The notes under the pieces are model-generated. The model made no database searches. It was given only the letters and a program-made list of their open reading frames with translations, and was not told the DNA's origin. Position numbers and translations under genes: made by a program. Of a stretch of 64,000 bases of DNA, positions 1 through 64,000 are shown piece by piece (positions within the stretch are counted from its first letter, which is position 1; every line of letters starts with the position of its first letter). The DNA lies in contig CAVUEQ010000001.1 in assembly GCA_963740635.1 (NCBI GenBank), positions 740,840 to 804,839 on the forward strand. The letters run 5' to 3'. The stretch is from an uncultured bacterium (GTDB taxonomy: Bacteria; Patescibacteriota; Saccharimonadia; UBA4664).

Positions 1-2638
1 CGCTGCCGTTGAATTTCGCGATATGGGTATTAGTGCCCGAACCGGTCAGTCCGGTGCCCGAACCGGCACAGTTTCCTAATTCTATAGTACAAATTGTTTG
101 CGTGGTGCCGCCGGCTGCGACTGGCAAATTGAAGGTGACATTGCCGGCGCCAGTCGGTGACGTAGCCAGTAAGTTGGCTTAGCTGTGCATTGGTGGCGTT
201 GGCCATATTTAGCGATGCCAGCAGTGGTGGCGGCCACGACCAAAGGTGGCGCCGCCTGCGCCCTGCACGTCCAGGGTGCCGCTAAAGGCCGGGCTGTTGG
301 TAATGGTAATATTGCTGCAAGCTGCCGCCACTGCCTAAGCGTGATCGTGTCACCGCCGCCGCTCAGATTGCCGGTGCCGCTGGGGCAGACCAGCGTGGTG
401 TTGCCCTGGACGGCGGTGGCGGCCGAGCTGCCCGTAATTGACGCTCAAACTGGCACTGCTGCCGCCAAGCGAAACCAGGCCGCCGCCGGCCAGTCCCGAG
501 CCGGCCGTGACCGTGAGGCTGGAGTTGGCCAGCTTGGCATTCGTGACCTTGGCGTTGCCGATGGTGGTGACGCCGGCATTGTTGACGGTGAGGTCGCCGC
601 TGAGGGTGGTGAAGGTCGGCACGCCAGAACCATTCGCCAACAGTACCTGGCCGCCAGTACCCGCGGACGTGACTTGCAGGGCACCGGCGCCGTTGCCAAA
701 CAGCACGCCGTCTGCGGTGAAGCTGGCGGCGCCGGTGCCGCCGTTCGCGGTGGTGAGCGCGGTGGATAGGGTGAGGCCGCCAAAGGCCGGCGTGGCGGTG
801 ACGGAAATATCCTGGATGGTGTCGATAACGCCCGCGCCGTTGTCGGAAAAGCTGGTGCTGCTAAAGCTGGCGATGCCCGGGGTGGTACCGTCATCGGCTT
901 TGGCGTTGTCAATGGTGATGGCACCGCCGCTGCCAGTGGAGTTGTTGACCGTGACCACGCCGGTTTGGCCTTCGACGGACGTAACGCCGCCGGAACCCGG
1001 GCAGGCCTGAAACACCGGCGCGCCGGCGGTGGCCACGAGGCACTGCCCGAGCGATCCGGTGACGGCGGTGACGGGACTGGCGCCGTTGCCGAGCAGCACG
1101 CCATTGGCGGCCAGGCTTGAGGCGCCGGTGCCGCCATTGGCCACCGTCAGCGCCGAGGACAATGTGAGGCCGGCGAAGGTGGGCGCCGAGCTGGCAGCGA
1201 TGCCCTGGATAGTGTTTACGATCCCGGCAGCCACGCTGAAGTTGGTGGAGTTGAAGCTGGCGATACCCTTGGCGGCGGTGGTGGCGTCGTCGATGGTGAT
1301 GGCACTGCCGGCGCCGGCAGTGTTGTTGATGGTGAGGGCGCCGGTGAGACCGTCGAGGCTGGCAACACCGCCCGCGCCGGTGCAGGTCTGGAAGCTGGGC
1401 GCCGCGCCGGCGCCGTTACTCACCAGGCAGTCGCCGCCGGCACCGTTGCTGAACTGGCTGATGGCCGACGACGTGCTGGCAAACAGGAGCTGGTTGGCGC
1501 TGAGCGTGCTCAGGCCGGTGCCGCCGTTGCCCACTGTCAGCGCCGAGGACAATGTGAGGCCGGCGAAGGTGGGCGCGGAGGTGGCAGCGATGCCCTGAAT
1601 GGTGTTGACAACGCCGCCGGCGGCGGAGAAGTTGGTGGCGTTGAAGCTGGCGATACCCTTGGCGGCGGTGGTGGCGTCGTCGATGGTGATGGCACTGCCG
1701 GCGCCGGCAGTGTTGTTGATGGTGAGGGCGCCGGTGAGACCGTCGAGGCTGGCAACACCGCCCGCGCCGGAGCAGGCGCCCCACTGCACATCGCTGGAGC
1801 CGGACAGCAGGCAGAGGCCGGCGGATCCCGGCGTGGCTACACCCAGCGTGGCGGTCCCCTGGCCAAACAATATGCTCGCGGCCGGCACGCTGCTCACCCC
1901 GGTGCCGCCGCTGCCCACGCCCAGCGGCGCGCCCAGGCTGAGGCTCGAAATGGTGGTGCCGCCCAGGCTGGTGGCGCCGGTGGCACTGAAGCTGCCGGTA
2001 GAGTTGAGGCCGCCGCTGAAGGTGTTAGCAGACGTGAAGGTGTTGGCGGCATTGCGGAGCGCCACGTTGCCCGAGAGCAGGCTGTCAGCGATGGTGCCTT
2101 GCAGATTTTGGGCATTGGTGAAGAAGGCGCTGTTGTGGCCGCCGAGCAAAGAGGCGTCAACCCCGGTGATGGCGGCGCCGTTGCCGCTGAAGTTGGCCGC
2201 CGTGAGCAACCCGCCAAAAGTGCCGTTGCCGTCCACGGTGAGGTCGCCGCCGATGGTGGCCTTGGTAGACACCTGCAGCGCCTTCACCAGCAGGTCGCCC
2301 AGATCGGCCTGGTCGGCGATAATCTGCGTGACGTTGAGAATGGAATTGTTGTCGGCCGTCTTCGAGCCCAGGGCCTGCTGTTCAGCTTGGCTGAGGCCCG
2401 GCTGGGGGGATGTCGTGGGCGAGGCAGTGGTGGTTTTTGGCTTGCCCCCCAGCGTAATGGCAGCCCAGGTTCCGGCGCCGATGAGCAACAACACCAACAC
2501 CACCACCGGAACCAGCCAGCCCGGCCGGCGCGGCTTGCGGGGAGGCGGAGTCGATGAAGCTGCGGGCTGGAGAGGGGCCCCTCCCGCAGGCAACTGTTGG
2601 TTTATCTCGGGGTTAAAATTTGGATCCATCCACACCAC
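1..2638 (-). CDS. Large Gly/Thr/Ser/Ala/Asn-rich repetitive surface protein. The N-terminus has a Pro-rich segment and a signal-anchor TM. The body has beta-helix-like low-complexity repeats. The gene is partial and runs off the window start. The track ORF ends at 350, but the Gly/Ser/Thr-rich coding signal continues in another frame to nt 1, so there is a frameshift near 350-440.
   Basis: ORF 350..2638 translation: N-terminal TM (LVPVVVLVLLLIGAGTWAAI), then about 130-aa repeats (GAGGVASLDGLTGALTINNTAGAGSAITIDDATTAAKGIASFN...). The reverse complement of nt 1-200 still encodes GSGTGLTGSGTNT-type sequence. Confidence 0.6.
750..1790. repeat. Tandem direct repeats of about 390 bp (about 130 aa) inside the surface-protein gene. 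Copies at about 1148-1535 and 1535-1790 are near-identical at DNA level. A more diverged copy lies at about 750-1148.
   Basis: Identical stretches, e.g. gcgatacccttggcggcggtggtggcgtcgtcgatggtgatggcactgccggcgccggcagtgttgttgatggtgagggcgccggtgagaccgtcgaggctggcaacaccgcccgcgccgg at about 1261-1390 and about 1651-1780, and cgccgaggacaatgtgaggccggcgaaggtgggcgc at about 1150 and about 1540. Confidence 0.85.
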
Positions 2639-2700
2639 TAAATGGTTGTGGTTATTTTACCTTATTCCATACCTGAAACACAAGCGTTTTGGGGGCGAAA

Positions 2701-2733
2701 AAAAGCCAAAAAAAGAGCCCCTCGGCGGGGCCC
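2701..2733 (-). terminator. Intrinsic terminator downstream of tRNA-Ala(GGC): GC hairpin followed by a U-tract.
   Basis: On the minus strand, GGGCCCCGCCGAGGGGCUC hairpin (stem gcccc/ggggc, 5-nt loop) followed by CUCUUUUUUUGGCUUUUUUU. Confidence 0.55.
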
Positions 2734-2753
2734 TTGATAAATCGATGATTTCT

Positions 2754-2830
2754 TGGTGGAGCTACAGGGATTCGAACCCTGGACCTCCTCGATGCCATCG
2801 AGGCGCGCTAGCCAGCTGCGCCATAGCCCC
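2754..2830 (-). tRNA. tRNA-Ala (anticodon GGC), CCA encoded.
   Basis: Reverse complement GGGGCTATGGCGCAGCTGGCTAGCGCGCCTCGATGGCATCGAGGAGGTCCAGGGTTCGAATCCCTGTAGCTCCACCA folds as a cloverleaf. Anticodon loop AT-GGC-AT. G3:U70 Ala identity pair. T-loop TTCGAAT. Confidence 0.85.
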
Positions 2831-2876
2831 ATGCAGGTAAGAGCATACGCTACCGGGAAGTGTTCGTCAAATACAC

Positions 2877-3584
2877 ATGAGAGTGCTCTGTAGTACAATC
2901 ATGATTATGAATGAGACAAGGTTGCGAGCAGTCCAACTCCGAAAATGGGGTCTCACCTATTCTGAGATTCAATTGCAAATAGGAAAAAATATACCGAAGA
3001 GTACATTGTCGTACTGGTGCCGGGGGGTCAAGCTGTCTGAGCGGCAGCTGAATAGAATATTAGCCCTGGGAAAGGAAAATTTAATCCGTGCTAGATCGGC
3101 GGCAGTCCGAAGCAAGGCCGTCAGTCGAAAGCGTCGTCTGGAGGAAGGGTACAAACAAGCGAAGGGGTACCTTGGTGACGTTAGCCTTCGGGAAGCAAAA
3201 ATTGCATTGGCTATGCTTTACCTTGGTGAGGGTTATAAGTTCCCCGCCAGCAGAGGACTGAAGCTGGGCAGCTCAGATCCCCGGATTGTCAATACTTTCA
3301 TACATTTGCTGCGGTTGTGTTTTGATGTGAGACCAGAGGACCTAAAATGCCTTATCAGTTATAGAGCGGACCAGAACCTGGATGAATTGATGTCCTTCTG
3401 GGCAGCCAAAACCGGCATACCCCGCGATAATTTTTACCAATCCAAGGCTGACCCTAGGACGGTAAATAAACCAACCAAAAATTCAGAATACAAGGGGGTC
3501 GCGGTTGTCTCTTCCAAGGGTGTAACTAACCAGTTGGAGCTTGACCACATTGCAAACGTTTTGCTGGAAGCTATTTCGAGCTAG
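2877..3584 (+). CDS. AT-rich hypothetical protein with an N-terminal HTH. The C-terminal region has a possible LAGLIDADG-like motif (ALAMLYLGEGYK), so it is a candidate homing-endonuclease-like or DNA-binding protein.
   Basis: ORF is about 45% GC in a 65% GC background. The N-terminal segment LRKWGLTYSEIQLQIGKNIPKSTLSYWCRG looks like an HTH. It lies adjacent to a tRNA gene. Confidence 0.5.
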   Translation: MRVLCSTIMIMNETRLRAVQLRKWGLTYSEIQLQIGKNIPKSTLSYWCRGVKLSERQLNRILALGKENLIRARSAAVRSKAVSRKRRLEEGYKQAKGYLGDVSLREAKIALAMLYLGEGYKFPASRGLKLGSSDPRIVNTFIHLLRLCFDVRPEDLKCLISYRADQNLDELMSFWAAKTGIPRDNFYQSKADPRTVNKPTKNSEYKGVAVVSSKGVTNQLELDHIANVLLEAISS

Positions 3585-3811
3585 GGGTGGAGCTTAAATG
3601 CCACCACCAGCGCCCAGGCCAGACCGCCGACAATGAGGGCGACCAGCAGCTGGGCCGTGATTATGCCTATGCCCAGCCGAAATCCGTCGCCGTAGGTGAG
3701 GCGGCGGCCGCGCGGGCGGACGGCGTCGGCCAGAAAGGTATCGCGGACCCGGGCAGGGCGGGCCGTGGCTTTGGGTTTGTCGTCTAGATCAGTCATGACA
3801 GGCCGGGCCAA
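3581..3811 (-). CDS. Small hypothetical membrane protein (C-terminal TM).
   Basis: 76-aa ORF with hydrophobic C-terminus LLVALIVGGLAWALVVAF. No homology recognised. Confidence 0.3.
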   Translation of the reverse strand: MARPVMTDLDDKPKATARPARVRDTFLADAVRPRGRRLTYGDGFRLGIGIITAQLLVALIVGGLAWALVVAFKLHP

Positions 3812-3839
3812 CAGTTAGGAATATGGGTTAATTCTACGA

Positions 3840-5138
3840 TTATTGCGCCTCAAGCACAAGCGGCATGGCGGGGCGGGGCGCACCGGGACGGATGGCGGGG
3901 CGGGGGGCGCCGGGACGGATGGCCTGGGACAGACGGTCGAGGGCAATCATGGCGGCGGCGGTGCGCGGGGTGGTGTCGGCCGTGCGCGACAGGGCCATGA
4001 CCTCGGCGGCGGACTGGCGGAGCTTGGAGGCCAGGCGGGCCAGCACCATCGGCTCGTCCCAGTTGTACCCCTGGAGGTTTTGGACCCACTCGAAGTACGA
4101 GCCGACCACGCCCCCGGCGTTGGCCAGGATGTCGGGGACGACGGTAACGTGGTGGCGGGCCAGGATGGGGTCGGCGGCGCGGGCGATGGAGCTGTTGCCG
4201 AGCTCGAGGACCACGCGGGCGCGGACGTGGGGGGCGTTGCGTTCCGTGATGGCGTGCTCGACCGCCGCCAGCACCAGGATATCGGCGTCGGCGGCGAGCA
4301 GCTCGGCGTGCGTGGCCGTGCGGCCGCCAGCAGGGGCAACGCGGCCGGTCGCGGCCAGCGCGGCCCGCACCGCGGCGGGGTCGAGGCCGGCGGGGTCCAG
4401 GACGGCGTCGCGCGCGTCGCTCACGCCCACCAGCCGGTAGCCCGCGCGCACCGCGGCCTCGGCGAAGTGCGAGCCGACATTGCCGAAGCCCTCCACGGCG
4501 ATGGTGGGCGTAGCGCCGAGGCCAAGATCCGGCCGGTGTGCCAGCACCTCCTCGAGCACCTCGAACCCGCCGTAGCCCGTGGCCTCGCGGCGGCCCAGGC
4601 TACCGTAGAGTGCGCCCGGCTTGCCCGTAAAGGCGGCCGGCGTGAAGCTGCCGGTGAGCGCGGCGTACTCGTCGACCATCCAGGCCATGGTAGCCTCGCC
4701 GGTGTTCACGTCCGGCGCCGGGATGTCGCGCCACGGCCCGATCAGCGGCTGTACCTGCCGCACATACAGACGGGCTAGCCGCTCGAGCTCGGCCGCGCTG
4801 AGGGTGGCCGGGTCCACGGCCACGGCCCCTTTGGCGCCGCCGAACGGCACGTCGGCCACGGCGCATTTGAGCGTCATCAGCAGCGCCAGGTTCTTCACCT
4901 CTTCCAGATTGGCATCGGCGTGGAACCGGATGCCGCCCTTGAACGGCCCGCGGGCATTTGAGTGCTGCACGCGCCAGGCCCGGAGCCTGAGGATGGTGCC
5001 GTCGTCGCGGGCCAGGGGCAGCGTCATCTCGATAATCCGGTCGGGCTGCGCCAGCGCCTGGATGACTTCGCGGGGGATACGCTGCATGGCGGCAGCCCGT
5101 TTTAGTTCATTCCAGCTGGCTTCATAGATGCTTGGCAT
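3840..5138 (-). CDS. gdh: Glutamate dehydrogenase (Glu/Leu/Phe/Val dehydrogenase family).
   Basis: GGAKGAVAVDP motif and Rossmann GFGNVG segment. 432 aa. The C-terminal tandem peptide repeat AIRPGAPRP x2 comes from a DNA direct repeat at about 3865-3905. Confidence 0.85.
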   Translation of the reverse strand: MPSIYEASWNELKRAAAMQRIPREVIQALAQPDRIIEMTLPLARDDGTILRLRAWRVQHSNARGPFKGGIRFHADANLEEVKNLALLMTLKCAVADVPFGGAKGAVAVDPATLSAAELERLARLYVRQVQPLIGPWRDIPAPDVNTGEATMAWMVDEYAALTGSFTPAAFTGKPGALYGSLGRREATGYGGFEVLEEVLAHRPDLGLGATPTIAVEGFGNVGSHFAEAAVRAGYRLVGVSDARDAVLDPAGLDPAAVRAALAATGRVAPAGGRTATHAELLAADADILVLAAVEHAITERNAPHVRARVVLELGNSSIARAADPILARHHVTVVPDILANAGGVVGSYFEWVQNLQGYNWDEPMVLARLASKLRQSAAEVMALSRTADTTPRTAAAMIALDRLSQAIRPGAPRPAIRPGAPRPAMPLVLEAQ

Positions 5139-5245
5139 TGCCGCTCCGTTTTGAGAATTATTATTGTTCGGTTTGATTATACACCTAATATTTTGACAAT
5201 AGTTATAATTCTTAATAAACTAGCAGTTATTATTGAGGATCTTGG
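5139..5245. promoter_or_regulatory. AT-rich divergent promoter region between gdh (-) and glnA (+).
   Basis: About 30% GC island with TTGACA and TATAAT-like hexamers (ttgacaatagttataattcttaataaac) between divergently oriented starts. Confidence 0.3.
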
Positions 5246-6654
5246 ATGTTTTTGGACATACCCTACGACAAACTCGAGCAAATGAACCTGGCGGCGCGCA
5301 AGCTGACCGACCCGGACGAGGCCAAAGCCAAACACACGGCGTACCTGGAGGGCGAGCCGAAACTGAAGGCGGTGACGGTTTGCTTTTCGGACATCGAAGG
5401 CCGGCTGCACATGCTCGACTACGACAAGAAATTCCTGCTGGCGTCGCTCGACAACCTGACGTTTGACGGCAGTTCGATCCGGGGCTTCAGCGAGCTGCAC
5501 GAGAGCGACCTGCGGCTGCTGCTCGATTGGACCAGTTTCACGCACCTGCCGGCGGACGTGTTTGGGCCGGGAAAGGTGATCGTGTGGGCGAACGTGGCCG
5601 GGCGTGACCTCAAGCCGTACGAGGCCGATTTCCGCGGGCGGCTGCAGGCCTATGCCGCTGAGCTTGCGGCGAAAGACGGCCTGGAGGCTTTCATGGCGCC
5701 GGAGCTGGAGGGGTTTTTGCTGGACGGCGTCGACGCCGAGCAGCATTTTTCCAGCGCCGAGGGCTTTAAGCTGATCTCGAGCGGCGGCTATTTCCACTCC
5801 CTGCCGCTCGACCGGCTGCGGCAGTTCATCGACGCCACGGCCGAGGCGCAGCGGGCGCTCGGGTTCCGCAACGAGAAGGACCACCCCGAGGTGGCGCCGT
5901 CACAGTTCGAAATTAACTTCAGTTACACCGACGTGGTGCGGGCCTGCGACCAGGTGCAGCTGTACAAGCTGATTTGCCGGCAGATCGCCAACCGCCTGGG
6001 CATGACGGCGACCTTTTTGCCCAAGCCCATCCAGGGCATCAACGGCAGCGGCATGCACACCAACTTTTCGCTGGCGCGGGACGGCAAAAACGCCTTCCAC
6101 GACGCCAAGGGCACGGACGGCCTGTCGCCGCTCGGCGTGGGGTTTCATCGAGAAACTGCTCCACCGCGCGCCGGAAATCTGCCTGGTACTGAACTCGAGC
6201 GTGAACTCCTACCGCCGGCTGGACCCGAACTTCGAGGCCCCCAACCAGATTAAGGTGTGCGCCCACGACCGCGGCTCGATGATCCGCATCCCGTTTGGCA
6301 ACGAGCGCACGGCGCGCATCGAGATCCGCTCCGTGGCGCCGGACACCAACCCGTACCTGCTGCTGTTCGCTTTGCTGAAGGTCGGTCTCGAAGACAAGAA
6401 ACCAAGCCGCGGAAAGCGCCGACAAGCGATCGCGGCTGCGGTTTTTGCCGGGTACCATCAAGGACGCAATGCGCCTGTTTAAGGCCAGCGACCTGACGGC
6501 TGGGATTATGGGCGAGGACACGAAGGAGAAGTTCCTGAGCTACAAGCAGGCCTCGGCCGACCGCAACCCGCGCGAGCTGGGCACGACCATTAAAGATTCC
6601 GAGATTATCTACCACCACGAGGTGTGGAACCAGGTACTGTGGAATAAGTTCTAG
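5246..6654 (+). pseudogene. glnA: Glutamine synthetase (GlnA) reading frame interrupted by two +1/-1 frameshifts (near about 6140 and about 6430). This is either a pseudogene or an assembly indel.
   Basis: Frame A (5246..) carries GSGMHTNFSL. Frame B (about 6125..6482) carries FIEKLLHRAPEICLVLNSSVNSYRRL...RGSMIRIP...NPYLL. Frame C (about 6421..6654) carries LPGTIKDAMRLFKASDLT. Together these make a complete GS of about 470 aa. The first shift lies in a G-run (ggcgtgggg). Confidence 0.8.
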
Positions 6655-6692
6655 CTTACGGGCGCCGGTTTTTCGCGAGGAGCGTGATGGCA

Positions 6693-6828
6693 ACTATACT
6701 CCAAAAGGGTATATCTACCATTATCACACAAATGTTGTAGTCTTTTTGGCTTGGGTGAGCCATTATTTCTACCTTACTCGAACACAAATGCCCATTACCG
6801 TCAAAGGTATACTCTTTGGGAGTATAGT
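6693..6828. mobile_element. MITE-like 136-bp AT-rich element with about 22-24 bp terminal inverted repeats (copy 1), upstream of kbl.
   Basis: Left end ACTATACTCCAAAAGGGTATATCTA. Right end GGTATACTCTTTGGGAGTATAGT, which is the reverse complement of the left. The internal motif TGTAGTCTTTTTGGCTTGGGTGAGCCATTA is shared with copy 2. Confidence 0.6.
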
Positions 6829-6905
6829 CGGGCATGCGAGGACTCCGGAAAAAATGCGTGGGTACACCTGGTGCATTTTGGACCGGAAGCGTACACTAGG
6901 TCGTT

Positions 6906-8093
6906 ATGAGCACAAAAGATAATTTCTACAAGCAACTAGCCGAAGCCGAGGCCGGCTTCAAGCCGCCGCGGGTGATTACCAGCGGGCAGGGCGCCTACTT
7001 AAAGATAGACGGCCAGCCGCGGCTGAACTTTTGCTCGAGCCATTACCTGGGGTTCGCGGTGGACGGGCGGCTGAAGCAGGCGGCCAAAGCGGCCGTCGAC
7101 AAGTACGGCATTGGCACCGGCTACCGCACGCTGGCCGGGACGCACGAGTTGCACCTGGAGCTGGAGCGGGCCATCGCGGAGTTTAAGGGCGCCGAGGCGG
7201 CAGTGGTATTTTCGAGCGCCTACGCGGCCAACGCGGCGGCCATCCAGACGATTATCGGCAAGGAAGACATTGTGATTTCGGATGAGCTGAACCACGCCTC
7301 CATCATCGATGCGGTGCGGCTGAGCGGGGTGAAAAATAAGTTCATATACGGCCACGGGGATATGGCGGCGCTGGAGGCGAAGCTTCAAGAGGTGGCAGAG
7401 CTGCGCAAAACGCCCAAGGCCAACGGCGAGCCGCCGCTGGTGCTGATAGTGACCGACGGCGTTTTTTCGATGGACGGCGACCTGGCGCCCCTGCCCCGGA
7501 TCGTGGAGCTCGCCAAGCGCTACGACGCGCTGACCATGGTGGACGACGCCCACGGCGAGGGCGTGCTGGGCCGTGGCGGCCGCGGGATCGTGGACCACTT
7601 TGGCCTGACCGGAGAGGTGGACATCGAGGTGGGGAGCTTGAGCAAGGCGTTTTCGGTGATGGGCGGATTTATTGCGGGCCGGCGCGAGTTGGTTAATTTC
7701 TACAACGCGAGGGCCCGGCAGCGGCTGTTTTCGGTGGCGCTGACCATCCCCGACACGGCGGCGGCCCTGGAGGCGGTGCGGATTTTGCAGGAGTCGCAGG
7801 ATTTGGTGCAGAAATTGTGGGACAACGTGGATTATTTGCGCGAAGGGTTTAAGGAGCTGGGATTTGATATCGGCCACTCCGAGACGCCGATCATCCCGGT
7901 GATGCTGGGCGACGAAAAAACGGCGGTGGAAATGAGCGCCAAGATGTTTGCAGACGGGGTGTTTGCGACGCCGATTGTGTTTCCGATGGTAGCCAAGGGC
8001 AAGGCGCGGATACGGGTGATCGTGTCGGCGAGCTTCAGCCGCGAGGACTGCGATAAGGGGTTGGCGGCGTTCAAGAAGGCGCGGGGGGATTAA
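6906..8093 (+). CDS. kbl: 2-amino-3-ketobutyrate CoA ligase (glycine C-acetyltransferase), class II PLP aminotransferase. Assigned as Kbl rather than BioF because tdh is adjacent.
   Basis: 395 aa. PLP-lysine context GSLSKAF. Convergent with a threonine dehydrogenase-like Zn-ADH gene. Confidence 0.8.
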   Translation: MSTKDNFYKQLAEAEAGFKPPRVITSGQGAYLKIDGQPRLNFCSSHYLGFAVDGRLKQAAKAAVDKYGIGTGYRTLAGTHELHLELERAIAEFKGAEAAVVFSSAYAANAAAIQTIIGKEDIVISDELNHASIIDAVRLSGVKNKFIYGHGDMAALEAKLQEVAELRKTPKANGEPPLVLIVTDGVFSMDGDLAPLPRIVELAKRYDALTMVDDAHGEGVLGRGGRGIVDHFGLTGEVDIEVGSLSKAFSVMGGFIAGRRELVNFYNARARQRLFSVALTIPDTAAALEAVRILQESQDLVQKLWDNVDYLREGFKELGFDIGHSETPIIPVMLGDEKTAVEMSAKMFADGVFATPIVFPMVAKGKARIRVIVSASFSREDCDKGLAAFKKARGD

Positions 8094-8170
8094 CCTTTCC
8101 TTTTAATGGGGGTGGGGGCGTTTGGCGTGTTCGATTGCACGAGGTTTTTCTGCGAGTTGGCACGGTGCGC

Positions 8171-8306
8171 ACTATACTCCAAAAGAGTATATCTATCTTT
8201 CCGGCGAATATATTGTGTAGTTTTTGCTTAAGTGAAGCCATAAACGCGATGTTGCAATATTACATGTTTAGAGCAATGTCAAAACTATACCCTTTTGGAG
8301 TATAGT
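8171..8306. mobile_element. MITE-like 136-bp element copy 2, between kbl and tdh. Same TIRs and same length as copy 1.
   Basis: Left ACTATACTCCAAAAGAGTATATCTA. Right AAAACTATACCCTTTTGGAGTATAGTTG, the reverse complement of the left. Internal TGTAGTTTTTGCTTAAGTGAAGCCATAA. Confidence 0.6.
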
Positions 8307-8346
8307 TGTGTGTATAAGTTTCCGCGGGGAGTGGCGGCGTCCGGTT

Positions 8347-9546
8347 TTAACCGTTAACCTTGAAGATGACTTTGGGGTGGGCGTTGAGGGCTTGCTCGAA
8401 ATTGAGCTGGTCGTACTGCGCGAGCGGTAGGATGGTCCCCTCCCCTTTTTTGAGGATGACGTCCCAGATTTTGCCCTGGATGCCGTTGGATTTGTCCGAC
8501 AGAATGCGCTGGGAAATCTGCCAGGTGCCGAAAATTTGGCGGCCGATAATGCCGTGGACGGTGAGGCCTTTGACGATAAAGCGCGAGAATTTGGGAACGG
8601 TGAAGTCGCCGTCCTTGAGGCCGAAGAGGATGACCTGGCCGCCGCGGCGGGTGGCTTCGAGGGCGTTGTTGAGGCTCGAGGGCGGGCCGGCCATTTCCAT
8701 GGCGATGTCGACGCCCTTGCCGTAGGTGAGCTCGTTGATGCGGCCGACCACTTCGGGGTCGTGGTCGTAGTCGTGGGCCTTTTCCTTGCGCTCGATCTGG
8801 ATGGTCTCGTGGGCGCCGCACGCCTTAGCCATGGCCAGGTTGTCAGGGTTAACGTCGACGGCGATGACCTTGGCCGCGCCGAAATTTTTGAGCAGCAAGA
8901 TGGCGAACAGGCCAATTGGGCCGCAGCCCATCACGGCCACGCGCTGGCCGCGGACCTCGACCTTGGTGGAGGCGTGGACGGCGTTGCCGAACGGGTCCAT
9001 GATGGCGGCGATTTCGGGGCGGATGCGGGACTCGTCGATCGGCCAGAGGTTTTTGGCCGGGATTTTGACGTATTCGGCAAAGATGCCGTTGATGGAAATG
9101 CCGAGAATGCTCTCGTTCATGCAGACGTTGCCCTCACCGATGCGGCACTGGTAGCATTTGCCGCAGGTGACATGCGAGTCGCCGGACACCAAGCTGCCGA
9201 CCTCGATTTTGGCGTTGTTGTTCGGGTCTTCGTCGTAATAGAGGGTGCGAACCATGGAGCCGGCCGCCACGACCTCGCCGACGAATTCGTGGCCGAGCAC
9301 GCGCAAAGTCTGGCCCTGGGCGGCCAAGGAGTCGTGGATGAGGTCGTGGAAGGTGTTGCGGTAGTAGATGCCGCGGTCGGTGCCGCAAACGCCGGCGTAG
9401 CGGATTTTGAGAATGACGGCAGTGGCGTCGGCGGGGTCGGCCGCCTCGTTGAGGGCGGGCCGCTCGATGTCTCGGAGCACAAAGCCCCGGGATTTCTCCC
9501 AGGAATCGGTGTGAGTATCAAATGTGAGAGCTTTTACTGTGGCCAT
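8347..9546 (-). CDS. tdh: Zn-dependent alcohol dehydrogenase family, L-threonine 3-dehydrogenase-like.
   Basis: GHEFVGEVV zinc-ADH motif, cysteine-rich structural zinc loop (CGKCYQCRIGEGNVC), Rossmann GCGPIG. Neighbour of kbl. Confidence 0.75.
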   Translation of the reverse strand: MATVKALTFDTHTDSWEKSRGFVLRDIERPALNEAADPADATAVILKIRYAGVCGTDRGIYYRNTFHDLIHDSLAAQGQTLRVLGHEFVGEVVAAGSMVRTLYYDEDPNNNAKIEVGSLVSGDSHVTCGKCYQCRIGEGNVCMNESILGISINGIFAEYVKIPAKNLWPIDESRIRPEIAAIMDPFGNAVHASTKVEVRGQRVAVMGCGPIGLFAILLLKNFGAAKVIAVDVNPDNLAMAKACGAHETIQIERKEKAHDYDHDPEVVGRINELTYGKGVDIAMEMAGPPSSLNNALEATRRGGQVILFGLKDGDFTVPKFSRFIVKGLTVHGIIGRQIFGTWQISQRILSDKSNGIQGKIWDVILKKGEGTILPLAQYDQLNFEQALNAHPKVIFKVNG

Positions 9547-9590
9547 AATAAGAATTATGTATTTATATCATGCTTTGTTAGTTCGATCAA

Positions 9591-10010
9591 TTAGCCGGCG
9601 CCGCTTCCGGTCCGTTCGGCGCGCGGCTGCTGGAGGGTCCAGTGGTTGCCGTCCGGGTCGTGGAGCTCGGCGTGGAGCACGCCCCAGGGCATCATGGCCG
9701 GCTTCTCGATATGCACACCCTTGGCCTTGAGCTGCTCGTAGGCCGCCTGCGCGTCCTTCACTACCAGCAGGATGGCGTCGATCGAGCCCGGCTTCATGTC
9801 AGTGATGCCCTGGCCAATGGTGATCGAGCAGGCCGATCCCGGCGGCGTGAGCTGGATGAACCGCCGGCCGTCTTCGATCGTCGCGTCCATGTCGGCATGG
9901 AAGCCCATCTTTTCGGTGTAAAATTCCTTGGCCCGGTCAACGTCCGACACCGGGACCGATACCAGCTCAAGTTTCATTTCCATGCGGGTGCTCCTGTTTG
10001 ACTCGTGCAA
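9591..10010 (-). CDS. VOC / glyoxalase-bleomycin resistance family protein. True start probably MEMKLELV or MKLELV near 9975-9983.
   Basis: VSVPVSDVDRAKEFYTEKMGFH ... PWGVLHAELHDPDGNHW is a typical glyoxalase-fold signature. Confidence 0.7.
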   Translation of the reverse strand: MHESNRSTRMEMKLELVSVPVSDVDRAKEFYTEKMGFHADMDATIEDGRRFIQLTPPGSACSITIGQGITDMKPGSIDAILLVVKDAQAAYEQLKAKGVHIEKPAMMPWGVLHAELHDPDGNHWTLQQPRAERTGSGAG

Positions 10011-10060
10011 TTATCGCGCACCCGAGCCACGTTTGTCGTTGTGCAAGCTTACAGCTGGGG

Positions 10061-10531
10061 TTAGCCGACTAGGGGAAAATTGACCGGGCGTTTGAGATTG
10101 CTCACGTACAATGCGATCCAGCCGGCGTGATCGAACGCGATTTGATCCTCCTGGGGCAGCTGGTCCGGCTCAAACCACTGGATGCCGTCGGACTCCCAGT
10201 CGGGCTGGCCCGTTCGCTCGGTGGCTTCGGCGAAGTATTGGAAGCCGACGTTTTGACGGTCGTCGCTGCCGCGGACGGGGTTGCTAACGATTTGCGCTAG
10301 CACCAGGTTTTTGACCCTCCAGCCGGTCTCTTCGTGGATTTCGCGCTGGATAGCCTGCTCGATGGTTTCGTCGCGGTCGACAAACCCGCCCGGCAGGCAC
10401 CATTTGCCGCCGTCGCGCAGGGCGGGATGGCGCTTCACGAGCAGTATTTTGCCGCCTTTGTGCACAACAGCGTTGGTGGTGACGTGGCGCAACGACGCCT
10501 CATTTCCGTTCTCGAATCGACAATCAATCAT
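10061..10531 (-). CDS. NUDIX hydrolase. True start is the internal Met MIDCRF; the longer track ORF overlaps the upstream permease.
   Basis: Nudix box GGFVDRDETIEQAIQREIHEETG. Confidence 0.8.
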   Translation of the reverse strand: MIDCRFENGNEASLRHVTTNAVVHKGGKILLVKRHPALRDGGKWCLPGGFVDRDETIEQAIQREIHEETGWRVKNLVLAQIVSNPVRGSDDRQNVGFQYFAEATERTGQPDWESDGIQWFEPDQLPQEDQIAFDHAGWIALYVSNLKRPVNFPLVG

Positions 10532-11733
10532 GCCTTGGGCCCGATGCCAAATAGTTCGCGGGGAGTGATTTTGCGGGTGTACTGCAGGCTGCCGTAGCGG
10601 AAACTTGTAACGGCAATGGCGAGGGCGGCCGCGGCGCTGGCCATTACCACAATAATGCCGAGGGTGGCCTCGAAGGGGCTGAGGTTGCCGACGGCGTTGC
10701 GGATCAGCAAGGTGAGGGGGGCAAAGGTCGGGAAGAAGGTGAAGAATTTGACGATGGGTTGGTCCGGGGTGGTGACGATGGCGGCCGCGGCATACAGCGG
10801 GACAAGCATCGACAGCATGCCCATGCCGAAGAACCGGTTGGCTTCCTTGGCGGTGGGCATGGCGGCGCCGATAGCCACCAGTATGCCGGTAAACACCAGG
10901 AATCCGCCGGCGAAGACCAGTGCGCCGACCAACATTTGCCAAGGATCAAATACGATGCTCCGGAGATCGATGGTTTGGCGGTATTTGGCATAGGCGAGGA
11001 GGATCGGCACTAGGATGGCGAGGATTTGGACGAAACCGACGCCGATCATGGCCACGATTTTGCCGATTATGAGGGAGGTCGAAGACACAGTGGTGAGCAT
11101 GACCTCGATCACCCGGTTTTCTTTTTCTTTGGTGGTGGAGGATAACATTTGGTTGCCGAGTAACACCATGACCACAAACAATAGCACCGCGAAGGCGCCG
11201 GGAGCGATGATGCGGGAGACCGTGGCATTGACCTGGCGCCCGTCGGCGTAGGCGGTGAGGCTGGCGCTGGCCTGGCCCTTAACGATGGCAATTTTTTCCG
11301 GCGAGCCAATGCCAGCGACCACGCCCGAGTCGAGGAGTTGGGTGGCAGCGTTGGTGTACTGGCCGTCTTTGATGATGCCGACGTCGCGCGCGTAAACCTC
11401 GATAGAATGTTTCACGGGGTCCGACGGGTAGTAGAAGAAGGCGTCGACTTGCCCGGCTTTGACGGCCTCAATGCCGGCCTGCCGGGTGCCGGGGATCTGA
11501 GCTTTGGCGGCGCGCAACACGCCCGGCGGGATGAGCTTTGACTGGTCGAGTACCATGAGACTGAACTGCTCCTGACCAGCGCTGAGCTTGGCGCTGGCGG
11601 ATTTGCTCGAGTAAAACTCCAGAGCGAAGATGCCGGCCACAAGTAGCGGGATGGCCAGGGTGGTCACCCAGAAAGACTTGCGCCGGACGGTGCGGATAAA
11701 CTCAAAGCTGACCACGGTCCGCAGGTTATGCAT
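10528..11733 (-). CDS. ABC-2 type transporter permease (NatB-like). The start MHNLRTV overlaps the upstream ATPase stop (ATGCATAA).
   Basis: N-terminal TM, large extracytoplasmic loop, then 5 C-terminal TMs. Translationally coupled to the ABC ATPase. Confidence 0.75.
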   Translation of the reverse strand: MHNLRTVVSFEFIRTVRRKSFWVTTLAIPLLVAGIFALEFYSSKSASAKLSAGQEQFSLMVLDQSKLIPPGVLRAAKAQIPGTRQAGIEAVKAGQVDAFFYYPSDPVKHSIEVYARDVGIIKDGQYTNAATQLLDSGVVAGIGSPEKIAIVKGQASASLTAYADGRQVNATVSRIIAPGAFAVLLFVVMVLLGNQMLSSTTKEKENRVIEVMLTTVSSTSLIIGKIVAMIGVGFVQILAILVPILLAYAKYRQTIDLRSIVFDPWQMLVGALVFAGGFLVFTGILVAIGAAMPTAKEANRFFGMGMLSMLVPLYAAAAIVTTPDQPIVKFFTFFPTFAPLTLLIRNAVGNLSPFEATLGIIVVMASAAAALAIAVTSFRYGSLQYTRKITPRELFGIGPKA

Positions 11734-12688
11734 GGGCGGTCTCCGGTTGGCCGGCTTTGGTGCCGGCGTTTTCCGAATAGATGGCCACAAAAATATCGTC
11801 GAGTGAGGCCTGCTGCTCTTCGAACTGGGTAACGGACAGGCCACGGTGGCCGGCCAGCGCCTCAAAAACCTGCTGGGTGGTCACGCCGTCGCGCATGGAC
11901 AGAGTGGCGGTGCCGTGGTCCTGGGCGGCCACTTCGTAGAGGGCGGTGTGCGCCGGCAGTTTCCCACCAAAGCGCAGGGCGATGATTTTGGAGCCAAACT
12001 GGTTGCGGATATCGTTGACGGTGCCGTAGAGCCGGCGCTTGCCGTCCTTGAGCAGCGCCACCCGGTCGCACAAGCGCTCCACTTCCTCCATTTGGTGAGT
12101 CACCAGCACAGTCGTGGTGCCCTGCTTCGACAACTCCTCGAGCATGTCCACGAGCAGCCGGCGGTTGACGGGGTCGAAGCCTTTGGTGGGCTCGTCGAGG
12201 ATGAGCAGCTCCGGATTGTTCATGATGGTGACGCCGAGCTGGATTTTCTGCTGCTCGCCGCCGGAGAGGCGGTCCATGCGCGCGCCGGCCTTGTCGGGCA
12301 GGCCCACGCGCTCCAGATATTCAGCCGACCATTTGGCGACGGCCGCCGGGTTCATGCCCTTGAGGCGGCCGAAGTAAGTCATGCAGCTAGACACGGTTTC
12401 TTTTTGGTACAGCCCGCGCTCTTCGGGCAGGTATCCAAGGATGCCGGCCATTTTGGTGGTGTATTTCCGGCCGTTTACGAGCAGGGTGCCGCGGGTAGGT
12501 TGGTAAATGCCGAGTAATGCCCGCAGGGTGGTTGTCTTGCCGGAGCCATTTGAGCCCAAAAAACCGAAGGTTTCGCCCGGCTTCACGTCAAACGACAAGT
12601 CCTCAATGACGGTCTTGTCGCCAAAGCGCATCTGGAAATTGCGGATATCGATCGGGAGGGGATGCGGCATATCGGATTTATCATACAC
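11726..12688 (-). CDS. ABC transporter ATP-binding protein.
   Basis: Walker A GSNGSGKTTT, signature LSGGEQQK, Walker B LILDEPT. Confidence 0.9.
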   Translation of the reverse strand: MYDKSDMPHPLPIDIRNFQMRFGDKTVIEDLSFDVKPGETFGFLGSNGSGKTTTLRALLGIYQPTRGTLLVNGRKYTTKMAGILGYLPEERGLYQKETVSSCMTYFGRLKGMNPAAVAKWSAEYLERVGLPDKAGARMDRLSGGEQQKIQLGVTIMNNPELLILDEPTKGFDPVNRRLLVDMLEELSKQGTTTVLVTHQMEEVERLCDRVALLKDGKRRLYGTVNDIRNQFGSKIIALRFGGKLPAHTALYEVAAQDHGTATLSMRDGVTTQQVFEALAGHRGLSVTQFEEQQASLDDIFVAIYSENAGTKAGQPETAHA

Positions 12689-12699
12689 CCGCGTGCCGA

Positions 12700-13014
12700 T
12701 TATGCGGCGGCCGATTGCTGATGTGAGTTAGGACTGGCCATGTGACCCCGCAACAGACGCTGAGTCCGCAGTGACCTGCGATCCACCCGGTCCAGACGCT
12801 GACTTTCGCCCCGTGCATCACCCTCAAGCATTTCGCGCAATTGGCGGATGTCTGTCTTGAGCTCCGTCTTCATGTCCGCCATTTCGGTCCGCAATTCTGT
12901 CCGTAGAGCGGTCATTTCTGACCGCAATGAACTTTCGGATGCACCAACCGCGCCCTCGACGACGTCTGCTACGATTCCTCGGATTTGGTTGAGGTCATTA
13001 GGCGTAAGCGACAT
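12700..13014 (-). CDS. Hypothetical coiled-coil protein, immediately upstream of the ABC operon.
   Basis: 104 aa with heptad-like charged repeats (TALRTELRTEMADMKTELKTDIRQLREMLEG). No homology recognised. Confidence 0.4.
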   Translation of the reverse strand: MSLTPNDLNQIRGIVADVVEGAVGASESSLRSEMTALRTELRTEMADMKTELKTDIRQLREMLEGDARGESQRLDRVDRRSLRTQRLLRGHMASPNSHQQSAAA

Positions 13015-13128
13015 GCTAGTTCCTGTTACTTATCCAGTGTAAACTCCACCTCGGGTACATTATAGCGAACAAAATGCGAACAGACAAAATTAACGCCTCG
13101 CCTTGAAGCGTTTGGGAGGACCTCCAGG

Positions 13129-13368
13129 CTAGTGAATCGCGTGTAGCAAACGCAATATGCCGATGGTCTCATTGCCGGCAAGGTGCCTCGCGATTGTGAT
13201 GTCAGTCAAACCCTGGGGATCCTGTCCGATGAGATAGACTGGCGCGTAGCCCTTTTTGGCGGCCGTGGGGCTGATCCAGAATCGCGCGAATACATTGTCT
13301 CGTCCTCGAAAAAGCGAGCGAAACAGGCTTACTTTGGCTTTGTTGGTCGCCTCGTGCTCCCCCACCAA
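13129..13368 (-). CDS. Short hypothetical ORF, possibly a gene remnant, within a lower-GC islet.
   Basis: 79-aa ORF abutting the Fic gene. No recognisable domain. Confidence 0.25.
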   Translation of the reverse strand: MVGEHEATNKAKVSLFRSLFRGRDNVFARFWISPTAAKKGYAPVYLIGQDPQGLTDITIARHLAGNETIGILRLLHAIH

Positions 13369-13372
13369 ACTC

Positions 13373-14470
13373 TTATCCTAGCCGCCGCTTGATCTCTGCC
13401 AGGGTTTGACGCTGGTCAGTCTGCAGGCGACGGATTTCTTTGGCCCGACCGATCATGGTGAGTTCATAGAGTTGGTATCCGCCGGGGGTATGCGAGGCCA
13501 CCTCAAGCAGGCCTTCACGGGTCCAGTGGCGAAGAGTCGGGACGGTCTCCTCGGTATCCTTAGCCAATTCGCCAATCTTGAGGAGTTTGGCGGCACCGGC
13601 ACCGGGGCTTGCAAGAGATGGCCCGCCGACTGATTCAAGGTAAATGTCGAGAGAGCGATCGATGGAAGCATAGATGCAATCATAATACCCGTCCATCGGG
13701 CCGCCGGTCTGGGCGGTTTCAAGTGAAGTAATATAGGTGCTCCGATCCTCTGGACGGAGGATGGCAGCGGGGTAGCCTGTCTGCATGAGGAGTAGATTCA
13801 TGAGGAGTCTGGCGGTTCGCCCGTTACCGTCGACAAACGGGTGGATACTGACTAGCCTGAAGTGAGCATCAGCCGCGATCTTTGCGGGATGATCAGAGTT
13901 CTCTGATTTCAGCCATGTGGCAAATGCAGCCATGAGGTCTGGTACCTTTAGGTAGTTTGGCATTACGGCCCGGCTACCGGCGATTCGCACCGGGACGCTT
14001 CTGTAGCGCCCGGCGTTTACGTCAGCAGTGCCGCCTAGGATTCTCTCATGTAACGAAAGTATGAGGTCCTCTGTGATATCTGTGCGATCCCCACCGACAA
14101 ATTGCTCGATATAGTCAAATGCCCGAGCATGGCCAGCAGCTTCCATAACTTCTTTGAGCGTTTTGCCCTCAATGCCAAGCCCCTTGTCTACCACCAGTGC
14201 CGTTTCCTGGCGCGTTAGGGTGTTGCCCTCGATGGCGTTCGAAGTGTAGGTCAGCTCAACACGAAACCACTCCCGAAGATTATTGATCAGCTCGGGGGCG
14301 AGGGGCTGAAACTGATCCAGCGATTGTTTCTTGCGACTGATGTTGGCTAGAATTGTATACATAGTATGCAGTGTAACGTCACGCTTTACGGTTGTCAAGA
14401 TGCCCACATACTCCGTGAAGTTTGCGTCAATGTCTGCCTTGCCCGACGAACGAACCGTCGGAGGTCCCAC
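13373..14470 (-). CDS. Fic/Doc family protein (class II Fic with intramolecular inhibitory motif) fused to a C-terminal MerR-like HTH.
   Basis: Canonical Fic motif HPFVDGNGRTARLL. Inhibitory [S/T]xxxE[G/N] motif TSNAIEGN near the N-terminus. C-terminal LKIGELAKDTEETVPTLRHWTREGLL...LAEIKRRL resembles a MerR HTH. Locus is about 55% GC. Confidence 0.8.
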   Translation of the reverse strand: MGPPTVRSSGKADIDANFTEYVGILTTVKRDVTLHTMYTILANISRKKQSLDQFQPLAPELINNLREWFRVELTYTSNAIEGNTLTRQETALVVDKGLGIEGKTLKEVMEAAGHARAFDYIEQFVGGDRTDITEDLILSLHERILGGTADVNAGRYRSVPVRIAGSRAVMPNYLKVPDLMAAFATWLKSENSDHPAKIAADAHFRLVSIHPFVDGNGRTARLLMNLLLMQTGYPAAILRPEDRSTYITSLETAQTGGPMDGYYDCIYASIDRSLDIYLESVGGPSLASPGAGAAKLLKIGELAKDTEETVPTLRHWTREGLLEVASHTPGGYQLYELTMIGRAKEIRRLQTDQRQTLAEIKRRLG

Positions 14471-14496
14471 TCGTTAGGGCTTAAGCGAGGAATTCG

Positions 14497-14570
14497 AGCT
14501 ATAGAACCCAAAGGGGATTCGAACCCCTGGTTTTTCCTGTGTCAAAGCCATTAACCCCAAATAACTCTCG
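14497..14570 (-). other. tRNA-like fragment (T-arm plus 3' acceptor strand), not a complete canonical tRNA.
   Basis: Minus-strand sequence contains AGGGGTTCGAATCCCCT (perfect T-stem-loop) followed by TTGGGTTC, but no complementary 5' acceptor strand could be found. Confidence 0.35.
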
Positions 14571-14622
14571 CTCCTTCGAAAGACTGAGGGCCATTTTTGG
14601 CTTGTGGTAGCGAATGTCTAAA

Positions 14623-14699
14623 TGGTGGAGCTGGAGGGATTCGAACCCTCGACCTCTGCAATGCGAATGCAGCGCTCTAGCCAGCTGAGCTACAGCCCC
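14623..14699 (-). tRNA. tRNA-Ala (anticodon CGC), CCA encoded.
   Basis: Reverse complement GGGGCTGTAGCTCAGCTGGCTAGAGCGCTGCATTCGCATTGCAGAGGTCGAGGGTTCGAATCCCTCCAGCTCCACCA. Anticodon loop TT-CGC-AT. G3:U70. Confidence 0.85.
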
Positions 14700-14736
14700 A
14701 CGGACTGATACATTGTGCCTGTTTGAGCGGTGGGCG

Positions 14737-16578
<1,842 letters not shown>

Positions 16579-16624
16579 TTTTGGCTTATGCTTGGCAAAT
16601 AAATTGGGCGGGTCTGTTCAGGAT

Positions 16625-17914
16625 TTAGCCGAGCCAGGCGAGTTCGGCGTCGCCGATGCGGATGGTGTCGCCGTCCTGGGCGCCTTGGCGCATCAGCTCG
16701 CGGCGGACGCCGGTTTTGGCCAGGATGTCGCGGAGGCGGCGGACGGCGTCGTCTTGTTCGAAGTTGGTGCGGCGGGCGAAGCCTTCGATGCGCTCGCCCG
16801 TCACGCGCCAGACGCCGGCGCCTTCCGGGGCCACGCGCCAGAAATCAGGGAGGTCAACGGCTTCGATCACGGGCACGGCGGCCTCGGCGAGCTCGGCCTC
16901 GCGCTTGGCGCGGGCGGTTTTAACGAGCTTGGCGGCGGCGCGCAGGACATCGGCCAGGCCCTGGTGGGCGACGGCGGAGATGGTGAAGATAGGGGTTTTG
17001 CCGGCGGCACGCCCCGGCGCACCTTCGGCTTTTTTGACGGCGGACACGGTCGCCTTGAGCGCTTTGGCGTCGACGGTGTCAGCCTTGGTAATGACAATGA
17101 GCTGCGGCTTTGCGGAGAGGTCCACCTGGTACTGCGCCAGCTCGGCCTGGATGGTGCGGTAATCGGCGGCGGGGTCGGGCGAGCCGGCGTCCACCAGGTG
17201 CAGGAGCACGGCGGTGCGCTCGATGTGGCGCAGGAAGTCGTCGCCGAGACCTTTGCCCTCACTGGCGCCTTCGATGAGGCCGGGAATGTCGGCCACCAGG
17301 AAGCCGAAGTCGTCAATGTCGACCACGCCCAGGTTGGGCACGAGGGTGGTGAACGGATAATCGGCGATCTCGGGCTTGGCGGAGGATATCACCGACAGCA
17401 GCGTGGATTTGCCGGCGTTGGGCAGGCCCACCAGGCCGACGTCGGCGACCATCTTGAGCTCGAGGCGCAGGCCGTGGGTTTCGCCTGGTTCGCCGAGCTC
17501 AGCGTTGCGCGGCGATTGGCGGGTGCTGGACTTGAAGTGTGCGTTGCCGAAGCCGCCGCGGCCGCCGCGCGCGATCACGGCCTCGTCGGCGGGGCCGGTG
17601 AGGTCGGCGAGCAGCTTTTCGTCTTCCCAGAGCTGCGTACCCTGCGGCACTTTCACCACCGCGTCGGCGCCGTGTTTGCCGTGCATGCGGTTGCCGCCGC
17701 CGGGCGCGCCGGCCTCGGCCCGGATGGTTTTGGCGTTGCGGTAGGCGGCGAGGGTGTTGAGGTTGTGGTCCACGCGCACAATCACGTCGCCGCCGCGGCC
17801 GCCGTCGCCGCCGTCGGGGCCGCCCAGGGCCCGGTATTTCTCATGCCGAAAACTAGAGCGGCCATCGCCGCCCTTCCCCGCGCGTACTTCAATTGTGGCT
17901 GTGTCTACAAACAT
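16625..17914 (-). CDS. obg: GTPase Obg (ObgE/CgtA).
   Basis: Gly-rich Obg fold (GGDGGRGGDVIV). G1 GLPNAGKSTLL. C-terminal OCT/TGS-like domain. Confidence 0.9.
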   Translation of the reverse strand: MFVDTATIEVRAGKGGDGRSSFRHEKYRALGGPDGGDGGRGGDVIVRVDHNLNTLAAYRNAKTIRAEAGAPGGGNRMHGKHGADAVVKVPQGTQLWEDEKLLADLTGPADEAVIARGGRGGFGNAHFKSSTRQSPRNAELGEPGETHGLRLELKMVADVGLVGLPNAGKSTLLSVISSAKPEIADYPFTTLVPNLGVVDIDDFGFLVADIPGLIEGASEGKGLGDDFLRHIERTAVLLHLVDAGSPDPAADYRTIQAELAQYQVDLSAKPQLIVITKADTVDAKALKATVSAVKKAEGAPGRAAGKTPIFTISAVAHQGLADVLRAAAKLVKTARAKREAELAEAAVPVIEAVDLPDFWRVAPEGAGVWRVTGERIEGFARRTNFEQDDAVRRLRDILAKTGVRRELMRQGAQDGDTIRIGDAELAWLG

Positions 17915-18006
17915 TACTACCGCTTAGTATACCAACTCTTGCTTTTTAATACTAGTTATGTTAATATATTCATGTCTCGCACACCTACAATTCCCAGGGG
18001 GACCCA

Positions 18007-18363
18007 ATGACTGAGACCGCAATACCAGCCGGCTACGTCAGCCTCGAGCAACTGCTCGAAGAACTTCGGACCTTCGGGTTCGAACGGCAGATGGTCATGG
18101 AGCTGGTGACCGGACCGGCCACGCCGTACTACCGTAATGGCTTCGGACCGACGCACGACGAAGCGCTGTTTGCGATCCTCAGGGCCGCCAAGGTTCTGAA
18201 CGACCGCTTCGGCCCTGCTCGCGTCCTGAAGGTTTTCTACCACCGGAAAGGCTCAACCACCGGCCTGACGATGGCGGACCTGGTGAAGAGCCGGGAATTC
18301 GCGACGTTGACCGATCACATCGATATGACCCGCGAGGGCATCGGCATGTACGCTCGGGAGTGA
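18007..18363 (+). CDS. Hypothetical protein.
   Basis: 118-aa ORF with an SD (agggggac) 6 nt upstream of ATG. No domain recognised. Confidence 0.4.
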   Translation: MTETAIPAGYVSLEQLLEELRTFGFERQMVMELVTGPATPYYRNGFGPTHDEALFAILRAAKVLNDRFGPARVLKVFYHRKGSTTGLTMADLVKSREFATLTDHIDMTREGIGMYARE

Positions 18364-18500
18364 TGTGCGGGCAACCCCGCGGCTGGTTGAGCGCTGAAGC
18401 GCTGACTGGCCGCGGGACCCACGGAATTATTTGACCTGCCTTCTAATGGGTAGGTCATTTTGTTCTCCCAAGTGGGTACTAATTTCGGTACGTATGGCTT

Positions 18501-18570
18501 TTTTTATATCATATATGGGTTCAGCGCGATACCATATATGGTATAGAAAGTCAGATACATCGTAAGGGAT
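18501..18570. repeat. Conserved about 70-bp AT-rich palindromic intergenic element, copy 1 of 2 (family with the CCATATATGG palindrome).
   Basis: TTTTTATATCATATATGGGTTCAGCGCGATACCATATATGGTATAGAAAGTCAGATACATCGTAAGGGA. Copy 2 at about 40496-40567 shares about 80% identity. Contains the perfect palindrome TACCATATATGGTA. Confidence 0.6.
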
Positions 18571-18587
18571 AGTGCCGGGTGGTGCGG

Positions 18588-19775
18588 CTAGTAAATGTAG
18601 CGGAAGGTGCCGGCCGGGACGGTGCGGTGGCTGACGCGGTCCCAGCCGCCGTTGTAGTTCATTTCCGAAACGGTCACCATGCCGCCGGAGACGCCCTCAA
18701 CGTAGGCCACGTGGCCGTAGTAGCCGGCGCCGGTCCAGGCGATGGCGCCCGGCACGGGCGTGTAGCCGACTGAGAAGCCGGAGGCTTGGGCGTTGTAGTA
18801 CCAGGCGTTGGCGTTGCCCCAGTTGCTGGGGACGTTGCGGCGGGAGGCCACGTAGTAGGTGCAATAACCGAAGGCGTAGCCGTTGCCGGAGTAGCTGAAG
18901 TGGGTGAGCGACGGTGCGGAGGTGTAGGCGCCGGCGACACGGCTGTAGCTGGTGGTGACGGGGGCGGGTTTGGGTGCGTCCTGCTTGACGCCGTCGGGGA
19001 CGATGATTTTCATGCCGGGCACGAGGCCTTTGACTTCGGCGTTATTGAACGACAGGATTTGGGCGGCGTTGGCGCTGAAGGCCCCGGCAATGGAGTCGGC
19101 GGTATCACCGGCCTGCACCGTATAGAGCAGGCCCGAGACCGGCAGGATCGTGAGCACTTGGCCGGGCTTCACCATGTCGACGTCGTCGAGGTTGTTGGCC
19201 CACTTGAGGGTGGCGCTGGTAATGTTGAACTTGCTGGCGATACCCGACAGCGTGTCGCCCGGCTGGACGGCATATTGGGAGATGTCGCGGGTGGCGTTGC
19301 CGGCGGTTGAAACCACCTGGCGCTTGGCGAGTGAATTGTCGTCGGCGGTGAGGAGGGCGACCTGGCTGCTCTTGGTGGTGGCGGTCTTGGTGGCGTCGGC
19401 CTGGACCATCATCTGGTTCTTGTCGGCGATGTCGGCGGCGACTCCGGCGGTGGCAGCCGGGTCGAGTGAGGCGCCGATGCCGGCTTGGGAGGACATTAAG
19501 CGCACCGATACCGAGTGCGCCCGGTCGGGGCTGTTCCCGACTACCAGGAACGCGGCTGCCCCGATGAGCCCGAGATGGGCCAGGTAGCGCGGCCGGTAGT
19601 GGCGGCGGATTATGGCGATGTCGAGTTTGCGGGCGGTCCGGCGGGTTCTGCTTGAGACCTGAGTTTTTATGTTCGAAATGGACTCTGGAGTGTCTCCGGT
19701 TCCCCGGGCCATGCGCCCGATGGGGAACTGATCAAGGGAGACACTGAGGGCATCTCTACTAATAATGTTCTCCAT
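18588..19775 (-). CDS. Peptidoglycan hydrolase: N-terminal TM, 2x LysM, C-terminal CHAP domain.
   Basis: LysM repeats (YAVQPGDTLSGIASKF..., YTVQAGDTADSIAGAF...). CHAP Cys (GYCTYYVA) and His (GHVAYVE). Confidence 0.8.
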   Translation of the reverse strand: MENIISRDALSVSLDQFPIGRMARGTGDTPESISNIKTQVSSRTRRTARKLDIAIIRRHYRPRYLAHLGLIGAAAFLVVGNSPDRAHSVSVRLMSSQAGIGASLDPAATAGVAADIADKNQMMVQADATKTATTKSSQVALLTADDNSLAKRQVVSTAGNATRDISQYAVQPGDTLSGIASKFNITSATLKWANNLDDVDMVKPGQVLTILPVSGLLYTVQAGDTADSIAGAFSANAAQILSFNNAEVKGLVPGMKIIVPDGVKQDAPKPAPVTTSYSRVAGAYTSAPSLTHFSYSGNGYAFGYCTYYVASRRNVPSNWGNANAWYYNAQASGFSVGYTPVPGAIAWTGAGYYGHVAYVEGVSGGMVTVSEMNYNGGWDRVSHRTVPAGTFRYIY

Positions 19776-19869
19776 CCCGTGAGTGCTATTACGCTCACGC
19801 TTATCTGTGTACTTTCGTAGTCTAATTCTGGTACGCCATAGGTGTCAAACGGGTTTCCAGGAGGAAATA

Positions 19870-19977
19870 ATGTCGAAGAACAGTGCAAAAGGTGAGCCCA
19901 TTTTTGTGACACTGACCGGTAGCACAGGTTTGGTATATGTCAAATCCGAGGCTGGAAAATGGTTGGCTTGGCCCTAA
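19870..19977 (+). CDS. Small ORF (35 aa) with a strong Shine-Dalgarno sequence.
   Basis: AGGAGG followed by aaataATG. Peptide MSKNSAKGEPIFVTLTGSTGLVYVKSEAGKWLAWP. Confidence 0.35.
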   Translation: MSKNSAKGEPIFVTLTGSTGLVYVKSEAGKWLAWP

Positions 19978-20068
19978 GCAGTACGGTAGTGTGCTGAATT
20001 TTGGTTAATTCCCCTAAAAGGCTGGTATGTCGCCCTCTATCTGCCTGTCGGCCAGTCTCTACTTAGAA

Positions 20069-20108
20069 ATTACTCCCCATTTGGTATGCCACCCAAAAAG
20101 GGAGTAAT
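20069..20108. promoter_or_regulatory. 9-bp perfect inverted repeat ATTACTCCC...GGGAGTAAT overlapping the PadR SD and abutting its start codon. Candidate operator or RBS-sequestering hairpin.
   Basis: attactccccatttggtatgccacccaaaaagggagtaatATG. Confidence 0.4.
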
Positions 20109-20513
20109 ATGCCGCCCATTAATACTCCCTCTCCATTTGATGAGCTCCCGAAGCCGCTGCGACCGGCGATTTTCTACATTCTTCTAGCCTTAGTGCGAGG
20201 TGCTTCGCACGGATATGTCCTGAAAAATGTGGCCCGAAATGATTCGTTTGGGAGCGTCAAGATCCCGGTAGGTAAACTTTATGATTTACTGATGACAATG
20301 TTTGAAGATGATCTCATTGAGCTTGCTGGAGACCGACCTGCGGGTAAATCGGGCATTCTCCGCACGCATTACCGGATATCGCAATACGGGACGATCCGCT
20401 TAAAAGAAGAGTTAGTCCGAATGGCTCATGCAGCCAAGATCGGCGAGGCAGCCGGTTTGCTAGATGACCAAATGCCGCTCGACCTCCAGCGTCTGAAGAT
20501 GGGACGCCTATAG
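20109..20513 (+). CDS. PadR-family transcriptional regulator.
   Basis: ILLALVRGASHGYVLKNV...GKLYDLL is a PadR winged-helix signature. Confidence 0.7.
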   Translation: MPPINTPSPFDELPKPLRPAIFYILLALVRGASHGYVLKNVARNDSFGSVKIPVGKLYDLLMTMFEDDLIELAGDRPAGKSGILRTHYRISQYGTIRLKEELVRMAHAAKIGEAAGLLDDQMPLDLQRLKMGRL

Positions 20514-21503
20514 GTGCTTGGCGATGTTGGCCTGGTGCTCGGCGTAGGTTTTGGCGAAGTAGGTTTTGCCGTCCTTGCCGGTGAGGAAATAGAGGTAGTC
20601 GGTGGTGGCGGGGTGAGCGGCGGCGTCGAGTGAGCCGAGGCCGGGGCTGCAAATGGGCCCGGGCGGCAGGCCGGGGTAGCGGCGGGTATTGTAGTGCGAG
20701 TCGATGTTGACGTTAAAGGGCACTCCCAGAAGCTGGGAGGCATACACGGCCGTGACGTCGGAGCCGAGCGGCTGCCCCAGCTTGTAGCGCTTGAGGAATA
20801 TCTGGGCCACGATCGGGCGGTCGGTGGGAATACTGACCTCGCGCTCGACGATAGAGGCCAGCGTGAGGCCCTGATGCAGAGTGAGGCCCTCGGCGGCAAA
20901 GGCCTGCACGTACTCCGGGCCCACGCGCTTGCCGAAGTTGTCGAGCATGGCGTTGACGAGCGTACCGGCAGTGGTAGTGGACGTAACGTCGTAGGAGTCC
21001 GGGAACAGGTAGCCCTCCAGGTCGACGCCGGCCGGTTTGCCGGCCAAAAAGCTCTGGGAGTGCGGCGCGGCCAGGGCGGCTTTGAAGTCCGACTGTGAAA
21101 TGCCGAGTTCGGCGGCGGCGGTTTCGATCTGGCTGAGCCGGTAGCCCTCGGGTATGGCCAGCCGCTTACTGACGGTGCGGCCGCCGGCCAGCCGCTCGGC
21201 GATGGCGTTGGCGCTTTGCGTGGGCGCAATGAGGTACACGCCCGCCTTCAGCCGCGGACGCAGGCCGTGGAAGTTCACATAGGTAATGAAGGCGTCGTGG
21301 CTGCGGATGAGGCCGGCGCCGACCAGCCGGGTGGCGATGGCCGGGGCGTTTTCGCCGGCGTACACGGTGAATTGGCGCTCGGCGCCGGAGCTCGCCACCG
21401 GGCGCAGGCCCAGCCGGTAGCCGGCATAGAGTCCGGCGAAAGCTAGCACGATCGCTATGGCAAGGGCCGAGAAGAGGCGGCGCCGGGTGAGTCTACGCGT
21501 CAT
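20508..21503 (-). CDS. mltG: Endolytic murein transglycosylase MltG (YceG-like).
   Basis: N-terminal TM plus YceG domain (FTVYAGENAPAIATRLVGAGLI...). Overlaps ruvX by 4 nt. Confidence 0.85.
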   Translation of the reverse strand: MTRRLTRRRLFSALAIAIVLAFAGLYAGYRLGLRPVASSGAERQFTVYAGENAPAIATRLVGAGLIRSHDAFITYVNFHGLRPRLKAGVYLIAPTQSANAIAERLAGGRTVSKRLAIPEGYRLSQIETAAAELGISQSDFKAALAAPHSQSFLAGKPAGVDLEGYLFPDSYDVTSTTTAGTLVNAMLDNFGKRVGPEYVQAFAAEGLTLHQGLTLASIVEREVSIPTDRPIVAQIFLKRYKLGQPLGSDVTAVYASQLLGVPFNVNIDSHYNTRRYPGLPPGPICSPGLGSLDAAAHPATTDYLYFLTGKDGKTYFAKTYAEHQANIAKHL

Positions 21504-21888
21504 AGGCTGTCGAGATAATCCTGCAATATGAGCGCCGCCGCTTCGGCGTCGATGGCGCCGGGCTGGTACTTGCGGCCCGATTCCTTGAGCCGCTCTTCGG
21601 CCACGGCGCTGGTTCCGGCCTCATCCTGGAACACGGCCTCGATGTGGAGGCGGCGCCAGAGCAGGTCGTCGGCGAAGTGGCGCACGGCCAGGGTTTGGGG
21701 CGTGTCGTGGCCGTCGAGGTTGCGCGGCAGGCCCACCACCACGGCTTCGAACGGCCCCTCGCGCTCAATGAAGGCGGCCAAGTCGTGCGGCGCCACGGTG
21801 GAGTGCGGCGAGGCCAGCTTGGCATCCTTGTCGGCCACAGCCAGGCCGACCCGTTTGGCGCCATAATCTATTGCTAGATATTTAGCCA
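21500..21888 (-). CDS. ruvX: Putative pre-16S rRNA nuclease / Holliday junction resolvase-like RuvX (YqgF). Probable TTG start preceded by a GGAGG SD.
   Basis: KYLAIDYGAKRVGLAVAD ... VVVGLPRNLDGHDTPQ is an RNase H-like YqgF signature. The track ORF N-terminal extension overlaps the upstream gene and was trimmed. Confidence 0.8.
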
Positions 21889-21917
21889 ACTTTACCCTTC
21901 CTCCCCCTCTCCGAAGG

Positions 21918-23621
21918 TTACTTGCTTTGTGCGACTGTAATCGTAATCGATATTTTATCAGACCGGCTGGGCATGCTCGACTGCCAGGGGGGCGAAATGC
22001 TGATATCGGCGCGGGTAACGCCGGGCAGGCCGGAGGCGGTATTGGACGCATCGCCGAAGCGCTGGCCCTTGAGCCGGTCGGCGATGGCGGCCTTGTCGAG
22101 TTTGGCGCCGCCGTAGGCCTCGGTGGTGAGGTGGAAGGTTTGGCGGCCGGCCGAATCTTTGTTGGCGGCCGTTACCTGCGCGTTGCCCAGGCCGTCGTCG
22201 TAGATCTGGTTGTTGCTCCCCACTTGTTTTTGTTCCACGACATGCAGCAGGTCGGAATAATCGGACTTCTTGACGGCCAGCACCGTGTAGGTGACCTTGA
22301 ACGACAGGTGACCGGTGTCTCCCTCGGAGCCGACGGCGGGAGAAGAGCTAACGTTGTCGGTGGTAACGGTCTGGGAAGCCGGAATGGCGACGTAGCCGCT
22401 CGGTACCCGGGCGGCGAGGTCACGGGCCGAGGCGTCTTTGTCCTTGTCGAGCAGAGCGGCTTTTTCGGTGTCGACGTCGGACTGGGCCACAATCGTCACC
22501 GTCTTGGTGGTACCGCCTGACATTTGCGCGCCCTGGCCATAAATTTTGGCCTGCATCGAGCCGCTATAGCCGGGGATGGAATATTTGGCCGGCGCTTCAT
22601 TGTAGGTGTCGCCGGATTGGTCGGCCTCGACCGGGATGGGGTCGGATTTGCCTGGGTTGAGAACGATTTGACCTCCCTGCAGGCCAACGGTGGCCCCGGG
22701 GACAGAGCTGTCGGCGGTGGTGCGGAAGATTTTGCCGTCGGGAGCTTGGAAGCGGGTGCCCGCCACAAAGGCGTGCGAGCTGGTGTCGTATTCGTTGTAA
22801 GCCGTGATGTTGCCGGAGGCCTTGGTGCCGGCGTCTTTTTTACCGGTGGGCGTGAACGGGCCGTTGAGGTCTTTGCTGACCGTGACGGTCTGGCCGGCCA
22901 GCACGGCGGCGCCCTGGTCGGTGGCGCCGGCGGGGTCGATGGCGTAGGTGGTGTCCACGCTGACCTTGCTGCCGGTGGCGTACAGGGTGACCTTGGCCGA
23001 GGTAAACAGGTACATGGCGAGCATGTAACCGCCCACCAACACCACGCCGGCGCCCACCCACATCACCCGGCGCTGCAGCCGGCCGAAATTCGGGACTTTG
23101 GGCGGTTTTTTGGCCTTGGCGGGGGCAGCATCGGTGGGGGCGGCAGCGGCATCTTCGGACGGTGATTCGAGCGGATTGGTGGCGGAGGGCGGCGGCGGGC
23201 CGTCGCTGATGGGCAGGCGGCGCAGCAGCGGCTTCTTGGGGATCTTGGCCGCCGGGGGGACGGGCTGCTCAGGGGCCGGCGGCGGCTCGGGGTCGCCGGC
23301 CTCTATCACCTCCTCGCCGGTCTTGAGGTCCTCGGGCATTTTGGCTTCGGTCATCACGGCCTTGGCCCCGACCGACGGCGCCACCGCCAGGCCCACCCGG
23401 GCCGCTAGCTCGGTAGCGATGCGGTCGCCCGTGACCAACACGATTTCTTTGCCGCCTTGGTCCGCCGCCTTTTTGAGCAGTTTGAGATTAATTATGCTCT
23501 GCAGCATCGTCGAGCGCTTGGGTACGACGATTTGGACCGGCCCCTCACCAGACTTGCTCAGCTTATCAATGGCCGACGTGATGTCTTCATCGACCTCCAA
23601 ATAGAGGGCGTTGTCCTTCAT
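21918..23621 (-). CDS. Hypothetical bitopic membrane protein: cytoplasmic N-domain (about 95 aa), Pro-rich linker, one TM, large extracytoplasmic domain.
   Basis: 567 aa. TM VMWVGAGVVLVGGYMLAMYLF. No recognisable catalytic motif. Confidence 0.5.
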   Translation of the reverse strand: MKDNALYLEVDEDITSAIDKLSKSGEGPVQIVVPKRSTMLQSIINLKLLKKAADQGGKEIVLVTGDRIATELAARVGLAVAPSVGAKAVMTEAKMPEDLKTGEEVIEAGDPEPPPAPEQPVPPAAKIPKKPLLRRLPISDGPPPPSATNPLESPSEDAAAAPTDAAPAKAKKPPKVPNFGRLQRRVMWVGAGVVLVGGYMLAMYLFTSAKVTLYATGSKVSVDTTYAIDPAGATDQGAAVLAGQTVTVSKDLNGPFTPTGKKDAGTKASGNITAYNEYDTSSHAFVAGTRFQAPDGKIFRTTADSSVPGATVGLQGGQIVLNPGKSDPIPVEADQSGDTYNEAPAKYSIPGYSGSMQAKIYGQGAQMSGGTTKTVTIVAQSDVDTEKAALLDKDKDASARDLAARVPSGYVAIPASQTVTTDNVSSSPAVGSEGDTGHLSFKVTYTVLAVKKSDYSDLLHVVEQKQVGSNNQIYDDGLGNAQVTAANKDSAGRQTFHLTTEAYGGAKLDKAAIADRLKGQRFGDASNTASGLPGVTRADISISPPWQSSMPSRSDKISITITVAQSK

Positions 23622-23679
23622 GCCTATTAGACTACCATAATTGTTAAGGTTGCGTTATAGTAGGCTCAACTAATAATAG

Positions 23680-23964
23680 GTGAGCACTAACAACATGGCG
23701 AAGAGGGAAGCAAAACTTAATCCATTAGTGGTAGACCGCGTACTGCTGGTGGGCGTTCTTTTGGCAGCCACGGGCTATATTATCCGGGGCAGTTGGCCGT
23801 CCGAGTTCTTCTACGCCAGTGCATTGATTCTCGGCGTTGTTTGGTCATTTAGGGCGATTACGACCAGCAAGTCGCGCGAGTTCCGCCTGCTCGCCACGCT
23901 GCTGCTTGTGCTGCTGGGTGCCTTGCTGGCTTTTGCCCTTGGCTCAGCCAAAACCGTCGTCTAG
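23680..23964 (+). CDS. Small membrane protein (3 TM).
   Basis: 94-aa ORF with hydrophobic segments. Confidence 0.45.
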   Translation: MSTNNMAKREAKLNPLVVDRVLLVGVLLAATGYIIRGSWPSEFFYASALILGVVWSFRAITTSKSREFRLLATLLLVLLGALLAFALGSAKTVV

Positions 23965-24705
23965 CCAGCGCTATATTTTTTGTATTGATATTTGCGACCG
24001 GGTGCGTTATGTTAAACGCCCCTGATGGGTTTTTCGGCCTCGCCGATAACTCATCTGGATAGACTTCCCCGCCGGCGCCTACATGCGGCGAACCATAAGC
24101 GGGGAGGCGGCCTCGGGCTGGACGTGCAAGGGGTTGTGCATGTACAGCCCGAGGTTCAGGCTCCAAAAGCCCGGGCCAGGAAACGACGTTTATGGATGGG
24201 TGGCGTCGTCTGGCCTGCCCTGGATCGGCTCGCCTCGGCCGATATTCCGGGGACACCCGGTGAGATAGAGTGGACGCAGCGGGGAAACCTGTAGCGGGTC
24301 TCACCGGGTGGGAAAAACGTTCCGGTGGAGTCATTCCCTTCGCTTCACCGGAACAAGGAGACACGGATGGCCTGGCCGCCTGGAGGCCGGCAACCGTCTC
24401 TCCAGTGAGAAGCCCAGTGGGGGCAGCGCCGGCTGACGGGCCACCCGCTGCCCCCCTGGGTCTCGCACCTTCCAACTTGGGACATTGTCCCTCTCAGATG
24501 TGCTCCGGTACGAGCTTCCCCCGTGGCTCAAGCTGGAGTAACACCGGCCCGGCGGGCGATTTTTACCCGCCGGGCCGGCAAATCATCTTGTTAGTCTGCG
24601 GCTTGCCCGCGGACCGGCCGGAAACCCCCGGCTGCCTAGTCGCTCAATGAGCGGTTTGCAGTCGGGGCGAACGCAATTATTTGATCCTAAGCTTGGCCAT
24701 AACCT
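23965..24705. ncRNA. About 740-nt GC-rich non-coding gap downstream of ftsA with several strong hairpins. Candidate structured RNA of unknown class.
   Basis: No ORF longer than 70 aa in a coding-like frame. Hairpins CCGGCGGG-cgatttttac-CCCGCCGG (24548-24575) and CCGGTGGAG-N12-CTTCACCGG (24321-24350). Confidence 0.2.
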
Positions 24706-25998
24706 TTAAGACGAAATAGCCCGGGCGAGCTTGCGGGCGAGGGTGTCGGTGGTGGACTGCCCGCCGGCCTGGTCGAGCCCGAGGTTGGCCAGGCCCATGG
24801 GGGTGATGTCGGCGTAGCTGGTAAGCTTGCCGGTTTTGTCGACCACGCGGTTGACCTCGCTGGGGCTGATGTGGTTGACCACCGGCTTGCGCGCGAAGGC
24901 CAGACTCTTGTACCACTCCTTGCCCTTGAGCGCGTCCATGATTTGGGGCAGCCCGGTGCCGCCGCCGCAGAGCAGAATTTTGGCCGGGAGGTGGTCGACG
25001 CGGTCGAACTCGGCCAGGGATAGTTCCACGCCGGACAGCCACACCTGGATGTCGGCGTTCACGGCCTCCTCGACCAGCTTGGTGGCTTTGACGCCCAGCT
25101 TGCCGGTGCCGTAAGCAATTTTCATTTCCTCGGCTTTTTCGAAACTGGTATTGGCCACCTGGGCGATGCGCTTGGTGAAGGCGCGGCCACCGATGGCGAA
25201 CATTTTGGTGCCTTCGACGCCGCCGTTGTTGACCAGCGCGATGTCGGTGGTGCCGCCGCCAATGTCGATGAAGATAGCTGAGAATTCGCCGGAGTCCTGG
25301 CCGCCCACGGATTTGGCGACCGCGAACGGCTCGGCGGCGATGTTGATGAGGTTGAGGTCGAGGTCGGAGGCCACGGTTTGCAGGGCGCCGAGGTGAACCA
25401 TGGGGGCAAAGGCGTTGAAGAGTTGGATTGACACGTCTTTGCCCTGGAAGCCGATGGGGTTGGTGACGCGGTAGCCGTCGATCTGGACGTCGACGATGGC
25501 GGTGTTCACGAGCTTCACCTCGAGCTCCTTGAAGCCGGTTTCCCAGGTGAGCTGCTCGCGGGCGCGCTCGAAAGCGCGGTATTGGACGCGGTCGAGGATT
25601 TTGCGCAATTCGGTCATGTCGATGGGGTCCGACGGTGTGGCGCGCTTGTAGCGCACGATGGTACTGGCGCCCTTCACCAGTTCGCCGGCAATGCCGATGA
25701 CCACGTCTTTGGCCACTACGCCGGCCCCGCGCTCGGCCATTTTGAGGGCGGCGTCGCAGTTTTCGACCACGCCGGTGATGTCGGTGACGGCGCCGGAGCT
25801 CATGTCGGTGAGGCGCTGGCGCTGGCGTCCCACGCCCACAATTTCCACCTGCGAAGGCACCCCCGAGGCCGGGTCAATTTTGACCTCGCCAATGAGGGCT
25901 TTCACAAACTCAGTCCCGATATCGAGGGCCACAAGATAGCGCGGGCCGGGAGGGCGGCTGCGGAGTTTAACGAATTTTTCGAGCAATTTGGCCGGCAT
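24706..25998 (-). CDS. ftsA: Cell division protein FtsA.
   Basis: Actin-like ATPase motifs (LVALDIGTEFVKAL, GIAGE, IFIDIGGGTTDIALV, ILLCGGGTGLPQI). Confidence 0.85.
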   Translation of the reverse strand: MPAKLLEKFVKLRSRPPGPRYLVALDIGTEFVKALIGEVKIDPASGVPSQVEIVGVGRQRQRLTDMSSGAVTDITGVVENCDAALKMAERGAGVVAKDVVIGIAGELVKGASTIVRYKRATPSDPIDMTELRKILDRVQYRAFERAREQLTWETGFKELEVKLVNTAIVDVQIDGYRVTNPIGFQGKDVSIQLFNAFAPMVHLGALQTVASDLDLNLINIAAEPFAVAKSVGGQDSGEFSAIFIDIGGGTTDIALVNNGGVEGTKMFAIGGRAFTKRIAQVANTSFEKAEEMKIAYGTGKLGVKATKLVEEAVNADIQVWLSGVELSLAEFDRVDHLPAKILLCGGGTGLPQIMDALKGKEWYKSLAFARKPVVNHISPSEVNRVVDKTGKLTSYADITPMGLANLGLDQAGGQSTTDTLARKLARAISS

Positions 25999-26114
25999 GC
26001 ACGCGAACCCTTACCCCGCAATTGTACTGCTTATGGTGACATGAGCCAAACAAGGGATTTCCTAATAGGTAACGAGCGGGCACGATCTTTTTCGAGAATA
26101 TGCCACTCATAAGG

Positions 26115-26207
26115 GGTGTTTCATTTTGGGACATTGATTAAGCGCAAGCGGCTTCCCTATCTGTAAAATTTCCCACTAACAACTCTATGTCCCAATTTGA
26201 GACATGT
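26115..26207. repeat. Palindromic about 93-bp intergenic element upstream of ftsA (family TGTGCCAAATTGGGA / ATGTCCCAATTTG), copy A.
   Basis: ggtgtttcattttgggacat...ctatgtcccaatttgagacatgt. The reverse complement aligns with 42186-42260. Confidence 0.55.
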
Positions 26208-26259
26208 GCCGCACTGCGGGGTCCGAAAATGTTCTGCGAGGGCAGCGGCTTGGACGACC

Positions 26260-26556
26260 CTAGTGCAGCGGCGTGGCCGTGGGCTTGGGCGTCGCGGTCG
26301 CCTTGGGCGAGATGGTGGCGCCGGGCGTGGGTGTGGGCGAGGGTGCGGGTGTGGCCACCGGCGTGGGGGTCGGGGCGGGCGTGGCCTTGGCCTCCTCGAG
26401 CTGCCGTTTGAGGCTGTCGTTGTTGCCCATGAGCTCGGTGTTGGCCTGGTCGAGGTCGTTGGCGTGGCGCACGAGGAAGTAGCCGCCGATGCCGCCGCCG
26501 ATTACCAATATGGCAATCACGGCCCACAGGAAGTAAAGTAATTTTCTTGAATACAT
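26260..26556 (-). CDS. FtsB/DivIC-like septum formation initiator (TM plus coiled coil) with a Pro/Thr/Ala-rich tail.
   Basis: N-terminal TM LLYFLWAVIAILVIGGGIGGYFLV. Coiled coil DLDQANTELMGNNDSLKRQLEEAKA. Confidence 0.55.
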   Translation of the reverse strand: MYSRKLLYFLWAVIAILVIGGGIGGYFLVRHANDLDQANTELMGNNDSLKRQLEEAKATPAPTPTPVATPAPSPTPTPGATISPKATATPKPTATPLH

Positions 26557-26577
26557 GGCAGTAACCTTTCCGGAGAG

Positions 26578-27171
26578 TTAGTTTGAAAGTGTGGGCAAGG
26601 CCGCATTCTTGACGGCGGCCCGGGCAGCGGCCAATTCGTTGCGGCCGGCCTGGCCGTCAGCACAGGAGAAGTATGACGGCCTGTATGAATAAGTATAGCC
26701 CCCGACAATCTTCTTGAACGGTTGGTTGGCGGGCGTTTTGGTGGGGAACGGGGTGACGCTGGCGCTTGTGGACGGGCTCCGGCTGGGGCTGGGCGACGGT
26801 GTGGGCGTGGGCGCCGCCTTTGATCTTACCAGAGTGCCTAGGGCGCCGGCTTTGCAGGCCGGATATTTGGCCAGGAGTTTTTCGGTGGTGAAACCGGCCC
26901 AGGTATCGGTGCCGTCCTTCACCTCACCGTAAACAAGGTCGGTGATGGGGTCGGTGACCTCGAGTGAGACGCCGTACAGTAATATTTTGACGGTGGACTT
27001 GCCGGCTACTACCGGCGTGATAGGGGTGGGCGTGGGTTCGGTTGACGCCGTCGGTAAGGGGGTCGAAACGGGCACGTGGTCGGCTTGCATGCGGGGCTGG
27101 GTGAGGGTTACCCAGACGCAGCCCGCCAGGCCGAGCAAAACGCCAAGGAAAATTGGTCTCCCAAACCGCAA
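26578..27171 (-). CDS. Putative lipoprotein.
   Basis: Signal peptide with lipobox LLGLAGC. Pro/Thr-rich segments. Confidence 0.55.
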   Translation of the reverse strand: MRFGRPIFLGVLLGLAGCVWVTLTQPRMQADHVPVSTPLPTASTEPTPTPITPVVAGKSTVKILLYGVSLEVTDPITDLVYGEVKDGTDTWAGFTTEKLLAKYPACKAGALGTLVRSKAAPTPTPSPSPSRSPSTSASVTPFPTKTPANQPFKKIVGGYTYSYRPSYFSCADGQAGRNELAAARAAVKNAALPTLSN

Positions 27172-27180
27172 ATAAGCCTC

Positions 27181-27669
27181 CTAATTCAGATACGAGGCCA
27201 AAATATAGCCCGTAATTCCATTTACTGTAATCTGTTGGTATTGCCCGCTCCCCGCTCCCAGGGTCACAGTCGTGCCGACCGGCAGTTGCGTATATGACAG
27301 CAGGACCTTGGAGCTAGTGCTGGGTCCAGAATGGATGTTGCCGGACTTTTTGACAGTGGTGGTTTTGGGGGCGCTGGCGTCAAGCACGGCGGGCGTGGGG
27401 GTGGGCGCCGGCGACGCGGCCGGCGTTGCGTCCGGCGTGGCCAGCGGCGAGGGCGTGGGGCTGGCGGGAGCCGAGGCGGTCTGCTGGTCCTGGTTGACCT
27501 GGTAGCGCAGGTCGGTGATTTCGCCCTGGAGCAGTTTGTGGTCTTGCACAGCCGCCTGGTGCTGGGCGATGTTGAGGTAGGCAGAGGCAGCCAGGCCCAA
27601 GCCTAATACAACCGCTATCACGACAGGCAGCGTTATGCCCCCTTGTTGGTTCACAAAAAAGCGCCTCAC
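27181..27669 (-). CDS. FtsB/FtsL-like TM plus coiled-coil protein with a C-terminal bacterial SH3 (SH3b) domain.
   Basis: TM ITLPVVIAVVLGLGLAASAYL. Coiled coil HKLLQGEITDLRYQVNQ. SH3b-like GNIHSGPSTSSKVLLSYTQLPVGTTVTLGAGSGQYQQITVNGITGYILASYL. Confidence 0.55.
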   Translation of the reverse strand: MRRFFVNQQGGITLPVVIAVVLGLGLAASAYLNIAQHQAAVQDHKLLQGEITDLRYQVNQDQQTASAPASPTPSPLATPDATPAASPAPTPTPAVLDASAPKTTTVKKSGNIHSGPSTSSKVLLSYTQLPVGTTVTLGAGSGQYQQITVNGITGYILASYLN

Positions 27670-28314
27670 AATGCTTACGTATCTTATTGTAACAAACTAA
27701 TTCTGCAATTTCTCATATTGCTTTAGATACCCCTTTATGTTTTAATGCTCACGTTCGCACCTTCCCTGGTGGTGTGAGCAATGTAGTGTGATGCCAGTCT
27801 CTTTCGAGACCTGGTGACGTTGGAGCCTGGTGGCACAACGCGGGTAACCCCGCGCCAAAACCACCATTATTAATTTTTCGCCGCGTGCCACAGGCGCCGG
27901 CTTCAAACCCGGCCCCTCCCCTGTCTCGCGCAAAAATTAATCCCCTCCACACCCCCCAGATCACCGCGAACGGTGCATCCGGCTTCCGGCCAAACTAAAC
28001 GGCGGCAGCCAGAATGCATCTTCAAGGCGATAAGCATCAACAATACAACTTGTTAAACGCACCTTCGATCATGCCATTCTGGTGATCCTTCGGGATCATG
28101 CCGCGCGTGCAGCGCAGCCCACAGCCGGCCGATCGGTCGCAACAAGCACACACCATCCCAGACTTTGTCGCCTTGTGCGACGAACGACGAAGGTACGAAC
28201 GCTAGGCCGTTCCGGGCAACCGGAGCGGCCTCGTACCCTTTTAGGGGCATGTTATTATCTGTGCGAGCTCCCTGCTCATTGATTTTGTGATCCCGGCGCC
28301 TGAGGAGGCAAACC

Positions 28315-29112
28315 ATGGATGCGGCTTACCACGGACCGGCCGACCGCGTGTTGCGGTGGGCCGGCGTACTGAAATTGTTTGACCGCCTGGGTAGGCACTC
28401 CGACGGCACGTACAAGCGGCGGGCGGAGAAAATCCCCAACTTCTTGTGCTGGCTGCGGATCTACGGCGGCCCGCCGTCCGCCATCGCGACCGCCACGCTG
28501 GAGCTGTTGCACATCTACTTCTGGGCACAGTTCGCCCTGGCGGTTTTGACCGGGCTGATAGCTCTGGACCTGTTCGACGGTCCGATAGCCCGGCGGGCGG
28601 GTCTGCCCAAGCGGGCGGAGCCCGTGGGCAAGTATCACGGCGCCACGCTGGATGCGGCCTCGGACAAGGCCGTGATCGTGCCGGCGCTGATAGCGGCCCT
28701 GGTGATCACCCATCACGAACTGCCCGGCCCGGCCCAGGGCGTATTCGCACCGATCGCGGGAATCTTGATTGGCTTCGATGCCGTCTTGATGTTGATAACC
28801 GTGATGGAAGCCAATGCCGCCGCCAAAACCTGGGACAAGGGCGCGACGGCGAAGCCGCGGTCGGGGTGGTTTGGCAAAACCAAAACCTTCCTCGAAGGCG
28901 TAGGCGCGACGCTGGTGTCGGGCAGCCTGGTGTGGGAATGGCCGGTGGCAGGTGAAGCCGGCATATGGCTGGGCACGGTGGTGTTGGCCGCGAGCGTGCC
29001 GTTCGCGATCATGAGCGTCGTCCGGCACCTGGACAACTTCGCCAAGATCAACCAGTCGATTGGCGCCGGCGTACCGCGGTGGATGGCCAAAGCCGGGCCG
29101 CCGCGCCGCTAG
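28315..29112 (+). CDS. CDP-alcohol phosphatidyltransferase family protein (PgsA-like).
   Basis: D-G-x2-A-R...G...D-x3-D motif (DLFDGPIARRAGLPKRAEPVGKYHGATLDAASD). GGAGG SD. Multiple TMs. Confidence 0.7.
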   Translation: MDAAYHGPADRVLRWAGVLKLFDRLGRHSDGTYKRRAEKIPNFLCWLRIYGGPPSAIATATLELLHIYFWAQFALAVLTGLIALDLFDGPIARRAGLPKRAEPVGKYHGATLDAASDKAVIVPALIAALVITHHELPGPAQGVFAPIAGILIGFDAVLMLITVMEANAAAKTWDKGATAKPRSGWFGKTKTFLEGVGATLVSGSLVWEWPVAGEAGIWLGTVVLAASVPFAIMSVVRHLDNFAKINQSIGAGVPRWMAKAGPPRR

Positions 29113-29183
29113 CAGCGGTTTCGCAGGGACTCCCAGGGTTGACCGGCTTCCAATCGCGGAAGCCGGTCAACCCCTGACCGCTC

Positions 29184-29768
29184 TTGCTTTTCGTACGATT
29201 TGTGCCATTATATAGAATGTCCGCAATACCCGGTTACTACCTGGCAAGGCACCGTGAAAGGGTGATGTTCATGAAGAACAGGCTGTTTTTGTACGGAACG
29301 CCGGCGTTAGTGGCGGCAGGCTGGTACTTGCTCCTGCTGTTTGGGCCGCTGAAGACCACTTTCGACTGGGGCGGGTGGCCGCAAGTGTTGCTGGTTCTGG
29401 CCGGCGTGCCGCTCGCCGTCGGGGCCTGGATCATCGTCCTGGCTGTCCCGCGCTGGAAGGCGTGGGGGCCGGAGCGCGGATCGGCGAATACCGATGCCAG
29501 CGGCCTGCCGGGGTTCCCCGAAGATGATTCCGCCTCAACCGCTGCCCCACCGCCGCTGCCCGTGGCAGCTCTGGCCGGCACACCGGCCCGGACCCCTAAC
29601 GGCCACCGGCGCCCGGGGCAACTATTCGTGACGGTCCTGCCTCCCAGGTCTGCCCGCGAGGAGTATGCTAAGGCGTACTCTTCTTCACGCCTGGTAGCAA
29701 ACTACGTCAGCACTCATGGGCGGATACCCATTGCTGATGAGACGGGGCGCCATCGGCGCCTCGAGTAG
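29184..29768 (+). CDS. Hypothetical membrane protein (2 TM). Start more likely the internal Met at about 29265.
   Basis: TMs ALVAAGWYLLLLFGPL and VLLVLAGVPLAVGAWIIVLAV. Confidence 0.4.
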   Translation: MLFVRFVPLYRMSAIPGYYLARHRERVMFMKNRLFLYGTPALVAAGWYLLLLFGPLKTTFDWGGWPQVLLVLAGVPLAVGAWIIVLAVPRWKAWGPERGSANTDASGLPGFPEDDSASTAAPPPLPVAALAGTPARTPNGHRRPGQLFVTVLPPRSAREEYAKAYSSSRLVANYVSTHGRIPIADETGRHRRLE

Positions 29769-29845
29769 GAAGGTACGCGGACGCAAGGCCGGTTCCGAAC
29801 TCGGAACCGGCCTGAGTCTTGCCAAAATGCTTATGCTTAATTGTA

Positions 29846-31738
29846 TTATTCGAGAACGGCTTTGATGCGGCGGATGCCGGCGGAGCTGGATTCCTCTTTG
29901 GTGATTTTGTAGCGTTTGCCGCCCTCGCCTAGCGCGGCGGTGTGGGTGACGTGAGGGCCGCCGCAGATTTCTTTACTGAACCACTCCCCGTCCGGGTCGC
30001 CGGCCGTATAGACTTTCACCGTGTCGCCGTATTTATCACCGAAGGCACCCAGCGCACCCTCTTCGAACGCCTGCGCAGTCGGGATTTCGCGGAAGCCCAT
30101 GGGCCAGTCGCGCTCGATGTTGGCGTTTACGATATCCTCGACCTGTTTGATCTGCTCCGGGGTCATTTTCTCGGGATGGCTGAAGTCGAAACGCAGGCGT
30201 TCGGGGGTGATGTTACTACCGCGCTGAATGACGTGGTCGCCAAGTACCTCGCGCAGGGCTTTGTAGCCGAGGTGGGTGGCGGTGTGGTATTTGATGGAAA
30301 CGTCGGAATGGTCGGCCAGGCCGCCCTTGAATTGGCCGGCGGTGGCGGTGCGGGAGCGGTCACGCTGTTCGCGCAGGAGAGCTTCGAACTCGCTGTGCCA
30401 GTGCTGGTTGACGGGGATGTGCTTCTCGTGGGCTTCCTCGAGCGACAGTTCAGGCGGGAAACCGTAAGTGTCGAACAGCACGAAGATTTTGGCGCCGGTG
30501 AGTTCGTCGCCGGCCAGTTTCTTGAATTCTCGCACGCCGCGCTCGAGGGTTTTGCGGAACTGTTTTTCCTCGGCCACGAGGGTGTGAATGATGGCTTCTT
30601 CGCGGGCGGCCACCTCCGGGAAATCGTCGCGGTAGAGCTCGGCGATCACGGGCACTACCAGCTCCAGGAAGTCCTCCTTGAGGTCGAGGGCCAGAGCCTG
30701 GCGGATGGCGCGGCGGATGAAGCGGCGCATGACATAGCCCTGGTCTGTGTTACTGGGCGCCACGCCGTCGACAGCCAGGAAATACCGCCGCGCGCAGGTG
30801 GTCGGCGATGATGCGCATGGCCTCCGGGTTTTGGTCGTAGCGGATGCCGCTCATTTCCTCGAGCTTGCGAATGATCGGCCACAGCAGGCTGATGCGGAAC
30901 ATGTCGCCGCTCCCCTCCTTGGCCGCCGCGATGCGCTCGAGGCCGCCGCCGAAGTCCACGTTTCGCTTGGGCAGCTCGTCGAAACCGCCGTCCTCGCGCT
31001 TGATGATATTGCATAAACACCGAGTTACCGATCTCCATGAAGCGGCCGCAGTCGCAGTTGGGGTGGCAGTGCTGGCCCCACTTCGGGATCGTGCTCGATA
31101 TGGGTGAATTCGTAGAACATTTCCGAATCCGGCCCGCCAGGTTCACCCGCGGGCATGTTTTCGGGCACGCCGGCGCGGCTCCACCAGTTCTTCCTGGCGT
31201 CGTAATAAAAGATGCGCTCGCCGGGATTGATGCCGCGGTCGTAGCCGCCTTGTTCGGAGCCGATATGGGCCGCTTCGGCCTGAACGCCCTTGTCCGCGAA
31301 CAGCTTTTTCCAGATCGCGACTGATTCGTCGTCGCGGGGGATGTCATTTTGCTGATCGCCCGCTAAAGACGGTGACGTATAGATTCTGGTCGGGTCGAGA
31401 CCCACCACGCCGGTGATAAATTCCCAGAACCACGGGAGCTGCTCGGCTTTGAAGTAGTCACCGAGGCTCCAGTTGCCGAGCATCTCGAAGAAAGTAGTGT
31501 GGCGGTTGTCGCCGACTTCGTCGATGTCCTCGGCGCGGAAGCAAGTCTGAGAGTTGACCAGGCGGGTTCCATTCGGGTGCACCTCGCCGAGCAGATACGG
31601 AACGAGTGGCTGCATGCCGCTGCCGGTAAAGAGCGTCGTGGGGTCTTCGCGCGGCACGAGGTTGGCGCGCGGGATTACGGCGTGGCCGCGGCCGGCGAAG
31701 AATTTAAGGTAGGCGGAGCGAATTTCGTTCGTGGTCAT
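29846..31738 (-). pseudogene. alaS: Alanyl-tRNA synthetase (short form, about 630 aa) split over four reading frames by three frameshifts between about 31070 and about 30760. The gene is essential, so assembly indels are a likely cause.
   Basis: The 31738 frame has the N-terminal catalytic domain (…GPDSEMFYEFTHIEHDPE). The 31347 frame has CGRFMEIGNSVFMQYHQ. The 30959 frame has DFGGGLERIAAAKEG…MRIIADHLRAAVF. The 30763 frame has APSNTDQGYVMRRFIRRAIRQ plus the editing-domain motifs HTATHL and CGGPHV. Confidence 0.85.
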
Positions 31739-32022
31739 GCGGGATATTGTACCTTCCAGAGAGCTTTGGTGTAAACGCCCGGATGTGCTGCGGGCCGCGA
31801 GTGCGGTAGTACCGGGAAGAAAAATAATTCCAATGGAAAGGTGGGCGCCTTTCGAACTTGACGCAACGCATTGTCACGCCAAGCAACCTGACACGACGCA
31901 TCGCAGCGCCGCACCAAGGAAATGTTACGCCCACCTAACCCCAACCACGGCTTCGGGAAAATAAGGCACCTCCTTTCATGGCGGTGCGAATGCCGTCGTT
32001 GAACAAGTAATTGTTCGAGGCA

Positions 32023-33126
32023 TCACTCCTTTCGGTCTGCGGTTAGGGCGAGTGTATTATACTCGCACAACATTCCGCCGCCAAGCACAACCTCTCCATC
32101 GTAGATGACGGCGGATTGGCCGGGGGTGAGGGCGCGCTCGGGGCGGGCGAGGGAGATGGCGAATGCGCCGCCGGAGGCGGGGGTGATTTGGCATTCGATG
32201 AGCCCGGCGCGATGCCGGCTGCGGAGCTGGTAGGTGCGGCGGGGCTGGGGCGGCTCGCCGATCCAGTGGGCGCCGGCGATGGTGGCCCGCGTGGAATCGA
32301 GCACGGCCGTGGCTGGGCCGGGGGCTACATAGACAGTGTTGGTGGCGACATCCTTGCCGGTAACGTAGTAGGGCTGCCCGCCGCCGATGCCGAGGCCGTG
32401 GCGCTGGCCGGTGGTGTAGAACACGGCGCCCTGGTGGGTGCCGAGCTGGCGGCCCGTAGTGAGGTCGAGGACCGGTCCTGGAGCCACCTCCAGGTACTGG
32501 CGCAGGAATTCGCGCAGGCCGACCTCGCCCACGAAGCAGATGCCCTGCGAATCCGGTTTTTTGGCTGTGGGCAGGCCAAATTCGGCTGCCAGCCGCCGCA
32601 CCTCGGGCTTGGTGAGTTCCCCTAGTGGAAATAATGTCTTCCCGAGAGCATCCTGCGAGACCCGGTAGAGGAAATAGGTTTGGTCCTTGTTTCGGTCGCG
32701 GGCGGCTAAAAGTCGATTTTCGACATTTGAGCCGGTGGCATGCTCCACGCGCGCATAATGCCCGGTGGCAATGAGGTCGGCGCCGCTGCTCAAAGCGGTG
32801 CGCAGAAACAGGCGGAATTTGATCTCCTGGTTGCACAGCACGTCCGGGTTCGGGGTGCGGCCGGCCTGGTATTCGGCCACCATCACGTCGACCACGTGCT
32901 GCTTGTATTCGGCCTGGAAGTCGAAGACCTTGAACGGGATGTCGAGCACCGCCGCGGCGGCGCGCGCGTCGGCCAAATCCTGCTTCCACGGGCACTCCAC
33001 GCCCGCCACGTCTTGGGTCCAATTCTTCATGTACACGCCCACGACCGAATAGCCCTGCTGCTTGAGCAAGGCCGCGCTCACGGAGGAGTCCACTCCCCCA
33101 CTCATACCGACGTAGACGGTCTTCAT
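32023..33126 (-). CDS. mnmA: tRNA-specific 2-thiouridylase MnmA.
   Basis: PP-loop VGMSGGVDSSVSA. Conserved Cys residues. Confidence 0.9.
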   Translation of the reverse strand: MKTVYVGMSGGVDSSVSAALLKQQGYSVVGVYMKNWTQDVAGVECPWKQDLADARAAAAVLDIPFKVFDFQAEYKQHVVDVMVAEYQAGRTPNPDVLCNQEIKFRLFLRTALSSGADLIATGHYARVEHATGSNVENRLLAARDRNKDQTYFLYRVSQDALGKTLFPLGELTKPEVRRLAAEFGLPTAKKPDSQGICFVGEVGLREFLRQYLEVAPGPVLDLTTGRQLGTHQGAVFYTTGQRHGLGIGGGQPYYVTGKDVATNTVYVAPGPATAVLDSTRATIAGAHWIGEPPQPRRTYQLRSRHRAGLIECQITPASGGAFAISLARPERALTPGQSAVIYDGEVVLGGGMLCEYNTLALTADRKE

Positions 33127-33178
33127 AACTTGACTATTTTACATATTTATTGCTTTTAAGGAAAGGGTTCGGGTAGTA

Positions 33179-33571
33179 ATGGGCTGGTCCCAAATAACGC
33201 AAGACGCGCATAATGAAAGCATGTTTTCTTATAAAGTATTTCTTCTCCGGTTGGCGCACGGCTTGTTTGCGGCGTATTTTATTGCCTGCATCGGAGTATT
33301 GCTCTACAGCGATGTGACTGGACGCATGGGCGTGCCTTTAATAGTGGCTGTAGTGAGCCTGGCTCTTGAGGGATTTGCCGTCTTCATCCTGAATAAGGGT
33401 GACTGCCCACTAATTCACATTCAGCGCAAAATTGGCGACGAGGTGCCATTTTTTGAACTAATTTTTCCGCCTGCGATGGCCAAACGGGCGATCCCGGTGT
33501 TTGCCGGGCTGACGTGGGTGGCGGTTGGCGTGCTGGTGGTACGCTTGGCGGTCGCAATTATTAATCCGTGA
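33179..33571 (+). CDS. Hypothetical membrane protein.
   Basis: 130 aa with 3 hydrophobic helices. Confidence 0.45.
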   Translation: MGWSQITQDAHNESMFSYKVFLLRLAHGLFAAYFIACIGVLLYSDVTGRMGVPLIVAVVSLALEGFAVFILNKGDCPLIHIQRKIGDEVPFFELIFPPAMAKRAIPVFAGLTWVAVGVLVVRLAVAIINP

Positions 33572-34529
33572 AATCCTGGGTGACCATGAGGCCGTAGGGT
33601 CCGCCGTCGACAATGCCGATGCCGACGGTGCGGTAGCTGGTGGAGAGGATGTTGGCGCGGTGGCCGGGCGACTTCATGAGACCGTCGTGGGCGAGCTGCA
33701 GGTTGGGCGCGAGCGCCAGGTTTTCGCCGGCGCTGCCAAAGTCCACTCCGCCCGCACGCATGCGGTCGAAGGGAGATTTGCCGTCGGGACTGATGTGCGA
33801 GAAGTAGCCCTCGGCAAACATGTCGGCGGAGTTGGCGCGGGCAACGGCGCGGGCCTTGGTGTTGAGCGCGAGCTCGGGCAGGCCGCGGCTGGTGCGTTCA
33901 TGGTTGAGCAGGGTGAGCATGGCGGTCTCGGCAGCGGGGGCGGCGGCGACGTTGGTGGTGGTGAAATGCAGGTCGATGCGCTCGTCGCTCTCGGGCTCGG
34001 CGGTGACCGTGAAGAAGTTGAGGCTGTCGTTGATGTCATGGCCAAGGCCGGCCGCGAGCTCGGCCTGCAATCCCCCGCTGGCGGCCAGGAGTTGCCCCGC
34101 CACCGGCGCGCCGGTCACCGGCCTTTTAGCGGCGGCGCTGAGCGGCAGGCCCGCGAACACTATGAGACCGAGGGTGATGACGGCGGCGGCCTTGAGGGCG
34201 TTTAAGACCGCCCCGCCGGCGCGGCGCAGCGGCGACAGCCGCAGGTGGCGGTGCAGGTGGGGTAGCAGCACGAAGCGAATGATCAACGCGCAGGCGACCT
34301 CGGTGATGGTCCAAATGCCCACGAACGCCACCACGTTGCCGAGGGCGGCAGTGACGTGGGCAAAGATTTCGATGCCGAGGCCCACCGGATGGTATAGGCC
34401 CAGCGCGACGTAGGTGGCGGCCATAAAGCTGACCAACTCCAGGCCGATGAGGACCATCCCGCGCTTGGTGCCGGAATAAGCGGAGTACCCAAGGGCGGCC
34501 AGGATACCTATGGCCACCAGCCAGCTCAC
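33561..34529 (-). CDS. CvpA-family membrane domain fused to a C-terminal CAP/SCP/PR-1 domain.
   Basis: N-terminal 4-TM CvpA-like region. C-terminal GENLALAPN...LMKSPGHRANILSTSYRTVGIGI is a CAP-domain signature. Confidence 0.65.
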   Translation of the reverse strand: MSWLVAIGILAALGYSAYSGTKRGMVLIGLELVSFMAATYVALGLYHPVGLGIEIFAHVTAALGNVVAFVGIWTITEVACALIIRFVLLPHLHRHLRLSPLRRAGGAVLNALKAAAVITLGLIVFAGLPLSAAAKRPVTGAPVAGQLLAASGGLQAELAAGLGHDINDSLNFFTVTAEPESDERIDLHFTTTNVAAAPAAETAMLTLLNHERTSRGLPELALNTKARAVARANSADMFAEGYFSHISPDGKSPFDRMRAGGVDFGSAGENLALAPNLQLAHDGLMKSPGHRANILSTSYRTVGIGIVDGGPYGLMVTQDFTD

Positions 34530-35122
34530 TGGCTGCTGCTCCCGCTGACTAACTCATAGACTACCTTTTGCAGCTCGGAAAAGGTGAGCGAGCGGCTTTG
34601 GGGCGTGGCCCACCAACGCGACCGCCGCCACGCGTCGTCGAACGATGAATGGTTGATGATAATGAATTTTGATCCCAGCGCCCGCCGGAATTCAATGTAG
34701 GCCCGCCGCTGATGGTAGGGCGAGGTCACCAGAATGATGGAGTGGAGGTTTTGCTGATGAATGATGGCGGCGGCGCCCGAGGCATTCTCGCGGGTGTTGG
34801 TAGCCAGCTCATCCAGGGAGATGGCCGAGGCCGGGACTCCGGCGTTCAGCGCCGCTTGTTCCATGGCTTTGGCGTTCGACGGACCGTTGGGGTCGAGTGC
34901 TGCCCCCGAGAAGATGATATTGGCAGCATAGCCGTCTTGGTAGAGTTTGATAGCTTCGGCGGCGCGGGCGCCGGTTTCACCACCCGAAATGGCCACCACG
35001 GCGTCGGCTTTGGCGAGTTTGTCCTGAGGTGAGAGATAGTAACCGATGCCAAAAAAGAACACGGCCCCCAACCCGGCGATGACCACGAAAAATATAACCA
35101 CCCCCAGTAGGAACCGCTTCAT
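34526..35122 (-). CDS. DUF218 (YdcF/SanA/ElyC-like) protein.
   Basis: N-terminal TM plus AVVAISGGETGARAAEAIKLYQDGYAANIIFSGA ... ATNTRENA motifs. Confidence 0.7.
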   Translation of the reverse strand: MKRFLLGVVIFFVVIAGLGAVFFFGIGYYLSPQDKLAKADAVVAISGGETGARAAEAIKLYQDGYAANIIFSGAALDPNGPSNAKAMEQAALNAGVPASAISLDELATNTRENASGAAAIIHQQNLHSIILVTSPYHQRRAYIEFRRALGSKFIIINHSSFDDAWRRSRWWATPQSRSLTFSELQKVVYELVSGSSSQ

Positions 35123-35158
35123 ATGTGTAATTGTAGCAGCTTGTGCTGAGATTATTGT

Positions 35159-36340
35159 TTACAGCTCGCGCAGGCGCTTGACGATTCCGGGGAGAACCTT
35201 GATGACCTGGCCGATTGACCCTGATGTGGCCGACCGCCCGAGGGTGAGGCGCAGGCTGCACTGGGCCTCGGCGGAGGTGCGGCCAATGGCCAGCAGCACG
35301 TGCGACGGGTCGAGGTTGCCGGTGGAGCAGGCCGAGCCGGTGGAGGCTTGGATACCGGCGTTGTCGAGGTAGAGCACCATGGCCTCGCCCTCCGCGCCGG
35401 GAATGGTGAGGTTGAGGTTGTTAGGCAGGCGGCGGCGCGGATCGCCGTTGAGGCGCGCATCCGGGACGGCGGCGGTGACGGCGGCGGCCAGCTGGTCGCG
35501 CAGGGCTCTGAGGCGGCGGGATTCGGCCTCGCGGCCGGCGGCGGCCAGCTCCAGGGCACGGGCCAGGCCGGCGATACCGGCCACATTTTCGGTGCCGCTG
35601 CGCCGGCCGCGCTCCTGGCCGCCGCCGTACACCAGGGGCTCGAGGCTGGTGCCATGCCGCACGTACAGCGCGCCGGTGCCTTTGGGGCCGTAGATCTTGG
35701 AGCCGCCGATGGTCAGCAAATCCACGCCGAGGCGCGTGACGTGCAGGTCGAGGTAGCCGGCGGCCTGCACGGCGTCGGTGTGGAGGTAGAGCGGCAGGGT
35801 GATGCCGCGGCGGTCGCGGTCGGTGCGGACCCGCGCGACTAGCTTGCCAATGTCGGCGATGGGCTGGATGGTGCCGATTTCGTTGTTGGCCATCATGACC
35901 GACAGGAGGACCGTTTGGTCGGTGATGGCGCTCTCAATTTCAGCCGGGTCGACGATGCCGCTAGGTTTAACGCTGACCGCAGTTGCCTCGTGTCCCTCAC
36001 GCTTTAATGGCTCCACGCAGCCCAGAACGGCATCATGCTCGATAGCGGTGGTAACCCAATGCGCCCCCGGGTGGGCCCGCAGCACCCCCTGCACCGCCAG
36101 GTTGTCGCCCTCGGTGCCGCCCGAGGTGAACACGATTTCGGTCGGTTTGGCGCCAAGAATGCCCGCGATGGAGCGCCGGGCCGCTTCGACCGCCCCACGG
36201 GTTTCGCGCGCCGCGGCATAAAGGCTCGAGGGGTTGGCAAAATCCCGCTCGAGGTATGGGCGCATAGCCTCAAGCACCGCCGCGTCGAGCGGGGTAGCGG
36301 CTGCGTGGTCGAGATAAATTGGCTGCAAAGGTTGGCCCAT
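35159..36340 (-). CDS. Cysteine desulfurase (class V aminotransferase, IscS/NifS-like).
   Basis: TSGGTEGDN, HTDAVQAAG, PLP-Lys in GGSKIYGPKG, C-terminal active Cys in STGSACS. Confidence 0.85.
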   Translation of the reverse strand: MGQPLQPIYLDHAAATPLDAAVLEAMRPYLERDFANPSSLYAAARETRGAVEAARRSIAGILGAKPTEIVFTSGGTEGDNLAVQGVLRAHPGAHWVTTAIEHDAVLGCVEPLKREGHEATAVSVKPSGIVDPAEIESAITDQTVLLSVMMANNEIGTIQPIADIGKLVARVRTDRDRRGITLPLYLHTDAVQAAGYLDLHVTRLGVDLLTIGGSKIYGPKGTGALYVRHGTSLEPLVYGGGQERGRRSGTENVAGIAGLARALELAAAGREAESRRLRALRDQLAAAVTAAVPDARLNGDPRRRLPNNLNLTIPGAEGEAMVLYLDNAGIQASTGSACSTGNLDPSHVLLAIGRTSAEAQCSLRLTLGRSATSGSIGQVIKVLPGIVKRLREL

Positions 36341-36382
36341 GGCCGCTAATTATGCCAGCTTACAAGCAGCTTTTCAATGAGC

Positions 36383-36478
36383 GAGGTCCGACCTTCACCG
36401 TGTTACTGGAATCCCGGTTGTGTTTGAGAACTACTTGAGCGTAAGCGGGATTCCGGTGTTTCGCTCAAGGTCGGACCT
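36383..36478. repeat. REP-like palindromic doublet (two inverted copies) at the 3' side of the RAYT gene.
   Basis: GAGGTCCGACCTTCACCGTGTTACTGGAATCCCGG (36383-36417) and the inverted GGGATTCCGGTGTTTCGCTCAAGGTCGGACCT (36447-36478). Confidence 0.65.
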
Positions 36479-37013
36479 TGGCCCTTGACAGGTACTCCAG
36501 GTAGTCGCATGGCGTATCAAATAGTTGTAATACCGGCCGGGGGTCGACAAAGCTAGAAGCGCTGTCTGGCTGGAGGTAAACCTGCAGGCTGGAATGTTGG
36601 TGTTGGCGCCAGCCGAGTCCTGCGCGCTCCGGGTTTCGGTGGATATAGCGCGACTCCTCCATAAGGTGGGCAGCCCCAGCCACCCGGCTTGCCTTGTATT
36701 TTCCCTGAAACAATGGCCCAATACGCAAGTGGCGCTGGTTGAAGTAGATAACATACCCGGTAATTAACCTCTGGAACCATCGGCCCATTGCCCCGGTTTC
36801 AGTTTGGCTTAGTAATACGTGGAAGTGGTTCGGCATGAGGCAAAAAGCGAGTAAAGTAACGCTCGGCTCCCGCTCGAGGGCTTGGTGCATCTGCAACTTG
36901 AAGCGCTGGTGGTCATGGTGATCGAGGAAGATACGCCTGCGCTCAACCCCCCGGTTGTATGCATGATAAATGCCTTGGGGTAGGTCTTCTTTGATCGTGT
37001 GGCGAGACGGCAT
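36465..37013 (-). mobile_element. REP-associated tyrosine transposase (RAYT) / IS200-like Y1 HUH transposase TnpA. Start taken at internal MPSRHTIKED...
   Basis: HUH motif MPNHFHVLL. Catalytic Tyr context SRYIHRNP. N-terminal MPSRHTIKEDLPQGIYHAYNRG resembles the IS200 TnpA start. Flanked by REP-like repeats. Confidence 0.8.
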
Positions 37014-37045
37014 GTTTGACAGCCTAGCACCTGGTCCGTCGACCG

Positions 37046-37080
37046 GCAAGGTCCGACCTTCACCGTGTTACTGGAATCCC
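37046..37080. repeat. REP-like sequence, third copy, 5' of the RAYT gene.
   Basis: AAGGTCCGACCTTCACCGTGTTACTGGAATCCCGG is identical over 31 nt to the 36383-36417 copy. Confidence 0.7.
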
Positions 37081-37089
37081 GGCTATGGT

Positions 37090-37641
37090 TCAGGGTTTGG
37101 TGAGGGTGTCCAAGATGACGGCACCGGAGATTTCAGTGAGGGCGGTTCCGGGAATGAGGAGCTTGGAGCGCCTGAGGCCGCCGCCAATGACCAAGCGGGA
37201 GACTTCGAGCAGGCTCTGGTCGATGAGGAGGGGCCATCCGCCGGGCAGCCCGAGGATCGTGATGCTGCCGTACTCCTGGCCGCTGGCATCCACGGCAAAC
37301 TCGCGGCTGGCCATCGAGGTTTGGCGGGCGCCGAGCCGGCGGCGGATGAGGCCGTTGATGTCGGCGCGGGCGTGAGCAGGGACGAGACAGCCGGCGGGAG
37401 TGATGGCGCCGGCGCGGCGGCCCTCGACGATGAGGCAGTTGGCAGTCTCGGCGGGGTCAACCTGAAATTCTGCACAGAATGCGTCGGTGTCACTGAATTT
37501 GGGGTCGATTTCGCAGACCAGGATCTGAGAAACGAGCGTATGGCCCGACCATTGCTCGAGCGCGGTTTTGACGGGACCGGCCAGCAGGTCGGGGCGGTCG
37601 AGGGCGGAAGTGAATAGCAGGGTGCCGAAGGTTAGTTTCAT
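37090..37641 (-). CDS. YbaK/ProX-like aminoacyl-tRNA deacylase domain protein.
   Basis: 183 aa. YbaK-like segment CLIVEGRRAGAITPAGCLVPAHARADINGLI. Confidence 0.6.
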   Translation of the reverse strand: MKLTFGTLLFTSALDRPDLLAGPVKTALEQWSGHTLVSQILVCEIDPKFSDTDAFCAEFQVDPAETANCLIVEGRRAGAITPAGCLVPAHARADINGLIRRRLGARQTSMASREFAVDASGQEYGSITILGLPGGWPLLIDQSLLEVSRLVIGGGLRRSKLLIPGTALTEISGAVILDTLTKP

Positions 37642-38405
37642 ATGCCGAAGAGTCTTTCGGCGTTAGTGGTGGTGGCGTGCTCGAGGTCTTCGAGGGACTC
37701 GCCTCGCAGGTGGGCCAGGAAGGCGGCGGTCCTGGCGATGTAGGCGGGCTCGTTGCGCTTGCCGCGATGCGGGACGGGCGCGAGGAAGGGGGCGTCGGTT
37801 TCGAGGATGAGGCGGTCGGGGGGGACGCGGCGGGCGGCCTCGAGCTGGGCCGGGTCTTTGGTGAAGGTCATGATGCCATTGAGCGCGACGTGGAGACCGC
37901 GCTCGAGGGCGCCTTCGAGCTCTTCGGGGCCGGCGGTGAAGCTGTGGACGAGGCCGCGCGGTGGGGTGCCGGCGCCGCCGTAGTCGTCGAGGATGGCGAA
38001 GAATTGCGGAAAGGCCTCGCGCACGTGAAAGACCATGGGCAGCCCGCGCTCGAGACCGAGCTCGATTTGGAAGCGCAGGGCGCGGTCCTGCTCGTCGCGA
38101 GTAGTCTCGGATTTGTAATTGTCGAGGCCGCATTCGCCGATGGCCACCACCGGCTCGAGCTCGGCCAACCGCGCGACCTCCTCGAGCGCTTCGTAGCCGC
38201 GGCCGGCGTCGTGGGGGTGGAGGCCGGCGCTGGCCCAGAGGTTTTCGTAGGCCCGGGCGACGGCGATGGCTTCGGCCGAGTCGGTGTCGTTAACGCCGAC
38301 CACGAGCATTTTGTCGACGCCGGCGGCGTGGGCCCGCTCGAGCACGCCGTCTATTTCGTCGCGTAGTTCGGGGAAATGGACGTGGGCGTGGGTATCAATT
38401 AGCAT
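37638..38405 (-). CDS. tatD: TatD-family metal-dependent hydrolase.
   Basis: MLIDTHAHVHF start. Conserved His/Asp/Glu metal ligands. Confidence 0.9.
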   Translation of the reverse strand: MLIDTHAHVHFPELRDEIDGVLERAHAAGVDKMLVVGVNDTDSAEAIAVARAYENLWASAGLHPHDAGRGYEALEEVARLAELEPVVAIGECGLDNYKSETTRDEQDRALRFQIELGLERGLPMVFHVREAFPQFFAILDDYGGAGTPPRGLVHSFTAGPEELEGALERGLHVALNGIMTFTKDPAQLEAARRVPPDRLILETDAPFLAPVPHRGKRNEPAYIARTAAFLAHLRGESLEDLEHATTTNAERLFGI

Positions 38406-38436
38406 TAAGAGCCCCGGTTAATGCCTGGCGCGGACA

Positions 38437-38961
38437 TTACCGGGCCGCTCCGACGACGGCCGGCCGGACCATGATGTACTCGTCGGAGGTTTGCCCGTCT
38501 CCGACTCCAAGCCTGGTGGTGCCGGCGATCTCAAAGCCCAGCGACCGGTAAAGCGCTAGGGCATGCTGGTTCTCGGACCAGACCTGGAGGTAGATGCGCC
38601 CCGCCCCGGCGAGCCGCGGATGCTCCAGGGTGCGCTCCAGCAGCCGCCGGCCGATCCCCTGCCGCTGCAGGTCCGGGTCGATGTAGAGCCGGTCGAGCAG
38701 TTGGTCGCCGGGCTCGGGGGTGAGCTCCGGGAAATTGACTTGGCTGATTTGGGAGTAGCCCCGGACCCGTCCGCGCTCGACGTCCACCAGGATCACGTCG
38801 CCGTGCTCCAGCGCCTGGTGAAAGTAGACCTCGGAGCGGTTCTCGGCCAGCTCGCGGGCTAGCAGCCGGGGCGAGTAGGTATGGCCGAAAGCATGCGCGT
38901 ACGACCGGGCAGCGACCGAGGCGAGGGCAGCAAGCTCGGAACGGCGGACTGGTCTGATCAT
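38437..38961 (-). CDS. GNAT family N-acetyltransferase.
   Basis: Acetyl-CoA binding motif QRQGIGRRLLE. 4-nt overlap with metG. Confidence 0.8.
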   Translation of the reverse strand: MIRPVRRSELAALASVAARSYAHAFGHTYSPRLLARELAENRSEVYFHQALEHGDVILVDVERGRVRGYSQISQVNFPELTPEPGDQLLDRLYIDPDLQRQGIGRRLLERTLEHPRLAGAGRIYLQVWSENQHALALYRSLGFEIAGTTRLGVGDGQTSDEYIMVRPAVVGAAR

Positions 38962-40421
38962 TTGCCCTCGGCCTTAGACGGTTCGTGCTTGGGGAAGAGC
39001 AGGCCGACGTCGGGGCGGGCCACGCCGCCGGCGAAGGTGGCCGCGATTTTCTGGGCGGTGGCCGGCATGAACGGCATGATCATGGTGGCAATTTGGTTGA
39101 GGTCGGCCACGGCGTGGTGCAGCACTTCGGCGAGCTGGTTGGTGTCGGGGCGCTTGCCACCAACGGCTAGCTCCCAGGGCTTCTCCTCTTCGAGGTACTG
39201 GTTCAGGCCGCGGATGAGCAGCCAGACTTCGGCGAGGGCCTTGTCGAAGCGCAGGGCAGTCATGGCCTCTTCGTACGGCCGAACGTCGTGGGAATGCTGC
39301 GGCAGGTCGCCGACGATGCCCTTGAAGTACTTGCCAAACATCACCTGCACGCGCTGCACGAGGTTGCCGAGGTCGTTGGCGAGGTCGGCGTTGTAGACCT
39401 GCTCCATGCGGTTCCAGGAGAAGTCGCCGTCGGCGTCGGAGGGAATTTCGCGCAGCAGGTAGTAGCGCAGGGCGTCCAGGCCGTATTTGGCGATGACGTC
39501 GGCCGGCGCCACCACGTTGCCGAGCGATTTGCTCATCTTGTGGCCTTCGCTCGAAATGAAGCCGTGGGCATAGATGGCCTTAGGAACCGGCAACCCGGCC
39601 GAAATCAACATCGCGGGCCAGAGGGCGGCGTGGAAGCGCGTGATGTCTTTGCCGATCACGTGAATATCGGCGGGCCAATAAGTGGTGAACTGCTTGGCTC
39701 CCAGGTCGGGGTAGCCCAAGGCGGAGATGTAATTGGTGAGGGCGTCGTACCACACATACATGACGTGGGTTTTGTCGTCGGGCACCTCAACCCCCCAGTC
39801 GAGCTGGCTTTTTTCGCGCGAGATACTGATGTCTTCGAGGCCGCGGTCGAGCAGGGCGAGCATCTCGTTGCGCCGCGAATCCGGATAGACCACCAGCTTA
39901 CCGGAGTTGATCAGCTCGCGGATTTGCTCGGTGTAAGCGCTTAGTTTGAAAAAGTAATTTTCCGCCTTCATATGCTCGAGGGGCTTTTTGTGGATGGGAC
40001 AGACGTGGTCCGGCACGTCGATGTCGGTGTAGAAAGCCTCGCAGCCGGTGCAGTACCAGCCCTCATAAGGCTGCTTGTAAATGTCTTTCTTGGTGGCGGC
40101 CCAGAGGGCCTGGGCGGCGGCTTTGTGTTTGGGGTCGGTAGTGCGAATGAACTGGTCGACCGAAACGTTGATCTCGCCGGTGAGGTCTTTGAAATGCTTG
40201 CTTACCTCGTCGACGTAGTCCTGCGGGGTAAGGCCTGCGGCCTCGGCGGCCTGCTTGTTTTTGTTGCCGTTTTCGTCGGTGCCGGTGAGAAACCAGACTT
40301 GGTCGCCGCGTTGGCGGTGATAGCGCGCCAGCACATCGGCCTGGATTAGCTCCATGGCATAGCCGATATGCGGGGCGGCGTTGGTGTAGGCGATGGATGT
40401 GGTGACGTAGAATTTGGCCAT
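38958..40421 (-). CDS. metG: Methionyl-tRNA synthetase.
   Basis: HIGH-class motif (NAAPHIGYAMELI). KMSKS as KMSKSLGN. Zinc knuckle CTGCEAFY...CPIH. Confidence 0.95.
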   Translation of the reverse strand: MAKFYVTTSIAYTNAAPHIGYAMELIQADVLARYHRQRGDQVWFLTGTDENGNKNKQAAEAAGLTPQDYVDEVSKHFKDLTGEINVSVDQFIRTTDPKHKAAAQALWAATKKDIYKQPYEGWYCTGCEAFYTDIDVPDHVCPIHKKPLEHMKAENYFFKLSAYTEQIRELINSGKLVVYPDSRRNEMLALLDRGLEDISISREKSQLDWGVEVPDDKTHVMYVWYDALTNYISALGYPDLGAKQFTTYWPADIHVIGKDITRFHAALWPAMLISAGLPVPKAIYAHGFISSEGHKMSKSLGNVVAPADVIAKYGLDALRYYLLREIPSDADGDFSWNRMEQVYNADLANDLGNLVQRVQVMFGKYFKGIVGDLPQHSHDVRPYEEAMTALRFDKALAEVWLLIRGLNQYLEEEKPWELAVGGKRPDTNQLAEVLHHAVADLNQIATMIMPFMPATAQKIAATFAGGVARPDVGLLFPKHEPSKAEGK

Positions 40422-40495
40422 CGTAAGGGTATCGTTAACTGCGTTATCGTAGCATAAATCTTATCCGGGCATCGACCCTTCGTCATGTATGTGTG

Positions 40496-40567
40496 TTTTT
40501 ATATCATATATGGGTTCCCGCAGATACCATATAAGGTATAAAAAACGTGATACACCTCGAAGGAGGC
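40496..40567. repeat. Conserved about 70-bp AT-rich palindromic element, copy 2 (upstream of metG).
   Basis: TTTTTATATCATATATGGGTTCCCGCAGATACCATATAAGGTATAAAAAACGTGATACACCTCGAAGGAGG. Confidence 0.6.
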
Positions 40568-40573
40568 TCGCCG

Positions 40574-41311
40574 TTACTGTCTTAATGCGCCGGGTGCGGG
40601 CGGGATTTTGGGTTTGGGTTGCTTGGTGGGCTTGATGAAGCGGTTCTTGAGCTTGCCGGCGGCGTTGACCAGGCGCAGGGCGACGGAGACCAGGAGCAAA
40701 GCGAGGGCAATGAGGCCGAGCTGGAGCGCAACTCCGTGCAAAGCGGTGGTGAGGAAGGGCGCGAGGGCGGTTTTAAGCGGGGCGGCGCCGGGCTGGTTGA
40801 GCAGGGAGAGGACGATGGTGGGCGTGAACCACATGAGGGCGGCGGACAGGCCGAGGCTAAACGCCGATTGCAACGTGGTACGGGCCAGCACCGGCAGGCG
40901 CTCGGCGCGCATGGTGAACAGAATCAGCAGCACGAGCACTACTACGAGCACAGGGGCTAGGAACGTGGCGGGCTGGATAGCCTTGAAGGTGTGCGAGATA
41001 GTGTCGTCGCCGGTGCCGAGGTTGAGAGTTTGGGGCTGGCCGCCGGGCGGAGTGAAGGTGGGGGCGGGGGTGCCCTTGGTGAGGTGGTCGATGAACGCGG
41101 GCAGCACCGCCTGCACCTGGTCGCGCAAGACCGACGGGTTGATGTCGGCGTCGGGGATGGAGGTGCTGAGGCTTTGGTAGAGCCCGCTTTGATCGGCCGC
41201 ACGTTCGAGGTAGGCGGGGCTGCCGAGAGTACGGCTGAGCACAAACGACCAGGCCGTAATGGTAATGACGAGCGTGAGCAGAAATGCCAGAACGTGGCCG
41301 ATGAATTTCAT
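40574..41311 (-). CDS. Hypothetical polytopic membrane protein.
   Basis: 245 aa, about 5 TMs. Overlaps ksgA by 4 nt. Confidence 0.5.
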   Translation of the reverse strand: MKFIGHVLAFLLTLVITITAWSFVLSRTLGSPAYLERAADQSGLYQSLSTSIPDADINPSVLRDQVQAVLPAFIDHLTKGTPAPTFTPPGGQPQTLNLGTGDDTISHTFKAIQPATFLAPVLVVVLVLLILFTMRAERLPVLARTTLQSAFSLGLSAALMWFTPTIVLSLLNQPGAAPLKTALAPFLTTALHGVALQLGLIALALLLVSVALRLVNAAGKLKNRFIKPTKQPKPKIPPAPGALRQ

Positions 41312-42138
41312 CCGAGGATTCCTTGTTTTTCGGTTAGGTTATAGAGGCGCTGCCAGGATTTGAGATCGAGCTCCTGGGCGCGCGCGGTGGGGGCAAGTTT
41401 GGCCTTGGCAATGAGCTCGACGGCTAGCCCGGGGCTGAGGTTGAGGCCGCCGGCGAGGGCGTTTTTGAGCTGCTTGCGCTTTTCGCCGAAGCCGGCCTTG
41501 ATGAGGCGGAACAGTACGGCGGGGTCGGCCGGGAAGGCGGGGCCGGTGAGGGTGACGCGCAGCACGGCCGAGTCGACTTCGGGCGCCGGCCAGAATTTAT
41601 GGCGCTCCACGATGCGCACGATTTCGGGCCGGCCGTAATACTGGACCGACAGCGCCAGGATGGACAGTTGGCCGGGCCGGGCGGTGATGCGTTCGGCTAC
41701 CTCACGCTGGATGAGGAGGCTCATGACCGACGGCGGGTTGGGGCTCTCGATGAGAGTCCGGAAGATTTTGGAGGTGAGGTAATACGGGATGTTGGCGATA
41801 ACTTTGTAACCGGGCGGCAGGGCGGTGAGGTCGAATTCCAAAAAATCCTGCTCCACGACCTCGAGGTTGGCGGGCGCATCGCGGCGCAGGAGGCCGGCCA
41901 GCACCTGGTCGGTTTCGACCGCGATGAGGCGGCCGGCCCGATCGGCCAGCGGGCGGGTCATGACGCCCAGGCCCGGGCCGATTTCTAGGACCGTGTCGGC
42001 TGGGTCTACGCGGGCCCCATCCATGACGGCCTGCAAGCTCGGCTTGTCGACCAGAAAGTGCTGTCCTAAGCCTTTATTTGGCTTAATGCCAGCTAGTTTG
42101 AGAGCAGTGCGAACGTCTTCGACGCGCGTGAGATCCAT
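41308..42138 (-). CDS. rsmA: 16S rRNA (adenine1518/1519-N6)-dimethyltransferase RsmA/KsgA. Start trimmed to the internal Met because the track N-terminus lies in a palindromic repeat.
   Basis: SAM motif LEIGPGLGVMT. N-terminus KGLGQHFLVD. Catalytic NIPY. Confidence 0.85.
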   Translation of the reverse strand: MDLTRVEDVRTALKLAGIKPNKGLGQHFLVDKPSLQAVMDGARVDPADTVLEIGPGLGVMTRPLADRAGRLIAVETDQVLAGLLRRDAPANLEVVEQDFLEFDLTALPPGYKVIANIPYYLTSKIFRTLIESPNPPSVMSLLIQREVAERITARPGQLSILALSVQYYGRPEIVRIVERHKFWPAPEVDSAVLRVTLTGPAFPADPAVLFRLIKAGFGEKRKQLKNALAGGLNLSPGLAVELIAKAKLAPTARAQELDLKSWQRLYNLTEKQGILG

Positions 42139-42185
42139 ATAAGAGGAGTGTAACATTAAATTTTTTTCGGGCTTATGCCCTGCAT

Positions 42186-42260
42186 GGTGTATGTGCCAAA
42201 TTGGGAGATAGGTTTCAAAATTGAGGCTAAATTTTCGAGCGATGTCCCAATTTGGCACAT
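42186..42260. repeat. Palindromic about 75-bp element with about 19-bp TIRs (ATGTGCCAAATTGGGAGAT / ATGTCCCAATTTGGCACAT), copy B, upstream of rsmA.
   Basis: ggtgtatgtgccaaattgggagataggtttcaaaattgaggctaaattttcgagcgatgtcccaatttggcacat. Related to 26115-26207 in inverted orientation. Confidence 0.6.
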
Positions 42261-43295
42261 TCAGGCTGCTGGGAGTGGGCCAGCGGGAGGAGTGGAAGCC
42301 GGAGTTGGAACCGCAGAAGTTGGTGGGGCCGGTGGAGCCGATGGGGCCGGGGCAAAAGGCGGGGCGGCGGGGGCGGGTGGGGCCGGGGGAGCCGCGGGCG
42401 CAGGCGGGGCCGGCGGCGGCGCAGGTGGGGCCGGCGGCGCGGCACCCATAGCCAGCAGCTGCGCCAAGGCGGTGCGGGTGCGGGCTACCGTGCCGGCAAT
42501 GTCGCCGCCGGCCTTGTTGATTTGCCAGGCCAACAGCGCCAGCATTTTGTAAGCCGCATAGACCTTAATGGTTTCAGGTTTACTGACCTGGAGCATGTGG
42601 TTCATGATTTGGGCGCTGGCTTCAGGTTGGTCCGCCAGCGAAAACCACAGCCCCACCAGGTCGATCAGCCGGTCGCCATAGCCGACCTGGTCCCAGTCGA
42701 GGACCGCGGAGATATTTTGCCCCTGGGTGAGCACCTGGTCGATGGTGAAGTCGCCGTGGACGAGGTCGCCCTTTTCCAACATCAGGTTGTCGAGGCCCAT
42801 CACCATGCCCTCGATTTGGGCGGCCAGCGAACTGGTTTCGGGCCCAAAGAGCATCAGCATGCGGACCAGGCTCCCCTCCCCTTTGAAGACGGCGCTTTGG
42901 ATGTACCAGCCCCAGTCTTGGCCCTGGACTTCGGAAATGGCCTTGCCTTTTTGGAGCTCGATGAGGTTAATGAGAGCCGTGACTTGCTCCGGAGTGGGCT
43001 TTTCGGTGGCCAGCCCGGGGAGTTCGTCCTCGAGCCAAAAGGTGCCGCGGTCGGTGGCGTCGATGTAGTAATAGGCGGGTACGGGGTAACCAAGCGGCCG
43101 GAGGTGCCCGGTGGCGGCTTTGGCGCGTTCTATCTGGGCTTTCCACATGGGATTATTGCTAGTTTTGAGTACGGCGCGAGCGCCGTCGGTGTTGGTAACG
43201 CGAAAGGCATGTTCGCCACCCGAAAACTGCGCCGTGAGCGTGTAGTTGGTGCCCTTGGCGGCGTTGATGTATTCGAGGGCTGAATTAGGGTCCAT
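42261..43295 (-). CDS. Aminoglycoside phosphotransferase (APH)/choline kinase-like protein kinase-fold enzyme with a C-terminal Pro/Ala-rich tail.
   Basis: Catalytic HGD (DLVHGDF) and DxD (LDWDQVGYGD) motifs. Tail APPAPPAPPPAPPAPAAPPAPPAP. Confidence 0.65.
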   Translation of the reverse strand: MDPNSALEYINAAKGTNYTLTAQFSGGEHAFRVTNTDGARAVLKTSNNPMWKAQIERAKAATGHLRPLGYPVPAYYYIDATDRGTFWLEDELPGLATEKPTPEQVTALINLIELQKGKAISEVQGQDWGWYIQSAVFKGEGSLVRMLMLFGPETSSLAAQIEGMVMGLDNLMLEKGDLVHGDFTIDQVLTQGQNISAVLDWDQVGYGDRLIDLVGLWFSLADQPEASAQIMNHMLQVSKPETIKVYAAYKMLALLAWQINKAGGDIAGTVARTRTALAQLLAMGAAPPAPPAPPPAPPAPAAPPAPPAPAAPPFAPAPSAPPAPPTSAVPTPASTPPAGPLPAA

Positions 43296-43365
43296 AGATT
43301 GATAGTAAGCTTAGGGGTTACGCTTGTAAAACGGTTCAAAGGTCAGCCGTAAGATATTGCTCAGG

Positions 43366-44535
43366 TTAATCGGCGATGCAGGGGCCGGTGCCGACGGCGG
43401 AATGCGATTTGGCTTGAGTGATGGCAGACATTATTTCGGGCGAGGTGAGGGCGTAGCCGACGTCGGGGTTGGTGGTGGAGGTGGCGAAGACGACGCCGAT
43501 GACAGCGCCGCCCTCGGTGACGAGCGGGCCGCCGGAGTTGCCGGGCCGCACCACGGCCTGCAGCACATAGATGTCGCGGTGGATGAGGCCGGTGTCGTAG
43601 ATGTCGCGGCCGACGGCGGTAAGCCGTGCGAGGATGGCGGCCGCGCCGGGGGTGAAGCTGCCGCCGCCGGGGTAGCCGAGCACGGCCGCGACCGTGCCGC
43701 GGGGTTCGTTGCGGGTGTCGAGCGGCAGCGGTGCGCCGGCCAGCCGGGTGGTGCGGAGCACGGCCAGGTCGAGGTCCGGGTCAAACCACACCACCGTGGC
43801 GGTGTGCCGGCCGGCCGAGTCGGTGATTTGCGGGCGGTCGATGCCGGCGACCACGTGGGCGTTGGTGGCCACGAGGCCACTGCCCACCACGAAGCCCGAG
43901 CCCTCCACGATGCCGCCGCAGCCCGCGCCTTCGACTTTGACGGTGGACTCGCGGGCGGCGGCCGCAGCGGCGTTGACGGCGGCGGCGTTGGGCCCCGTGA
44001 CCGGCGGGGCGGGCGTGGGTTCCAGGCCCGCGAACACCTGCGGGAAGCGGCCGGCGCCCACCAGGCGCTCAATGCGGGCCGTGACCTCCGGCGCCGGCGG
44101 CAGCACCTGGTCGAGGGCGGCGAGGATGCGCGAGCCGGCGACGTCGGTGGCCAGCTGCGGCCCGCCGGCCTGCCCAAAGGTGGCCGCCAGCAGCCAGACG
44201 GCCAGCAGGGTGCCGATGAACCCGAAGGCGGCGCCGAGCACGCCGTCGGCCTGGCCGAGGCCGGCGCGCTCGGTGAGGCCGCGGAAATGCTCGCCGACGG
44301 CCTCGCCAATCCCCGAGACCGTGAGCGCAATGGCAAAGAACAACATCAGGATCAGGAACGGCCGGCCGGGCGTGGGCGGCAAAATGCCGGCAATAAACGG
44401 GGCCAGGATAGCGCCGGCCAGCATTCCCACCACAAAGCCACCGATCGACCCGAGCTGACGCAGGAAGCCCGAGGCCACCCCGCGGACGGCCGCCGCTCCC
44501 ACTAAGACTATTATGAGGAAGTCGATAAAATTCAC
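43366..44535 (-). CDS. CvpA-family membrane domain fused to a trypsin-like (S1) serine protease (MarP-like).
   Basis: 4 N-terminal TMs. Protease His/Asp/Ser with GNSGGPLV. Catalytic HVV. Confidence 0.75.
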   Translation of the reverse strand: MNFIDFLIIVLVGAAAVRGVASGFLRQLGSIGGFVVGMLAGAILAPFIAGILPPTPGRPFLILMLFFAIALTVSGIGEAVGEHFRGLTERAGLGQADGVLGAAFGFIGTLLAVWLLAATFGQAGGPQLATDVAGSRILAALDQVLPPAPEVTARIERLVGAGRFPQVFAGLEPTPAPPVTGPNAAAVNAAAAAARESTVKVEGAGCGGIVEGSGFVVGSGLVATNAHVVAGIDRPQITDSAGRHTATVVWFDPDLDLAVLRTTRLAGAPLPLDTRNEPRGTVAAVLGYPGGGSFTPGAAAILARLTAVGRDIYDTGLIHRDIYVLQAVVRPGNSGGPLVTEGGAVIGVVFATSTTNPDVGYALTSPEIMSAITQAKSHSAVGTGPCIAD

Positions 44536-44581
44536 GTTGTAATTATACGCGCCTAGTTAGCGGCCCGGGCTGAGAAACAGC

Positions 44582-45793
44582 TTATTTACACTGCCAGGCT
44601 TTGGTGCCTTCGCGGGCCATCTTTTTGGCGGCCAACTGGATCTGGAGCGAGCCGTCGAAAATGTTGTCGTTGGTGCCGCCGGCCGAGCGCCAGGTAGAGG
44701 GCAGGAACTGGAACAGGCCGGTGGGGTGCTCGCCGTTAATCACGAAGGCTGACACATCAGTGGCGTTGCCGTGGGATTCACAGTTCATGATACGCAGCAT
44801 CATGTTGGGGTCGAGGCCCCAGACCGCGGCGGCGGCCTCCACCTGCGGGCGCCAGTATTCGACCGATCCGGCGAAGAAGACCTTGGTACCCTCGACGACC
44901 ACTTGGGTCACCGGAGCCGCCTCGCTGACGGTCTGGACGGCTTCGCGGGCGGTTTCGGCGCCGTCTTTGTAGTGGATGCGCCAGGTGACGGTTTTTTGGC
45001 CGTCGGCGCCGGCGGTTTTAACGGCGGTCTGGCCTTTGAGCACGGTGGGGTCGGGGATAACTTTGACCGGCCGCGGCAGCACCTGCGTGAGCGTAACGAC
45101 GGCCTCGGTGACGCGCGTGATTGAAACTGTTGTGCCGGCCACAACGGGCGAACTAATAGGCGTGGATAGCGTGTCCTTGGGACCAAGCACCACGCCACCG
45201 TCCTTGAGGGCCTCGCCGGTGGTGGCGGCCTGAGTGCGGATGAGGCGGTTTTGGCCGTCGACCTTGACGTTTAGAGGCTTGGCGCGGGTGACCACCACCT
45301 TCTCCCCCACCCCTCCGTCGTCGACAAAATCGGTGATGACCTCCGTGCGGAAGCGGTCTTCTGGGTAGAGCACGAGGCCGGCGGCCAAGGCGAGCAGGCG
45401 CGGGCTCTGGTAGGCGCTGCGGAGGCGGTAGGTCTGAGTGCCGTCCTCGACCAGCACGGGCCGGGCGCGGTAGACGTTGATATTGAACTGGCCCGTGGGC
45501 ACGCTGGAGGCGGGGGCGGGCTCCACCAGGTCGGCAGAGGCCAGCTTCACGCCGGCGCGGCGCAGCACGTCGCCGACGGTTTTGTCGTCGGCTGAGAGCA
45601 GGCGTGAACGCCCGTCGGCGTACAGCGAGATGAGGGCGTGCGCATCGGCGTTGGCGCCGGCCGTTACGGGCAGGCGGCCGGTGGAGGGGCCGAGGCTGAC
45701 TATGCTAATGAGGATGCCGATCGCCAGGAGGTTGCGGGGCCTTGCTGCAAGTTTCCGGTAGGCGGCGATGATCCGGCTGATACCGTGACGCAA
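44582..45793 (-). CDS. RpfB-like protein: TM, DUF348 repeats, G5 domain, and a C-terminal lytic transglycosylase-like domain.
   Basis: C-terminal WGLDPNMMLRIMNCESHGNATDVS...GLFQFLPSTW is a transglycosylase-like signature. G5-like segment upstream. Confidence 0.7.
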   Translation of the reverse strand: MRHGISRIIAAYRKLAARPRNLLAIGILISIVSLGPSTGRLPVTAGANADAHALISLYADGRSRLLSADDKTVGDVLRRAGVKLASADLVEPAPASSVPTGQFNINVYRARPVLVEDGTQTYRLRSAYQSPRLLALAAGLVLYPEDRFRTEVITDFVDDGGVGEKVVVTRAKPLNVKVDGQNRLIRTQAATTGEALKDGGVVLGPKDTLSTPISSPVVAGTTVSITRVTEAVVTLTQVLPRPVKVIPDPTVLKGQTAVKTAGADGQKTVTWRIHYKDGAETAREAVQTVSEAAPVTQVVVEGTKVFFAGSVEYWRPQVEAAAAVWGLDPNMMLRIMNCESHGNATDVSAFVINGEHPTGLFQFLPSTWRSAGGTNDNIFDGSLQIQLAAKKMAREGTKAWQCK

Positions 45794-46049
45794 AATAATC
45801 GTCTCTTTCGTTAATACGAAGCGACTTTTATTTCTCGTTGTTGGTTTTTGAGAACATGCTTATGGTAGCGCACTATCTGGAATGGGTCAAATTTTCTTCT
45901 AATGTACTCTGGTGCGGGGCGTGATGCTACCTGATGCTATTCTTTCGCCTGCGCGCTTTGTGGTAGTAGTCTTAAATTAGGACTTCGGGAAAATTTCTTG
46001 CTTTACTGGAGCCATTAATTTTTACAACAGTCTAAAGTTAGGACAACCT

Positions 46050-46085
46050 AATAAACGTCAAACGCCCGGCCAAAAATTTCGGCCG
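46050..46085 (-). terminator. Intrinsic terminator after pyrH.
   Basis: Minus strand CCGGCCGAAATTTTTGGCCGG hairpin followed by GCGTTTGACGTTTATT. Confidence 0.45.
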
Positions 46086-46100
46086 GTGGTTTTGGCTAGC

Positions 46101-46823
46101 TTAGCCGACTTTGGTGCCGACGTTCTGGCCTTCGATGACGCGGCGGATGTTGCCGTGGGTGAGCAGGTCGAAGACGACGATGGGCAGTGAATTGTCCATG
46201 GCGAGCGAGATGGCGGCGTTGTCCATGACGTTGATTTCGGGGTCGGTGAGGACCTTGTCGAAGGTGAGGTTGTCGTGCTTCTTGGCGCCTGGGTGCTTGG
46301 CGGGGTCTTTGTCGAAGACGCCGGCGACCTTGGTGGCCTTCAGTACCAGCTCGCAGTCCAGCTCGAGGGCGGTGGTGACGGCGGCGGTGTCGGTGGTGAC
46401 GTAGGGGTTGCCGGTGCCGCCCGCGACAACCACTACCCTGCCCTTCTCCAGATGGCGCAGGCCCCGGCGGCGGATGTAGGGCTCGGCGACGGAGTCGGCG
46501 CGCAGGCGGGTAGTGAGGCGGGCCGGGACGCCGGTGGCTTCGAGGATGTCGACGAGCGCCATGCCGTTGATGAGCGTGGCGAGCATGCCCATGTAATCGC
46601 CGGTGGCGCGCTCGATGCCGGATTTGGCCACGGAGGCGCCGCGCATAATGTTGCCGCCGCCCACTATGATCGCCAGCTGGACATTGGTGGCCGCGATGGT
46701 CTCGGCCAGTTCTTTGGCCAGGCGGTTGACGAACACCGGGTCAATACCGTTTTCGCGCTCGCCGGCAAATTGCTCACCGGAGAGTTTGAGCAGGACGCGC
46801 TTGTGGGTTTGCGGGTTTGACAT
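46101..46823 (-). CDS. pyrH: UMP kinase.
   Basis: RVLLKLSGE...IVGGGNIMRG and the conserved PyrH fold. 240 aa. Confidence 0.9.
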   Translation of the reverse strand: MSNPQTHKRVLLKLSGEQFAGERENGIDPVFVNRLAKELAETIAATNVQLAIIVGGGNIMRGASVAKSGIERATGDYMGMLATLINGMALVDILEATGVPARLTTRLRADSVAEPYIRRRGLRHLEKGRVVVVAGGTGNPYVTTDTAAVTTALELDCELVLKATKVAGVFDKDPAKHPGAKKHDNLTFDKVLTDPEINVMDNAAISLAMDNSLPIVVFDLLTHGNIRRVIEGQNVGTKVG

Positions 46824-46870
46824 TGCTGTTAATAGTAGCGCAACTCGATTGGTTGCTCAATGGCGGTGGG

Positions 46871-49303
46871 CTAGTCGCCGCCCTTGCGCCGGCTCAGGAG
46901 CACGATGGCCACGGCCAGGAGGGCCAGGCCGAGGGTGGCGGAAATAACGTATTTGGGCAGGGCGTAAAAGAAGTCGCGCAACTGGTAGAGGACCTCGGCG
47001 ACCAGGGTGGCGGCGCCCCAGATGGTGAGCAGCCGGTAGTTGATGGACATGCCCAGAAATACCAGCGCCAGCGCAACGCCAATGAGGATGAGGCCGTAGA
47101 CTTGGCCGTCGTCGGCGAGGGCTTGGCCGGCCAGCGGCAGGGTGAGCACGGCCAGGGCCAGGCCCACCAGGCCGTCGTAGGCCTCGTGGCCGCGGTCGCG
47201 GCGGCGGTAGGCCAGGTAGGCAATGTAGGCCGCCCAGGGCAGGGTGTAGGCCTGGGTCTGCGTGACGCCCTCGACCGAGGTGAACCAATTGAAAGCCAGC
47301 ACCAGCACGCCGCCGGCCACCTCGGCCACCACCGGCTGGGCCTGGCGCCGGGCTTCGGCCCACAGCAGGGCGCCGCCGCCCGCCAGCGCCGCGACCGGCG
47401 CCAGGTGCTGCGTTTCCTGGTAGAGGCCGAATAACGAGCCGAGGAACGGCCCGGCCAGCCCGCTGTAGCGCAAGGCCTCGGACCGCCGGGCGTCGGACTC
47501 GGTGTAGCCAAACGCGTACAGGCCGGCTCCGGCCAGCAGGAACAGCAGCGGGCCGGCCACCGCCGGGTCGAGGTGGAAGATGGCGGCCTGCTGCAGGGCG
47601 GCAACATAGAGGCTGATGGCTTCGCCGTACACAAACAGCGGCTGGCCCTCGGTGTAGCTAAGTACGAAAAAGATCACGGCTACCGCGATGGCGACCGCCG
47701 ACAACGCGTTCACCGAAGAAACGGCGGCGGTGAAGACGGCCAGGGCCAGGGCGCTGACGTAGGCGAATACTCCGACCTGCTCGGCCGAATCGGGCCAGCC
47801 GCGCATGAATCTGGTCCACCAGACGAGGGCGGGCACCTCGGCCAGCAGTGCAATGGACACGGCGCTCCACGGCAGGGCGGGGTCGAGATAACCGCGGAAC
47901 AACACGAACGGCAGTGCCAACAGGCTGAGGATGGCGAGGAGGCTAAAGGCGGACTGGCGCAGGCGCAGCGCGAGGTCGGCGTTCACGAGCACGGCGCCGG
48001 CCAGAATAGCGGCGATGACGCCCGGCCGGTCGTACATCACCAGGATGCCGGCCAGGGGCAGCAGGCCGGTCACCATCGCCAGGGTTTCGCGCCAGGTGTG
48101 GCTGAGCTTGCCTGAGGCGGTGTGTTCTATGGCCAGGTAAGCGCTACAGCAGGCCAACATAACGAGCGCGATGGTGAGCCGGCTGGCGGTGTCCCACAGC
48201 CCAATGCCGAGGGCGGCCGGCAGGCTCACGAGGGCGGCGCCCCAGTAGAAGCCGGCGTCGGGGCGGCCGATGAAGCGCTGCGCCATGGCGGCGTAGAAGG
48301 CGCCGGCCAGGGCGATGGTGACGCCGAGCTGAGCCAGGCCGTGGTCGCTGGTGTTGGCCATGGACAGCAGCAAAGACACCGGCACAAACACGTTGGCGCT
48401 CACGAGCAGGGCGCCGGCCGCATCTTCCCAAAACAGTTTGGTGCGCGACAGCGTGAGCAGCAGTATCGACACCGCCCCCATGCCCCAGCCGTACCAATAC
48501 ACCGGCACGTCGAACAGCGAAATGCTGGACTCGAACAGGGACAGCGAAGTGAAAGCCATGAGGTAGGCAATGTAGGTTTGGCGCGTAACCAACAGGGTGA
48601 TGATGTAGGCTACCAGCGTGACGGCCGAGGTCACGAACCAGGTGGCGTGGCCGTGCTCGTGCAGCGAGGTGAAGTTGTAGGCGGCCAGCCCCACCAGCGG
48701 CAGCACCACCAGGCCGATGCCGGTGAACGTAACGCCGGCCGGCCGCAATTTCTTGGACCACAGGTACAGCATCAAGCCGACGGCGTAGAAGGCGGCGGCG
48801 AACAGGCCGAGGAACATGGTTTTGAACACGCCGGACAGGACTTCGAAATTGTAGCCCACAAAAATGCCCGCCGACACCACAATGAGGAAGGCGCCGAGAT
48901 AGAGAATGAGGTTAATGTTGTCCATATTGTGGAACGCCGCGCCGATGTCGGTATTGAGTCCGGTGGCGGGCTTGGTGGCCTCCGGCGCCGGCACCTCCCA
49001 ACTGGCGGTGGTGCCTCGATGTACCACGCCGGCGCCGGTGTCGGCGTGGGCCGGGGCGCCGGGCGGCAGGGCGGCATCGAAGGCGGCGGTGCCGTCAAGA
49101 GCGCCGGCGATGCGCATGAGGCTCTCCACGACCTTGGGCGACTGGCCGAGCGCCGCGGCGCGGACGTCGGCGGCGGCTTTGGCGCGGGCGACCGCGTCGG
49201 CGCTCTTGCCGCCGCGCACCAGCCATTGGATAAACACGACCAGACCAATAATGTAGAACACCGGGCTCGAGAGGGCGATCAAAACTCCCAACAGCAGTTC
49301 CAT
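46871..49303 (-). CDS. Large polytopic integral membrane protein (810 aa, 20 or more TM), function unknown.
   Basis: Continuous hydrophobic helices throughout. Start overlaps the HEPN-like gene stop (TAATG). Confidence 0.6.
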   Translation of the reverse strand: MELLLGVLIALSSPVFYIIGLVVFIQWLVRGGKSADAVARAKAAADVRAAALGQSPKVVESLMRIAGALDGTAAFDAALPPGAPAHADTGAGVVHRGTTASWEVPAPEATKPATGLNTDIGAAFHNMDNINLILYLGAFLIVVSAGIFVGYNFEVLSGVFKTMFLGLFAAAFYAVGLMLYLWSKKLRPAGVTFTGIGLVVLPLVGLAAYNFTSLHEHGHATWFVTSAVTLVAYIITLLVTRQTYIAYLMAFTSLSLFESSISLFDVPVYWYGWGMGAVSILLLTLSRTKLFWEDAAGALLVSANVFVPVSLLLSMANTSDHGLAQLGVTIALAGAFYAAMAQRFIGRPDAGFYWGAALVSLPAALGIGLWDTASRLTIALVMLACCSAYLAIEHTASGKLSHTWRETLAMVTGLLPLAGILVMYDRPGVIAAILAGAVLVNADLALRLRQSAFSLLAILSLLALPFVLFRGYLDPALPWSAVSIALLAEVPALVWWTRFMRGWPDSAEQVGVFAYVSALALAVFTAAVSSVNALSAVAIAVAVIFFVLSYTEGQPLFVYGEAISLYVAALQQAAIFHLDPAVAGPLLFLLAGAGLYAFGYTESDARRSEALRYSGLAGPFLGSLFGLYQETQHLAPVAALAGGGALLWAEARRQAQPVVAEVAGGVLVLAFNWFTSVEGVTQTQAYTLPWAAYIAYLAYRRRDRGHEAYDGLVGLALAVLTLPLAGQALADDGQVYGLILIGVALALVFLGMSINYRLLTIWGAATLVAEVLYQLRDFFYALPKYVISATLGLALLAVAIVLLSRRKGGD

Positions 49304-49746
49304 TAGGCGGCCACCTTCTGAATGTGCTTGATGAGGGCGGCCACGGCTGCGAGTGAGGCGCGGGACTGCGCTTCGCTGGCGTCACGGCCCTCGTGGATCA
49401 GATCGTTGCGCAGCTCGGTATGGTCGATGAAGGCGCGCCAGAACGGGGCCTGGCGGATGTCGTCGTTCGAGAGGGCAATGTAGAGCTGCGAAACCTTCGA
49501 ATTGCCGATGTTGTAGTTGATGAGGAAATGCTCAAACGAGCTCTTGAGGTACTCGATGTGGCGGGTGACGTAGAGATGCCGGAGGGTCTTTTCAGTAAAC
49601 AGCTCAACGGCGATTTGAGCGAGAATTATGGCTTCTTTGTACTGCTTTTGGTCATGCGCCGCCTCGGCCGCGGAAAACAGGTTGATGTAGGGATCGTCAG
49701 CGGTGAGGAGAGGTATGAGTGACATCTTGAGCGAATTGTAGCACAA
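49303..49746 (-). CDS. AT-rich hypothetical protein with a HEPN-like Rx4H motif.
   Basis: Helical protein with RNDLIHEG near the C-terminal third. Lower GC than flanks. Confidence 0.45.
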   Translation of the reverse strand: MCYNSLKMSLIPLLTADDPYINLFSAAEAAHDQKQYKEAIILAQIAVELFTEKTLRHLYVTRHIEYLKSSFEHFLINYNIGNSKVSQLYIALSNDDIRQAPFWRAFIDHTELRNDLIHEGRDASEAQSRASLAAVAALIKHIQKVAA

Positions 49747-49830
49747 GAGCTTAAAAGGAGAACGGCCGCAAGGCCCCCAAGTGAATGGGGACCCTGCGGC
49801 CGCAGGGCGGGCTCACTCGGGGAGTGAGGG

Positions 49831-50205
49831 TCAGTTGCAGACGTCGCAGTCAAAGAACGAATCGCAGAGGCTGTCGCCCCCCTGGCTGGCGGCGGTGATG
49901 CCGTAGTAGAAGAAGCCCAGGGCCCAGATCCAGGCTGAGCGCAGGACATGGGTGAGGATGGTGCCACAGATGAAGCGAGCGCCCTGGACGGCGCCGAACA
50001 TGCGCACAACCTGCAGAGCGCGGGTCGAGCAATTCTCGGTCCACCGGCGCTTGCAGAACTCCCGGCCGGCTGAGATGTACCGCTTGTACAGGCGGATGGC
50101 CAATGCCAGCGCCCAGGCCGCCGGCGTGCGGACTCTCTTGGCGCCATCAGGCATCGGGGGCAGGGGTGGCAGTTTGAACAGGTGATCCATTAGTGGTCGG
50201 GACAT
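49831..50205 (-). CDS. Hypothetical protein, weakly YidD-like (membrane protein insertion efficiency factor).
   Basis: AIRLYKRYIS...CKRRWTENCS loosely matches the YidD core. Overlaps the upstream ORF tail. Confidence 0.3.
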   Translation of the reverse strand: MSRPLMDHLFKLPPLPPMPDGAKRVRTPAAWALALAIRLYKRYISAGREFCKRRWTENCSTRALQVVRMFGAVQGARFICGTILTHVLRSAWIWALGFFYYGITAASQGGDSLCDSFFDCDVCN

Positions 50206-51079
50206 GACGCTTCCTCTTTTCGGATGGGATGGATCTGTCGGTAAGGCTGAGCACCTTCTTGCGCTCGGCCGTCATGTAAGGTTCGGCACCAAAAATGGGC
50301 CTAGGTAAGACCAACCTGGGTCGCGGCAGCAGCCGCAATTTTGGGCGGAGGTGCCGGCCAACTCGTGGATCGCTGGCGGCCAGCTTCACGGCTTGAAGCA
50401 TACACCACGCGAGGAGAACTCGCCGGTTCGATTTGCACGGCCGCACACGAGAGCGGCGATGGGTGAAATCAGTGCGCAGGTCGTACCAATGGTCCATGAT
50501 CACGCCGGCGGCCGTGATGTGGCCGAACGCTCGCACGAACCGGCCGTACGCCTGCTGGTCTGAGCGTTCTTCCGCGGTGGCGCATAGGCCGGCGAGACTG
50601 GCGGTCAGCCGGCTCTCGCGCCCCAGTACCCGGCCGTACATGAACACACTGCGCTTCCTGGCCTTGACGGGCGCCAGATCGGCGACGGACAGGGCCATGT
50701 CGACAAGTTCGTCCCGAGCGTCTTGGCCGAGCTCGCGCAGGGCATTGTTGCACAGAGCCATTAGCGGCGGCAGGTCTGGGTGGACCCATTCCGGGAACTC
50801 GCAGGCGAGCGGATCCTGGGCCTCCAATAGCTCTTGGTAGCATCTTCGCGCCTCCGCTTCCTGGCCAGGCGGATGCTCGTCGAGCAGCTCGTCGAGGCGG
50901 TAGGCCAGCGCCCAGATCCGCATCCAGCGCTCCTGGGTTTCGCTGCTGGGGTGAAGGCCGCACCAGCGCGCAAAGTAGTAGGCGTAAATCGCGATAGCGT
51001 ACCACCCGGGGTGGGAACGCCATACCGCCTCATACGGCAGCCCGGCGTCGCCTTTGAAATCGTGGTATTTCGCCCGCAT
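50147..51079 (-). CDS. Hypothetical protein, possibly with an isoprenoid-synthase (class I terpenoid synthase) fold. The C-terminal about 100 aa of the track ORF is probably out of frame or overlapping.
   Basis: Asp-rich motif RLDELLDE. Second motif GVIMDHWYDLRTD resembles the phytoene/squalene synthase NxxxD region. Confidence 0.35.
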   Translation of the reverse strand: MRAKYHDFKGDAGLPYEAVWRSHPGWYAIAIYAYYFARWCGLHPSSETQERWMRIWALAYRLDELLDEHPPGQEAEARRCYQELLEAQDPLACEFPEWVHPDLPPLMALCNNALRELGQDARDELVDMALSVADLAPVKARKRSVFMYGRVLGRESRLTASLAGLCATAEERSDQQAYGRFVRAFGHITAAGVIMDHWYDLRTDFTHRRSRVRPCKSNRRVLLAWCMLQAVKLAASDPRVGRHLRPKLRLLPRPRLVLPRPIFGAEPYMTAERKKVLSLTDRSIPSEKRKRHVPTTNGSPVQTATPAPDA

Positions 51080-51354
51080 GGCGGTTACCTCCTCTCAACA
51101 GGTCTCGTATCAAACAACTTCGATTAGAAATTTCGACCAGGCTACGATACAACTAAGTGCGAGGAATAGCAATCTACTCGCGGTCCGAATGTGCTGTTCT
51201 TTGTATGGGTGATTTGTGTGTTCCTGAATTGTTCGGTAAATGTTTGCTTATATACGAAGATGTACTAAAATGTAAGTACAAATGATTCGCTTTCCGAACT
51301 GTCACCGTATGGTGTGCGTGTCTGGGACATCCAGACTAGGAGGCGGATCGCTTG

Positions 51355-51972
51355 TTATTTAAAACGCCAAATATTTTCGATTCGTTTTTTAACTATTCGT
51401 TGATACTCATCATCGCCGGAATTGACAGTATGATAGATCGATCCGGAGAGCATGTCCGCTAGCTGGATCAGTACGTTCTCTTTTGAATCTACGAACCTTA
51501 GAGATTTGATTATTCTGTCATCTCCCTGATTGAGCTGAGCCCTCAAGTACGATCCAGCTGCTCGCTTATACGTTCTGTCGCCTCGTCCGTCGAGCTTAAT
51601 CTTGGCGTCGATAATTTTGCCTTTTGCATCTTTAAGCAACAACTTTATGGCATAGTTATAAAACGAAGCGCGGTTATGCTTAAGTTCCTCACTGTTGATG
51701 ATTGACTTATCAATTACCAGAGCTCGGACTCGGAAATTATTCCCGCTTACCCTTTTGAGAAATGCTTGTTTTGTTTGGGCGTTTGCTCTGTTGAAATGAA
51801 ATTCGTGGGAGTCCGGGCGCTTCAGCTCCCGTCTGAGTAATTTAATATCTACCGCAGTTTTCTCGGCAGCTAGATCATCCTCAAAGATAACCGCGACTAG
51901 TACGAAGTATTTTGTGGAGCCCCTGTTGATTTTAAAGCCAGCGTCGCCAGATTCATCGATAAAGACCAACAT
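51355..51972 (-). CDS. DUF3800 family protein, AT-rich, start 5 nt after the pcrA stop.
   Basis: MLVFIDESGD ... IQLADMLSGSIY are DUF3800 hallmarks. Followed by an about 270-bp AT-rich non-coding stretch. Confidence 0.7.
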   Translation of the reverse strand: MLVFIDESGDAGFKINRGSTKYFVLVAVIFEDDLAAEKTAVDIKLLRRELKRPDSHEFHFNRANAQTKQAFLKRVSGNNFRVRALVIDKSIINSEELKHNRASFYNYAIKLLLKDAKGKIIDAKIKLDGRGDRTYKRAAGSYLRAQLNQGDDRIIKSLRFVDSKENVLIQLADMLSGSIYHTVNSGDDEYQRIVKKRIENIWRFK

Positions 51973-51977
51973 CTGGC

Positions 51978-54302
51978 TTACTCGACCTTCTCGATGGGCG
52001 CGAAGCTGAGGCTGAGGCGCTTGGTGCCGAGGCCCTGGAAGGTGGCCGTGACTTCGTCGCCGGAGACGCCGGCCACAATGCCGTCGCCGAATTTGGTGTG
52101 GCGGATGCGGTCGCCGGGGGCGAGGTCGAGGCCGAGCATGGCCTCGCGGTGGTCGGCGGCAGCGGCCTCGGTGGTGGCGCCGGTGCCGTGCATGGGCTGC
52201 GGGCTCCAGCTGCCGGCGCCGGCGGCGTGTCCGGCAGCGGCGGTGGTAAGGCCGCGCGCGGTGGCGGACCATTCGCTGCCGGAATCCTGGAGCTCGGGCG
52301 GGATCTCGAGCAGGAAACGGCTGGGCGGGTTGTGGTTGGTGGTGCCGTAGAGCAAGCGCGAGTTGGCGTAGAGCAGGAACAGACGCTCTTTGGCGCGGGT
52401 GAAGCCCACGTAGCACAGGCGGCGCTCCTCTTCCATTTGCTCCCCGTCGAAAAGGGCTCTGGAATGCGGAAATATCCCCTCCTCCGCGCCCGGGATGAAC
52501 ACCACGGGGAATTCCAGCCCCTTGGCGGAATGCAGCGTCATGAGGGTGACGGCGTTGGACTCGGCGGAATAATTGTCGACGTCGGCGATGAGGGCGATTT
52601 CTTCGAGGAAGGCTTCGAGAGTGAGCTCGTTGTAGGTCTCGGCCACGCTGAGCAATTCTTTGACGTTTTCGATGCGGTCGGCGGCGGGAATGGAGCCGTC
52701 GTCGAGGAAGGTGAGGTAGCCGGAGCGCTTGAGCACGAGGCTGAGCAGCGGGCCGGTGGCGAGTTTTTGGCTCTCGGCGCGCAGGCCGTCGATGAGGTTG
52801 GCGAAGGCATGGAGGGAGTTGACCGCCTTGGGCTGCAGGCCGGGGCAGAGGTCGGCGCGGCGGCAGGCCTCGAGCAGGCCGATGGATTGCTGAGTGCGCC
52901 AGGACTCGAGCCGGTCGAGGCTGACCTCGCCGAGGCCGCGGGCCGGCAGGTTGATGATGCGGGCGAAGCTGGCGGAGTCGTCGGGCTGGTAGATGAAGCG
53001 CAGGTAGGCTAGCGCGTCTTTGATCTCTTTGCGCTCGTAGAAGCGGGTGCCGCCGATGATTTTGTATGGCATGCCGGCGCGCAGGAAGCCCTCTTCGAGC
53101 GACCGCGATTGGGCGTTGGTGCGGTAGAGCACGGCGAAATCGTAGAGCTCGCGTTTGTCGGCGGCCCGCAGCTGCTGAACGCGCGCCACGATAGTCTCGG
53201 CCTCCTGGATTTCGTTGTATACATTTATGATACCGATGCCGGTGCCGTCGCCGCGGTCGGTCCAGAGCTTTTTCTCACTGCGGACGCGGTTTTTGGTGAT
53301 GACGGCGTGGGCGGCGTCGAGGATTCGCTTGGTGGAGCGGTAATTCTGCTCCAGTTTGATGACTGTAGCTTGCGGGTAGTCCTTTTCGAAGTCGAGGATG
53401 TTCTGGAAATTGGCGCCGCGCCAAGAATAAATCGATTGCCAGTCGTCCCCAACTACACAAAGATTATGTGGTTTTGTCAAGGCCAGGAGTTTGGTTATTT
53501 GGTACTGGGCGTGGTTGGTGTCCTGGTATTCGTCGACTAAGATGTAGCGGAATTGCTGTTGGTATTTCGCTAGGATGTCCGGGTGGTCGCGGAACATTTG
53601 GACGGTGCGGAAAATGAGGTCGTCGAAGTCCAGCGCCCCGGCGTCGGTGAGGAGCTTTTGGTAGACGGGATACACTTTGGCGGCGGCCACTTGCGCCCGG
53701 CCGGTGGCGAGCTTGGTGTATTGGGCCGGGCTGATGAGCTCGTTTTTGGCGCTGGAAATGAGGTTTTGGATGAGGCTGGGGGTGAGCTGCTTGTCGTCGA
53801 TGCCGAGACCCCGCATGGCGCGCTTGATGGCGGACTGCGAATCGGCGGTGTCGAAAATGAGGAAATTAGAGGCCAGGCCAATGTCCGCCGCCTCGCGGCG
53901 CAGCAGTCGCAGGCAGATGGAGTGGAAGGTGCCGATGAACGGGAAGTAGCTGCGGCTCTCGGGGTCGCGGCCCAGCAGGCGCAGCACGCGGCCGCGCATT
54001 TCGCCGGCGGCCTTGTTGGTGAAGGTGACGGCCAGGATATTGACCGGCGGCACGTGCTTTTCGGCCACCAGGTAGGCCACGCGATGCGTGAGGGCTTTGG
54101 TTTTGCCCGAGCCGGCGCCGGCCAATATCAGCACCGGCCCCTCAGTGGTCTCGGCGGCGACGCGCTGCTGGTCATTGAGTTCTGACAGGAGTGGATGCAC
54201 TATCCGATGATACCGTAGATCGGCAGATCTTGCCCCGCCAGCGGTTTCAGTTAATAATGGCTTATCGCTCATCACCGGCACTTCTACAGAAAGAGAGACC
54301 AA
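51978..54302 (-). CDS. pcrA: ATP-dependent DNA helicase PcrA/UvrD (SF1) with a C-terminal Tudor-like domain.
   Basis: Walker A AGAGSGKT. Helicase motifs II-VI. C-terminal TKFGDGIVAGVSGDEVTATFQGLGTKRLSLSFAPIEKV. Confidence 0.9.
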   Translation of the reverse strand: MVSLSVEVPVMSDKPLLTETAGGARSADLRYHRIVHPLLSELNDQQRVAAETTEGPVLILAGAGSGKTKALTHRVAYLVAEKHVPPVNILAVTFTNKAAGEMRGRVLRLLGRDPESRSYFPFIGTFHSICLRLLRREAADIGLASNFLIFDTADSQSAIKRAMRGLGIDDKQLTPSLIQNLISSAKNELISPAQYTKLATGRAQVAAAKVYPVYQKLLTDAGALDFDDLIFRTVQMFRDHPDILAKYQQQFRYILVDEYQDTNHAQYQITKLLALTKPHNLCVVGDDWQSIYSWRGANFQNILDFEKDYPQATVIKLEQNYRSTKRILDAAHAVITKNRVRSEKKLWTDRGDGTGIGIINVYNEIQEAETIVARVQQLRAADKRELYDFAVLYRTNAQSRSLEEGFLRAGMPYKIIGGTRFYERKEIKDALAYLRFIYQPDDSASFARIINLPARGLGEVSLDRLESWRTQQSIGLLEACRRADLCPGLQPKAVNSLHAFANLIDGLRAESQKLATGPLLSLVLKRSGYLTFLDDGSIPAADRIENVKELLSVAETYNELTLEAFLEEIALIADVDNYSAESNAVTLMTLHSAKGLEFPVVFIPGAEEGIFPHSRALFDGEQMEEERRLCYVGFTRAKERLFLLYANSRLLYGTTNHNPPSRFLLEIPPELQDSGSEWSATARGLTTAAAGHAAGAGSWSPQPMHGTGATTEAAAADHREAMLGLDLAPGDRIRHTKFGDGIVAGVSGDEVTATFQGLGTKRLSLSFAPIEKVE

Positions 54303-54303
54303 G

Positions 54304-54648
54304 ATGCTGCGATTTATCCCCCTAATTGTCGTCGGCTGGATCGCCTGCGGGATGGCAGGCCAGGTATTGGCGGTTTACATCCACGGGGTCCAGACCAATC
54401 TGGAACGAGGGCTCAATGTGGCACTTGGGCTCGTGACCCTCCTGAGCGCCATCCGGCCGGCCATCCGCGTGAGTCGCGGCAAGTATTTGCGCTTCGTCGT
54501 CGTGGCGTTGAACGCCGAATACCACTTCGGGCAAGGACAGACCATTTGGGGTAGGAAGCGGGTTCGAACGCGAGCTTCAGGCTTCGCGGCCATCAAGAGC
54601 TACCGTGAGCAGCAACCCAGGGCGCAGAGCGCAGACGCCCGACAATGA
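54304..54648 (+). CDS. Small hypothetical membrane protein.
   Basis: 114 aa with two hydrophobic helices. Divergent from pcrA. Confidence 0.3.
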   Translation: MLRFIPLIVVGWIACGMAGQVLAVYIHGVQTNLERGLNVALGLVTLLSAIRPAIRVSRGKYLRFVVVALNAEYHFGQGQTIWGRKRVRTRASGFAAIKSYREQQPRAQSADARQ

Positions 54649-54712
54649 CCCCGTGAGGAGGCTCGACCCGGGACCCTTCGCGGGGTTTCGGCATTTTTGG
54701 GATCAGGCCGGT

Positions 54713-56248
54713 CTAATTGGCGTTGGTGAGTTCGAAGGTGGCCGTGGTGCAGGGCGCCACCGGGTTGATGACATTGGCCCCGGTGTCGGCGGCATTTTCG
54801 AGGCAGGCGGACAGGGTGTAGGTGGTGGCAGAATTGGCCGGGGTGTAGGTGTAGACGTAGGGCGATTTGCCGGTGGGGTCGGTGGGGATGGTTTTGAAGA
54901 TCGGCGGACTTGAGGCGTCGCCCTTGGTGAGATCGGCCAGCTTATTGGGGTACATATTATTGTTCACGAAATATTCTTCCAGCCCTTTGCGGATGGTGGT
55001 GAGGTCGGTTTTGCGCTGGGTGTCGTGGGCTTTTTGCTGCGCCGTGGCGGTGGTGTGCGGCACGTTGGTGCGGGTGGTGTCGGGGCTTTGGGTGTCATCG
55101 GTGCCGCCCTCGAAAGCCGTCAGCAATTCGGAGGCGTCTTTGGCGCCGGAGGGGGCTTCGATTTTGGCCGGCTGGTTGTAGGAGCCGGTATCGAAAGTTT
55201 CGGCGGTTTTGGACTTGGAATCGGAGGAGTCGGAGGTGCTCACCCGCAGGCGGTCTTTCGACCAGCCGCGCCAGAGGTCGTAACTGATCGTGAGGGTTTT
55301 GAAATCGTCGGCGGACAGGTCGAGTTGGCAGTCGGCAGGCAGTTTTTTGTTGGCGTCGTCGACGGCTTGCTTGATCTTGGAATTATCCACGGTACCAACA
55401 AAATGCAGCATGGGAGAGCCATTAATGGTCTCGATTCCCTTAAAGGCAGCTCCTTTCACCGGAATCCTGGTGAGGATTGAACTGCCGAATAAGGCGCCGG
55501 AATCTTTTTTGTTATCGAGGCACTTGTTGGCCGAGTCGCCGGACGAGCCGAGGTCGTATTTGTACCAGTCGTTGGGGATCTTCGTGGGGAAGAAGGCGGA
55601 GAGCAGGGAGAAACTCTCGATCTTAAAGTAGACTACTTGGGACAGCAGGCGGAGTTGGCCCGCGATAGAACCCTGGGAGGCGGGCGTGACGACGACGCCG
55701 GTCGAGGAAGATGTACCGTTAACGCTTACGTCGGCGGCCGGCTTGGATTTGTCGGTGAGGTCATATTTGCCCGACAGTTTGATGGAAAAACGGCCGCCGT
55801 CGTAGTCGTATGAGACGTCGGAGGCGAAGGTGGCGGTTTTGGCCGCGACGAGCCGGCCGAGATAGGCCGACAGGGCCGACTGCGGCGCCAGGAAGAACAA
55901 GTAACCCGCGGCGGCGGCGAGTCCGACCACCAGGAGGAGGCCGATGGTAAGCAGGAGGGCTTTGCGCGGGAAGCGGCGGCCGCGTTTTGGCTGCGGGAGT
56001 TCGCCGGGGCCGGATCCGGAGGTCAGCGGGGCCGGTTCGCCGGGGACGAAGGGGGCGGCTGCCGGGGTCGCGGCGGGAGTTGGCGCGGGGGCTGGGTCTG
56101 TGACAGCCGGCGCCGGCTGCCCGGTTGGAACCGGCTGCCCGGCCCGGTCAGCGAGCCCGGCCGGGCCTGGTTCCAGGTGGCCGCACGCCAGACACAGCCA
56201 CCCGCGGGCAGATTGGGTCATATCGTGGCCGCATTGGGTGCATTTCAT
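54713..56248 (-). CDS. Zinc-ribbon / Pro-rich linker / single TM / extracytoplasmic domain ending in a type IV pilin/pseudopilin-like globular domain (paralog 1).
   Basis: N-terminal MKCTQCGHDMTQSARGWLCLACGH (CxxC-x13-CxxC). TM LLLTIGLLLVVGLAAAAGYLFFL. C-terminal DTQRKTDLTTIRKGLEEYFVNNNMYP...PTDPTGKSPYVYTY is a GspG/pilin-like signature. Confidence 0.7.
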   Translation of the reverse strand: MKCTQCGHDMTQSARGWLCLACGHLEPGPAGLADRAGQPVPTGQPAPAVTDPAPAPTPAATPAAAPFVPGEPAPLTSGSGPGELPQPKRGRRFPRKALLLTIGLLLVVGLAAAAGYLFFLAPQSALSAYLGRLVAAKTATFASDVSYDYDGGRFSIKLSGKYDLTDKSKPAADVSVNGTSSSTGVVVTPASQGSIAGQLRLLSQVVYFKIESFSLLSAFFPTKIPNDWYKYDLGSSGDSANKCLDNKKDSGALFGSSILTRIPVKGAAFKGIETINGSPMLHFVGTVDNSKIKQAVDDANKKLPADCQLDLSADDFKTLTISYDLWRGWSKDRLRVSTSDSSDSKSKTAETFDTGSYNQPAKIEAPSGAKDASELLTAFEGGTDDTQSPDTTRTNVPHTTATAQQKAHDTQRKTDLTTIRKGLEEYFVNNNMYPNKLADLTKGDASSPPIFKTIPTDPTGKSPYVYTYTPANSATTYTLSACLENAADTGANVINPVAPCTTATFELTNAN

Positions 56249-56274
56249 ATTGGCTAAGGGTTAGAAACCCGGTC

Positions 56275-57996
56275 TCACTTTACGTCTACGCAGTATGGAG
56301 CGGCGGCGCCGTCGAGCAGGGTGTAGAGCGCTAGGTAGCGGGTGCCGGTGGCGCCAGGCGTGTGGGCGGGGCCGGTGCAGGAGCCGCCGGGCTGGTACTG
56401 GATTTGGCCGGCCGCGGTGGGGGCTGTCTTGGCTACCACGTAGGGCTGGCCGGTGCCGGGATCAGTTGCGCTAACTGAGACGGCCGGCGGGTTGACGGGG
56501 TAGAAACCGTTTTTGCTAATGGCCTTGTAGGCCGCGGCGAAGGCGGCCAGGTCTGATTGGCGCTGGGCATTGGCCGCGGCCACATCCGGGGTGGGGACGG
56601 GAGTGGGGGTGGCGTCTGAGCCGAGCACGCTCGAGCCGGTGTCGCTGGTTTTGGGCGTGGGAGTAGGCGCCGGCGAGGGGCTCGACGGCTTGGCGATAAT
56701 CATGAACACCGCGCCGCCGCCGATGAGCAATAGCACGGCAAACGTGGCAATTAACGCGAGCTGGCGCCCGCGCGAGAGGGGCTGAGGGTGCGTGACCGGC
56801 TGCACCGGGGGCTTGGCGGGCTGCGGCGCCGACGAGGCCAGCGGGGCCGGGGGCGGGGTTCCGGGGGCCGGTGCGGACGGTGCCGCTGGAGTAGCCGGCG
56901 GTGAGACCTCGGGGGTGGCGGGCTCGGATGGCGGGGCGGTCAACGTGGTGGCTTCGGGAGTGTCGGTCTGGGCCTCGGGGGCTGCGGGAGGCTCTGGGGC
57001 CGCCGGCGTGTCCGGAGCGGGCGGCGCGGCATCCTCCGACTCAGCTGGTTTTTCGGGTTCGTCCTCCCGTTCAGCGGCTGGGTCTTCGGACCCGGCAGTT
57101 CCGTCAGGTTTATCTTCATCTTGGCCGGCCGGAACGGGCTTATCCTCTTCTTCGGCGGCAGGACTGTCTGCGTCTGGCTTCTCAGCGCCCCCGGCCGGAT
57201 TCGTGTCTTCTTCGGCCGGCTCGGTGTCTTCTTCGGCCGGCTCCGCATCCTTATCGGACTCCTCCGGCTCCTTGGCATCCGTCTCGGGCGTGGCATCGGG
57301 ACCGGCGGTGGTTTCGGCGCTGGCAGCGTCAGCAATTGCGGCCACGGCGGCCACGGCCGGGCTGGAAGACAAGGCCGTTTGCGGCTCGAGAGTTTCGTTG
57401 GCCTCGGGCTCGGGCTCGGCCTTGGCTGCGCCTTGCAGCTCGGCGATCGACTCTTGCAAGACCTTTTCGGGCGGCTCGTCTACATCTGTGACCACCGCCG
57501 CCGGTTCGGCTGCGGCTTCGGCCACGGGTGTTTTGTCGGCCTCAGGCGGTTCGTCAGCTTCGGGCTTGTCAGTTTCGGGCTTGCCGGTCTTCAGCAGTTT
57601 GTCATCACCATGCGTTTTGATCACGGCCGCGGGCTTGTCATCATCTTCTTTGGATTCGTTTTCATCGACCTTTTCGGCCTCGGGCTCATCGGATTTATCG
57701 GCCTCATCGGGCTTATCGACCTTCTCGACCTTCTCGGCCTCATCGGGTTTCTCGGGCTCATCAGGTTTCAGTGGCTCTTCTGGTTCGTCGGATTTTGCCG
57801 GTTCGTCAGCTGTTGCGGGTTCCGGGTCCGGCTTCGGCGCATCGTGCCCGTGCAGGATCGGGGGCATGGCGTCTTCAATTTTCTGCTTGTCAGCGTCGCT
57901 CAGGATTTCGACATGACCGCATTCCATGCATAACCAGCCGGCTTTCGACTGGACCATTTCGTTGCCGCAATTTGAGCACTTCATGGAATCAAGCAT
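56275..57996 (-). CDS. Zinc-ribbon / about 350-aa acidic Pro/Glu/Asp-rich disordered region / TM / pseudopilin-like C-terminal domain (paralog 2).
   Basis: MKCSNCGNEMVQSKAGWLCMECGH. TM LALIATFAVLLLIGGGAVFMII. C-terminal AQRQSDLAAFAAAYKAISKNGFYP...ATDPGTGQPYVV. Confidence 0.7.
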   Translation of the reverse strand: MLDSMKCSNCGNEMVQSKAGWLCMECGHVEILSDADKQKIEDAMPPILHGHDAPKPDPEPATADEPAKSDEPEEPLKPDEPEKPDEAEKVEKVDKPDEADKSDEPEAEKVDENESKEDDDKPAAVIKTHGDDKLLKTGKPETDKPEADEPPEADKTPVAEAAAEPAAVVTDVDEPPEKVLQESIAELQGAAKAEPEPEANETLEPQTALSSSPAVAAVAAIADAASAETTAGPDATPETDAKEPEESDKDAEPAEEDTEPAEEDTNPAGGAEKPDADSPAAEEEDKPVPAGQDEDKPDGTAGSEDPAAEREDEPEKPAESEDAAPPAPDTPAAPEPPAAPEAQTDTPEATTLTAPPSEPATPEVSPPATPAAPSAPAPGTPPPAPLASSAPQPAKPPVQPVTHPQPLSRGRQLALIATFAVLLLIGGGAVFMIIAKPSSPSPAPTPTPKTSDTGSSVLGSDATPTPVPTPDVAAANAQRQSDLAAFAAAYKAISKNGFYPVNPPAVSVSATDPGTGQPYVVAKTAPTAAGQIQYQPGGSCTGPAHTPGATGTRYLALYTLLDGAAAPYCVDVK

Positions 57997-58037
57997 ACCA
58001 TAACTCTTATGCTACGTTTAGCAAGGCTGGCAAGTGA

Positions 58038-58499
58038 TCAGAAACTGGGGTTAATGTCGATCCGGTCGAGGCCGTGATCTTCGAGCTCTGCCCGGTAGCG
58101 TTCTTCGTGCGGACGCAGATCGAGCAGGTCATCATCGCGGTTTACATGGTCGGCGTCGACGCCGCGCTCGCGGGCCAGGTCGCGCAGGGCCAAGCGCTCG
58201 GTCAATTCATCCCAAAAGGTGTGGTCGTCGTAGTCTAGGATATAGTCGTCGTAAAGCCGCTCGGTCCACTCCGACTTCATGAAATATTCACCGGTTTCGG
58301 CATCGAGGTCAACGTCGGGGAGCTTGTGGTCCGCCAACAGTTTCTGGACGGTTTTGGTGGCGTCTTCATCCTGGAACTCAGTGTCGTGCTGAGCATTAAT
58401 CATCCACTCGCCGAGGTAGGCCAGCTCCACCAGCTTGCGAAATTCCTCAGATGTAAATTCTAATTTCACCACGGGCGCGGGCTCACTCTTTTTAAGCAA
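58038..58499 (-). CDS. Acidic cytoplasmic hypothetical protein.
   Basis: 153 aa, Asp/Glu-rich. No motif recognised. Confidence 0.45.
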   Translation of the reverse strand: MLKKSEPAPVVKLEFTSEEFRKLVELAYLGEWMINAQHDTEFQDEDATKTVQKLLADHKLPDVDLDAETGEYFMKSEWTERLYDDYILDYDDHTFWDELTERLALRDLARERGVDADHVNRDDDLLDLRPHEERYRAELEDHGLDRIDINPSF

Positions 58500-58538
58500 T
58501 GCGCCTATTTTAGACGATGTTGGGCTTGGTTGCGACTG

Positions 58539-59687
58539 TTAAAGGGCGCCGAGGCCGGCCAATGTGCCCGCCCCGGTGGGGCCGTCGTAGCCGGCGCCGG
58601 CCCGGCAGAGGTAACTTGAGCAGCTACCGGTGACGCCGGAGGTGATGTCATGGAGCCGGCTTGTACCGAGGGAGCCGTATAGGCGGCTGAACAGCGTGGT
58701 CTGCGACACCGGACCGGCGAGACCGATGAGGCCTGCCACCAGCGGAGCCGCCAGGCTGGTGCCGCCGACCGTGAACCAACCGGCGCCATTCGGGCTGGTA
58801 CCCGTGTAGATCGCCGCGCCGGTGGCAGGGTCGGCATCGGCGGAAACGTCGGCCATGGTGCGCCGGGCGCAGCCGGCGTCGTGCTGCCAGGACGGCTTAG
58901 CCTCGTATTTGCTGCAGCCGGACCCTGAACCGGCCCAAGCGGTTTCGCCGGCGCGCGCTCCACCGGGGGCGAGAGCGAGGCGCGTGCCCCCGACTGCCAC
59001 AACCCGGGGAGATGCTGCCGGCCAGCTGGTGCCGTAGCCCGAGTCGCCGGATGATGCCACGAAGTCGACATTAGTTGGAAAGTGGGCGTCAGAGCTGATC
59101 TCGGAGGCGGTTTCTGATCCGCCCCAGGACATAGAGACGATTTGCGCGCCGGATCGTACTGCCTGGTCGACGGCGGCAATGAGGTTGGCGGTGGAGGCGG
59201 TTGTAGCCTGGACGAGCTCTATGCGGCACCCGGGACACACAGCGTGTGCGGCCTCCACGTCGAGCGCGGTCTCAACCGCCCACCCTTTGTTGGTCGAGGG
59301 GTAGTGCCGTCCGCCGGACTGATCGGTCTTTTCGAAACAGCCCGTTTGCGACTGGCTGGTGCAAGCCGGCATCACCGGCAGACGGAAAACGCGGCTGTAG
59401 TTGTCGAGGTCGGCTTTGATGGTGGGGTCGCCATAGGCGTCCACGATGGCGATTTTGGCCGAACCGGAGCCGGCGGCGCCATAGGCGGAGCGGAAATTCG
59501 CCGGGGTGTAACCGGCTGGACCGCCGGCCGGGTTGGCCGACAGTACCTGGGCAAAACAGCCGGCCCGGGTGGATGTGGGCTGGCTGCATTGAGCGACCGG
59601 TGTGGCAGCCGCGGCGGCGCGAGGAACCAGATTAATTGTGAGACTGGAAAGGATGGAACAGAGGATCAGAAAAGCACGGATGGTCAT
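58539..59687 (-). CDS. Secreted S53 (sedolisin-like) family serine peptidase.
   Basis: Signal peptide. ETALDVEAAH (catalytic Glu region), SGDSG, GGTSLAAP (Ser) motifs. Confidence 0.7.
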   Translation of the reverse strand: MTIRAFLILCSILSSLTINLVPRAAAAATPVAQCSQPTSTRAGCFAQVLSANPAGGPAGYTPANFRSAYGAAGSGSAKIAIVDAYGDPTIKADLDNYSRVFRLPVMPACTSQSQTGCFEKTDQSGGRHYPSTNKGWAVETALDVEAAHAVCPGCRIELVQATTASTANLIAAVDQAVRSGAQIVSMSWGGSETASEISSDAHFPTNVDFVASSGDSGYGTSWPAASPRVVAVGGTRLALAPGGARAGETAWAGSGSGCSKYEAKPSWQHDAGCARRTMADVSADADPATGAAIYTGTSPNGAGWFTVGGTSLAAPLVAGLIGLAGPVSQTTLFSRLYGSLGTSRLHDITSGVTGSCSSYLCRAGAGYDGPTGAGTLAGLGAL

Positions 59688-59770
59688 CGGGAAACTCCAT
59701 TAGTGTCCCGATGTTCGCTCTTTGTTCGGCTTTTGTCAATGCTTTTTTCAGATGGGCTTGGTTGCGACTG

Positions 59771-60956
59771 TTAAAGCGCGCCCAGGCCGATGGGGGCGCC
59801 CACGCCGGTGGGGCCGTCGTAGCCGGAGACGGCAGTGCAGAGGTAGGCCGGGCTGCAGGAGCCGTTGCTGCCGGAAGTGACGTCGTAAAGGCTCGAGGCG
59901 CTGGAGGATCGAGTAGAGCTTATCGAGCACGGCCGATTGGTCGCCGTCACCGGCGAGACTCACGAGCGAGGCGATGAGGGGCGTCGACAAGCTGGTGCCG
60001 CCCACCTGGAACCACCCGCTGCCGTAGGGCGTGTAGCTGGCGTATATGGCGGCGCCGGTGGCGGGGTCGGCCACGGCCGCGACGTCGGCGACGGTGCGCT
60101 TCGAGCAGCCGGCGTCGTGCTGCCTGGCCGGCTTGGCCTCGTAGGCGCTGCAGCCGGAGCCGCCGTCGGACCAGGCGGTTTCGGTGTCGCGGCCGCCGAG
60201 TGAGTTCAGTGTGAGGCTGGTGCCCCCGGCCGCGATCACCCGCCCGCTAGCCGCCGGCCAGCTGGCGCCGTAGCCCCAGTCGCCAGTGGCGGCCACGAAG
60301 CTGACGCCGGTGGGGGCGAAGTGCGAGTCGTAGGCGGTTTCGCCGGACCACTCGTCCGCGCCCCAGGACATGGAGACCACGGTGTTGCCGAGGGTGGCGG
60401 CGCGGTCAACCGCTACCATGAGGTTGTTGATGGAGGAACTGCGGGCCTCAATGAGGTCGATGCGGCAGGTGGGGCAGACGGCGTGCACGGTTTGGACGTC
60501 GAGCGCGCTCTCAAACGCCCAGCCCCGGTTGCGCTGGGGGTAGAAGGTGCCGCCGCTCTGGTCGAATTTGGCGAAGCAGCCGGTGGTGACTTTGCGGCTG
60601 CAGTTGGGCAATACCGGCAAGCCGAAGGTGGTGGAGTATTTGTCGAGGTCGGACTTGGCGTAGGGATTGTCGTAGGCCACCACCACCGCCACGCGGCCGC
60701 CGCTGCTATCGGGCACTTTGTAGGCGCTGCGGAGTTGGGCCGGGCTGAGGCCGGGGGGCAACGTAGCCGCGGGCGTTACTTTGCCGTCGGGGCGGGCGCG
60801 GACCTTGGCCAGGCAGGCCACGTCTCCCGTGCTGGCGGCCGAGCACACGGCCAGGTTGCGCTGCACATCATGACCAGGAGTATTATGGCTCTGCGGAGCC
60901 GCAAACGGCAGCCATGATGTTAATAAGACGAGGGCAGAAACGACTTGATGTACCAT
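59771..60956 (-). CDS. S53 peptidase paralog, a tandem duplicate, with a C-terminal frameshift near about 59885. The start codon overlaps the tpiA stop (TAATG).
   Basis: ESALDVQTVH, TGDWG, GGTSLSTP motifs. After LDKLYS the frame shifts; the alternate frame gives ...DVTSGSNGSCSPAYLCTAVSGYDGPTGVGAPIGLGAL*, matching paralog 1. The 3' flank GGGCTTGGTTGCGACTGTTAAAG is shared with paralog 1. Confidence 0.7.
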
Positions 60957-61714
60957 TATTTTTTATACCCCTGTACAGCTTTAACAATTTTGGAAAACTC
61001 GGCAAAATTTAAACTGGCGCCGCCCGGCAGCAGCCCCATCACACCATCGATGCCCAAGATGGCCGGGACGAATTCGGAGGCCACACTGGCGCCATAGATT
61101 ACTTGGACGCCGGCGCTGGCAGCCTCCCCGTAGAGCTCCTCGATGGTGGTACGGATAGCGGAGATGGCCGGCCGGATTTGCTCAGGTGTAGCGGGCGTGC
61201 CGCTGCCGATGGCCCAGACCGGCTCGTAGGCCACCACGATCTTGGCGACGTCCTCGTCGGTCAGCATTACCAGATTCGCGGTCAGCTGGCCGGTGACAAC
61301 TTTTGTGGACAGGCCGTGGTGGCGGTCGTGGAGGTTCTCGCCCACGCAGAGGACCGGAGTGAGGCCGTTGCGAATAACGGCCGCGAGCTTCTGGGCGATG
61401 AGGGCGTCGGTTTCGCCGAGGGCGCGGCGCTCGGAATGGCCCACGATGACGTATTGCGCGAGCCCGCGGAGCATGGCGGCGGAAATTTCGCCCGTGTAGG
61501 GGCCTTCGTCGAGGTGGTGGGCGGTTTGGGCGCCCAGCTTAAACTTCTTGTGGTCGATTTCTTTGGACAGCGGGTAGAGGTCAATAAACGGGGCGCATAG
61601 CACCACTTCGGTGCCCGGCTTGGCCTCAATGTGTTCGTCGAGCCGACCAACGAGCAAGCTGGCCTCCCCTGGGCCAAGGTGCATCTTCCAGTTGCCTACG
61701 ACTAAGCGTTTCAT
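60956..61714 (-). CDS. tpiA: Triosephosphate isomerase. Start taken at the internal Met MKRLVVGNWKMH.
   Basis: VVGNWKMH. Catalytic AYEPVWAIGSG. Confidence 0.9.
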   Translation of the reverse strand: MKRLVVGNWKMHLGPGEASLLVGRLDEHIEAKPGTEVVLCAPFIDLYPLSKEIDHKKFKLGAQTAHHLDEGPYTGEISAAMLRGLAQYVIVGHSERRALGETDALIAQKLAAVIRNGLTPVLCVGENLHDRHHGLSTKVVTGQLTANLVMLTDEDVAKIVVAYEPVWAIGSGTPATPEQIRPAISAIRTTIEELYGEAASAGVQVIYGASVASEFVPAILGIDGVMGLLPGGASLNFAEFSKIVKAVQGYKK

Positions 61715-61806
61715 GTTCCCCGTTATGATAACGCTTATGTAGAAATGTGTCGATCTGTTCTTGAAACCCGGCGCCGTTCCCACAAAGCGGGTTGCCAATT
61801 CCTCAA

Positions 61807-61851
61807 AACTAGGTATTCTAATCACCTACTAAGTGATTGGAATACCTAGTT
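61807..61851. promoter_or_regulatory. 19-bp near-perfect inverted repeat with 7-nt spacer about 20 nt upstream of the second PadR gene. Candidate autoregulatory operator.
   Basis: AACTAGGTATTCTAATCAC-ctactaa-GTGATTGGAATACCTAGTT. Confidence 0.5.
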
Positions 61852-61870
61852 ACACGAAAAGGATAGTTGA

Positions 61871-62392
61871 ATGAGACTGGCTGACAGAAATATTTATAAA
61901 CCGCCACTGGATCCGACCACGCTATATGTGCTCCTGGCACTAGTAGATAGTGACCGGCATGGGTACGGAATACTGAATCGGGTGTGGAACTTGTCGCGGT
62001 CGGCTGTACAGCTCAAAACGGGCAATCTGTATCCGCTACTGGAGCGATTGGTGAGGGCTAGGTTAATCGAGGGGGCGGGCGCGAGGCCAACGCGGCACTC
62101 GGAGCTACCGAGGAAGCACTACACACTCACGAAAATGGGAATGATCCTATTAAAGGCGGAGCTCCAGCGTATGCAATATGTGGTGGCGGTCGGCGAATCA
62201 GAGGGACTGTTTGGCGATAAGGTGCCGCTCGATATTCAGGCGCTACTTGTCGAGCAGGGCCTCGAGGCCGGGAAGCTTGTTGCCGCTCATGAGCTCGAGG
62301 CTGGCACCGCCGCCGGTAGAGACCCAGGTGAATTTGTCGTGGAGGCCGGCGCCGTCCACGAAGCCGGCCGTGTCGCCGCCGCCGATGATTGA
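61871..62392 (+). CDS. PadR-family transcriptional regulator (paralog of 20109..20513). The 3' end is uncertain because the ORF runs into the antisense of pgk.
   Basis: LYVLLALVDSDRHGYGILNRV...GNLYPLLERL is a PadR signature. C-terminus VPLDIQALL parallels MPLDLQRL of paralog 1. Confidence 0.6.
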   Translation: MRLADRNIYKPPLDPTTLYVLLALVDSDRHGYGILNRVWNLSRSAVQLKTGNLYPLLERLVRARLIEGAGARPTRHSELPRKHYTLTKMGMILLKAELQRMQYVVAVGESEGLFGDKVPLDIQALLVEQGLEAGKLVAAHELEAGTAAGRDPGEFVVEAGAVHEAGRVAAADD

Positions 62393-63427
62393 GATGGCGC
62401 CGGGCAGCTTGATGATGGCCTCGGCCATGGCCTCGGTGCCGGCGGCAAATTCCGGCACCTCGAATTTGCCGAGGGGGCCGTTCCAGATGACAGTGCACTT
62501 ATTGTCGAAATCGAGAAACGCGTAGACGGCCGGGCCGAGAGTAGCGGCAAAGGCCGGCGCGACGTCGGCGATGTAGTCATCATCTTTGACGGCGGCGAGC
62601 TTCACCGTGCGCACGTCTTTGGCTTCGTCGAGCGATTTTGACACCACCACGGTGTCGGGCAGGAAAAGTTGGCAGTCTTCTTTGGCGGCCAATTTGAGCA
62701 GGCGGTTGCACTCTTCGACGAGGTCGGGTTCGGCCAGGGATTGGCCGATCGCGTGGCCTTGGGCCAGGAAAAACGTGTTGGCCATGGCTCCGCCGAGAAA
62801 GAGCGCATCGACCTTGGGGATGAGGTTTTCGAGCACCGGCACTTTGGTCGACACTTTGGCGCCGGAGATTATGGCCACGAGCGGGCGGTTGGGGTGCTCG
62901 AGTTTGCCCTGGATGTACTCCACCTCTTGTTCGACCTGCAGCCCCGACACTGCCGGCAGGTGCTTGGGGATGCCCACGATGGAGGCGTGCTCGCGGTGTA
63001 AGGTGGTGAAGTCGTCCTCCACGAAAAGGTCGCCGAGCGCGGCGATGGCTTTGGCGAAGCCGGCGTCGTTGGCCTCCTCTTCCGGGTGGAAGCGCAGGTT
63101 TTCCATCAACAGGACGTCGCCGGGTTGGAGGGCTTCGGCCGCAGATTTGGCCTCGTCTGAGAGCACATCGGCCACAAATTTCACGGGGCGGTCCAAGAGC
63201 TTCTGGAGTACCGGCGCCACCGGGGCCAGGCTGGTCCCCTCTTTGCTGTGGTGGCTGAGCAGTATTAGAGAGGCGCCATGATTGAGGAGATACCGGAGCG
63301 TAGGCAGTTCAGCTTTAATGCGGAAATCGTCGGTAACCTGGCCGTCCTTAATGGGAACATTGAATGGGACGCGAACCAGTACTTTCTGGTCTTTAACGTC
63401 GATGTCGCGGATAGTTTTTTTAGTCAT
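62243..63427 (-). CDS. pgk: Phosphoglycerate kinase.
   Basis: RVPFNVP N-terminus. Hinge and nucleotide-binding motifs (GGGASLELM...). 394 aa. Confidence 0.9.
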   Translation of the reverse strand: MTKKTIRDIDVKDQKVLVRVPFNVPIKDGQVTDDFRIKAELPTLRYLLNHGASLILLSHHSKEGTSLAPVAPVLQKLLDRPVKFVADVLSDEAKSAAEALQPGDVLLMENLRFHPEEEANDAGFAKAIAALGDLFVEDDFTTLHREHASIVGIPKHLPAVSGLQVEQEVEYIQGKLEHPNRPLVAIISGAKVSTKVPVLENLIPKVDALFLGGAMANTFFLAQGHAIGQSLAEPDLVEECNRLLKLAAKEDCQLFLPDTVVVSKSLDEAKDVRTVKLAAVKDDDYIADVAPAFAATLGPAVYAFLDFDNKCTVIWNGPLGKFEVPEFAAGTEAMAEAIIKLPGAISIIGGGDTAGFVDGAGLHDKFTWVSTGGGASLELMSGNKLPGLEALLDK

Positions 63428-63486
63428 ACGGTAAAGTTTATTAGAGTATTACAATAAAGCCAACGCTCACTAATAAGGAGAGGCTT

Positions 63487-64000
63487 ATGCCGGCCGAAGC
63501 GGTAGTGTTTAACAAAGTCGAGAAGGTCTACGACAAAACGTTTAAGGCTTTGGACGGGTTGAGCTTTTCGATACACGAGGGCGAGCTGTACGGGCTAATC
63601 GGCCCGAACGGCGCGGGCAAAACCACCGGCATCCGGGTGTTGACGGGTTTACAACGGGCTTCGGCCGGCGAGGTGACGGTGCTGGGACATAGGCCGCAGG
63701 ACCCGGCGGTGCGCCCGAGTATCGGCTACATGCCGCAGGAGACGGCGCTGTATCTGGATTTGACCGTGCGCGAGAATCTGGAATTGTTTGGCCGGTTGTA
63801 CGACATGAAACGCGACGCCCTGCGCGCGCGCATTGATGAACTGCTTGAGTTTGTGAACCTCACCGACTGGGCCGGCAAGGTCATCACGCAACTGTCGGGC
63901 GGCATGCAGCACCGGGCGTCGCTGGCGGCGGCGCTGCTGCCCAAGCCGCGGCTGGTGGTGCTCGACGAGCCGACGGTCGGCGTGGATCCGGAGCTGCGCG
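63487..64000 (+). CDS. ABC transporter ATP-binding protein (partial, continues past the window end).
   Basis: Walker A GPNGAGKTT, signature LSGGMQHR, Walker B LVVLDEPT. SD aaggagagg upstream. Confidence 0.85.
   Translation, partial: MPAEAVVFNKVEKVYDKTFKALDGLSFSIHEGELYGLIGPNGAGKTTGIRVLTGLQRASAGEVTVLGHRPQDPAVRPSIGYMPQETALYLDLTVRENLELFGRLYDMKRDALRARIDELLEFVNLTDWAGKVITQLSGGMQHRASLAAALLPKPRLVVLDEPTVGVDPELR

Follow-up and report, generated by a model that had tools for sequence, protein, structure and literature searches.

The locus lies in a 64-kb stretch of DNA (64,000 nucleotides, "the window" below) whose source genome is probably a member of the Saccharimonadales (CPR). It carries a kbl-like gene of the glycine C-acetyltransferase family (6906–8093, + strand), whose best matches are glycine C-acetyltransferase/BioF-Kbl family models, and, convergent with it, a tdh-like zinc alcohol dehydrogenase gene (8347–9546, − strand), whose best match is L-threonine 3-dehydrogenase. 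An earlier note on this DNA had named the two genes kbl and tdh, and the family models agree, with both ORF matches scoring under the NCBIfam curated cut-offs. The glnA gene ends upstream of kbl, its stop being at 6654. A promoter-like site at 6868–6897 (+ strand) consists of CTGGTG, 18 nt, and the −10-like TACACT (6892–6897), followed by 8 nt to the kbl ATG; it aligns with the corresponding DNA of four relatives, and we infer that the conserved CTGGTG/TACACT motif is the promoter of kbl.

Two AT-rich, intergenic units of 136 bp each flank kbl, at 6693–6828 (copy 1) and 8171–8306 (copy 2), exactly where the earlier note had placed them. They occupy spacers of 251 and 253 bp and are separated by about 1.3 kb; such exact lengths should be read with caution, since glnA and alaS can each be read only across several frames and the assembly may thus carry indel errors. 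Copy 1 follows the glnA stop and ends 39 bp upstream of the kbl promoter-like site, which it leaves intact; copy 2 sits where kbl (3′ end at 8093) and the tdh-like gene (3′ end at 8347) converge. The two are in the same (+) orientation, as alignment of their interiors is significant in the direct sense and not in the inverted one. Their GC contents are 38% (copy 1) and 34% (copy 2), so the AT-richness first reported is real, although the background against which it stands is 62% for the window and not 65%. We counted 56 AT-rich intergenic islands in the 64 kb; such islands are common here and low GC alone does not make the units anomalous. No ORF is common to both units, and a conserved small ORF is ruled out, as the reading frames across the arms differ between the copies.

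Both units are bounded by inverted copies of ACTATACTCCMAAAGRGTATA. Four matches to the 21-nt arm ACTATACTCCAAAAGRGTATA are found at 0–1 mismatch, at 6693–6713 (+), 6808–6828 (−), 8171–8191 (+) and 8286–8306 (−); a fifth is absent from the 64-kb window at up to 3 mismatches, and the shuffle expectation of the arm is 0.00. Complementarity of the arm pair extends over 24 nt in copy 1 (88%; left arm ACTATACTCCAAAAGGGTATATCT at 6693–6716, + strand, and its inverted copy at 6805–6828, − strand) and over 21 nt in copy 2 (95%; left arm ACTATACTCCAAAAGAGTATA at 8171–8191, + strand, and its inverted copy at 8286–8306, − strand), in good agreement with the terminal inverted repeats (TIRs) of about 22–24 bp described previously. 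The hairpin noted within each TIR is likewise present as a 7-5-7 palindrome, TATACYC-N5-GRGTATA, inside each arm (6695–6713 and 6808–6826 in copy 1, 8173–8191 and 8286–8304 in copy 2); in either copy 113 bp separate the two palindrome centres. The arms are computed to form weak hairpins (−2 to −6 kcal/mol); as single-stranded DNA the left arm of copy 1 gives −2.1 kcal/mol, and the right arm −3.9 kcal/mol. The arm sequence opens with ACTATACTCC.

The two copies agree at 39 of 42 arm positions (Jukes-Cantor distance 0.075) and at 48 of 94 interior positions in register (distance 0.79), a contrast with a Fisher p of 8e-7. Conservation is roughly ten times stronger at the ends than inside the unit, and TIR conservation, whose lack the earlier note would have counted against its own reading, goes well beyond what the interior divergence would give. 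The interiors are homologous despite this divergence (shuffle p < 5e-5), and identity over whole units is 87/136 ungapped and 94/140 gapped. A shared internal core had also been proposed. A core of about 28 nt does align between the interiors, TGTAGTCTTTTTGGCTTGGGTGAGCCAT at 6736–6763 (+) in copy 1 and TGTAGTTTTTGCTTAAGTGAAGCCAT at 8216–8241 (+) in copy 2, but not unless indels are allowed (shuffle p = 0.006 for the local score), and the ungapped consensus originally given for it matches neither copy within 3 mismatches. The copy 1 core contains a small hairpin, GGCTT..GAGCC, and a terminator-like match at 6747–6762.

Target-site duplications, which had been suggested as a check, were sought, and no direct repeat of at least 4 nt abuts the arms of copy 1 or copy 2. 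The only place able to hide a TA duplication is the invariant arm ends, ACTA...TAGT, where it would lie beyond the resolution of two copies. To the left of the units there is some further similarity: the block GGTTTTTCGCGAG (6667–6679, +), 13 bp before copy 1, matches the block GGTTTTTCTGCGAG (8143–8156, +), 14 bp before copy 2, the latter overlapping the T-run of a terminator-like hairpin (8126–8141) downstream of kbl. This left-left similarity has a shuffle p of 0.0025, uncorrected for six comparisons, and the other five of the six flank comparisons, which would have revealed longer terminal repeats reaching into the GC-rich flanks, are not significant. The blocks could belong to the element as a 5′ extension, represent a target common to both insertions, or be the tail of a terminator. 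A candidate common left-hand target pattern is GGTTTTTC.GCGAG.

In both copies homology continues beyond the left arm for about 26 bp, with no such extension on the right, and this one-sided extension, together with the same orientation of two copies 1.3 kb apart, is what would be expected of an immobile local segmental duplication in which one intergenic segment was copied across kbl and the arms were kept similar by gene conversion. Such a history leaves the origin of the first copy unexplained, a copy that the relatives described below lack as well, and gene conversion limited to four 21-nt arms, with 49% divergence between the interiors, is contrived. We consider it most improbable.

Among the relatives, those of 81–87% Kbl identity that share the convergent kbl/tdh layout lack the arm, which was not found at up to 6 mismatches in 13 loci fetched from relatives. 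Relatives without the element also have the order glnA-kbl-tdh, their spacers measuring 3–40 bp: 40 bp and 23 bp in L010/L011, and kbl-tdh spacers of 14 bp in L009 and 3 bp in L017/L018. Since relatives with the same layout have such short spacers and no arm, both units are, by this sequence comparison, lineage-specific insertions. It also follows that kbl is ancestral at the locus and that the units arrived around it, and the composite unit mobilising kbl that was once thought conceivable is not supported by the synteny. These relatives are distant at 81–87% Kbl identity, so the empty sites show gain in the lineage and not recent mobility. A likeness of the arm to a palindrome in L007 (9444–9484, common CCAAAAGGG) is weak and was judged to be chance.

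The orientation of kbl and tdh varies among the loci, being convergent in the window, L007, L009, L010 and L017 and a tdh-to-kbl operon in L019 and L020/L021. This variation is consistent with site-specific recombination, in which the arms would be recombinase core sites and, as every unit has them in both orientations, exchange between the copies could remove kbl or flip it, in the manner of a cassette or switch; the two same-orientation units bracket exactly one gene, and the arms are palindromic with an asymmetric centre. However, relatives with the kbl orientation of the window have no element and tiny spacers, so the inversion among relatives is independent of the units, and no recombinase or integrase gene is present in the 64 kb. 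Integron cassettes with their attC sites offer a similar picture, with imperfect inverted repeats of similar length in the same orientation bounding a single gene; they differ in that the window has no integrase and that kbl is syntenic in relatives without the units. Furthermore, the 7-5-7 arm geometry is unlike that of attC sites, whose RYYYAAC/GTTRRRY ends the units do not have, and unlike that of dif and hix-type sites. A recombination substrate is thus very unlikely in our judgement.

An element that acts as transcribed RNA was also considered; its terminal stem might be an RNase III target, an mRNA stabiliser or a terminator at the glnA and kbl 3′ ends, or the unit might be a small RNA gene. 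Each copy closely follows a + strand gene in the same orientation, their arms would pair into a 19–21 bp stem of the kind that RNase III cuts in Correia elements (PMC10969869), and terminator-like hairpins occur inside copy 1 (6747–6762) and just before copy 2 (8126–8141). The search of Rfam returned nothing at the units, either at the gathering score over the whole window or at E up to 10 over 6500–8500, and a known RNA family was rejected on this ground, including the riboswitch or leader family that the earlier note had wished to see excluded. The folding energy of the units is no better than that of shuffles (z = −1.5 and −1.15), and a consensus fold retains nothing but the arm-arm stem, the sole pairing common to both, with no conserved internal pairing or covariation between them; nothing here speaks for a structured RNA or for a long DNA hairpin. 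The terminator-like hairpin inside copy 1 has no counterpart with a T-run in copy 2, and there is no consistent promoter inside the units, as a single promoter-like site was found and this in copy 2 only. A role as RNA is accordingly quite improbable.

Searches for further copies were made well beyond the locus. The 64-kb window contains no third copy of the unit. Scans with the exact arm gave 6 single matches in 185,579 species genomes, 4 in JGI metagenomes and 1 in IMG/VR, all in AT-rich and mostly coding DNA without a partner arm, and these single matches are chance. The paired-arm pattern is absent from the viral contigs, blastn against plasmids and phages gave no match, and none of the public collections scanned showed an exact arm beside a transposase gene.

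No transposase with these ends is encoded in the window, and the only mobile-element gene there is a RAYT-like gene (P0121) at 36468–37013, 29 kb from the units. It is flanked by a different REP, GGTGAAGGTCGGACCT, which is GTAG-tagged in the relative L022 and has GTAA in the window. We rejected this gene (36.5–37.0 kb) as a partner, given that its flanking REP, GGGATTCCAGTAACACGGTGAAGGTCGGACCT, is unrelated to the kbl arm and that the gene is syntenic and vertically inherited in L022. The genome does therefore contain small repeat families and a Y1 enzyme, since other short dispersed repeats are present in addition to the RAYT-like gene and the REPs that belong to it. The HTH genes nearest to the units are a Fic-MerR fusion (13373–14470) and a PadR gene (20109–20513), and no regulator gene is adjacent to them.

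A paired cis-regulatory or recombination substrate was the alternative raised in the earlier note, and it fits both the conservation of the arms over the interiors and the identical 113-bp spacing. In its regulatory form the units would be a kbl-specific cis-regulatory or architectural module, perhaps a co-opted mobile element, in which the arms are operators of a dimeric protein that closes a 113-bp loop over the AT-rich interior and its core; the upstream and downstream units may moreover pair, isolating or silencing kbl. The 7-5-7 palindromic arms have typical operator geometry, their rate of evolution is about a tenth of that of the interiors, and the central core is conserved. One gene is bracketed, copy 1 lies 39–175 bp upstream of the kbl promoter-like site, and there is no other site in the window, as expected for a local regulator. 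In the GalR-HU repressosome of the E. coli gal operon two operators are 113 bp apart, or 11 helical turns, with a central architectural-protein site (PMC4693257), and the units, whose palindrome centres keep this same distance in both copies despite 49% interior divergence, resemble it as an analogy of mechanism only. They have no sequence relation to the gal system and no identified repressor, and unlike it they form a duplicated pair around a gene, with one of the two away from a promoter. Copy 2 in fact lies between two convergent 3′ ends, with no promoter there to control, and in the relatives this gene pair is expressed from the same promoter-like motif although no module is present. The lack of an adjacent regulator gene and of a consistent promoter inside the units also counts against a regulatory module, which we regard as possible but doubtful.

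A bolder form, which we think improbable, is a gene-bracketing device in which a dimeric protein binds all four arms, pairs the units and loops out or recombines kbl, giving on/off or excision control of threonine-to-glycine catabolism in a reduced-genome CPR bacterium. Operator pairs with fixed 113-bp loops on both sides of one gene would, if this were true, be a control architecture not described before.

Comparison with known miniature elements is informative in understanding the units. Prokaryotic MITEs are shorter than 500 bp, have TIRs of 4–30 bp and are AT-rich and intergenic (PMC10969869); flanking direct repeats of 2–10 bp, which may fade in old copies, are a further criterion, as are multiple dispersed copies and a parent insertion sequence or transposase that shares the terminal repeats. 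At 136 bp, AT-rich, non-coding and intergenic, with 21–24 bp TIRs and no transposase gene of their own, the units resemble the Correia elements of Neisseria and the ERIC elements of enterobacteria, and they share with MITEs the occurrence of occupied and empty orthologous sites. Correia elements have an IHF site in their centre (PMC10969869), and the conserved central segment of the units could similarly be an architectural-protein site. The units differ from MITEs in having no target-site duplication, only two copies visible in 64 kb and no parent insertion sequence in the window, in the palindromic nature of each arm, which MITEs do not usually show, and in lacking sequence similarity to any retrievable element.

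REPINs, in which two inverted palindromic REPs enclose a less conserved spacer (PMC3116915) and which RAYT (Y1) transposases mobilise, are the other close parallel, since the units also have two inverted palindromes at a fixed distance, a less conserved spacer and an extragenic location, and a RAYT-like gene is found in the same window. REPs carry a GTAG or CGTC tetranucleotide tag at one end (PMC3733652), and, as read from the sequence, neither tag is in the arm ACTATACTCCAAAAGGGTATATCTA or its complement. A REPIN as a whole is also predicted to fold as a hairpin in single-stranded DNA, its REP flanks a RAYT gene of the genome, and the REP 16-mer is highly abundant genome-wide. The units differ further in that the visible RAYT-like gene is flanked by another REP, that their spacer forms no hairpin and only the arms pair, and that the arm hairpins are AT-rich and weak.

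Taken together, the units may be diverged members of a small non-autonomous TIR family, MITE-like or REP-doublet-like and specific to this Saccharimonadales lineage, a reading to which we give about even chances. Of the non-autonomous transposable family originally proposed, the MITE-like architecture and the absence of the units at the same positions in relatives stand, while an abutting target-site duplication, a third copy in the window and a partner transposase were not found. Lineage-specific insertions of a miniature mobile element with no earlier record are the most likely account of the units, and an element of that sort is nothing unusual.

A trans-acting protein, possibly a transposase or a Y1/RAYT-type enzyme whose gene lies elsewhere in the genome, would bind the 21-nt arms. 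With 113 bp or about 11 helical turns between them, the two arms would meet across the bendable AT-rich interior, with the conserved core as a possible bending or architectural-protein site, and the unit would then be cut out or copied and placed nearby. Such local hopping would explain two copies 1.3 kb apart, and a need for intact arms in propagation would keep the arms conserved while the interiors drift. If kbl or tdh expression were affected at all, this would be a secondary consequence.

Several observations weigh against a mobile element. There are only two copies in 64 kb, and they bracket one gene; with about 60 genes, we estimate the chance that two random intergenic insertions fall in adjacent spacers at roughly 2 in 60. 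The conserved arms, diverged interior and identical spacing are equally expected from selection on protein-binding sites at the locus. To these are added the missing target-site duplication, the lack of a transposase with these ends and of related sequences beyond chance matches, and the weakness of the arm hairpins, unlike those of typical GC-rich REPs.

In practice little follows from either outcome before a search of the whole genome. If only two copies exist, strongly conserved palindromic arms with a fixed spacing around kbl would point to a DNA-binding protein that controls or rearranges one metabolic gene. If the units are mobile, they would be a recorded case of an active miniature inverted-repeat element in a Saccharimonadales (CPR) genome; a full-text literature search found no paper that mentions both Saccharibacteria and miniature inverted-repeat elements. 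They would then also offer a marker with which to type strains and to follow genome change in this uncultured lineage.

The glnA gene (5246-6654, + strand) is followed by copy 1 of a 136-bp inverted-repeat unit (6693-6828), a kbl-like gene (6906-8093, +), copy 2 of the unit (8171-8306) and a tdh-like gene (8347-9546, -). This agrees with the earlier note, which had described two units of equal length bracketing kbl, the second between kbl and tdh. The nearest Kbl homologues are in Candidatus Saccharimonadales and Patescibacteria MAGs, and the remaining genes of the window are housekeeping genes (obg, metG, alaS, mnmA, a uvrD-type helicase, pgk, tpi and others). We also note that the glnA reading frame changes near 6145 and again near 6406, so that three frames are used, and that alaS (29846-31738) is split into two ORFs; these breaks mark pseudogenes or, for essential genes, assembly indel errors, more likely the latter.

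The pair of repeats is real and well defined. Four sites match the 21-nt arm, ACTATACTCCAAAAGRGTATA, with 0-1 mismatch, an inverted pair at the ends of each unit, and the 64-kb window has no further site with up to three mismatches (shuffle expectation 0.00). The arm pair spans 24 nt in copy 1 (88% complementary) and 21 nt in copy 2 (95%), and every arm holds the palindrome TATACYC-N5-GRGTATA, the hairpin already remarked in each terminal repeat; the palindrome centres lie 113 bp apart in both units. The AT-richness reported for the units also stands (GC 0.38 in copy 1 and 0.34 in copy 2, vs 0.62 for the window), but AT-rich islands are frequent here, with 56 intergenic islands of GC <0.42 over 60 nt.

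Aligned ungapped and in register, the two units are identical at 87 of 136 positions, with 39/42 in the arms vs 48/94 in the interiors between them (Fisher p = 8e-7), or Jukes-Cantor distances of 0.075 and 0.79, respectively. The interiors are homologous lengthwise (48 matches vs a shuffled mean of 24.9 and a maximum of 44 in 20,000 shuffles) and align significantly in direct orientation only (p = 0.006; inverted, p = 0.34), so the units face the same way. Plain duplication and a role as a recombination substrate both seem to us improbable. Conserved blocks are the arms, TCTA by the left arm, GTCAAA by the right arm and a central core, TGTAG..TTTTTGGCTT..GTGA.GCCAT (6736-6763 in copy 1, 8216-8241 in copy 2). 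The shared core claimed earlier holds in part: an ungapped consensus matches neither copy with up to three mismatches, but about 28 nt align with small indels. An attempt to extend the terminal repeats into the flanks failed, the single block common to both being the left-hand GGTTTTTC(T)GCGAG (6667-6679 and 8143-8156; p = 0.0025, uncorrected). Directly beside its arms neither unit has a direct repeat, such as the target-site duplications raised in the earlier note.

Local gene order is kept in relatives and the units are absent, the arm being missing from all 13 of their loci even with up to six mismatches. The glnA-kbl and kbl-tdh spacers, 251 bp and 253 bp in the window, are 40 and 23 bp in relatives L010/L011 (84% Kbl identity); the kbl-tdh spacer is 14 bp in L009 (87%) and 3 bp in L017/L018 (82%), and in L007/L008 (85%) other small genes occupy these spacers. 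Immediately before kbl, the window (6868-6897) and four relatives (L007, L009, L010, L017) share a conserved promoter-like motif (CTGGCA-like, 18 nt, TA(G/C)A(G/C)T, 8-10 nt to ATG), whose position suggests that the kbl leader is very short or absent. Copy 1 ends 39 bp before this motif. Since relatives have the same order without the units and the motif is intact, both units are, judged from these comparisons, gains in this lineage, positioned without breaking anything. A composite transposon carrying kbl, which had been thought conceivable, is ruled out because kbl is already at this locus in unit-free relatives. In the more distant L019 (8794-11188) and L020/L021 (8802-11188), kbl is inverted in place, giving a tdh-kbl operon; the convergent layout of the window occurs in other Saccharimonadales relatives with spacers of 3-23 bp and without any unit, and thus the kbl inversion is unrelated to the units. 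The glnA-kbl spacer of L007 (9444-9484) contains a palindrome with 20-nt arms AATTACCTCCCAAATGGGTA/TACCCAAAAGGGAGGTAATT, which was rejected as a relative of the window arm, the shared CCAAAAGGG being judged chance.

The units are neither structured RNA nor coding. An Rfam scan, proposed earlier for excluding a structured RNA family, gave no match at either unit, and the extended units fold as single strands no better than shuffles (z = -1.52 and -1.15). Their consensus fold reduces to the invariant stem formed by the arms and gives no informative covariation; folded singly as DNA, the arms form weak hairpins (-2.1 to -6.0 kcal/mol). No ORF is common to both, and the only promoter-like site within them is on the - strand of copy 2. 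We give an RNA role very little credence.

Scans for the exact arm, with two free positions allowed, gave 6 hits in species-representative genomes, 4 in JGI metagenomes and 1 in IMG/VR; the matches are isolated, lie in AT-rich, mostly coding DNA, number about what chance predicts, and in no case have a partner arm beside them. The paired-arm pattern had no match in viral contigs, nor had blastn any against plasmids and phages. Further copies, which the earlier note proposed to count, are lacking in the window and at the related loci, and the family is thus unrecorded in the genome, metagenome, viral, plasmid and phage collections searched.

The kbl units share features of non-autonomous inverted-repeat elements as defined for MITEs (PMC10969869), and their ends resemble the inverted REP doublet layout (PMC3116915). 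These features and the lineage gain fit a transposable family, but abutting direct repeats and a third copy in the window are missing, and the likeliest reading, which we put at about even odds, is that the units are a new non-autonomous mobile element family of this known kind. Propagation restricted to copies with intact arms could have produced the contrast between arms and interiors; the two copies would then come from diverged sources, and more must exist elsewhere. Alternatively, the arms may be under selection at the kbl locus as protein-binding sites, in which case other copies possibly do not exist. Such a locus-specific operator or looping module is rather unlikely in our estimation, although its 113-bp spacing is that of the GalR-HU loop (PMC4693257); this spacing and the conserved core would suit either transposon-end synapsis or an operator loop. 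A kbl-linked function would account for two copies in adjacent spacers, where random insertion is unlikely to have put them, but so would local hopping of a mobile element.

Other repeats and possible islands occur in the window. A second AT-rich intergenic family (18484-18559 and 40479-40554; 78% identity over ~76 nt) has the core TTTTTATATCATATATGGGTTC..GATACCATATAWGGTATA..GATACA, within which lie two CATATATG-type palindromes ~26 bp apart, and is absent from the relatives' loci examined. Long palindromes lie in AT-rich DNA at 42178-42273 (45-nt arms, 73% complementarity) and 61807-61851 (22-nt arms, 91%). A DUF3800-IX RNA motif (51284-51353, +; Rfam RF02968, 66.7 bits) lies within a ~0.85-kb AT-rich stretch in which no ORF was picked (51085-51940). 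The 762-aa ORF at 350-2638 (-), without a Pfam match, is made of ~390-bp repeats, and the Pfam-less ORF 56275-57996 contains a tandem 9-bp repeat (57670-57790). A gene for a 365-aa Fic-MerR fusion protein and, adjoining it, a 79-aa fragment matching the TOTE conflict system primase domain occupy 13132-14470 (-), beside a tRNA gene (14626-14699); these may be what is left of a defence or mobile island.

The ORF at 36468-37013 (-, 182 aa) encodes a RAYT-like Y1_Tnp protein (Pfam E = 3.7e-8), which in NCBIfam scores highest against REP-associated tyrosine transposase (45 bits vs a cut-off of 80). Identical 32-nt repeats, GGGATTCCAGTAACACGGTGAAGGTCGGACCT, bound the gene (37049-37080 and 36384-36415), and at the 3′ end of the gene an inverted copy (36443-36488) makes up a REP doublet. 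This REP differs from the kbl arms, to which it is unrelated in sequence, so that the gene was not taken as their partner. The homologue in relative L022 is 80% identical and occupies the same site, flanked by TatD and cysteine desulfurase, where it retains the 3′ doublet; homologues are common in Saccharibacteria, several of them named RayT by JGI. The gene fits the pattern of RAYTs that are single-copy and inherited vertically (PMC5581495), and looks like a CPR-lineage case that carries a REP of its own. REP-type systems are therefore present in this lineage, as seen from the RAYT-like gene and its own REPs.

Follow-up and report, generated by a model that had tools for sequence, protein, structure and literature searches.

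The window, a 64-kb stretch of DNA from the high-GC genome of a Saccharimonadia-like member of the Patescibacteria, carries a tRNA-Ala(CGC) gene and, directly 3' of it, an islet of three ORFs (Table 1). Reading away from the tRNA, these are a gene for a Fic domain fused to a MerR-type HTH (hereafter Fic-MerR), the stub of an AEP-TOTE primase/SF2 helicase gene, and a coiled-coil ORF, with an ABC gene beyond the distal edge. A degenerate tRNA-like remnant lies between the tRNA and Fic-MerR.

Table 1. Features of the islet and the adjoining tRNA gene (positions in the window)
Feature	Position	Strand	Basis and remarks
Islet (probable tRNA-proximal remnant)	12700-14622	(-)	1.9 kb; three ORFs, all (-)
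Coiled-coil ORF, 104 aa	12700-13014	(-)	GC3 0.59
Promoter-like site, TTGTCT + 17 nt + TATAAT	13059-13087	(-)	Promoter scan, 10/12; upstream of coiled-coil ORF
Terminator-like hairpin + T-rich tail	13092-13112	(-)	Terminator scan, 8 pairs; consensus match only; directly after stub
5' stub of AEP-TOTE primase/SF2 helicase gene, ~75 codons	13129-13368	(-)	Pfam AEP-TOTE 2.7e-11
Fic ORF (long form)	13373-14470	(-)	Pfam Fic 1.9e-22, MerR_1 9.4e-11
Fic-MerR gene, 329 aa	13373-14362	(-)	Probable start ATG 14362
MerR-type HTH, C-terminal	~13579-13382	(-)	Pfam MerR_1 9.4e-11, MerR 2.3e-7
Fic motif HPFVDGNGRTAR	13843-13808	(-)	Residues 174-185; read directly in sequence
Inhibitory motif TSNAIEGN	14245-14222	(-)	Contains Glu45; read directly in sequence
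Imperfect dyad, AAGCGTGAC and GTTACACTG	14369-14386	(-)	Spans spacer + -10 box; candidate operator
Fic promoter, TTGACA + 17 nt + TACACT	14370-14398	(-)	Promoter scan, 10/12 match
Degenerate tRNA-like remnant	14504-14592	(-)	ARAGORN at -ps80 only (relaxed threshold)
Perfect T-arm AGGGGTTCGAATCCCCT	14512-14528	(-)	Motif search
tRNA-Ala(CGC)	14623-14699	(-)	ARAGORN; Rfam tRNA 70.7 bits

Composition and gene content of the islet

Without the tRNA, the islet has a GC content of 54.2% (54.5% for 12700-14699, tRNA included) against a mean of 62.0% for the 64-kb window, of which it is the lowest-GC 1.9 kb. GC this low occurred in 0.2% of equal-sized windows, every one of which overlaps the islet. An earlier reading of this DNA from its letters (the sequence-only reading) had proposed a low-GC islet of about 55% between flanks of 65%; the islet figure agrees with ours, and the flank figure was overstated, the two flanks being at 60.4% and 62.8%. 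The k-mer scan that the same reading had suggested placed the islet in the top 1.6% of the window by tetranucleotide distance. The contrast between islet and host was much sharper in GC3 than in whole GC: Fic-MerR stands at 0.60, close to the coiled-coil ORF, and the AEP stub at 0.675, against 0.78-0.86 in neighbouring host genes, and GC3 of the Fic gene stays within 0.59-0.66 family-wide, regardless of host. By GC, tetranucleotide distance and GC3, the composition of the islet is atypical and foreign.

The coiled-coil ORF belongs to the islet by its composition. At the 90%-cluster level a homologue search returned the ORF itself alone, and a full HMMER scan gave only short coiled-coil repeat matches, with the proteins matched coming from generic coiled-coil or CCDC90-like families. 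The distal boundary near 12700 is placed by composition only, because a search through ABC ATPase homologues for an empty site (a tRNA-Ala(CGC)-to-ABC junction) recovered none, and homologues of the ABC operon at 72-78% identity sit in other contexts.

What had been taken for a 79-aa orphan ORF proved to be the 5' end of a much longer gene. The stub covers positions 2-82 of the 230 in the AEP-TOTE profile, breaking off just ahead of the catalytic DxD motif, and its identity to the N-terminal 87 aa of a ~735-aa protein in L029, the locus of a close Fic homologue, is 69%, in a match that stops at window position 13144. A full-length or longer AEP-helicase gene follows Fic in four close homologues (L029, L030, L163 and L164), with its start codon 5-8 nt past the Fic stop, so that decay in the window can be seen directly: a later deletion left the primase-helicase gene with ~75 codons at its 5' end and took everything past them. 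In the full-length relatives the AEP domain matches the Pfam TOTE conflict-system primase (3.6e-57) and the PADLOC CRISPR-associated PrimPol (4.4e-52), and for the helicase part the matches are to PbeA and to helicases of type IV restriction. A PLD nuclease gene adjoins the Fic/AEP-helicase pair in L029. Among viral contigs we found no close relatives of the AEP-helicase.

TOTE conflict systems are described as comprising TPR, OB, TBP and Effector components (Aravind et al. 2022, cited in PMC12458937). The stub and its full-length relatives share with them the AEP-TOTE primase domain (PF22548), but the fusion to an SF2 helicase and the pairing with Fic-MerR set them apart. No TPR-OB (cold-shock) or TBP genes were seen in the short flanks examined beside the pair in L029, and we rejected membership in the TOTE systems because these genes are missing.

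Synteny break at the tRNA-Ala(CGC) gene

In the two closest genomes, UBA6017 and RYN_427 (Patescibacteria; loci L002 and L003), Obg is 79% and 77% identical, respectively, to that of the window, and the order of LysM/CHAP, Obg, ABC exporter and tRNA-Ala(CGC) is kept. Past the tRNA, the window shares no gene with either genome. By blastn and alignment, DNA similarity to both ends at the CCA of the tRNA (14623/14620), which places the break exactly at the tRNA 3' end. Directly after the orthologous tRNA, UBA6017 carries a large serine recombinase, ImmA, a methylase, Replic_Relax and a TraD-like gene. The islet is an insertion at a tRNA 3' end that is absent in relatives, and the locus marks tRNA-Ala(CGC) as a hot spot at which elements of this lineage's genomes insert. 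The position directly 3' of a tRNA gene had been noted in the sequence-only reading, which named identical synteny and uniform GC in relatives as grounds for abandoning the idea of an island; instead, synteny breaks and GC3 is foreign.

That reading also pointed to direct repeats of the tRNA 3' end as a possible signature. We found no such repeats bounding the islet, including near its distal edge. The other tRNA-Ala match in the window, tRNA-Ala(GGC) at 2754-2830, is a complete gene, lies in backbone DNA that L112 shares, and was rejected as an islet-end repeat. If a serine recombinase did the integrating, no tRNA-end repeat would be expected, and within the DNA available the elements of L028, L002 and L029 likewise yielded no att repeats. 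The statement that no integrase remains holds: the large serine recombinases of the relatives, used as tblastn queries, had no match in the window, and the ORFs scanned between 0 and 26 kb, which have a host-like codon bias, include no recombinase. With no att sites, recombinase or further element genes left in the window, the type of element has to be inferred from relatives, and the locus fits a decayed remnant and not an active element.

The tRNA-like remnant had been read as a tRNA fragment containing a T-arm, at a landing site where the tRNA 3' end might be repeated. The T-arm itself stands: the motif occurs three times in 64 kb, against 0.27 expected under a first-order Markov model, and the other two occurrences are real tRNAs. 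The repeat does not, as the remnant is unrelated in sequence to tRNA-Ala and is not a copy of its 3' end. Its Rfam matches are weak and tRNA-like, its fold energy is no better than that of shuffled sequence (z = -0.25), and searches of 1.5 Mb of retrieved loci and, separately, of IMG/VR viral contigs gave no match to it. The permuted-tmRNA model matched weakly (E = 0.013), which was judged a side effect of the neighbouring tRNA.

The contexts of other Fic-MerR genes also point to mobile DNA. Of six contexts in which the closest homologues (77-88% identity) occur, three place the gene 140-260 nt 3' of a tRNA, namely tRNA-Ala, tRNA-Leu and tRNA-Gly; chance adjacency to a tRNA is estimated at ~0.5% per gene, which makes three of six very unlikely by chance. 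More distant family members mostly lack a neighbouring tRNA. Large serine recombinases adjoin Fic-MerR in L028 and in the IMG/VR proviruses L119-L121 and L123, and Replic_Relax and a TraG-like gene do so in L114; L002, L028 and L114 have homologous coupling ATPases.

The Fic-MerR protein and its promoter

Translation of Fic-MerR probably starts at the ATG given in Table 1, because homologues are 325-335 aa long and a conserved promoter lies inside the longer ORF. The predicted protein is a 100% match to a database protein (P0001), which is encoded on an 829-kb contig in NCBI/ENA. The active-site motif of Fic/Fido AMP-transferases, HxFx(D/E)GNGRxxR, is present as HPFVDGNGRTAR and is kept in 113 of 120 homologues. 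N-terminal to the Fic core and in the same chain, S41-N-A-I-E45-G46 closes a helix predicted at residues 23-44 (AF2 model, pLDDT 90.2), giving the (S/T)xxxE(G/N) arrangement of class II Fic proteins; this motif is invariant in 119 of 120 homologues. Engel and colleagues are said to have described class II Fic proteins, in 2012, as those with the N-terminal inhibitory helix in the same polypeptide. The active-site motif, which could have turned out degenerate on alignment, the class II inhibitory motif and the C-terminal MerR-like HTH had all been picked out in the sequence-only reading, and all three are borne out.

Among solved structures, class II FICD/HYPE enzymes come closest (PDB phmmer, FICD 1.1e-37). 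The best Foldseek match was FICD 7b7z (2.8e-15), and further FICD entries gave ~35% identity with an rmsd of 2.0 A over 246 columns. The inhibitory helix of FICD (TVAIEGN) aligns with TSNAIEGN of the window protein, and HPFIDGNGRTSR aligns with HPFVDGNGRTAR; fold and motifs are shared with bacterial class II Fic proteins as well (BT_2513, 3CUC; C. difficile Fic, 4X2E). Whereas FICD acts on BiP, the window protein is encoded by a bacterial mobile-element gene, lacks the TPR and membrane anchor, and has a C-terminal MerR-type HTH. FICD-like enzymes are also able to remove AMP, so the resting activity of Fic-MerR could be de-AMPylation. The HTH matches the N-terminal domains of CadR and MerR-family proteins in the PDB (~2e-5). 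MerR regulators begin with the HTH, continue with a long coiled-coil dimerisation helix and end in an effector-binding domain, whereas in the window protein the HTH is C-terminal; the chain ends 2 residues past position 65 of the 69 in the MerR profile, leaving neither dimerisation helix nor effector domain.

The Fic-MerR gene is intact and under purifying selection (dN/dS 0.07-0.10). It belongs to a family with thousands of matches in Patescibacteria, and the architecture is the same in all of the best 120. A literature search returned nothing specific on Fic-MerR in Patescibacteria.

Upstream of the gene is a sigma-70-like promoter whose -10 box ends so close to the ATG (7 nt) that the mRNA is probably leaderless. 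This promoter block is the only upstream sequence conserved among the window, L028, L029 and L030. The dyad in the window is weak, with 6/9 by a hand count of its arms and 7/13 when extended, and an automatic palindrome scan gave 6/9 for an 18-mer neighbouring it. Better dyads occur at the same position in L028 (13-nt arms, 92%) and in L030 and L036 (9-nt arms, 100%). For Fic-MerR genes, palindrome scores near the start exceeded those of a distal control (p=0.005) and those of Fic genes lacking MerR (p=0.0006). The -35/-10 spacer is 17 bp and not the 19-20 bp of MerR-type promoters, and the dyad between -35 and -10 is conserved across homologues. The recurrence of the dyad across Fic-MerR homologues suggests autoregulation and lends support to the regulatory part of the predicted toxin/regulator role that the sequence-only reading gave to Fic-HTH proteins. 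Both the promoter with its ATG 7 nt past the -10 box and the recurrent dyad in Fic-MerR homologues are new here.

Origin and possible role of the islet

We consider it likely that the islet is the tRNA-proximal remnant of a mobile element, inserted 3' of tRNA-Ala(CGC), which keeps an apparently self-regulating Fic-MerR cassette held in check by its own inhibitory helix. The decayed integrative islet that the sequence-only reading envisaged is supported by the synteny break at the tRNA, the serine recombinase element of a relative, the foreign GC3, the truncated primase-helicase gene and the occurrence of close Fic homologues 3' of three different tRNAs. Like other tRNA-adjacent islands, the islet lies 3' of a tRNA, has a foreign composition, occupies a variable locus and has lost its recombinase; it differs in lacking a direct repeat of the tRNA 3' end and in being only 1.9 kb long. 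Such islands usually have tyrosine integrases, whereas elements related to that of the window carry large serine recombinases.

An abrupt shift in composition within a metagenomic assembly, which is the source of the window, could also arise from a chimeric join in the metagenome-assembled genome. However, L001, a contig from a separate Logan assembly (ERR11718635), matches the window at 100% identity from 12185 to 14680, a span that takes in the ABC gene, the whole islet, both junctions and 58 nt of the tRNA; this identity across both junctions argues against a chimera, which we regard as extremely improbable. It is also very unlikely that the islet is ordinary host DNA, with Fic-MerR as a vertically inherited regulator, the lower GC as the outcome of constraint or of a local bias in mutation, and the tRNA beside it by coincidence. 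The great size of the family in Patescibacteria, with one architecture in the best 120 of thousands, the purifying selection, and the presence of some members among housekeeping genes (e.g. between archease and RtcB) would suit such a history, but Fic-MerR is absent from the locus in both closest genomes, its GC3 of 0.60 against about 0.84 is far beyond the host range, it is attached to a truncated primase-helicase gene, and its close homologues sit in unrelated contexts beside three different tRNAs.

Less easily dismissed, though in our judgement still doubtful, is the idea that Fic-MerR and the PrimPol-helicase form a two-gene anti-phage or anti-plasmid cargo module that moves among hot spots. 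The copy in the window would then be broken, its Fic half alone still working, and the integrative element would be incidental. The tight pairing of the two genes in four close homologues, with the stub in the window, speaks for this, as do the AEP and helicase matches to conflict, CRISPR-associated and restriction systems, the PLD nuclease gene beside the pair in L029, and the matches of the Fic part to the PADLOC models PDC-S04 (2.2e-28) and SoFic (2.2e-26). Yet most Fic-MerR genes at 55-60% identity have no AEP-helicase neighbour, and in L028 the Fic gene stands alone; AEP-helicase fusions also serve plasmids and integrative elements as ordinary replication proteins, and neither TPR-OB or TBP genes in the short flanks examined beside the pair in L029 nor close relatives of the AEP-helicase in viral contigs were seen.

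If the islet is a mobile-element remnant, the parent element would have resembled those of the relatives, which encode a large serine recombinase and often also Replic_Relax and a TraG/VirD4-like ATPase; this would explain the absence of a flanking tRNA-end repeat. Fic-MerR would be a self-contained cassette, transcribed from its sigma-70-like promoter into a probably leaderless mRNA. Dimerisation through the Fic domain would bring the C-terminal MerR-type HTHs together, and the paired HTHs could bind the dyad overlapping the -10 box and repress their own transcription. Glu45 in the N-terminal SNAIEGN helix would keep the FICD-like class II Fic domain inactive until some trigger, e.g. infection or loss of the element, releases the domain, whereupon it may AMPylate a cellular target and arrest growth. 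Growth arrest could act as addiction or as abortive-infection defence, and such a role would explain why the Fic gene has outlived the rest of the element.

Several known systems bear on a putative toxin or defence role for Fic-MerR. SoFic, as Millman and colleagues are said to have reported in 2022, is a single-gene anti-phage defence. SoFic-type Fic proteins are reported to defend by abortive infection via AMPylation (PMC12249575). The window protein resembles SoFic in joining a Fic domain to a DNA-binding-type C-terminal domain and in its mobile or defence-type contexts, but the C-terminal domain is a winged helix in SoFic and a MerR-type HTH here. The window protein matches the PADLOC models PDC-S04 and SoFic at the values given above, but its direct similarity to Shewanella SoFic is weak (phmmer 6.6e-6 over 54 residues; Foldseek 16% identity, rmsd 8.6 A). 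With FicT/FicA and Phd/Doc the window protein shares a Fido-fold enzyme with an inhibitory element predicted to check it, carriage on mobile elements and probable transcriptional autoregulation through an operator in the promoter. In contrast to those systems, a single chain here combines the enzyme, its predicted inhibitor (the Glu45 helix) and the DNA-binding module, and there is no separate antitoxin gene.

More speculatively, Fic-MerR may represent an uncharacterised Patescibacteria family, very widespread in that group, that unites toxin, inhibitor and autorepressor in one polypeptide, and its closest clade might form, together with the PrimPol-SF2 helicase, a defence or addiction module on serine-recombinase elements that insert at tRNA 3' ends without duplicating the tRNA end; we hold this only tentatively. 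Patescibacteria have small genomes and are said to have few classical defence or toxin-antitoxin systems, and Fic-MerR is a concrete candidate for growth control or infection resistance in them and in their mobile elements. An islet of this kind is by itself a common type of feature. What this remnant retains is a FICD-like enzyme that has a predicted inhibitor and a DNA-binding domain in the same chain, an architecture shared by thousands of relatives, and the conserved promoter dyad provides a ready binding-site prediction.

Composition and gene content of the islet

The islet (12700-14622) carries three ORFs on the strand of tRNA-Ala(CGC), downstream of that tRNA. Without the tRNA its GC content is 54.2%, against a window mean of 62.0%; only 0.2% of windows of its size are as low in GC, every one of them overlapping it. 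The low GC described in the sequence-only reading was thus confirmed but its value of 65% for the flanks was not, the immediate flanks being 60.4% and 62.8%. The suggested k-mer scan also marks the islet as atypical, with a tetranucleotide distance in the top 1.6%. Third codon positions separate islet from host most clearly. The Fic ORF has a GC3 of 0.60, the coiled-coil ORF 0.59 and the 79-aa ORF 0.675, against 0.78-0.86 in the neighbouring genes (ABC, Obg, LysM, dehydrogenase, glyoxalase). Orthologous Fic genes from five other genomes have a GC3 of 0.59-0.66 independent of local GC, and the window's copy retains this family composition, with no drift towards the host.

The Fic features claimed from the sequence are all legible: the active-site motif HPFVDGNGRTAR (13843-13808), the N-terminal inhibitory motif TSNAIEGN (14245-14222) and the MerR-like HTH at the C-terminus, matched by Pfam. 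The full 365-aa ORF is probably too long. Because the database protein identical to the window's Fic and all close homologues have 325-335 aa, and the N-terminal extension contains a conserved promoter, we place the gene at 13373-14362 (329 aa). The coiled-coil ORF found no homologue except itself in the database search, its similarities being repeat-like coiled-coil only.

The 79-aa ORF, previously considered an orphan, is instead the 5′ stub of an AEP primase/SF2 helicase gene, aligning to positions 2-82 of 230 of the AEP-TOTE profile. At L029, a close homologue locus with 85% identity in the Fic protein, the next gene begins 8 nt past the Fic stop and encodes ~735 aa, with an AEP primase domain (3.6e-57) joined to a ResIII/DEAD SF2 helicase. 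The window matches this protein at 69% identity over the first 87 residues, and the match breaks at 13144, right before the AIDLD catalytic motif. Since only the 5′ stub is left, the window has lost at least 2 kb by deletion, which is direct evidence of decay.

Coordinates of the islet, related loci and other features
Feature	Locus	Position	Strand	Remarks
tRNA-Ala(CGC)	window	14623-14699	minus	ARAGORN; Rfam tRNA model 70.7 bits
Fic ORF	window	13373-14470	minus	Pfam Fic 1.9e-22, MerR_1 9.4e-11
79-aa ORF	window	13129-13368	minus	Pfam AEP-TOTE
Terminator-like hairpin	window	13112-13092	minus	past break of stub
Promoter-like site TTGTCT-17-TATAAT	window	13087-13059	minus	past break of stub, before coiled-coil ORF
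104-aa coiled-coil ORF	window	12700-13014	minus	weak coiled-coil matches only
Element after tRNA-Ala(CGC)	UBA6017 (L002, DIZX01000002.1)	13159-20457		gene content in text
Serine-recombinase element	L028	11330-18041		SMODS nucleotidyltransferase and SLATT (CBASS-like pair), TrwB/TraG-like ATPase; Fic-MerR beside it 85% identical
Fic-MerR region	L117/L118	5181-8574		60% identity to window's
Fic-MerR regions, IMG/VR predicted proviruses	L119-L123	~5800-9200 each		57% identity
Promoter dyad	L028			CATGAAGTGTTAC / GTTACACTTCATG
Promoter dyad	L030			AAGTGTGAC / GTCACACTT
Promoter dyad	L036			AACCGTAAC / GTTACGGTT
tRNA-Ala(GGC)	window	2754-2830	minus	adjoins 235-aa ORF
235-aa ORF	window	2877-3584	plus	GC 0.477; no Pfam match
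762-aa ORF	window	350-2638	minus	host-like codon bias; no Pfam match
DUF3800-IX RNA	window	51284-51353	plus	RF02968, 66.7 bits (gathering score 36.8)

Insertion site and related elements

Obg beside the islet is 79% identical to that of UBA6017 and 77% to that of RYN_427 (L003), both Patescibacteria MAGs. The proposed comparison with relatives showed that the order LysM/CHAP, Obg, ABC exporter, tRNA-Ala(CGC) is common to all three, that DNA similarity to both ends at the tRNA CCA (14623/14620), and that no gene beyond the tRNA is common to the window and either relative. In UBA6017 the tRNA is followed directly by a large serine recombinase, whose ORF extends into the tRNA gene, and then by an ImmA/IrrE peptidase, an HTH protein, an N6/N4 DNA methylase, Replic_Relax and a TraD/VirD4-like ATPase; by predicted content this is an integrative element, probably a transferable one. 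Because the orthologous site holds unlike content, the 3′ flank of tRNA-Ala(CGC) is a variable insertion site in this lineage. Homologues of the ABC ATPase and permease (72-78% identity) occupy other contexts and yielded no empty site joining tRNA-Ala(CGC) to the ABC genes, so the distal boundary near 12700 is set by GC3 only. One locus with such homologues, L112, has the ABC pair, tRNA-Ala(GGC) and glyoxalase in common with the window, which suggests that the ABC side is backbone.

Direct repeats of the tRNA-Ala 3′ end, anticipated around the islet, are absent near its distal edge. Large serine recombinases require just a two-base crossover, so no such repeat is expected if one of them integrated the element, as in the related elements. 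The tRNA-like fragment reported in the tRNA-Fic spacer does contain a perfect T-arm, AGGGGTTCGAATCCCCT (14512-14528), but differs in sequence from the tRNA-Ala 3′ end, and searches for its origin traced no match. This motif occurs three times in 64 kb against 0.27 expected, the other two being real tRNAs; ARAGORN calls a degenerate tRNA (14504-14592) solely at 80% of its normal threshold, and Rfam gives weak tRNA-like signals only.

The closest Fic clade (77-88% identity) could be examined in six contexts. Three of them place the Fic-MerR gene 3′ of a tRNA, at a distance of 140-260 nt and in its orientation, each time with a different tRNA: the window has tRNA-Ala(CGC), L028 has tRNA-Leu(CAG) and L029 has tRNA-Gly(GCC), after tRNA-Phe; no tRNA is nearby at L030, L163 or L164. 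Chance adjacency was estimated at ~0.5% per gene, assuming about one tRNA per 20-30 kb, so the association is far beyond chance. It is not universal, Fic-MerR members at 40-60% identity seldom being beside tRNAs, and the spacer from tRNA to Fic promoter shows no conservation among the loci compared.

At L028 the Fic-MerR gene has the tRNA on one side and on the other a large serine recombinase in convergent orientation, beyond which come SMODS/SLATT and a TrwB-like ATPase. Its neighbours at L114 are Replic_Relax and a TraG-like ATPase, and L002, L028 and L114 have homologous coupling ATPases (30-43% identity). In the predicted proviruses it adjoins a small conserved ORF, a large serine recombinase and DUF2924, and in L119-L121 and L123 a phage replication module lies on its other side. 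This is the usual place of lysogeny or immunity genes; L120 continues with a LexA gene. These contexts indicate that Fic-MerR is often a passenger of serine-recombinase elements, frequently near their ends. Elsewhere it has many toxin-antitoxin genes around it (L115) or separates archease from the RNA ligase RtcB (L117/L118), two genes that normally act together; the latter position hints at a possible link to RNA repair. Other genes of such elements have left no trace in the window, in keeping with the earlier remark that no integrase remains: neither element genes nor a recombinase were detected there. Together, the truncated primase-helicase gene, the similarity ending at CCA and the foreign GC3 support the decayed integrative islet of the sequence-only reading, with corrections to flank GC, the "orphan" ORF and the T-arm source, and make it likely that the islet is a decayed mobile-element end inserted at a tRNA.

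The Fic-MerR protein and its promoter

The Fic plus MerR architecture is present in all of the best 120 homologues, with SNAIEGN in 119 and HPFx(D/E)GNGRxxR in 113, and the active-site motif is therefore not degenerate on alignment. By sequence the nearest solved structures are FICD/HYPE (1.1e-37); TSNAIEGN aligns over FICD's TVAIEGN inhibitory helix, and the catalytic loops align too. With an AlphaFold model (49 homologues, mean pLDDT 90.2), Foldseek placed FICD first (2.8e-15, entries at ~35% identity, rmsd 2.0 Å), with BT_2513 and C. difficile Fic ranking lower. The match to Shewanella SoFic is distant, although the PADLOC SoFic and PDC-S04 models match at ~1e-26 to 1e-28. True MerR regulators have a dimerisation helix and an effector domain; the MerR part of this protein consists of the winged HTH only, at the C-terminus. 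Compared pairwise with five orthologues, the Fic gene has a dN/dS of 0.07-0.10, indicating that it is intact and constrained.

The sole upstream block conserved in the window, L028, L029 and L030 is TTGACA, 17 nt, TACACT. The Fic ATG lies 7 nt past the -10 box, so the mRNA would be leaderless or nearly so. Across homologues the interval from -35 to -10 contains a dyad that extends into the -10 box. When the best palindrome no more than 60 nt from the start was scored, 18 Fic-MerR genes (43-100% identity) exceeded both a distal control (p = 0.005) and 51 Fic genes lacking the MerR part (p = 0.0006). The window's dyad is weaker (arms 6/9 by hand count, 7/13 extended; 6/9 for a neighbouring 18-mer in the automatic scan). 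From its position and conservation we infer that the HTH may bind this candidate dyad and repress its own promoter, as in toxin-antitoxin operons. The promoter-dyad conservation of Fic-MerR is a new observation.

In class II Fic proteins the Glu of the inhibitory motif keeps the enzyme inactive, and FicT and Doc are Fido toxins. AMP removal is a second activity of FICD-like enzymes, and at rest the protein might thus act in de-AMPylation. SoFic-type proteins are reported to defend by abortive infection (PMC12249575). Built on this family knowledge, a tentative model, with slightly less than an even chance of being right, is that the islet protein would be an autoregulated, auto-inhibited FICD-like AMP-transferase serving as an addiction or abortive-infection module. 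The Fic and AEP-helicase genes are paired at L030, L163 and L164 as well as L029, and Fic-MerR and the PrimPol-helicase could act jointly as a two-gene conflict module, with only one half retained in the window; we consider this unlikely. None of the parts is new in kind: islets beside tRNA genes, class II Fic proteins that carry DNA-binding domains, Fido toxins borne by mobile elements and AEP-helicase fusions are all known. The literature searched appears to hold no description of their combination in Patescibacteria, in which a FICD-like Fic is fused to a MerR-type HTH and occurs with a conserved promoter dyad, a PrimPol-helicase partner and serine-recombinase elements.

Other features of the window

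The 235-aa ORF at the window's other tRNA has a GC3 of 0.52, where host genes have ~0.84; it may represent another small insertion of foreign DNA next to a tRNA. Positions 1-1000, which include part of the 762-aa ORF, have the most atypical tetranucleotide composition of any stretch in the window, and the lowest-GC kilobase (45.5%) is 51000-52000, where the DUF3800-IX RNA lies. At 3840-8093, glutamate dehydrogenase, a glutamine-synthetase-like protein and a class I/II aminotransferase are clustered, followed by a zinc-type alcohol dehydrogenase, more nitrogen metabolism than we would expect for a Patescibacteria genome.

Follow-up and report, generated by a model that had tools for sequence, protein, structure and literature searches.

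A hairpin-dense non-coding gap beside an ftsA-like gene of Saccharimonadia and the structured transcript it may give rise to

What could a bacterium with hardly any DNA to spare be keeping in several hundred nucleotides that encode no protein? Saccharimonadia and other CPR bacteria have genomes of less than 1 Mb with little spare DNA. To our knowledge almost nothing is known about non-coding RNAs in CPR bacteria, and a literature search on such RNAs in Saccharibacteria or the CPR found nothing relevant. The locus analyzed here belongs to a G+C-rich Candidatus Saccharimonadia (TM7, Patescibacteria), the nearest loci with ftsA-like proteins all being from Saccharimonadia/Saccharibacteria MAGs. 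Within the 64,000-nt stretch of DNA that was analyzed (the window), positions 23965-24705, 741 nt in all, separate the stops of two convergent genes, one for a small membrane protein and one for a divergent FtsA-like protein (Table 1). A previous sequence-only reading had presented this gap as a candidate structured RNA that it could assign to no class, located 3' of ftsA where ftsZ would be expected, in a region of tightly packed genes. The packing is only moderate: about 86% of the window is coding according to a crude gene map, and since there are a dozen other gaps of 180-900 nt, it is not uniformly tight. Comparisons were made with 180 related loci (1.5 Mb), 80 of them from GTDB, 80 from metagenomes and 20 from exact-protein look-ups.

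The gap is real non-coding DNA, as had been proposed for these approximately 740 nt. Three ORFs are present inside it, of 89 and 126 aa on the + strand and of 205 aa on the - strand, but their third-position GC (0.52-0.64) lacks the bias of the neighboring genes (0.81-0.86), and their translations are rich in Arg, Pro, Gly and Ala. When these ORFs and the ten longest six-frame fragments were compared with Pfam (E<=1), only a chance match to a TT_ORF2-like model was obtained, with 16.1 bits for a cutoff of 24.3. A search for homologs of the 205-aa and 89-aa ORFs among 5.8 billion proteins found none, and tblastx of the gap against the 180 related loci gave one chance match only.

The idea that ftsZ is expected at this position, or has been replaced by the gap, did not stand up to comparison. 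A tblastn search with E. coli FtsZ found nothing in the gap or in the 180 related loci, and elsewhere in the window only a chance match with an E value of 7. No Tubulin/FtsZ Pfam signal appeared in any of the six frames of the gap at E<=1. The degraded ftsZ frame that, according to the sequence-only reading, would have made the gap a pseudogene was not found. In relatives with 82% FtsA identity or less (L092, L007, L008, L094, L095, L009 and others), the gene for a GlxA-barrel protein starts a few bases past the ftsA-like stop, which indicates that ftsZ never sat in the gap. A pseudogene of ftsZ or of any other gene was rejected, there being no residual translated similarity by tblastn, tblastx or six-frame Pfam searches. 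The ftsA-like gene is itself divergent, matching the Pfam FtsA family (8e-15) with partial coverage and the NCBIfam ftsA model with 115.5 bits, under its 175.85 cutoff, although FtsA proteins are the best PDB relatives of its product. The small membrane protein gene matched no family in Pfam or NCBIfam; it is conserved at the equivalent position in relatives (tblastn 1e-30 to 1e-10, 39-61% identity).

Known RNA classes were considered next to the possibility of a decayed gene. Rfam models at their gathering thresholds, applied to the whole window, gave no match in the gap, and with lax filters and E<=10 the region 23600-24800 showed no RNase P, tmRNA, 6S, SRP or large non-coding RNA match. The check proposed in the sequence-only reading for RNase P RNA (RF00010/RF00011), tmRNA, 6S and SRP RNA was therefore negative even at E<=10. 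The only matches in the gap at E<=10 were attributable to chance: those to miRNA models, and one to Scr4115 in both orientations of the 13-bp hairpin described below. ARAGORN predicted no tmRNA, its only calls being two tRNA-Ala genes elsewhere in the window. The covariance models of OLE, ROOL, GOLLD, HEARO and raiA matched neither the gap nor its versions in relatives. Rfam searches of 18 related loci yielded nothing except a sub-threshold hammerhead in L084. This type III hammerhead core was found only in slots of relatives, the same core being present in L171, and no hammerhead or other small self-cleaving ribozyme was found in the gap of the window at Rfam E<=10.

The gap had also been said to contain segments loosely resembling the P4 strands of RNase P RNA. 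The strings do exist, one of them being AAAGCCCGGGC at 24166-24176, but their frequency is that of chance: the pattern AAAGNCCGGGC occurs 9 times against 9.6 expected in a window as GC-rich as this one, and GAANCCCGGCT 10 times against 8.0. Both lie inside local hairpins of the MFE fold, and by eye neither is contained in the L082 and L083 versions of the region. RNase P RNA (RF00010/RF00011) was rejected, with no model match, P4-like strings at chance level, and a slot of only 46-154 nt in the relatives L169, L179 and L173. Next to no credence can be given to a housekeeping RNA of known type (RNase P RNA in expanded form, tmRNA, 6S or SRP RNA), for which these two short strings are all that speaks, or to the remains of a protein-coding gene such as ftsZ, there being no FtsZ or other translated similarity; the region is moreover missing or unrelated in close relatives.

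Although it belongs to no known class, the gap is predicted to fold to an exceptional degree. On the + strand, the segment 24010-24600 has an MFE of -330 kcal/mol (z = -10.1 relative to dinucleotide shuffles), and the - strand of the gap has a z of -8.7. Among the 14 intergenic gaps of the window this is the most extreme, with a z of -9.5, followed by values of -6.9 and about -5, the remaining ones ranging from +0.4 to -2.8. When MFE was scanned along the 64 kb in sliding windows with correction for GC, the gap was also the longest and top outlier. Its GC content (0.62) is similar to that of coding sequence, while most of the other intergenic gaps have 0.42-0.55 and two reach 0.60-0.66. Perfect hairpins of at least 9 bp are concentrated here: five of the 30 found in the 64 kb are inside the gap, which makes up 1.2% of the sequence (Poisson estimate, about 3e-5), and its hairpin count is unmatched by any other 700-nt stretch in the 1.5 Mb of related loci. 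Parsing of the MFE structure gave 15 hairpin units between 24021 and 24667. The long perfect hairpins singled out in the sequence-only reading are real, one with a 13-bp stem and the other with 12-nt arms. A second copy of any of the approximately 15 hairpins could not be found in the window or in the 1.5 Mb of related loci, and comparison of the gap with the window and of the gaps of different loci with each other revealed no repeat unit. Other UTR-like gaps of the window (18364-18587 and 27670-28314), as well as their equivalents in relatives, are likewise structured in the orientation in which the adjacent gene is read.

The components of the chain are listed in Table 1.

Table 1. Genes flanking the gap and predicted elements within it (positions in the window).
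Feature	Position	Strand	Description
GlxA-barrel gene	21918-23621		567 aa
Small membrane protein gene (orf94)	23680/23695-23964	+	Probable ATG at 23695, 89 aa; upstream of the hairpin chain, same strand
Sigma-70-like promoter candidate	23985-24013	+	TTGATA-17-TATGTT; 9/12 in consensus scan, just past the stop of the small gene
Proposed structured transcript, ~660 nt	24020-24685	+	Start inferred from promoter candidate, end from terminator-like motif
5' two-tier hairpin (W1)	24021-24058	+	Outer stem CCUGAUGGGU/ACUCAUCUGG, inner CGGC-CUC-GCCG
Long hairpin	24109-24156	+	19 pairs, 3 of them G.U
Two adjacent hairpins	24172-24252	+	16 and 13 pairs; P4-like string AAAGCCCGGGC at the foot of the first
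Hairpin with GAAA-capped inner stem	24254-24310	+	Perfect 12-bp outer stem
14-pair hairpin	24319-24354	+	24321-24350 in the sequence-only reading
Two more long hairpins	24357-24475	+	GGAGAC...GUCUCUCC and GAGAAGCCCAGUGGGGGCAGCG...
Perfect 13-bp G+C hairpin	24544-24578	+	9-nt loop; 24548-24575 in the sequence-only reading
3' terminal two-tier hairpin	24626-24667	+	CCCC...GGGG; -28 kcal/mol
Terminator-like U/A-rich tract	24672-24682	+	CGCAAUUAUUU tail; distance to the ftsA-like stop, 24 nt
Divergent FtsA-like actin-fold ATPase gene	24706-25998	-	Convergent with the hairpin chain

The 3' terminal element has the G+C-rich hairpin and the following U-rich tract of an intrinsic terminator, and a terminator-like call was made on the + strand at 24654-24672 plus GCAATTATTT. 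A comparable arrangement is present downstream of an unrelated + strand gene, where a hairpin is followed by CGGAAUUAUUUGA (18364-18432; CGGAAUUAUUU at 18422-18432). Given its occurrence after hairpins at this other gene and in relatives, the tail is best read as the terminator signal of the lineage. No terminator was called between the small membrane protein gene and the hairpin chain, so that read-through from this gene is as possible as initiation at the promoter candidate.

The predicted structure is not symmetrical with respect to strand. The + strand of the gap is 31-37 kcal/mol more stable than the - strand, and in every long version found in relatives the small gene's strand is favored over the complementary one by 20-37 kcal/mol. 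The fold of the gap contains 32 G.U pairs on the + strand versus 15 on the - strand, and stable loops of RNA type (cUUCGg, cUACGg, cCUCGg and gGAAAc) are present on the + strand. In a strand-symmetric test, single mismatches were classified within helices taken from folds that allowed Watson-Crick pairs only; six loci together gave 25 G.U versus 6 A.C mismatches (binomial p 0.0009), the window alone contributing 6 and 0, respectively. This G.U excess and the stable loops favor selection on RNA pairing in the + orientation, with strand-biased C-to-T mutation as another possible source. For the body, the proposed structure is based on thermodynamic prediction together with this strand asymmetry. 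The exceptional and strand-asymmetric fold, along with the promoter-like and terminator-like sequences that frame it, bears out the view that the gap is a candidate structured RNA outside the known classes.

Comparison of the same slot among relatives revealed how changeable it is. Among members of the clade at about 83-92% FtsA identity, the junction between the ftsA-like and GlxA-barrel genes is a variable slot holding 0-4 kb of differing content, and in the closest lineages a gene homologous to that of the small membrane protein lies there, on the strand opposite to the ftsA-like gene. At around 90% FtsA identity the slot may hold no more than one 46-nt terminator or as much as 376-881 nt that are just as rich in hairpins. 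On the strand of the small gene, z is -9.5 for the 741 nt of the window, -12.2 for L082 (592 nt) and -11.1 for L083 (376 nt), and the 881 nt of L167 have an MFE of -416.5 kcal/mol. Long versions are also found in L176 (803 nt, before an extra gene; z -9.9) and in L175 (745 nt, without the small gene; z -8.3). At the other extreme, L169 and L179 have 46-47 nt with one bidirectional terminator, and L173 has 154 nt with a weak fold (-0.23 kcal/mol per nt, versus about -0.5 in the long versions). Close relatives can thus do without the long chain.

The bodies of the long versions differ in length and have no sequence in common by blastn, and no k-mers in their unpaired regions were shared by the six of them. 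Blastn of the gap against the 180 related loci found only the identical L081, and neither the phage and plasmid collections nor two pattern scans of viral contigs gave a match. On these sequence comparisons, the gap is a lineage-specific element that appears to have changed beyond recognition between close relatives. Lack of covariation in related genomes had been named in the sequence-only reading as an argument against a structured RNA. For the body this argument largely applies: relatives offer no alignable counterpart, and some have only the 46-nt terminator. The near-identical pairs (L082/L087, L167/L168 and window/L081) show 100% identity across the region and hence carry no information on micro-evolution.

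The ends behave differently from the body. A 5' two-tier hairpin shape is common to the window, L082 and L083, with different base pairs in each (as judged by eye from separate folds). The three also share a 3' CCCC...GGGG hairpin followed, after 4-6 nt, by an identical CGCAAUUAUUU, and L101 apparently has a similar 3' hairpin arrangement. At the equivalent position to the promoter candidate of the window, promoter-like sites with 10 of 12 consensus positions each were found in L167 (TTGACA-17-TAGTAT) and L176 (TTGACA-17-TAATAT), while the consensus scan found no site in L082 or L083. Canonical terminators are present in L167 (by eye) and L176, and in the latter the unit lies between two genes, the next of which has a separate promoter and RBS.

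The best reading of these results is that the + strand would give rise to a structured transcript, either as a 3' extension of the mRNA of the small gene or as a unit of its own. We infer transcription, the ends of the transcript and its role from the features described above. Transcription would enter by read-through from the small gene or at the promoter-like site, would pass about 15 consecutive stable hairpins, and would end at the hairpin and its AAUUAUUU tail, with about 24 nt left to the convergent ftsA-like stop. The structured 3' block could halt transcription before its antisense entry into the ftsA-like gene, and could also shield the transcript from 3'-to-5' exonucleases. The most likely role would be cis-acting and independent of sequence. 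That the body is free to change, that the chain can be replaced by one terminator and that other UTR-like gaps are structured as well point to a role exerted through hairpin content. We favor, with a probability of roughly 0.45, the view that this non-coding region, which is lineage-specific and fast-evolving, operates as RNA on the + strand and most probably in cis. Against this view, 15 hairpins go far beyond the needs of termination, L169, L179 and L173 do without the long chain, the bodies have no sequence, loop motif or length in common, the promoter scan was negative in L082 and L083, and the G.U excess might equally be due to strand-biased C-to-T mutation.

The same framing elements could belong instead to an independent gene for a trans-acting structured RNA of a new family, with its own promoter, a protective 5' stem-loop and an intrinsic terminator; such an RNA might, for example, sequester a dsRNA-binding factor (of RNase III type or another) as a decoy or sponge, or be processed into small RNAs. 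Promoter-like sites located exactly at the 5' end in three of five long versions, two of them scoring 10/12, fit such a gene, as do the 5' hairpin conserved despite changed pairs, the terminators of L167 and L176, the L176 unit with the next gene under its own promoter and RBS, and the strand-specific G.U excess. So does the maintenance of 370-880 nt in at least six lineages with sub-megabase genomes. However, it is missing from the close relatives L169, L179 and L173, it has no Rfam relative and no conserved sequence or loop motif through which a specific interaction could take place, and its near-perfect long stems are atypical of RNAs with tertiary folds. We consider a trans-acting RNA of this kind somewhat unlikely. 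A bolder version, which we regard as quite improbable, is that of a new RNA class with structure but without conserved sequence. Streamlined Saccharimonadia would maintain a dedicated unit with a conserved promoter region, a 5' cap hairpin and a terminator, and selection on the 350-850 nt of its body would ask for nothing more than a dense hairpin chain, with complete turnover between close relatives. The RNA would act in trans by offering dsRNA in bulk, as a decoy or sponge, to targets such as RNase III-like nucleases or, in epibiotic life, dsRNA-sensing factors of the host or of phages.

The variability of the slot could also mean that the gap is a functionless spacer at an insertion-prone site, with short-lived hairpins generated by mutation (template switching or local inverted duplication) and a strand asymmetry due to biased mutation. 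The slot between the ftsA-like and GlxA-barrel genes is a hot spot, with its 0-4 kb of unrelated content across relatives, the bodies are unrelated and of 46 to 881 nt, and the many perfect stems are those that young palindromes would predict. Nevertheless, ordinary gaps of the window are unstructured (z 0.4 to -2.8) and most of them AT-richer, idle DNA is usually deleted from streamlined genomes, and a consistent orientation, a G.U excess, conserved ends and framing by promoter and terminator are unexpected of junk. This explanation therefore seems unlikely to us.

Among known systems, the enterobacterial REP/BIME elements are chained imperfect palindromes that form clusters between convergent genes, and their 3' hairpins guard transcripts against 3' exonucleases. 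The gap resembles these elements and other 3' mRNA stabilizers as an intergenic chain of stable imperfect palindromes, often found between convergent genes and variable among strains. REP/BIME sequences are transcribed within 3' regions and function as exonuclease barriers or terminators indifferent to sequence; here the gap would be like them only as proposed. It differs in that REP/BIME constitute one repeated family with hundreds of copies, while each hairpin of the gap is unique in the 64 kb and in the 1.5 Mb of relatives. The gap also has conserved elements at both its 5' and 3' ends, as well as its own candidate promoter. If small palindromes that are mobile or repeated (REP/BIME-like or MITE-like) had been inserted here as a cluster, this would match the convergent location, the chained imperfect palindromes and the variable presence among relatives. 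We find such a cluster highly improbable, given that the approximately 15 hairpins are single-copy within the 64 kb and the 1.5 Mb of related loci, that terminal repeats and target duplications were not seen, that three lineages keep the ends at the same positions, and that phage and plasmid collections and viral contigs contain no match.

With intrinsic and bidirectional terminators the gap shares its 3' hairpin plus AAUUAUUU tail, and L169 has a single classic bidirectional terminator in its place; unlike these, the gap has about 14 extra hairpins over 600 nt upstream of the terminator. The large RNAs OLE, ROOL, GOLLD, HEARO and raiA are similar in size (400-800 nt), heavy secondary structure, transcription signals (candidates in the present case) and patchy distribution. 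These RNAs, however, have conserved sequence, junctions and covarying helices and are all in Rfam, whereas the gap matches none of them and has no conserved body between relatives whose flanking proteins are 90% identical. The likeness to RNase P RNA goes no further than two short strings resembling P4 strands, these being at chance level within local hairpins, with no covariance match and with the region missing in close relatives. The gap is best filed among known intergenic hairpin arrays and structured 3' regions, as a hypervariable member of unique sequence that is framed by conserved ends.

This analysis corrects two tempting annotations of the locus, those of an expanded RNase P RNA and of a lost ftsZ, the ftsA-like gene not being part of an ftsA-ftsZ pair in this lineage. 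It also indicates that a genome this small has room for 400-900 nt of non-coding sequence that is strand-specific and extremely structured, of a type that escapes family-based annotation and is completely turned over between relatives with 90% identical flanking proteins. If the sequence is selected, selection would act on its hairpin content rather than on its sequence, which would call for caution in covariation-based RNA discovery; if it is not, an unusual hairpin-generating process would be at work in a reduced genome.

The gene annotated as ftsA, on one side of the hairpin chain at 23965-24705, is a divergent FtsA-like ATPase. Its product scored under the NCBIfam FtsA cutoff and gave no match to Pfam SHS2_FTSA, and it shares 50-60% identity with its counterparts across many CPR phyla. 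The sequence-only reading had expected ftsZ next to this gene; its ancestral downstream partner is instead the gene encoding the 567-aa GlxA beta-barrel protein. The 89-aa gene call made within the hairpin chain is almost certainly false, since it lacked GC3 bias, showed no Pfam match and had no homolog that could be found. The coordinates of these and other features are listed in the table.

Features in the window and in the related loci L081 (identical to the window over the hairpin chain), L084 and L171
Feature	Position	Strand	Remarks
FtsA-like ATPase	24706-25998	-	
567-aa protein with GlxA beta-barrel domain	21918-23621	-	
89-aa gene call	24025-24294 = L081:6035-6304	+	source pipeline
Region with three long hairpins	18364-18587	+	convergent intergenic; z -6.9 on + strand
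Non-coding divergent region	27670-28314		645 nt; upstream of SH3/FtsA-like operon
Perfect 16-bp hairpin	29136-29173		one side of + strand gene 29184-29768
Perfect 12-bp hairpin	29786-29813		other side of the same gene
One very long imperfect hairpin (~45 bp)	about 36380-36480	+	region z -4.5
DUF3800-IX RNA	51284-51353	+	Rfam 66.7 bits, gathering 36.8
Hammerhead type III-like core CUGAUGAGUCCAAAAGGACGAAA	L084:6790-6832	-	ftsA/GlxA-barrel slot
Hammerhead type III-like core CUGAUGAGUCCAAAAGGACGAAA	L171:5259-5375	-	ftsA/GlxA-barrel slot

Structure was also evident elsewhere in the window, as measured by folding energy against shuffled sequence (z, more negative being more structured). In the convergent region the + strand fold was 35 kcal/mol more stable than that of the - strand; here a hairpin precedes CGGAAUUAUUUGA, the tail also present at the 3' end of the chain beside the FtsA-like gene, with a second U-tract terminator located 3' of both. 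The divergent region gave a z of about -5 on both strands, the - strand, which is the operon sense, being more stable by 30 kcal/mol. Its counterparts in relatives span 500-900 nt and have z of -2.5 to -8; their sequence is not conserved. The two perfect hairpins are probably terminators, and the ~45-bp hairpin is flanked by - strand genes (35159-36340 and 36465-37049). The DUF3800-IX RNA match is enclosed in an 898-nt non-coding, AT-rich gap (51080-51977, GC 0.44).

Besides a hammerhead-like core, a (CACCUG)n tandem repeat is found in the gap of L084. The hammerhead-like core in this locus reached 27.9 bits in Rfam (E 0.088), under the gathering score of 48.5, and is identical to that of L171, both relatives having it in the same variable junction between the FtsA-like and GlxA-barrel genes.

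Follow-up and report, generated by a model that had tools for sequence, protein, structure and literature searches.

The window analysed in this study, a stretch of DNA of 64,000 nucleotides, was found to carry on its minus strand one copy of a gene for a RAYT-like Y1 transposase accompanied by short DNA repeats. Read along the gene strand, a 5' repeat of type A is followed by the gene, then by an inverted repeat of type B lying over the stop codon and then by a second copy of type A (Table 1). The neighbours of the gene encode a tRNA_edit protein and a cysteine desulfurase, and no tnpB was identified next to it.

Table 1. Features of the locus, with their positions in the window and the strand on which they lie.
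Feature	Position	Strand	Details
5' flanking repeat, type A	37048..37082	-	Gene strand CCGGGATTCCAGTAACACGGTGAAGGTCGGACCTT; exact 34-nt match to 36384-36417
Spacer from 5' repeat to start codon	37014..37047	-	Ends CTGTCAAAC-ATG
RAYT/TIRYT-like class-2 TnpA-Y1 gene	36465..37013	-	182 aa + TGA; Y1_Tnp domain, motifs and predicted fold
3' repeat, type B	36446..36479	-	Gene strand AAGGTCCGACCTTGAGCGAAACACCGGAATCCCG; inverted relative to the 5' copy; left arm of hairpin
Loop/spacer of the 3' doublet	36418..36445	-	Approximately 59% identical to L001
Second type A copy, right arm of the REPIN-like 3' doublet	36382..36417	-	Direct relative to the 5' copy
Promoter-like site of the cysteine desulfurase gene	36349..36377	-	TTGAAA, 17-nt spacer, TG-CATAAT; 10/12 consensus positions
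Cysteine desulfurase gene (Aminotran_5), downstream neighbour	35159-36340	-	Own promoter-like site directly after the doublet

The predicted protein was matched to the Pfam domain Y1_Tnp (PF01797) with 34 bits against a cutoff of 23, no other Pfam domain being found, and its ORF contains the motifs MPNHFHVLL and SRYIHRNP. The identification of a Y1 transposase from HUH and tyrosine motifs, which an earlier note on this DNA had made, was thereby confirmed. Among NCBIfam models, REP_Tyr_transpos (NF047646) was the best and only match, its 45.2 bits lying below the cutoff of 80, so that the search with Y1_Tnp and RAYT profiles proposed in the same note was positive for the former and fell short of the threshold for the latter. 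As all homologues begin with MPS, the true start was placed at the ATG at 37013, giving a product of 182 aa, and a TTG at 37049 was ruled out as a start codon.

The HUH motif was assigned to H63/H65 (N62-H63-F64-H65) and the catalytic tyrosine to Y123, with FQ located at residues 102-103 (LFQG) and SS at 141-142. Across 26 homologues, N62-H63-F64-H65, F102-Q103, S121-R122-Y123-I124-H125-x-N127-P128 and S141-S142 were found to be invariant or nearly so; the tyrosine motif reads YIHRNP in this protein and YIHLNP in the consensus of the family. In the classification of Quentin et al. (2018, PMC6006769, Table 1), class 2 (TnpA-REP-like) proteins possess the motif Y---NP and IS200 transposases the motif Y---Q. 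Subclass 2.1 has two signatures, of which one combines NH[YF]H, FQ (or W[EQ]) and Y[IV]HLNP with SS in the proximal tail (PMC6006769), and the NHFH / FQ / YIHRNP / SS signature identified here fits that subclass when compared by eye with Table 1 of PMC6006769. Subclass 2.1 has been equated (PMC6006769) with the TIRYTs that Di Nocera et al. (2013, PMC3733652) described, a name for RAYT-like genes whose flanks carry terminal inverted repeats in place of REPs. TIRYT/TIRtron and subclass 2.1 are also equivalent to Bertels group 1. The distal HTH-like C-terminal domain of subclass 2.1 was found to be absent from the protein. Judged by its sequence, the protein is RAYT-like, with motifs nearest to those of subclass 2.1, the TIRYT type.

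Comparison of an AF2 model of the protein (pLDDT 91) with structures in the PDB gave 4er8_A, the RAYT of E. coli in complex with REP, as the best fold match (E 8e-7, TM 0.66/0.72, 159 columns). TnpA chains of IS608, ISDra2 and IS200 in the same search were aligned mostly over 105-115 columns (up to 132), with TMq values of 0.42-0.50. At the level of sequence, a single-sequence search of the PDB (phmmer) returned no match and a profile search returned only a weak match to ISDra2 TnpA (E 0.0075), with 4ER8 reached by neither. Taking motifs and predicted fold together, the protein is RAYT-like and not a transposase of the IS200 type.

Named homologues of the gene were assigned to Candidatus Saccharibacteria, Saccharimonadales and the Patescibacteria group, and several of them already bear the name 'REP element-mobilizing transposase RayT' given by automated JGI annotation. 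An identical protein is encoded on a contig of 828,923 bp, and the DNA most likely comes from a GC-rich genome of the Saccharibacteria. An orthologue with 80% identity (L001-L003) was found in the same gene order, consisting of MetRS, acetyltransferase, TatD, the gene itself and Aminotran_5. The slot between TatD and the cysteine desulfurase is also occupied by orthologues of 65% (L009/L010), 58% (L011) and 56% (L012) identity, the only difference in the window being an additional tRNA_edit gene, which lies between TatD and the RAYT-like gene. Between the window and L001, synonymous sites were saturated (pS 0.70) with a dN/dS of 0.06, and for the other orthologues with estimable dS the ratio was 0.09-0.14 (pS at least 0.70). 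Because the same slot is retained at saturated synonymous sites with dN/dS values of 0.06-0.14, the comparison indicates that the gene is vertically inherited and selected and is not a recently arrived IS. Such vertical, low-copy behaviour is as described for RAYTs by Bertels et al. 2017 (PMC5581495). Going by the alignments and the structural model, the HUH/Tyr catalytic core was shown to be intact and the predicted fold to be RAYT-like, with the gene under strong purifying selection.

IS200/IS605 elements are typified by a short TnpA consisting of the core only, by the presence of several near-identical copies and frequently by a tnpB partner. If the locus were an ordinary autonomous IS of this family, its repeats would represent subterminal left-end and right-end hairpins. 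With the TnpA proteins of IS608 and ISDra2 it shares the HUH/Y1 fold, the catalytic residues and related sequences at the ends; there is a Pfam Y1_Tnp domain, two identical direct repeats lie at both ends as in IS608, and the only PDB profile matches by sequence were to ISDra2 TnpA. However, the tyrosine motif is Y---NP and not the Y---Q of subclass 1.1 (PMC6006769, Table 1), and the 182 aa include an extra C-terminal tail that resembles that of 4ER8. Furthermore, tnpB is absent, multicopy behaviour is lacking in the window (one copy), the gene resides at a fixed orthologous locus that is syntenic at saturated dS with a dN/dS near 0.1, and the terminal repeats of the orthologues are inverted, not direct. 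An identity as an IS200/IS605 element is considered very unlikely. The Y---NP motif, the best fold match to 4ER8 and the absence of tnpB bear out the expectation of the earlier note that this is not a canonical IS200 transposase accompanied by TnpB.

Close relatives of the gene were also identified in other slots, namely between CAP and mnmA (L016, and a second copy in L009) and between SMC and a hypothetical gene (L017), and homologues of 37-42% identity sit in unrelated contexts (L013, L014, L015). With closely related genes in two other slots and distant homologues elsewhere, the whole unit has therefore been relocated occasionally.

Regarding the repeats, exact 34-nt copies of AGGTCCGACCTTCACCGTGTTACTGGAATCCCGG were located on the plus strand at 36384-36417 and 37049-37082, in agreement with the identical sequence that had been reported in direct orientation on both sides of the gene. 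The similarity of these two type A copies extends over 48 nt at 90% identity (36381-36428 / 37046-37093). No further copy of AGGTCCGACCTTCACCGTGTTACTGGAATCCCGG was found in the 64-kb window at up to 3 mismatches, and 100 dinucleotide shuffles contained 0 matches to the 34-nt repeat. The 5' copy begins 7 nt past the stop codon of the tRNA_edit gene and ends 34 nt short of the ATG. A third copy, inverted, was detected using a gapped pattern (AGGTCCGACCTT, 12 free nt, GGAATCCCG); it possesses both AGGTCCGACCTT and GGAATCCCG, with the middle 12 nt being different. This type B copy extends over the final four codons of the gene and its TGA stop codon (AAG GTC CGA CCT TGA, encoding KVRP*). The flanking inverted repeat of the window consists of a 16-nt core and 9 distal nt. 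The core AGGTCCGACCT is an odd-centred palindrome, and its palindromic nature had been correctly recognised before. A single repeat unit can form only a mini-hairpin of 5-6 bp with a 3-nt loop (AAGGT-NNN-ACCTT), with doublets being needed for stable hairpins, and neither GTAG nor GTGG, the GT[AG]G foot, was present at either end of the unit.

The third copy and that at 36384-36417 form a 46-nt inverted repeat that is 74% complementary, its arms being 23 nt apart. This 3' doublet corresponds to a hairpin of roughly 95 nt with a 12-bp foot stem and a 9-bp distal stem, whose folding energy was calculated as -25.8 kcal/mol as DNA (z -4.4) and -48.8 kcal/mol as RNA (z -5.1), values equalled by no shuffle. 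The partial inverted copy and the hairpin-capable doublet described at the 3' side in the earlier note were thus recovered. Its proposal of a RAYT-REP system stood with regard to the RAYT-like protein, the cognate repeats and the REPIN-like doublet, but not with regard to REP anatomy, as the repeat has no GT[AG]G foot and is not self-folding.

The doublet is positioned exactly between the stop codon of the RAYT-like gene and the next promoter-like site, and the promoter-like block that follows it is 93% conserved with L001. Searching positions 36000-37500 against Rfam gave nothing meaningful. On the gene strand the hairpin is followed by no T-tract, and a terminator scan identified no intrinsic-terminator-like site there; the reading of the doublet as a simple terminator was dropped for this reason.

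Searching the 64-kb window using an nhmmer profile built from 12 copies revealed nothing besides the three copies at the locus. Within these 64 kb the repeat was thus unique to the locus, the outcome that the earlier note had named as speaking against its own reading. As 0 copies were found in 63 kb, fewer than approximately 38 copies are expected at 95% confidence, if copies are uniformly spread over the 829-kb contig. The repeat family is probably at best low-copy in this genome.

Flanking inverted repeats of 15-27 nt were identified at 10 out of 10 loci. As a control, gene-sized placements in the window gave inverted repeats with a mean of 10.7 nt (sd 1.3, max 17), with 15 nt or more being reached in 2 of 281. 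The element common to the repeats was found to be the 13-bp dyad core AAGGT-NNN-ACCTT. In L009, L011 and L017 the inverted repeats are 26-27 nt in length with at most 1 mismatch and are TTCGCTCAAG[G/A]TCGGA[C/G]CTTGA-like; 30-35 nt separate the left arm from the ATG, and the right arm either lies over the stop codon or comes immediately after it. Type B of the window corresponds to both terminal inverted repeats of these three loci. A 23-nt inverted pair of a further variant (at most 1 mismatch) was found in L012, full doublets on both sides of the gene in L016 and small CAGGTCSGACCTG doublets at both ends in L013. In L014 a perfect 25-nt hairpin, CTGTACAAGGT-TGA-ACCTTGTACAG, whose loop contains the stop codon, was present in four copies, and in L015 the gene is flanked by AAAGGTCCGTCCTTT and its complement. 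Elsewhere the type A unit was found on its own in L004, and in L001 and L016 it makes up one arm of a doublet. Among the relatives examined, the stop codon is usually overlapped by the right copy or stands immediately before it.

Comparison between the window and L001 revealed the arms of the doublet to be 94% identical, with identity falling to approximately 59% in the loop and to 52% at the third codon positions of the gene. Compensatory changes (C-G to T-A and T-A to C-G) were found in the stems of the L009 and L016 doublets. Furthermore, left and right copies change in concert, with AAGGTCGGACCTT becoming AAGATCGGAGCTT in L009 and L017, for which gene conversion instead of recognition by the enzyme could be the source. 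The two type A copies of the window are identical, and of the orthologous 5' copy in L001 only the 13-nt core is left. A CTGTCAA(A/G)xATG box before the start codon is conserved in L001, L009 and L011, and in L009 and L011 the CTGTCAA box pairs with an upstream TTGACA(G/A).

Homologues flanked by the dyad core were found in five or more genomic contexts unrelated to one another. This bears on the idea that the repeats are unconnected with the gene and are either host regulatory sites of the neighbouring operon or a target-site/att duplication left by integration. The dyad symmetry of the 13-bp core does resemble the operator of a dimeric regulator, and direct 34-nt repeats around a 665-bp unit would be compatible with a duplication. 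However, an operator of the cysteine desulfurase operon was rejected because the motif accompanies the RAYT-like gene into unrelated contexts, and a target-site duplication because the repeats of orthologues are inverted and not direct. In addition, the conserved C-terminus of the protein, (A/G)K(V/L)R(P/S), is encoded by the right repeat copy. Repeats unrelated to the gene are therefore regarded as the most improbable of the explanations weighed. By these sequence comparisons, the repeats are associated with the gene, not with its neighbourhood, and their arms are constrained.

Traces of repeat spread were identified among relatives. A scan of genome contigs with AGGTCCGACCTT-N12-GRAATCCCG returned one contig, L004 (from a Saccharibacteria MAG), in which a solo type A copy lies after obg; no RAYT match was found on this contig. 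Within approximately 180 kb of close relatives, one doublet only was not directly beside a RAYT-like gene (L009, 15858-15945). Together with a second doublet it bounds a 1.5-kb block comprising NUDIX, orf66 and a second RAYT copy, which interrupts the CAP-mnmA pair; in L011 and L012 these two genes are direct neighbours. In the more distant homologue locus L015, seven copies of a variant core were found in 20 kb, all of which are intergenic. Given the solo copy, the L009 doublet and the dispersed copies in L015, the lineage can spread its repeats, with the family being probably at best low-copy in the genome studied here. A metagenome scan with a looser pattern returned four loci, none of them a close relative: L005, L006 and L008 belong to one AT-rich organism in which the dyad core lies inside coding genes, and the pattern match in L007 lies inside an apparent coding sequence, with no RAYT match found there.

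These observations are relevant to an explanation that regards the module as wholly domesticated and unable to move. The enzyme would have a host function unrelated to repeat spread and the repeats would act in cis only, as an autoregulatory site, as a hairpin terminating or insulating RAYT transcription before the cysteine desulfurase promoter, or as an mRNA stabiliser. Fixation of the locus over deep divergence, the strong purifying selection on the gene, arms that are 94% conserved beside a conserved promoter-like site, the placement of the doublet exactly between the stop codon and the next promoter and the lack of dispersed copies in 64 kb all favour this explanation. However, the type A copies are identical in this genome while the orthologous 5' copy in L001 is degenerate, and the L004 solo copy, the L009 doublet with its gene duplicate and the occupation of three sites point to at least occasional copying. 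The gene strand also lacks a T-tract or terminator-like site. Full domestication with a purely cis role is accordingly judged to be unlikely, and a REPtron/TIRtron-type locus is preferred. A cis role of the 3' doublet, which is not exclusive of a role as substrate of the enzyme, is plausible.

Comparison with described systems showed likenesses to both TIRtrons and REPtrons. As with TIRtrons, a RAYT-like Y1 gene is found with terminal inverted repeats and not with canonical REPs, the repeats can extend into its 3' end, few or no copies of the repeat family appear to exist at other places in the genome, and NH[YF]H, FQ and Y[IV]HLNP occur with SS in the proximal tail. In contrast to TIRtrons, the protein has 182 aa (median 238) and is without the distal HTH-like domain. 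The terminal inverted repeat is TCGCTCAAGGTCGGACCTTGA-like with the AAGGT-NNN-ACCTT dyad, and the GGGGWSAS consensus, which is common to many but not all TIRtrons, is absent from the repeats. The 5' copy of the window is moreover a different repeat variant, a REPIN-like doublet is present and the host is a CPR bacterium.

The likenesses to the REPtron of E. coli TnpA-REP (4ER8; PMC3479197, PMC8266576) are 4ER8 as the best structural match of the predicted model, the class-2 Y---NP motif, a vertically inherited gene that is single-copy in the window and inverted cognate repeats that bracket it. The inverted doublets forming long hairpins are in turn a likeness to the REPIN-RAYT systems of Pseudomonas (PMC3116915, PMC5581495). 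Unlike in REPtrons, there is no GT[AG]G guide tetranucleotide at the locus, the single unit is not a stable palindrome and 0 dispersed copies were found in the 64-kb window, whereas hundreds per genome are present in E. coli and Pseudomonas. Similarity to 4ER8 was also undetectable by HMMER, and the NCBIfam equivalog cutoff was missed.

In summary of these comparisons, two features set the locus apart from canonical RAYT/REP systems (the REP anatomy and the score below the NCBIfam cutoff) and two from typical subclass 2.1 (the missing distal domain and the missing GGGGWSAS consensus in the terminal inverted repeats). TIRYT/TIRtron (subclass 2.1) fits the motifs, and the perfect terminal inverted repeats of the orthologues, better than the classical REPtron does. 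The locus would operate in the manner of a REPtron, and its most fitting place is among class-2 TnpA-Y1 systems as a TIRtron-like member. It is probable that it represents a REPtron/TIRtron-type locus of a Saccharibacteria-like (CPR) genome, consisting of a single-copy, vertically inherited class-2 TnpA-Y1 gene and its cognate DNA repeats.

A mechanism may be suggested by analogy with E. coli TnpA-REP (PMC3479197, PMC8266576). The enzyme would bind the repeats when folded in single-stranded DNA, such as that of the lagging-strand template, and would nick beside a repeat by means of Tyr123, producing a 5'-phosphotyrosyl intermediate at the HUH-bound metal before strands are rejoined. Binding, nicking and rejoining of the repeats by this enzyme are thus inferred from the E. 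coli model. This activity would be rare and tightly limited. Low activity could account for the type A copies being identical here while the 5' copy of L001 decayed, for new copies such as the solo repeat of L004, the doublet and second gene of L009 and the dispersed repeats of L015, and for the movement of the entire unit to three or more chromosomal positions in related genomes. As the repeat family appears to be low-copy here, the system would seem to behave as a resident, largely quiescent module and not as a proliferating REP family.

The earlier note's view of such systems as little documented beyond the Proteobacteria is out of date, with Cyanobacteria, Bacteroidetes, Acidobacteria and Planctomycetes having been covered (PMC6006769, PMC3733652). 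A literature search found no description of RAYT/REP in Saccharibacteria/Patescibacteria (CPR), papers in which the terms occur jointly being judged incidental by title. One preprint was seen to contain a KEGG K07491 match in an archaeon and nothing more. The locus is of a known system type, in a lineage for which no published description was found, and its repeats appear to be low-copy here and not spread through the genome. The finding extends the known range of RAYT/REP-like systems to the CPR.

It is also possible, as a tentative suggestion that is more doubtful than not, that a RAYT/TIRYT lineage specific to Saccharibacteria/CPR has co-evolved with the 13-bp AAGGT-NNN-ACCTT core and become fixed under strong constraint in genomes of less than 1 Mb. 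The element would be mobile across the CPR and capable of in-frame insertion into essential genes, such as fmt and def of L008, much as Rickettsia palindromic elements are. If this were true, the presence of a fixed, constrained enzyme together with its repeats would point to a host-beneficial processing of single-stranded DNA and not to a selfish function.

RAYT/REP systems are the main example of domesticated transposases that persist vertically. With regard to annotation, it would be wrong to label the gene as an active IS or to read it as a sign of recent horizontal transfer. The locus represents a minimal case of such a system, in which strong purifying selection is found in the ultra-reduced genome of an episymbiont with a handful of cognate repeats, and it would allow the function of the enzyme to be studied separately from the proliferation of repeats.

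The fmt (formyltransferase) and def (peptide deformylase) genes on L008, a metagenome locus of an AT-rich organism, were each found to contain one in-frame palindromic doublet, arranged as AAGGTCGGACCTT followed by 11-12 nt and then AGGTCCGACCTT, with a core that is a 13-nt dyad identical to that of the repeat in the window. Loci L005 and L006 of the same organism carry the same sequence as this doublet region. The doublets contribute the peptides ERSDLFKFLRSDLKE and ERRSDLESSKRSDLIP to the gene products, both of which were confirmed with Pfam and possess additional residues in comparison to the Pfam profiles. This in-frame placement shows a pattern similar to that of the Rickettsia palindromic elements.

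The same AT-rich organism also encodes a distant RAYT homologue on L006, with direct copies of the hairpin-capable sequence GTTGTGAGGTCTTGCCTAACAAC on either side of it (region 12600-13400). This flanking repeat differs from the dyad-core doublets of fmt and def.

On L009, from a relative possessing an orthologue of the window gene, two REPIN-like doublets form the edges of a 1.5-kb block, with uninterrupted stems of 17-18 bp (approximately 21 bp when pairs past a small internal loop are included). The block is situated between a CAP-domain gene and mnmA, which are adjacent to each other in the relatives L011 and L012, and it looks like a composite insertion with cargo.

Features of the window and of other loci
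Feature	Locus	Position	Details
Palindromic doublets	L008	6811-6848 and 7392-7428	37-38 nt each; AT-rich metagenome organism
Doublet-bounded block	L009	15858-17384	NUDIX gene, 66-aa ORF, second RAYT-like gene
Distant RAYT homologue	L006	12778-13290	minus strand; 32% identity
Variant core	L015	5829-10715	7 occurrences in 20 kb
tRNA-like segment pair	window	2754-2831 and 14623-14700	78 nt; 81% mutual identity
Perfect inverted repeat	window	6691-6713 and 8286-8308	23 nt
ORF	window	6906-8093 (+)	395 aa
AT-rich block, two copies	window	18484-18559 and 40479-40554	76 nt; 78% identical
Imperfect inverted repeat	window	42178-42273	45 nt; 73% complementary; 6 nt between arms
Long tandem repeats	window	680-1960	period ~390 nt
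Repeat tract	window	57670-57790	9-nt periodicity

Other repeats were also identified in the window. The ends of the 78-nt segments (TGGTGGAGC...GGATTCGAACCC) suggest that both are minus-strand tRNA genes. The perfect inverted repeat (CAACTATACTCCAAAAGGGTATA and its complement) encloses an ORF whose predicted product, judged by sequence, looks like a class I/II aminotransferase. The AT-rich block contains the palindrome ATACCATAT(A/-)TGGTAT and could represent a shared promoter or operator; the second copy of the block is located immediately upstream of where MetRS begins (40421, minus strand). An imperfect inverted repeat was also found. The long tandem repeats close to the window start and the tract near 57.7 kb are probably repetitive protein-coding sequence.

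All occurrences of the variant core AAAGGTCCGTCCTTT on L015, a contig with a more distant RAYT homologue, lie in intergenic gaps, with one being a doublet and two flanking the RAYT homologue. This set is a REP-like dispersed family on another Saccharibacteria-type contig.
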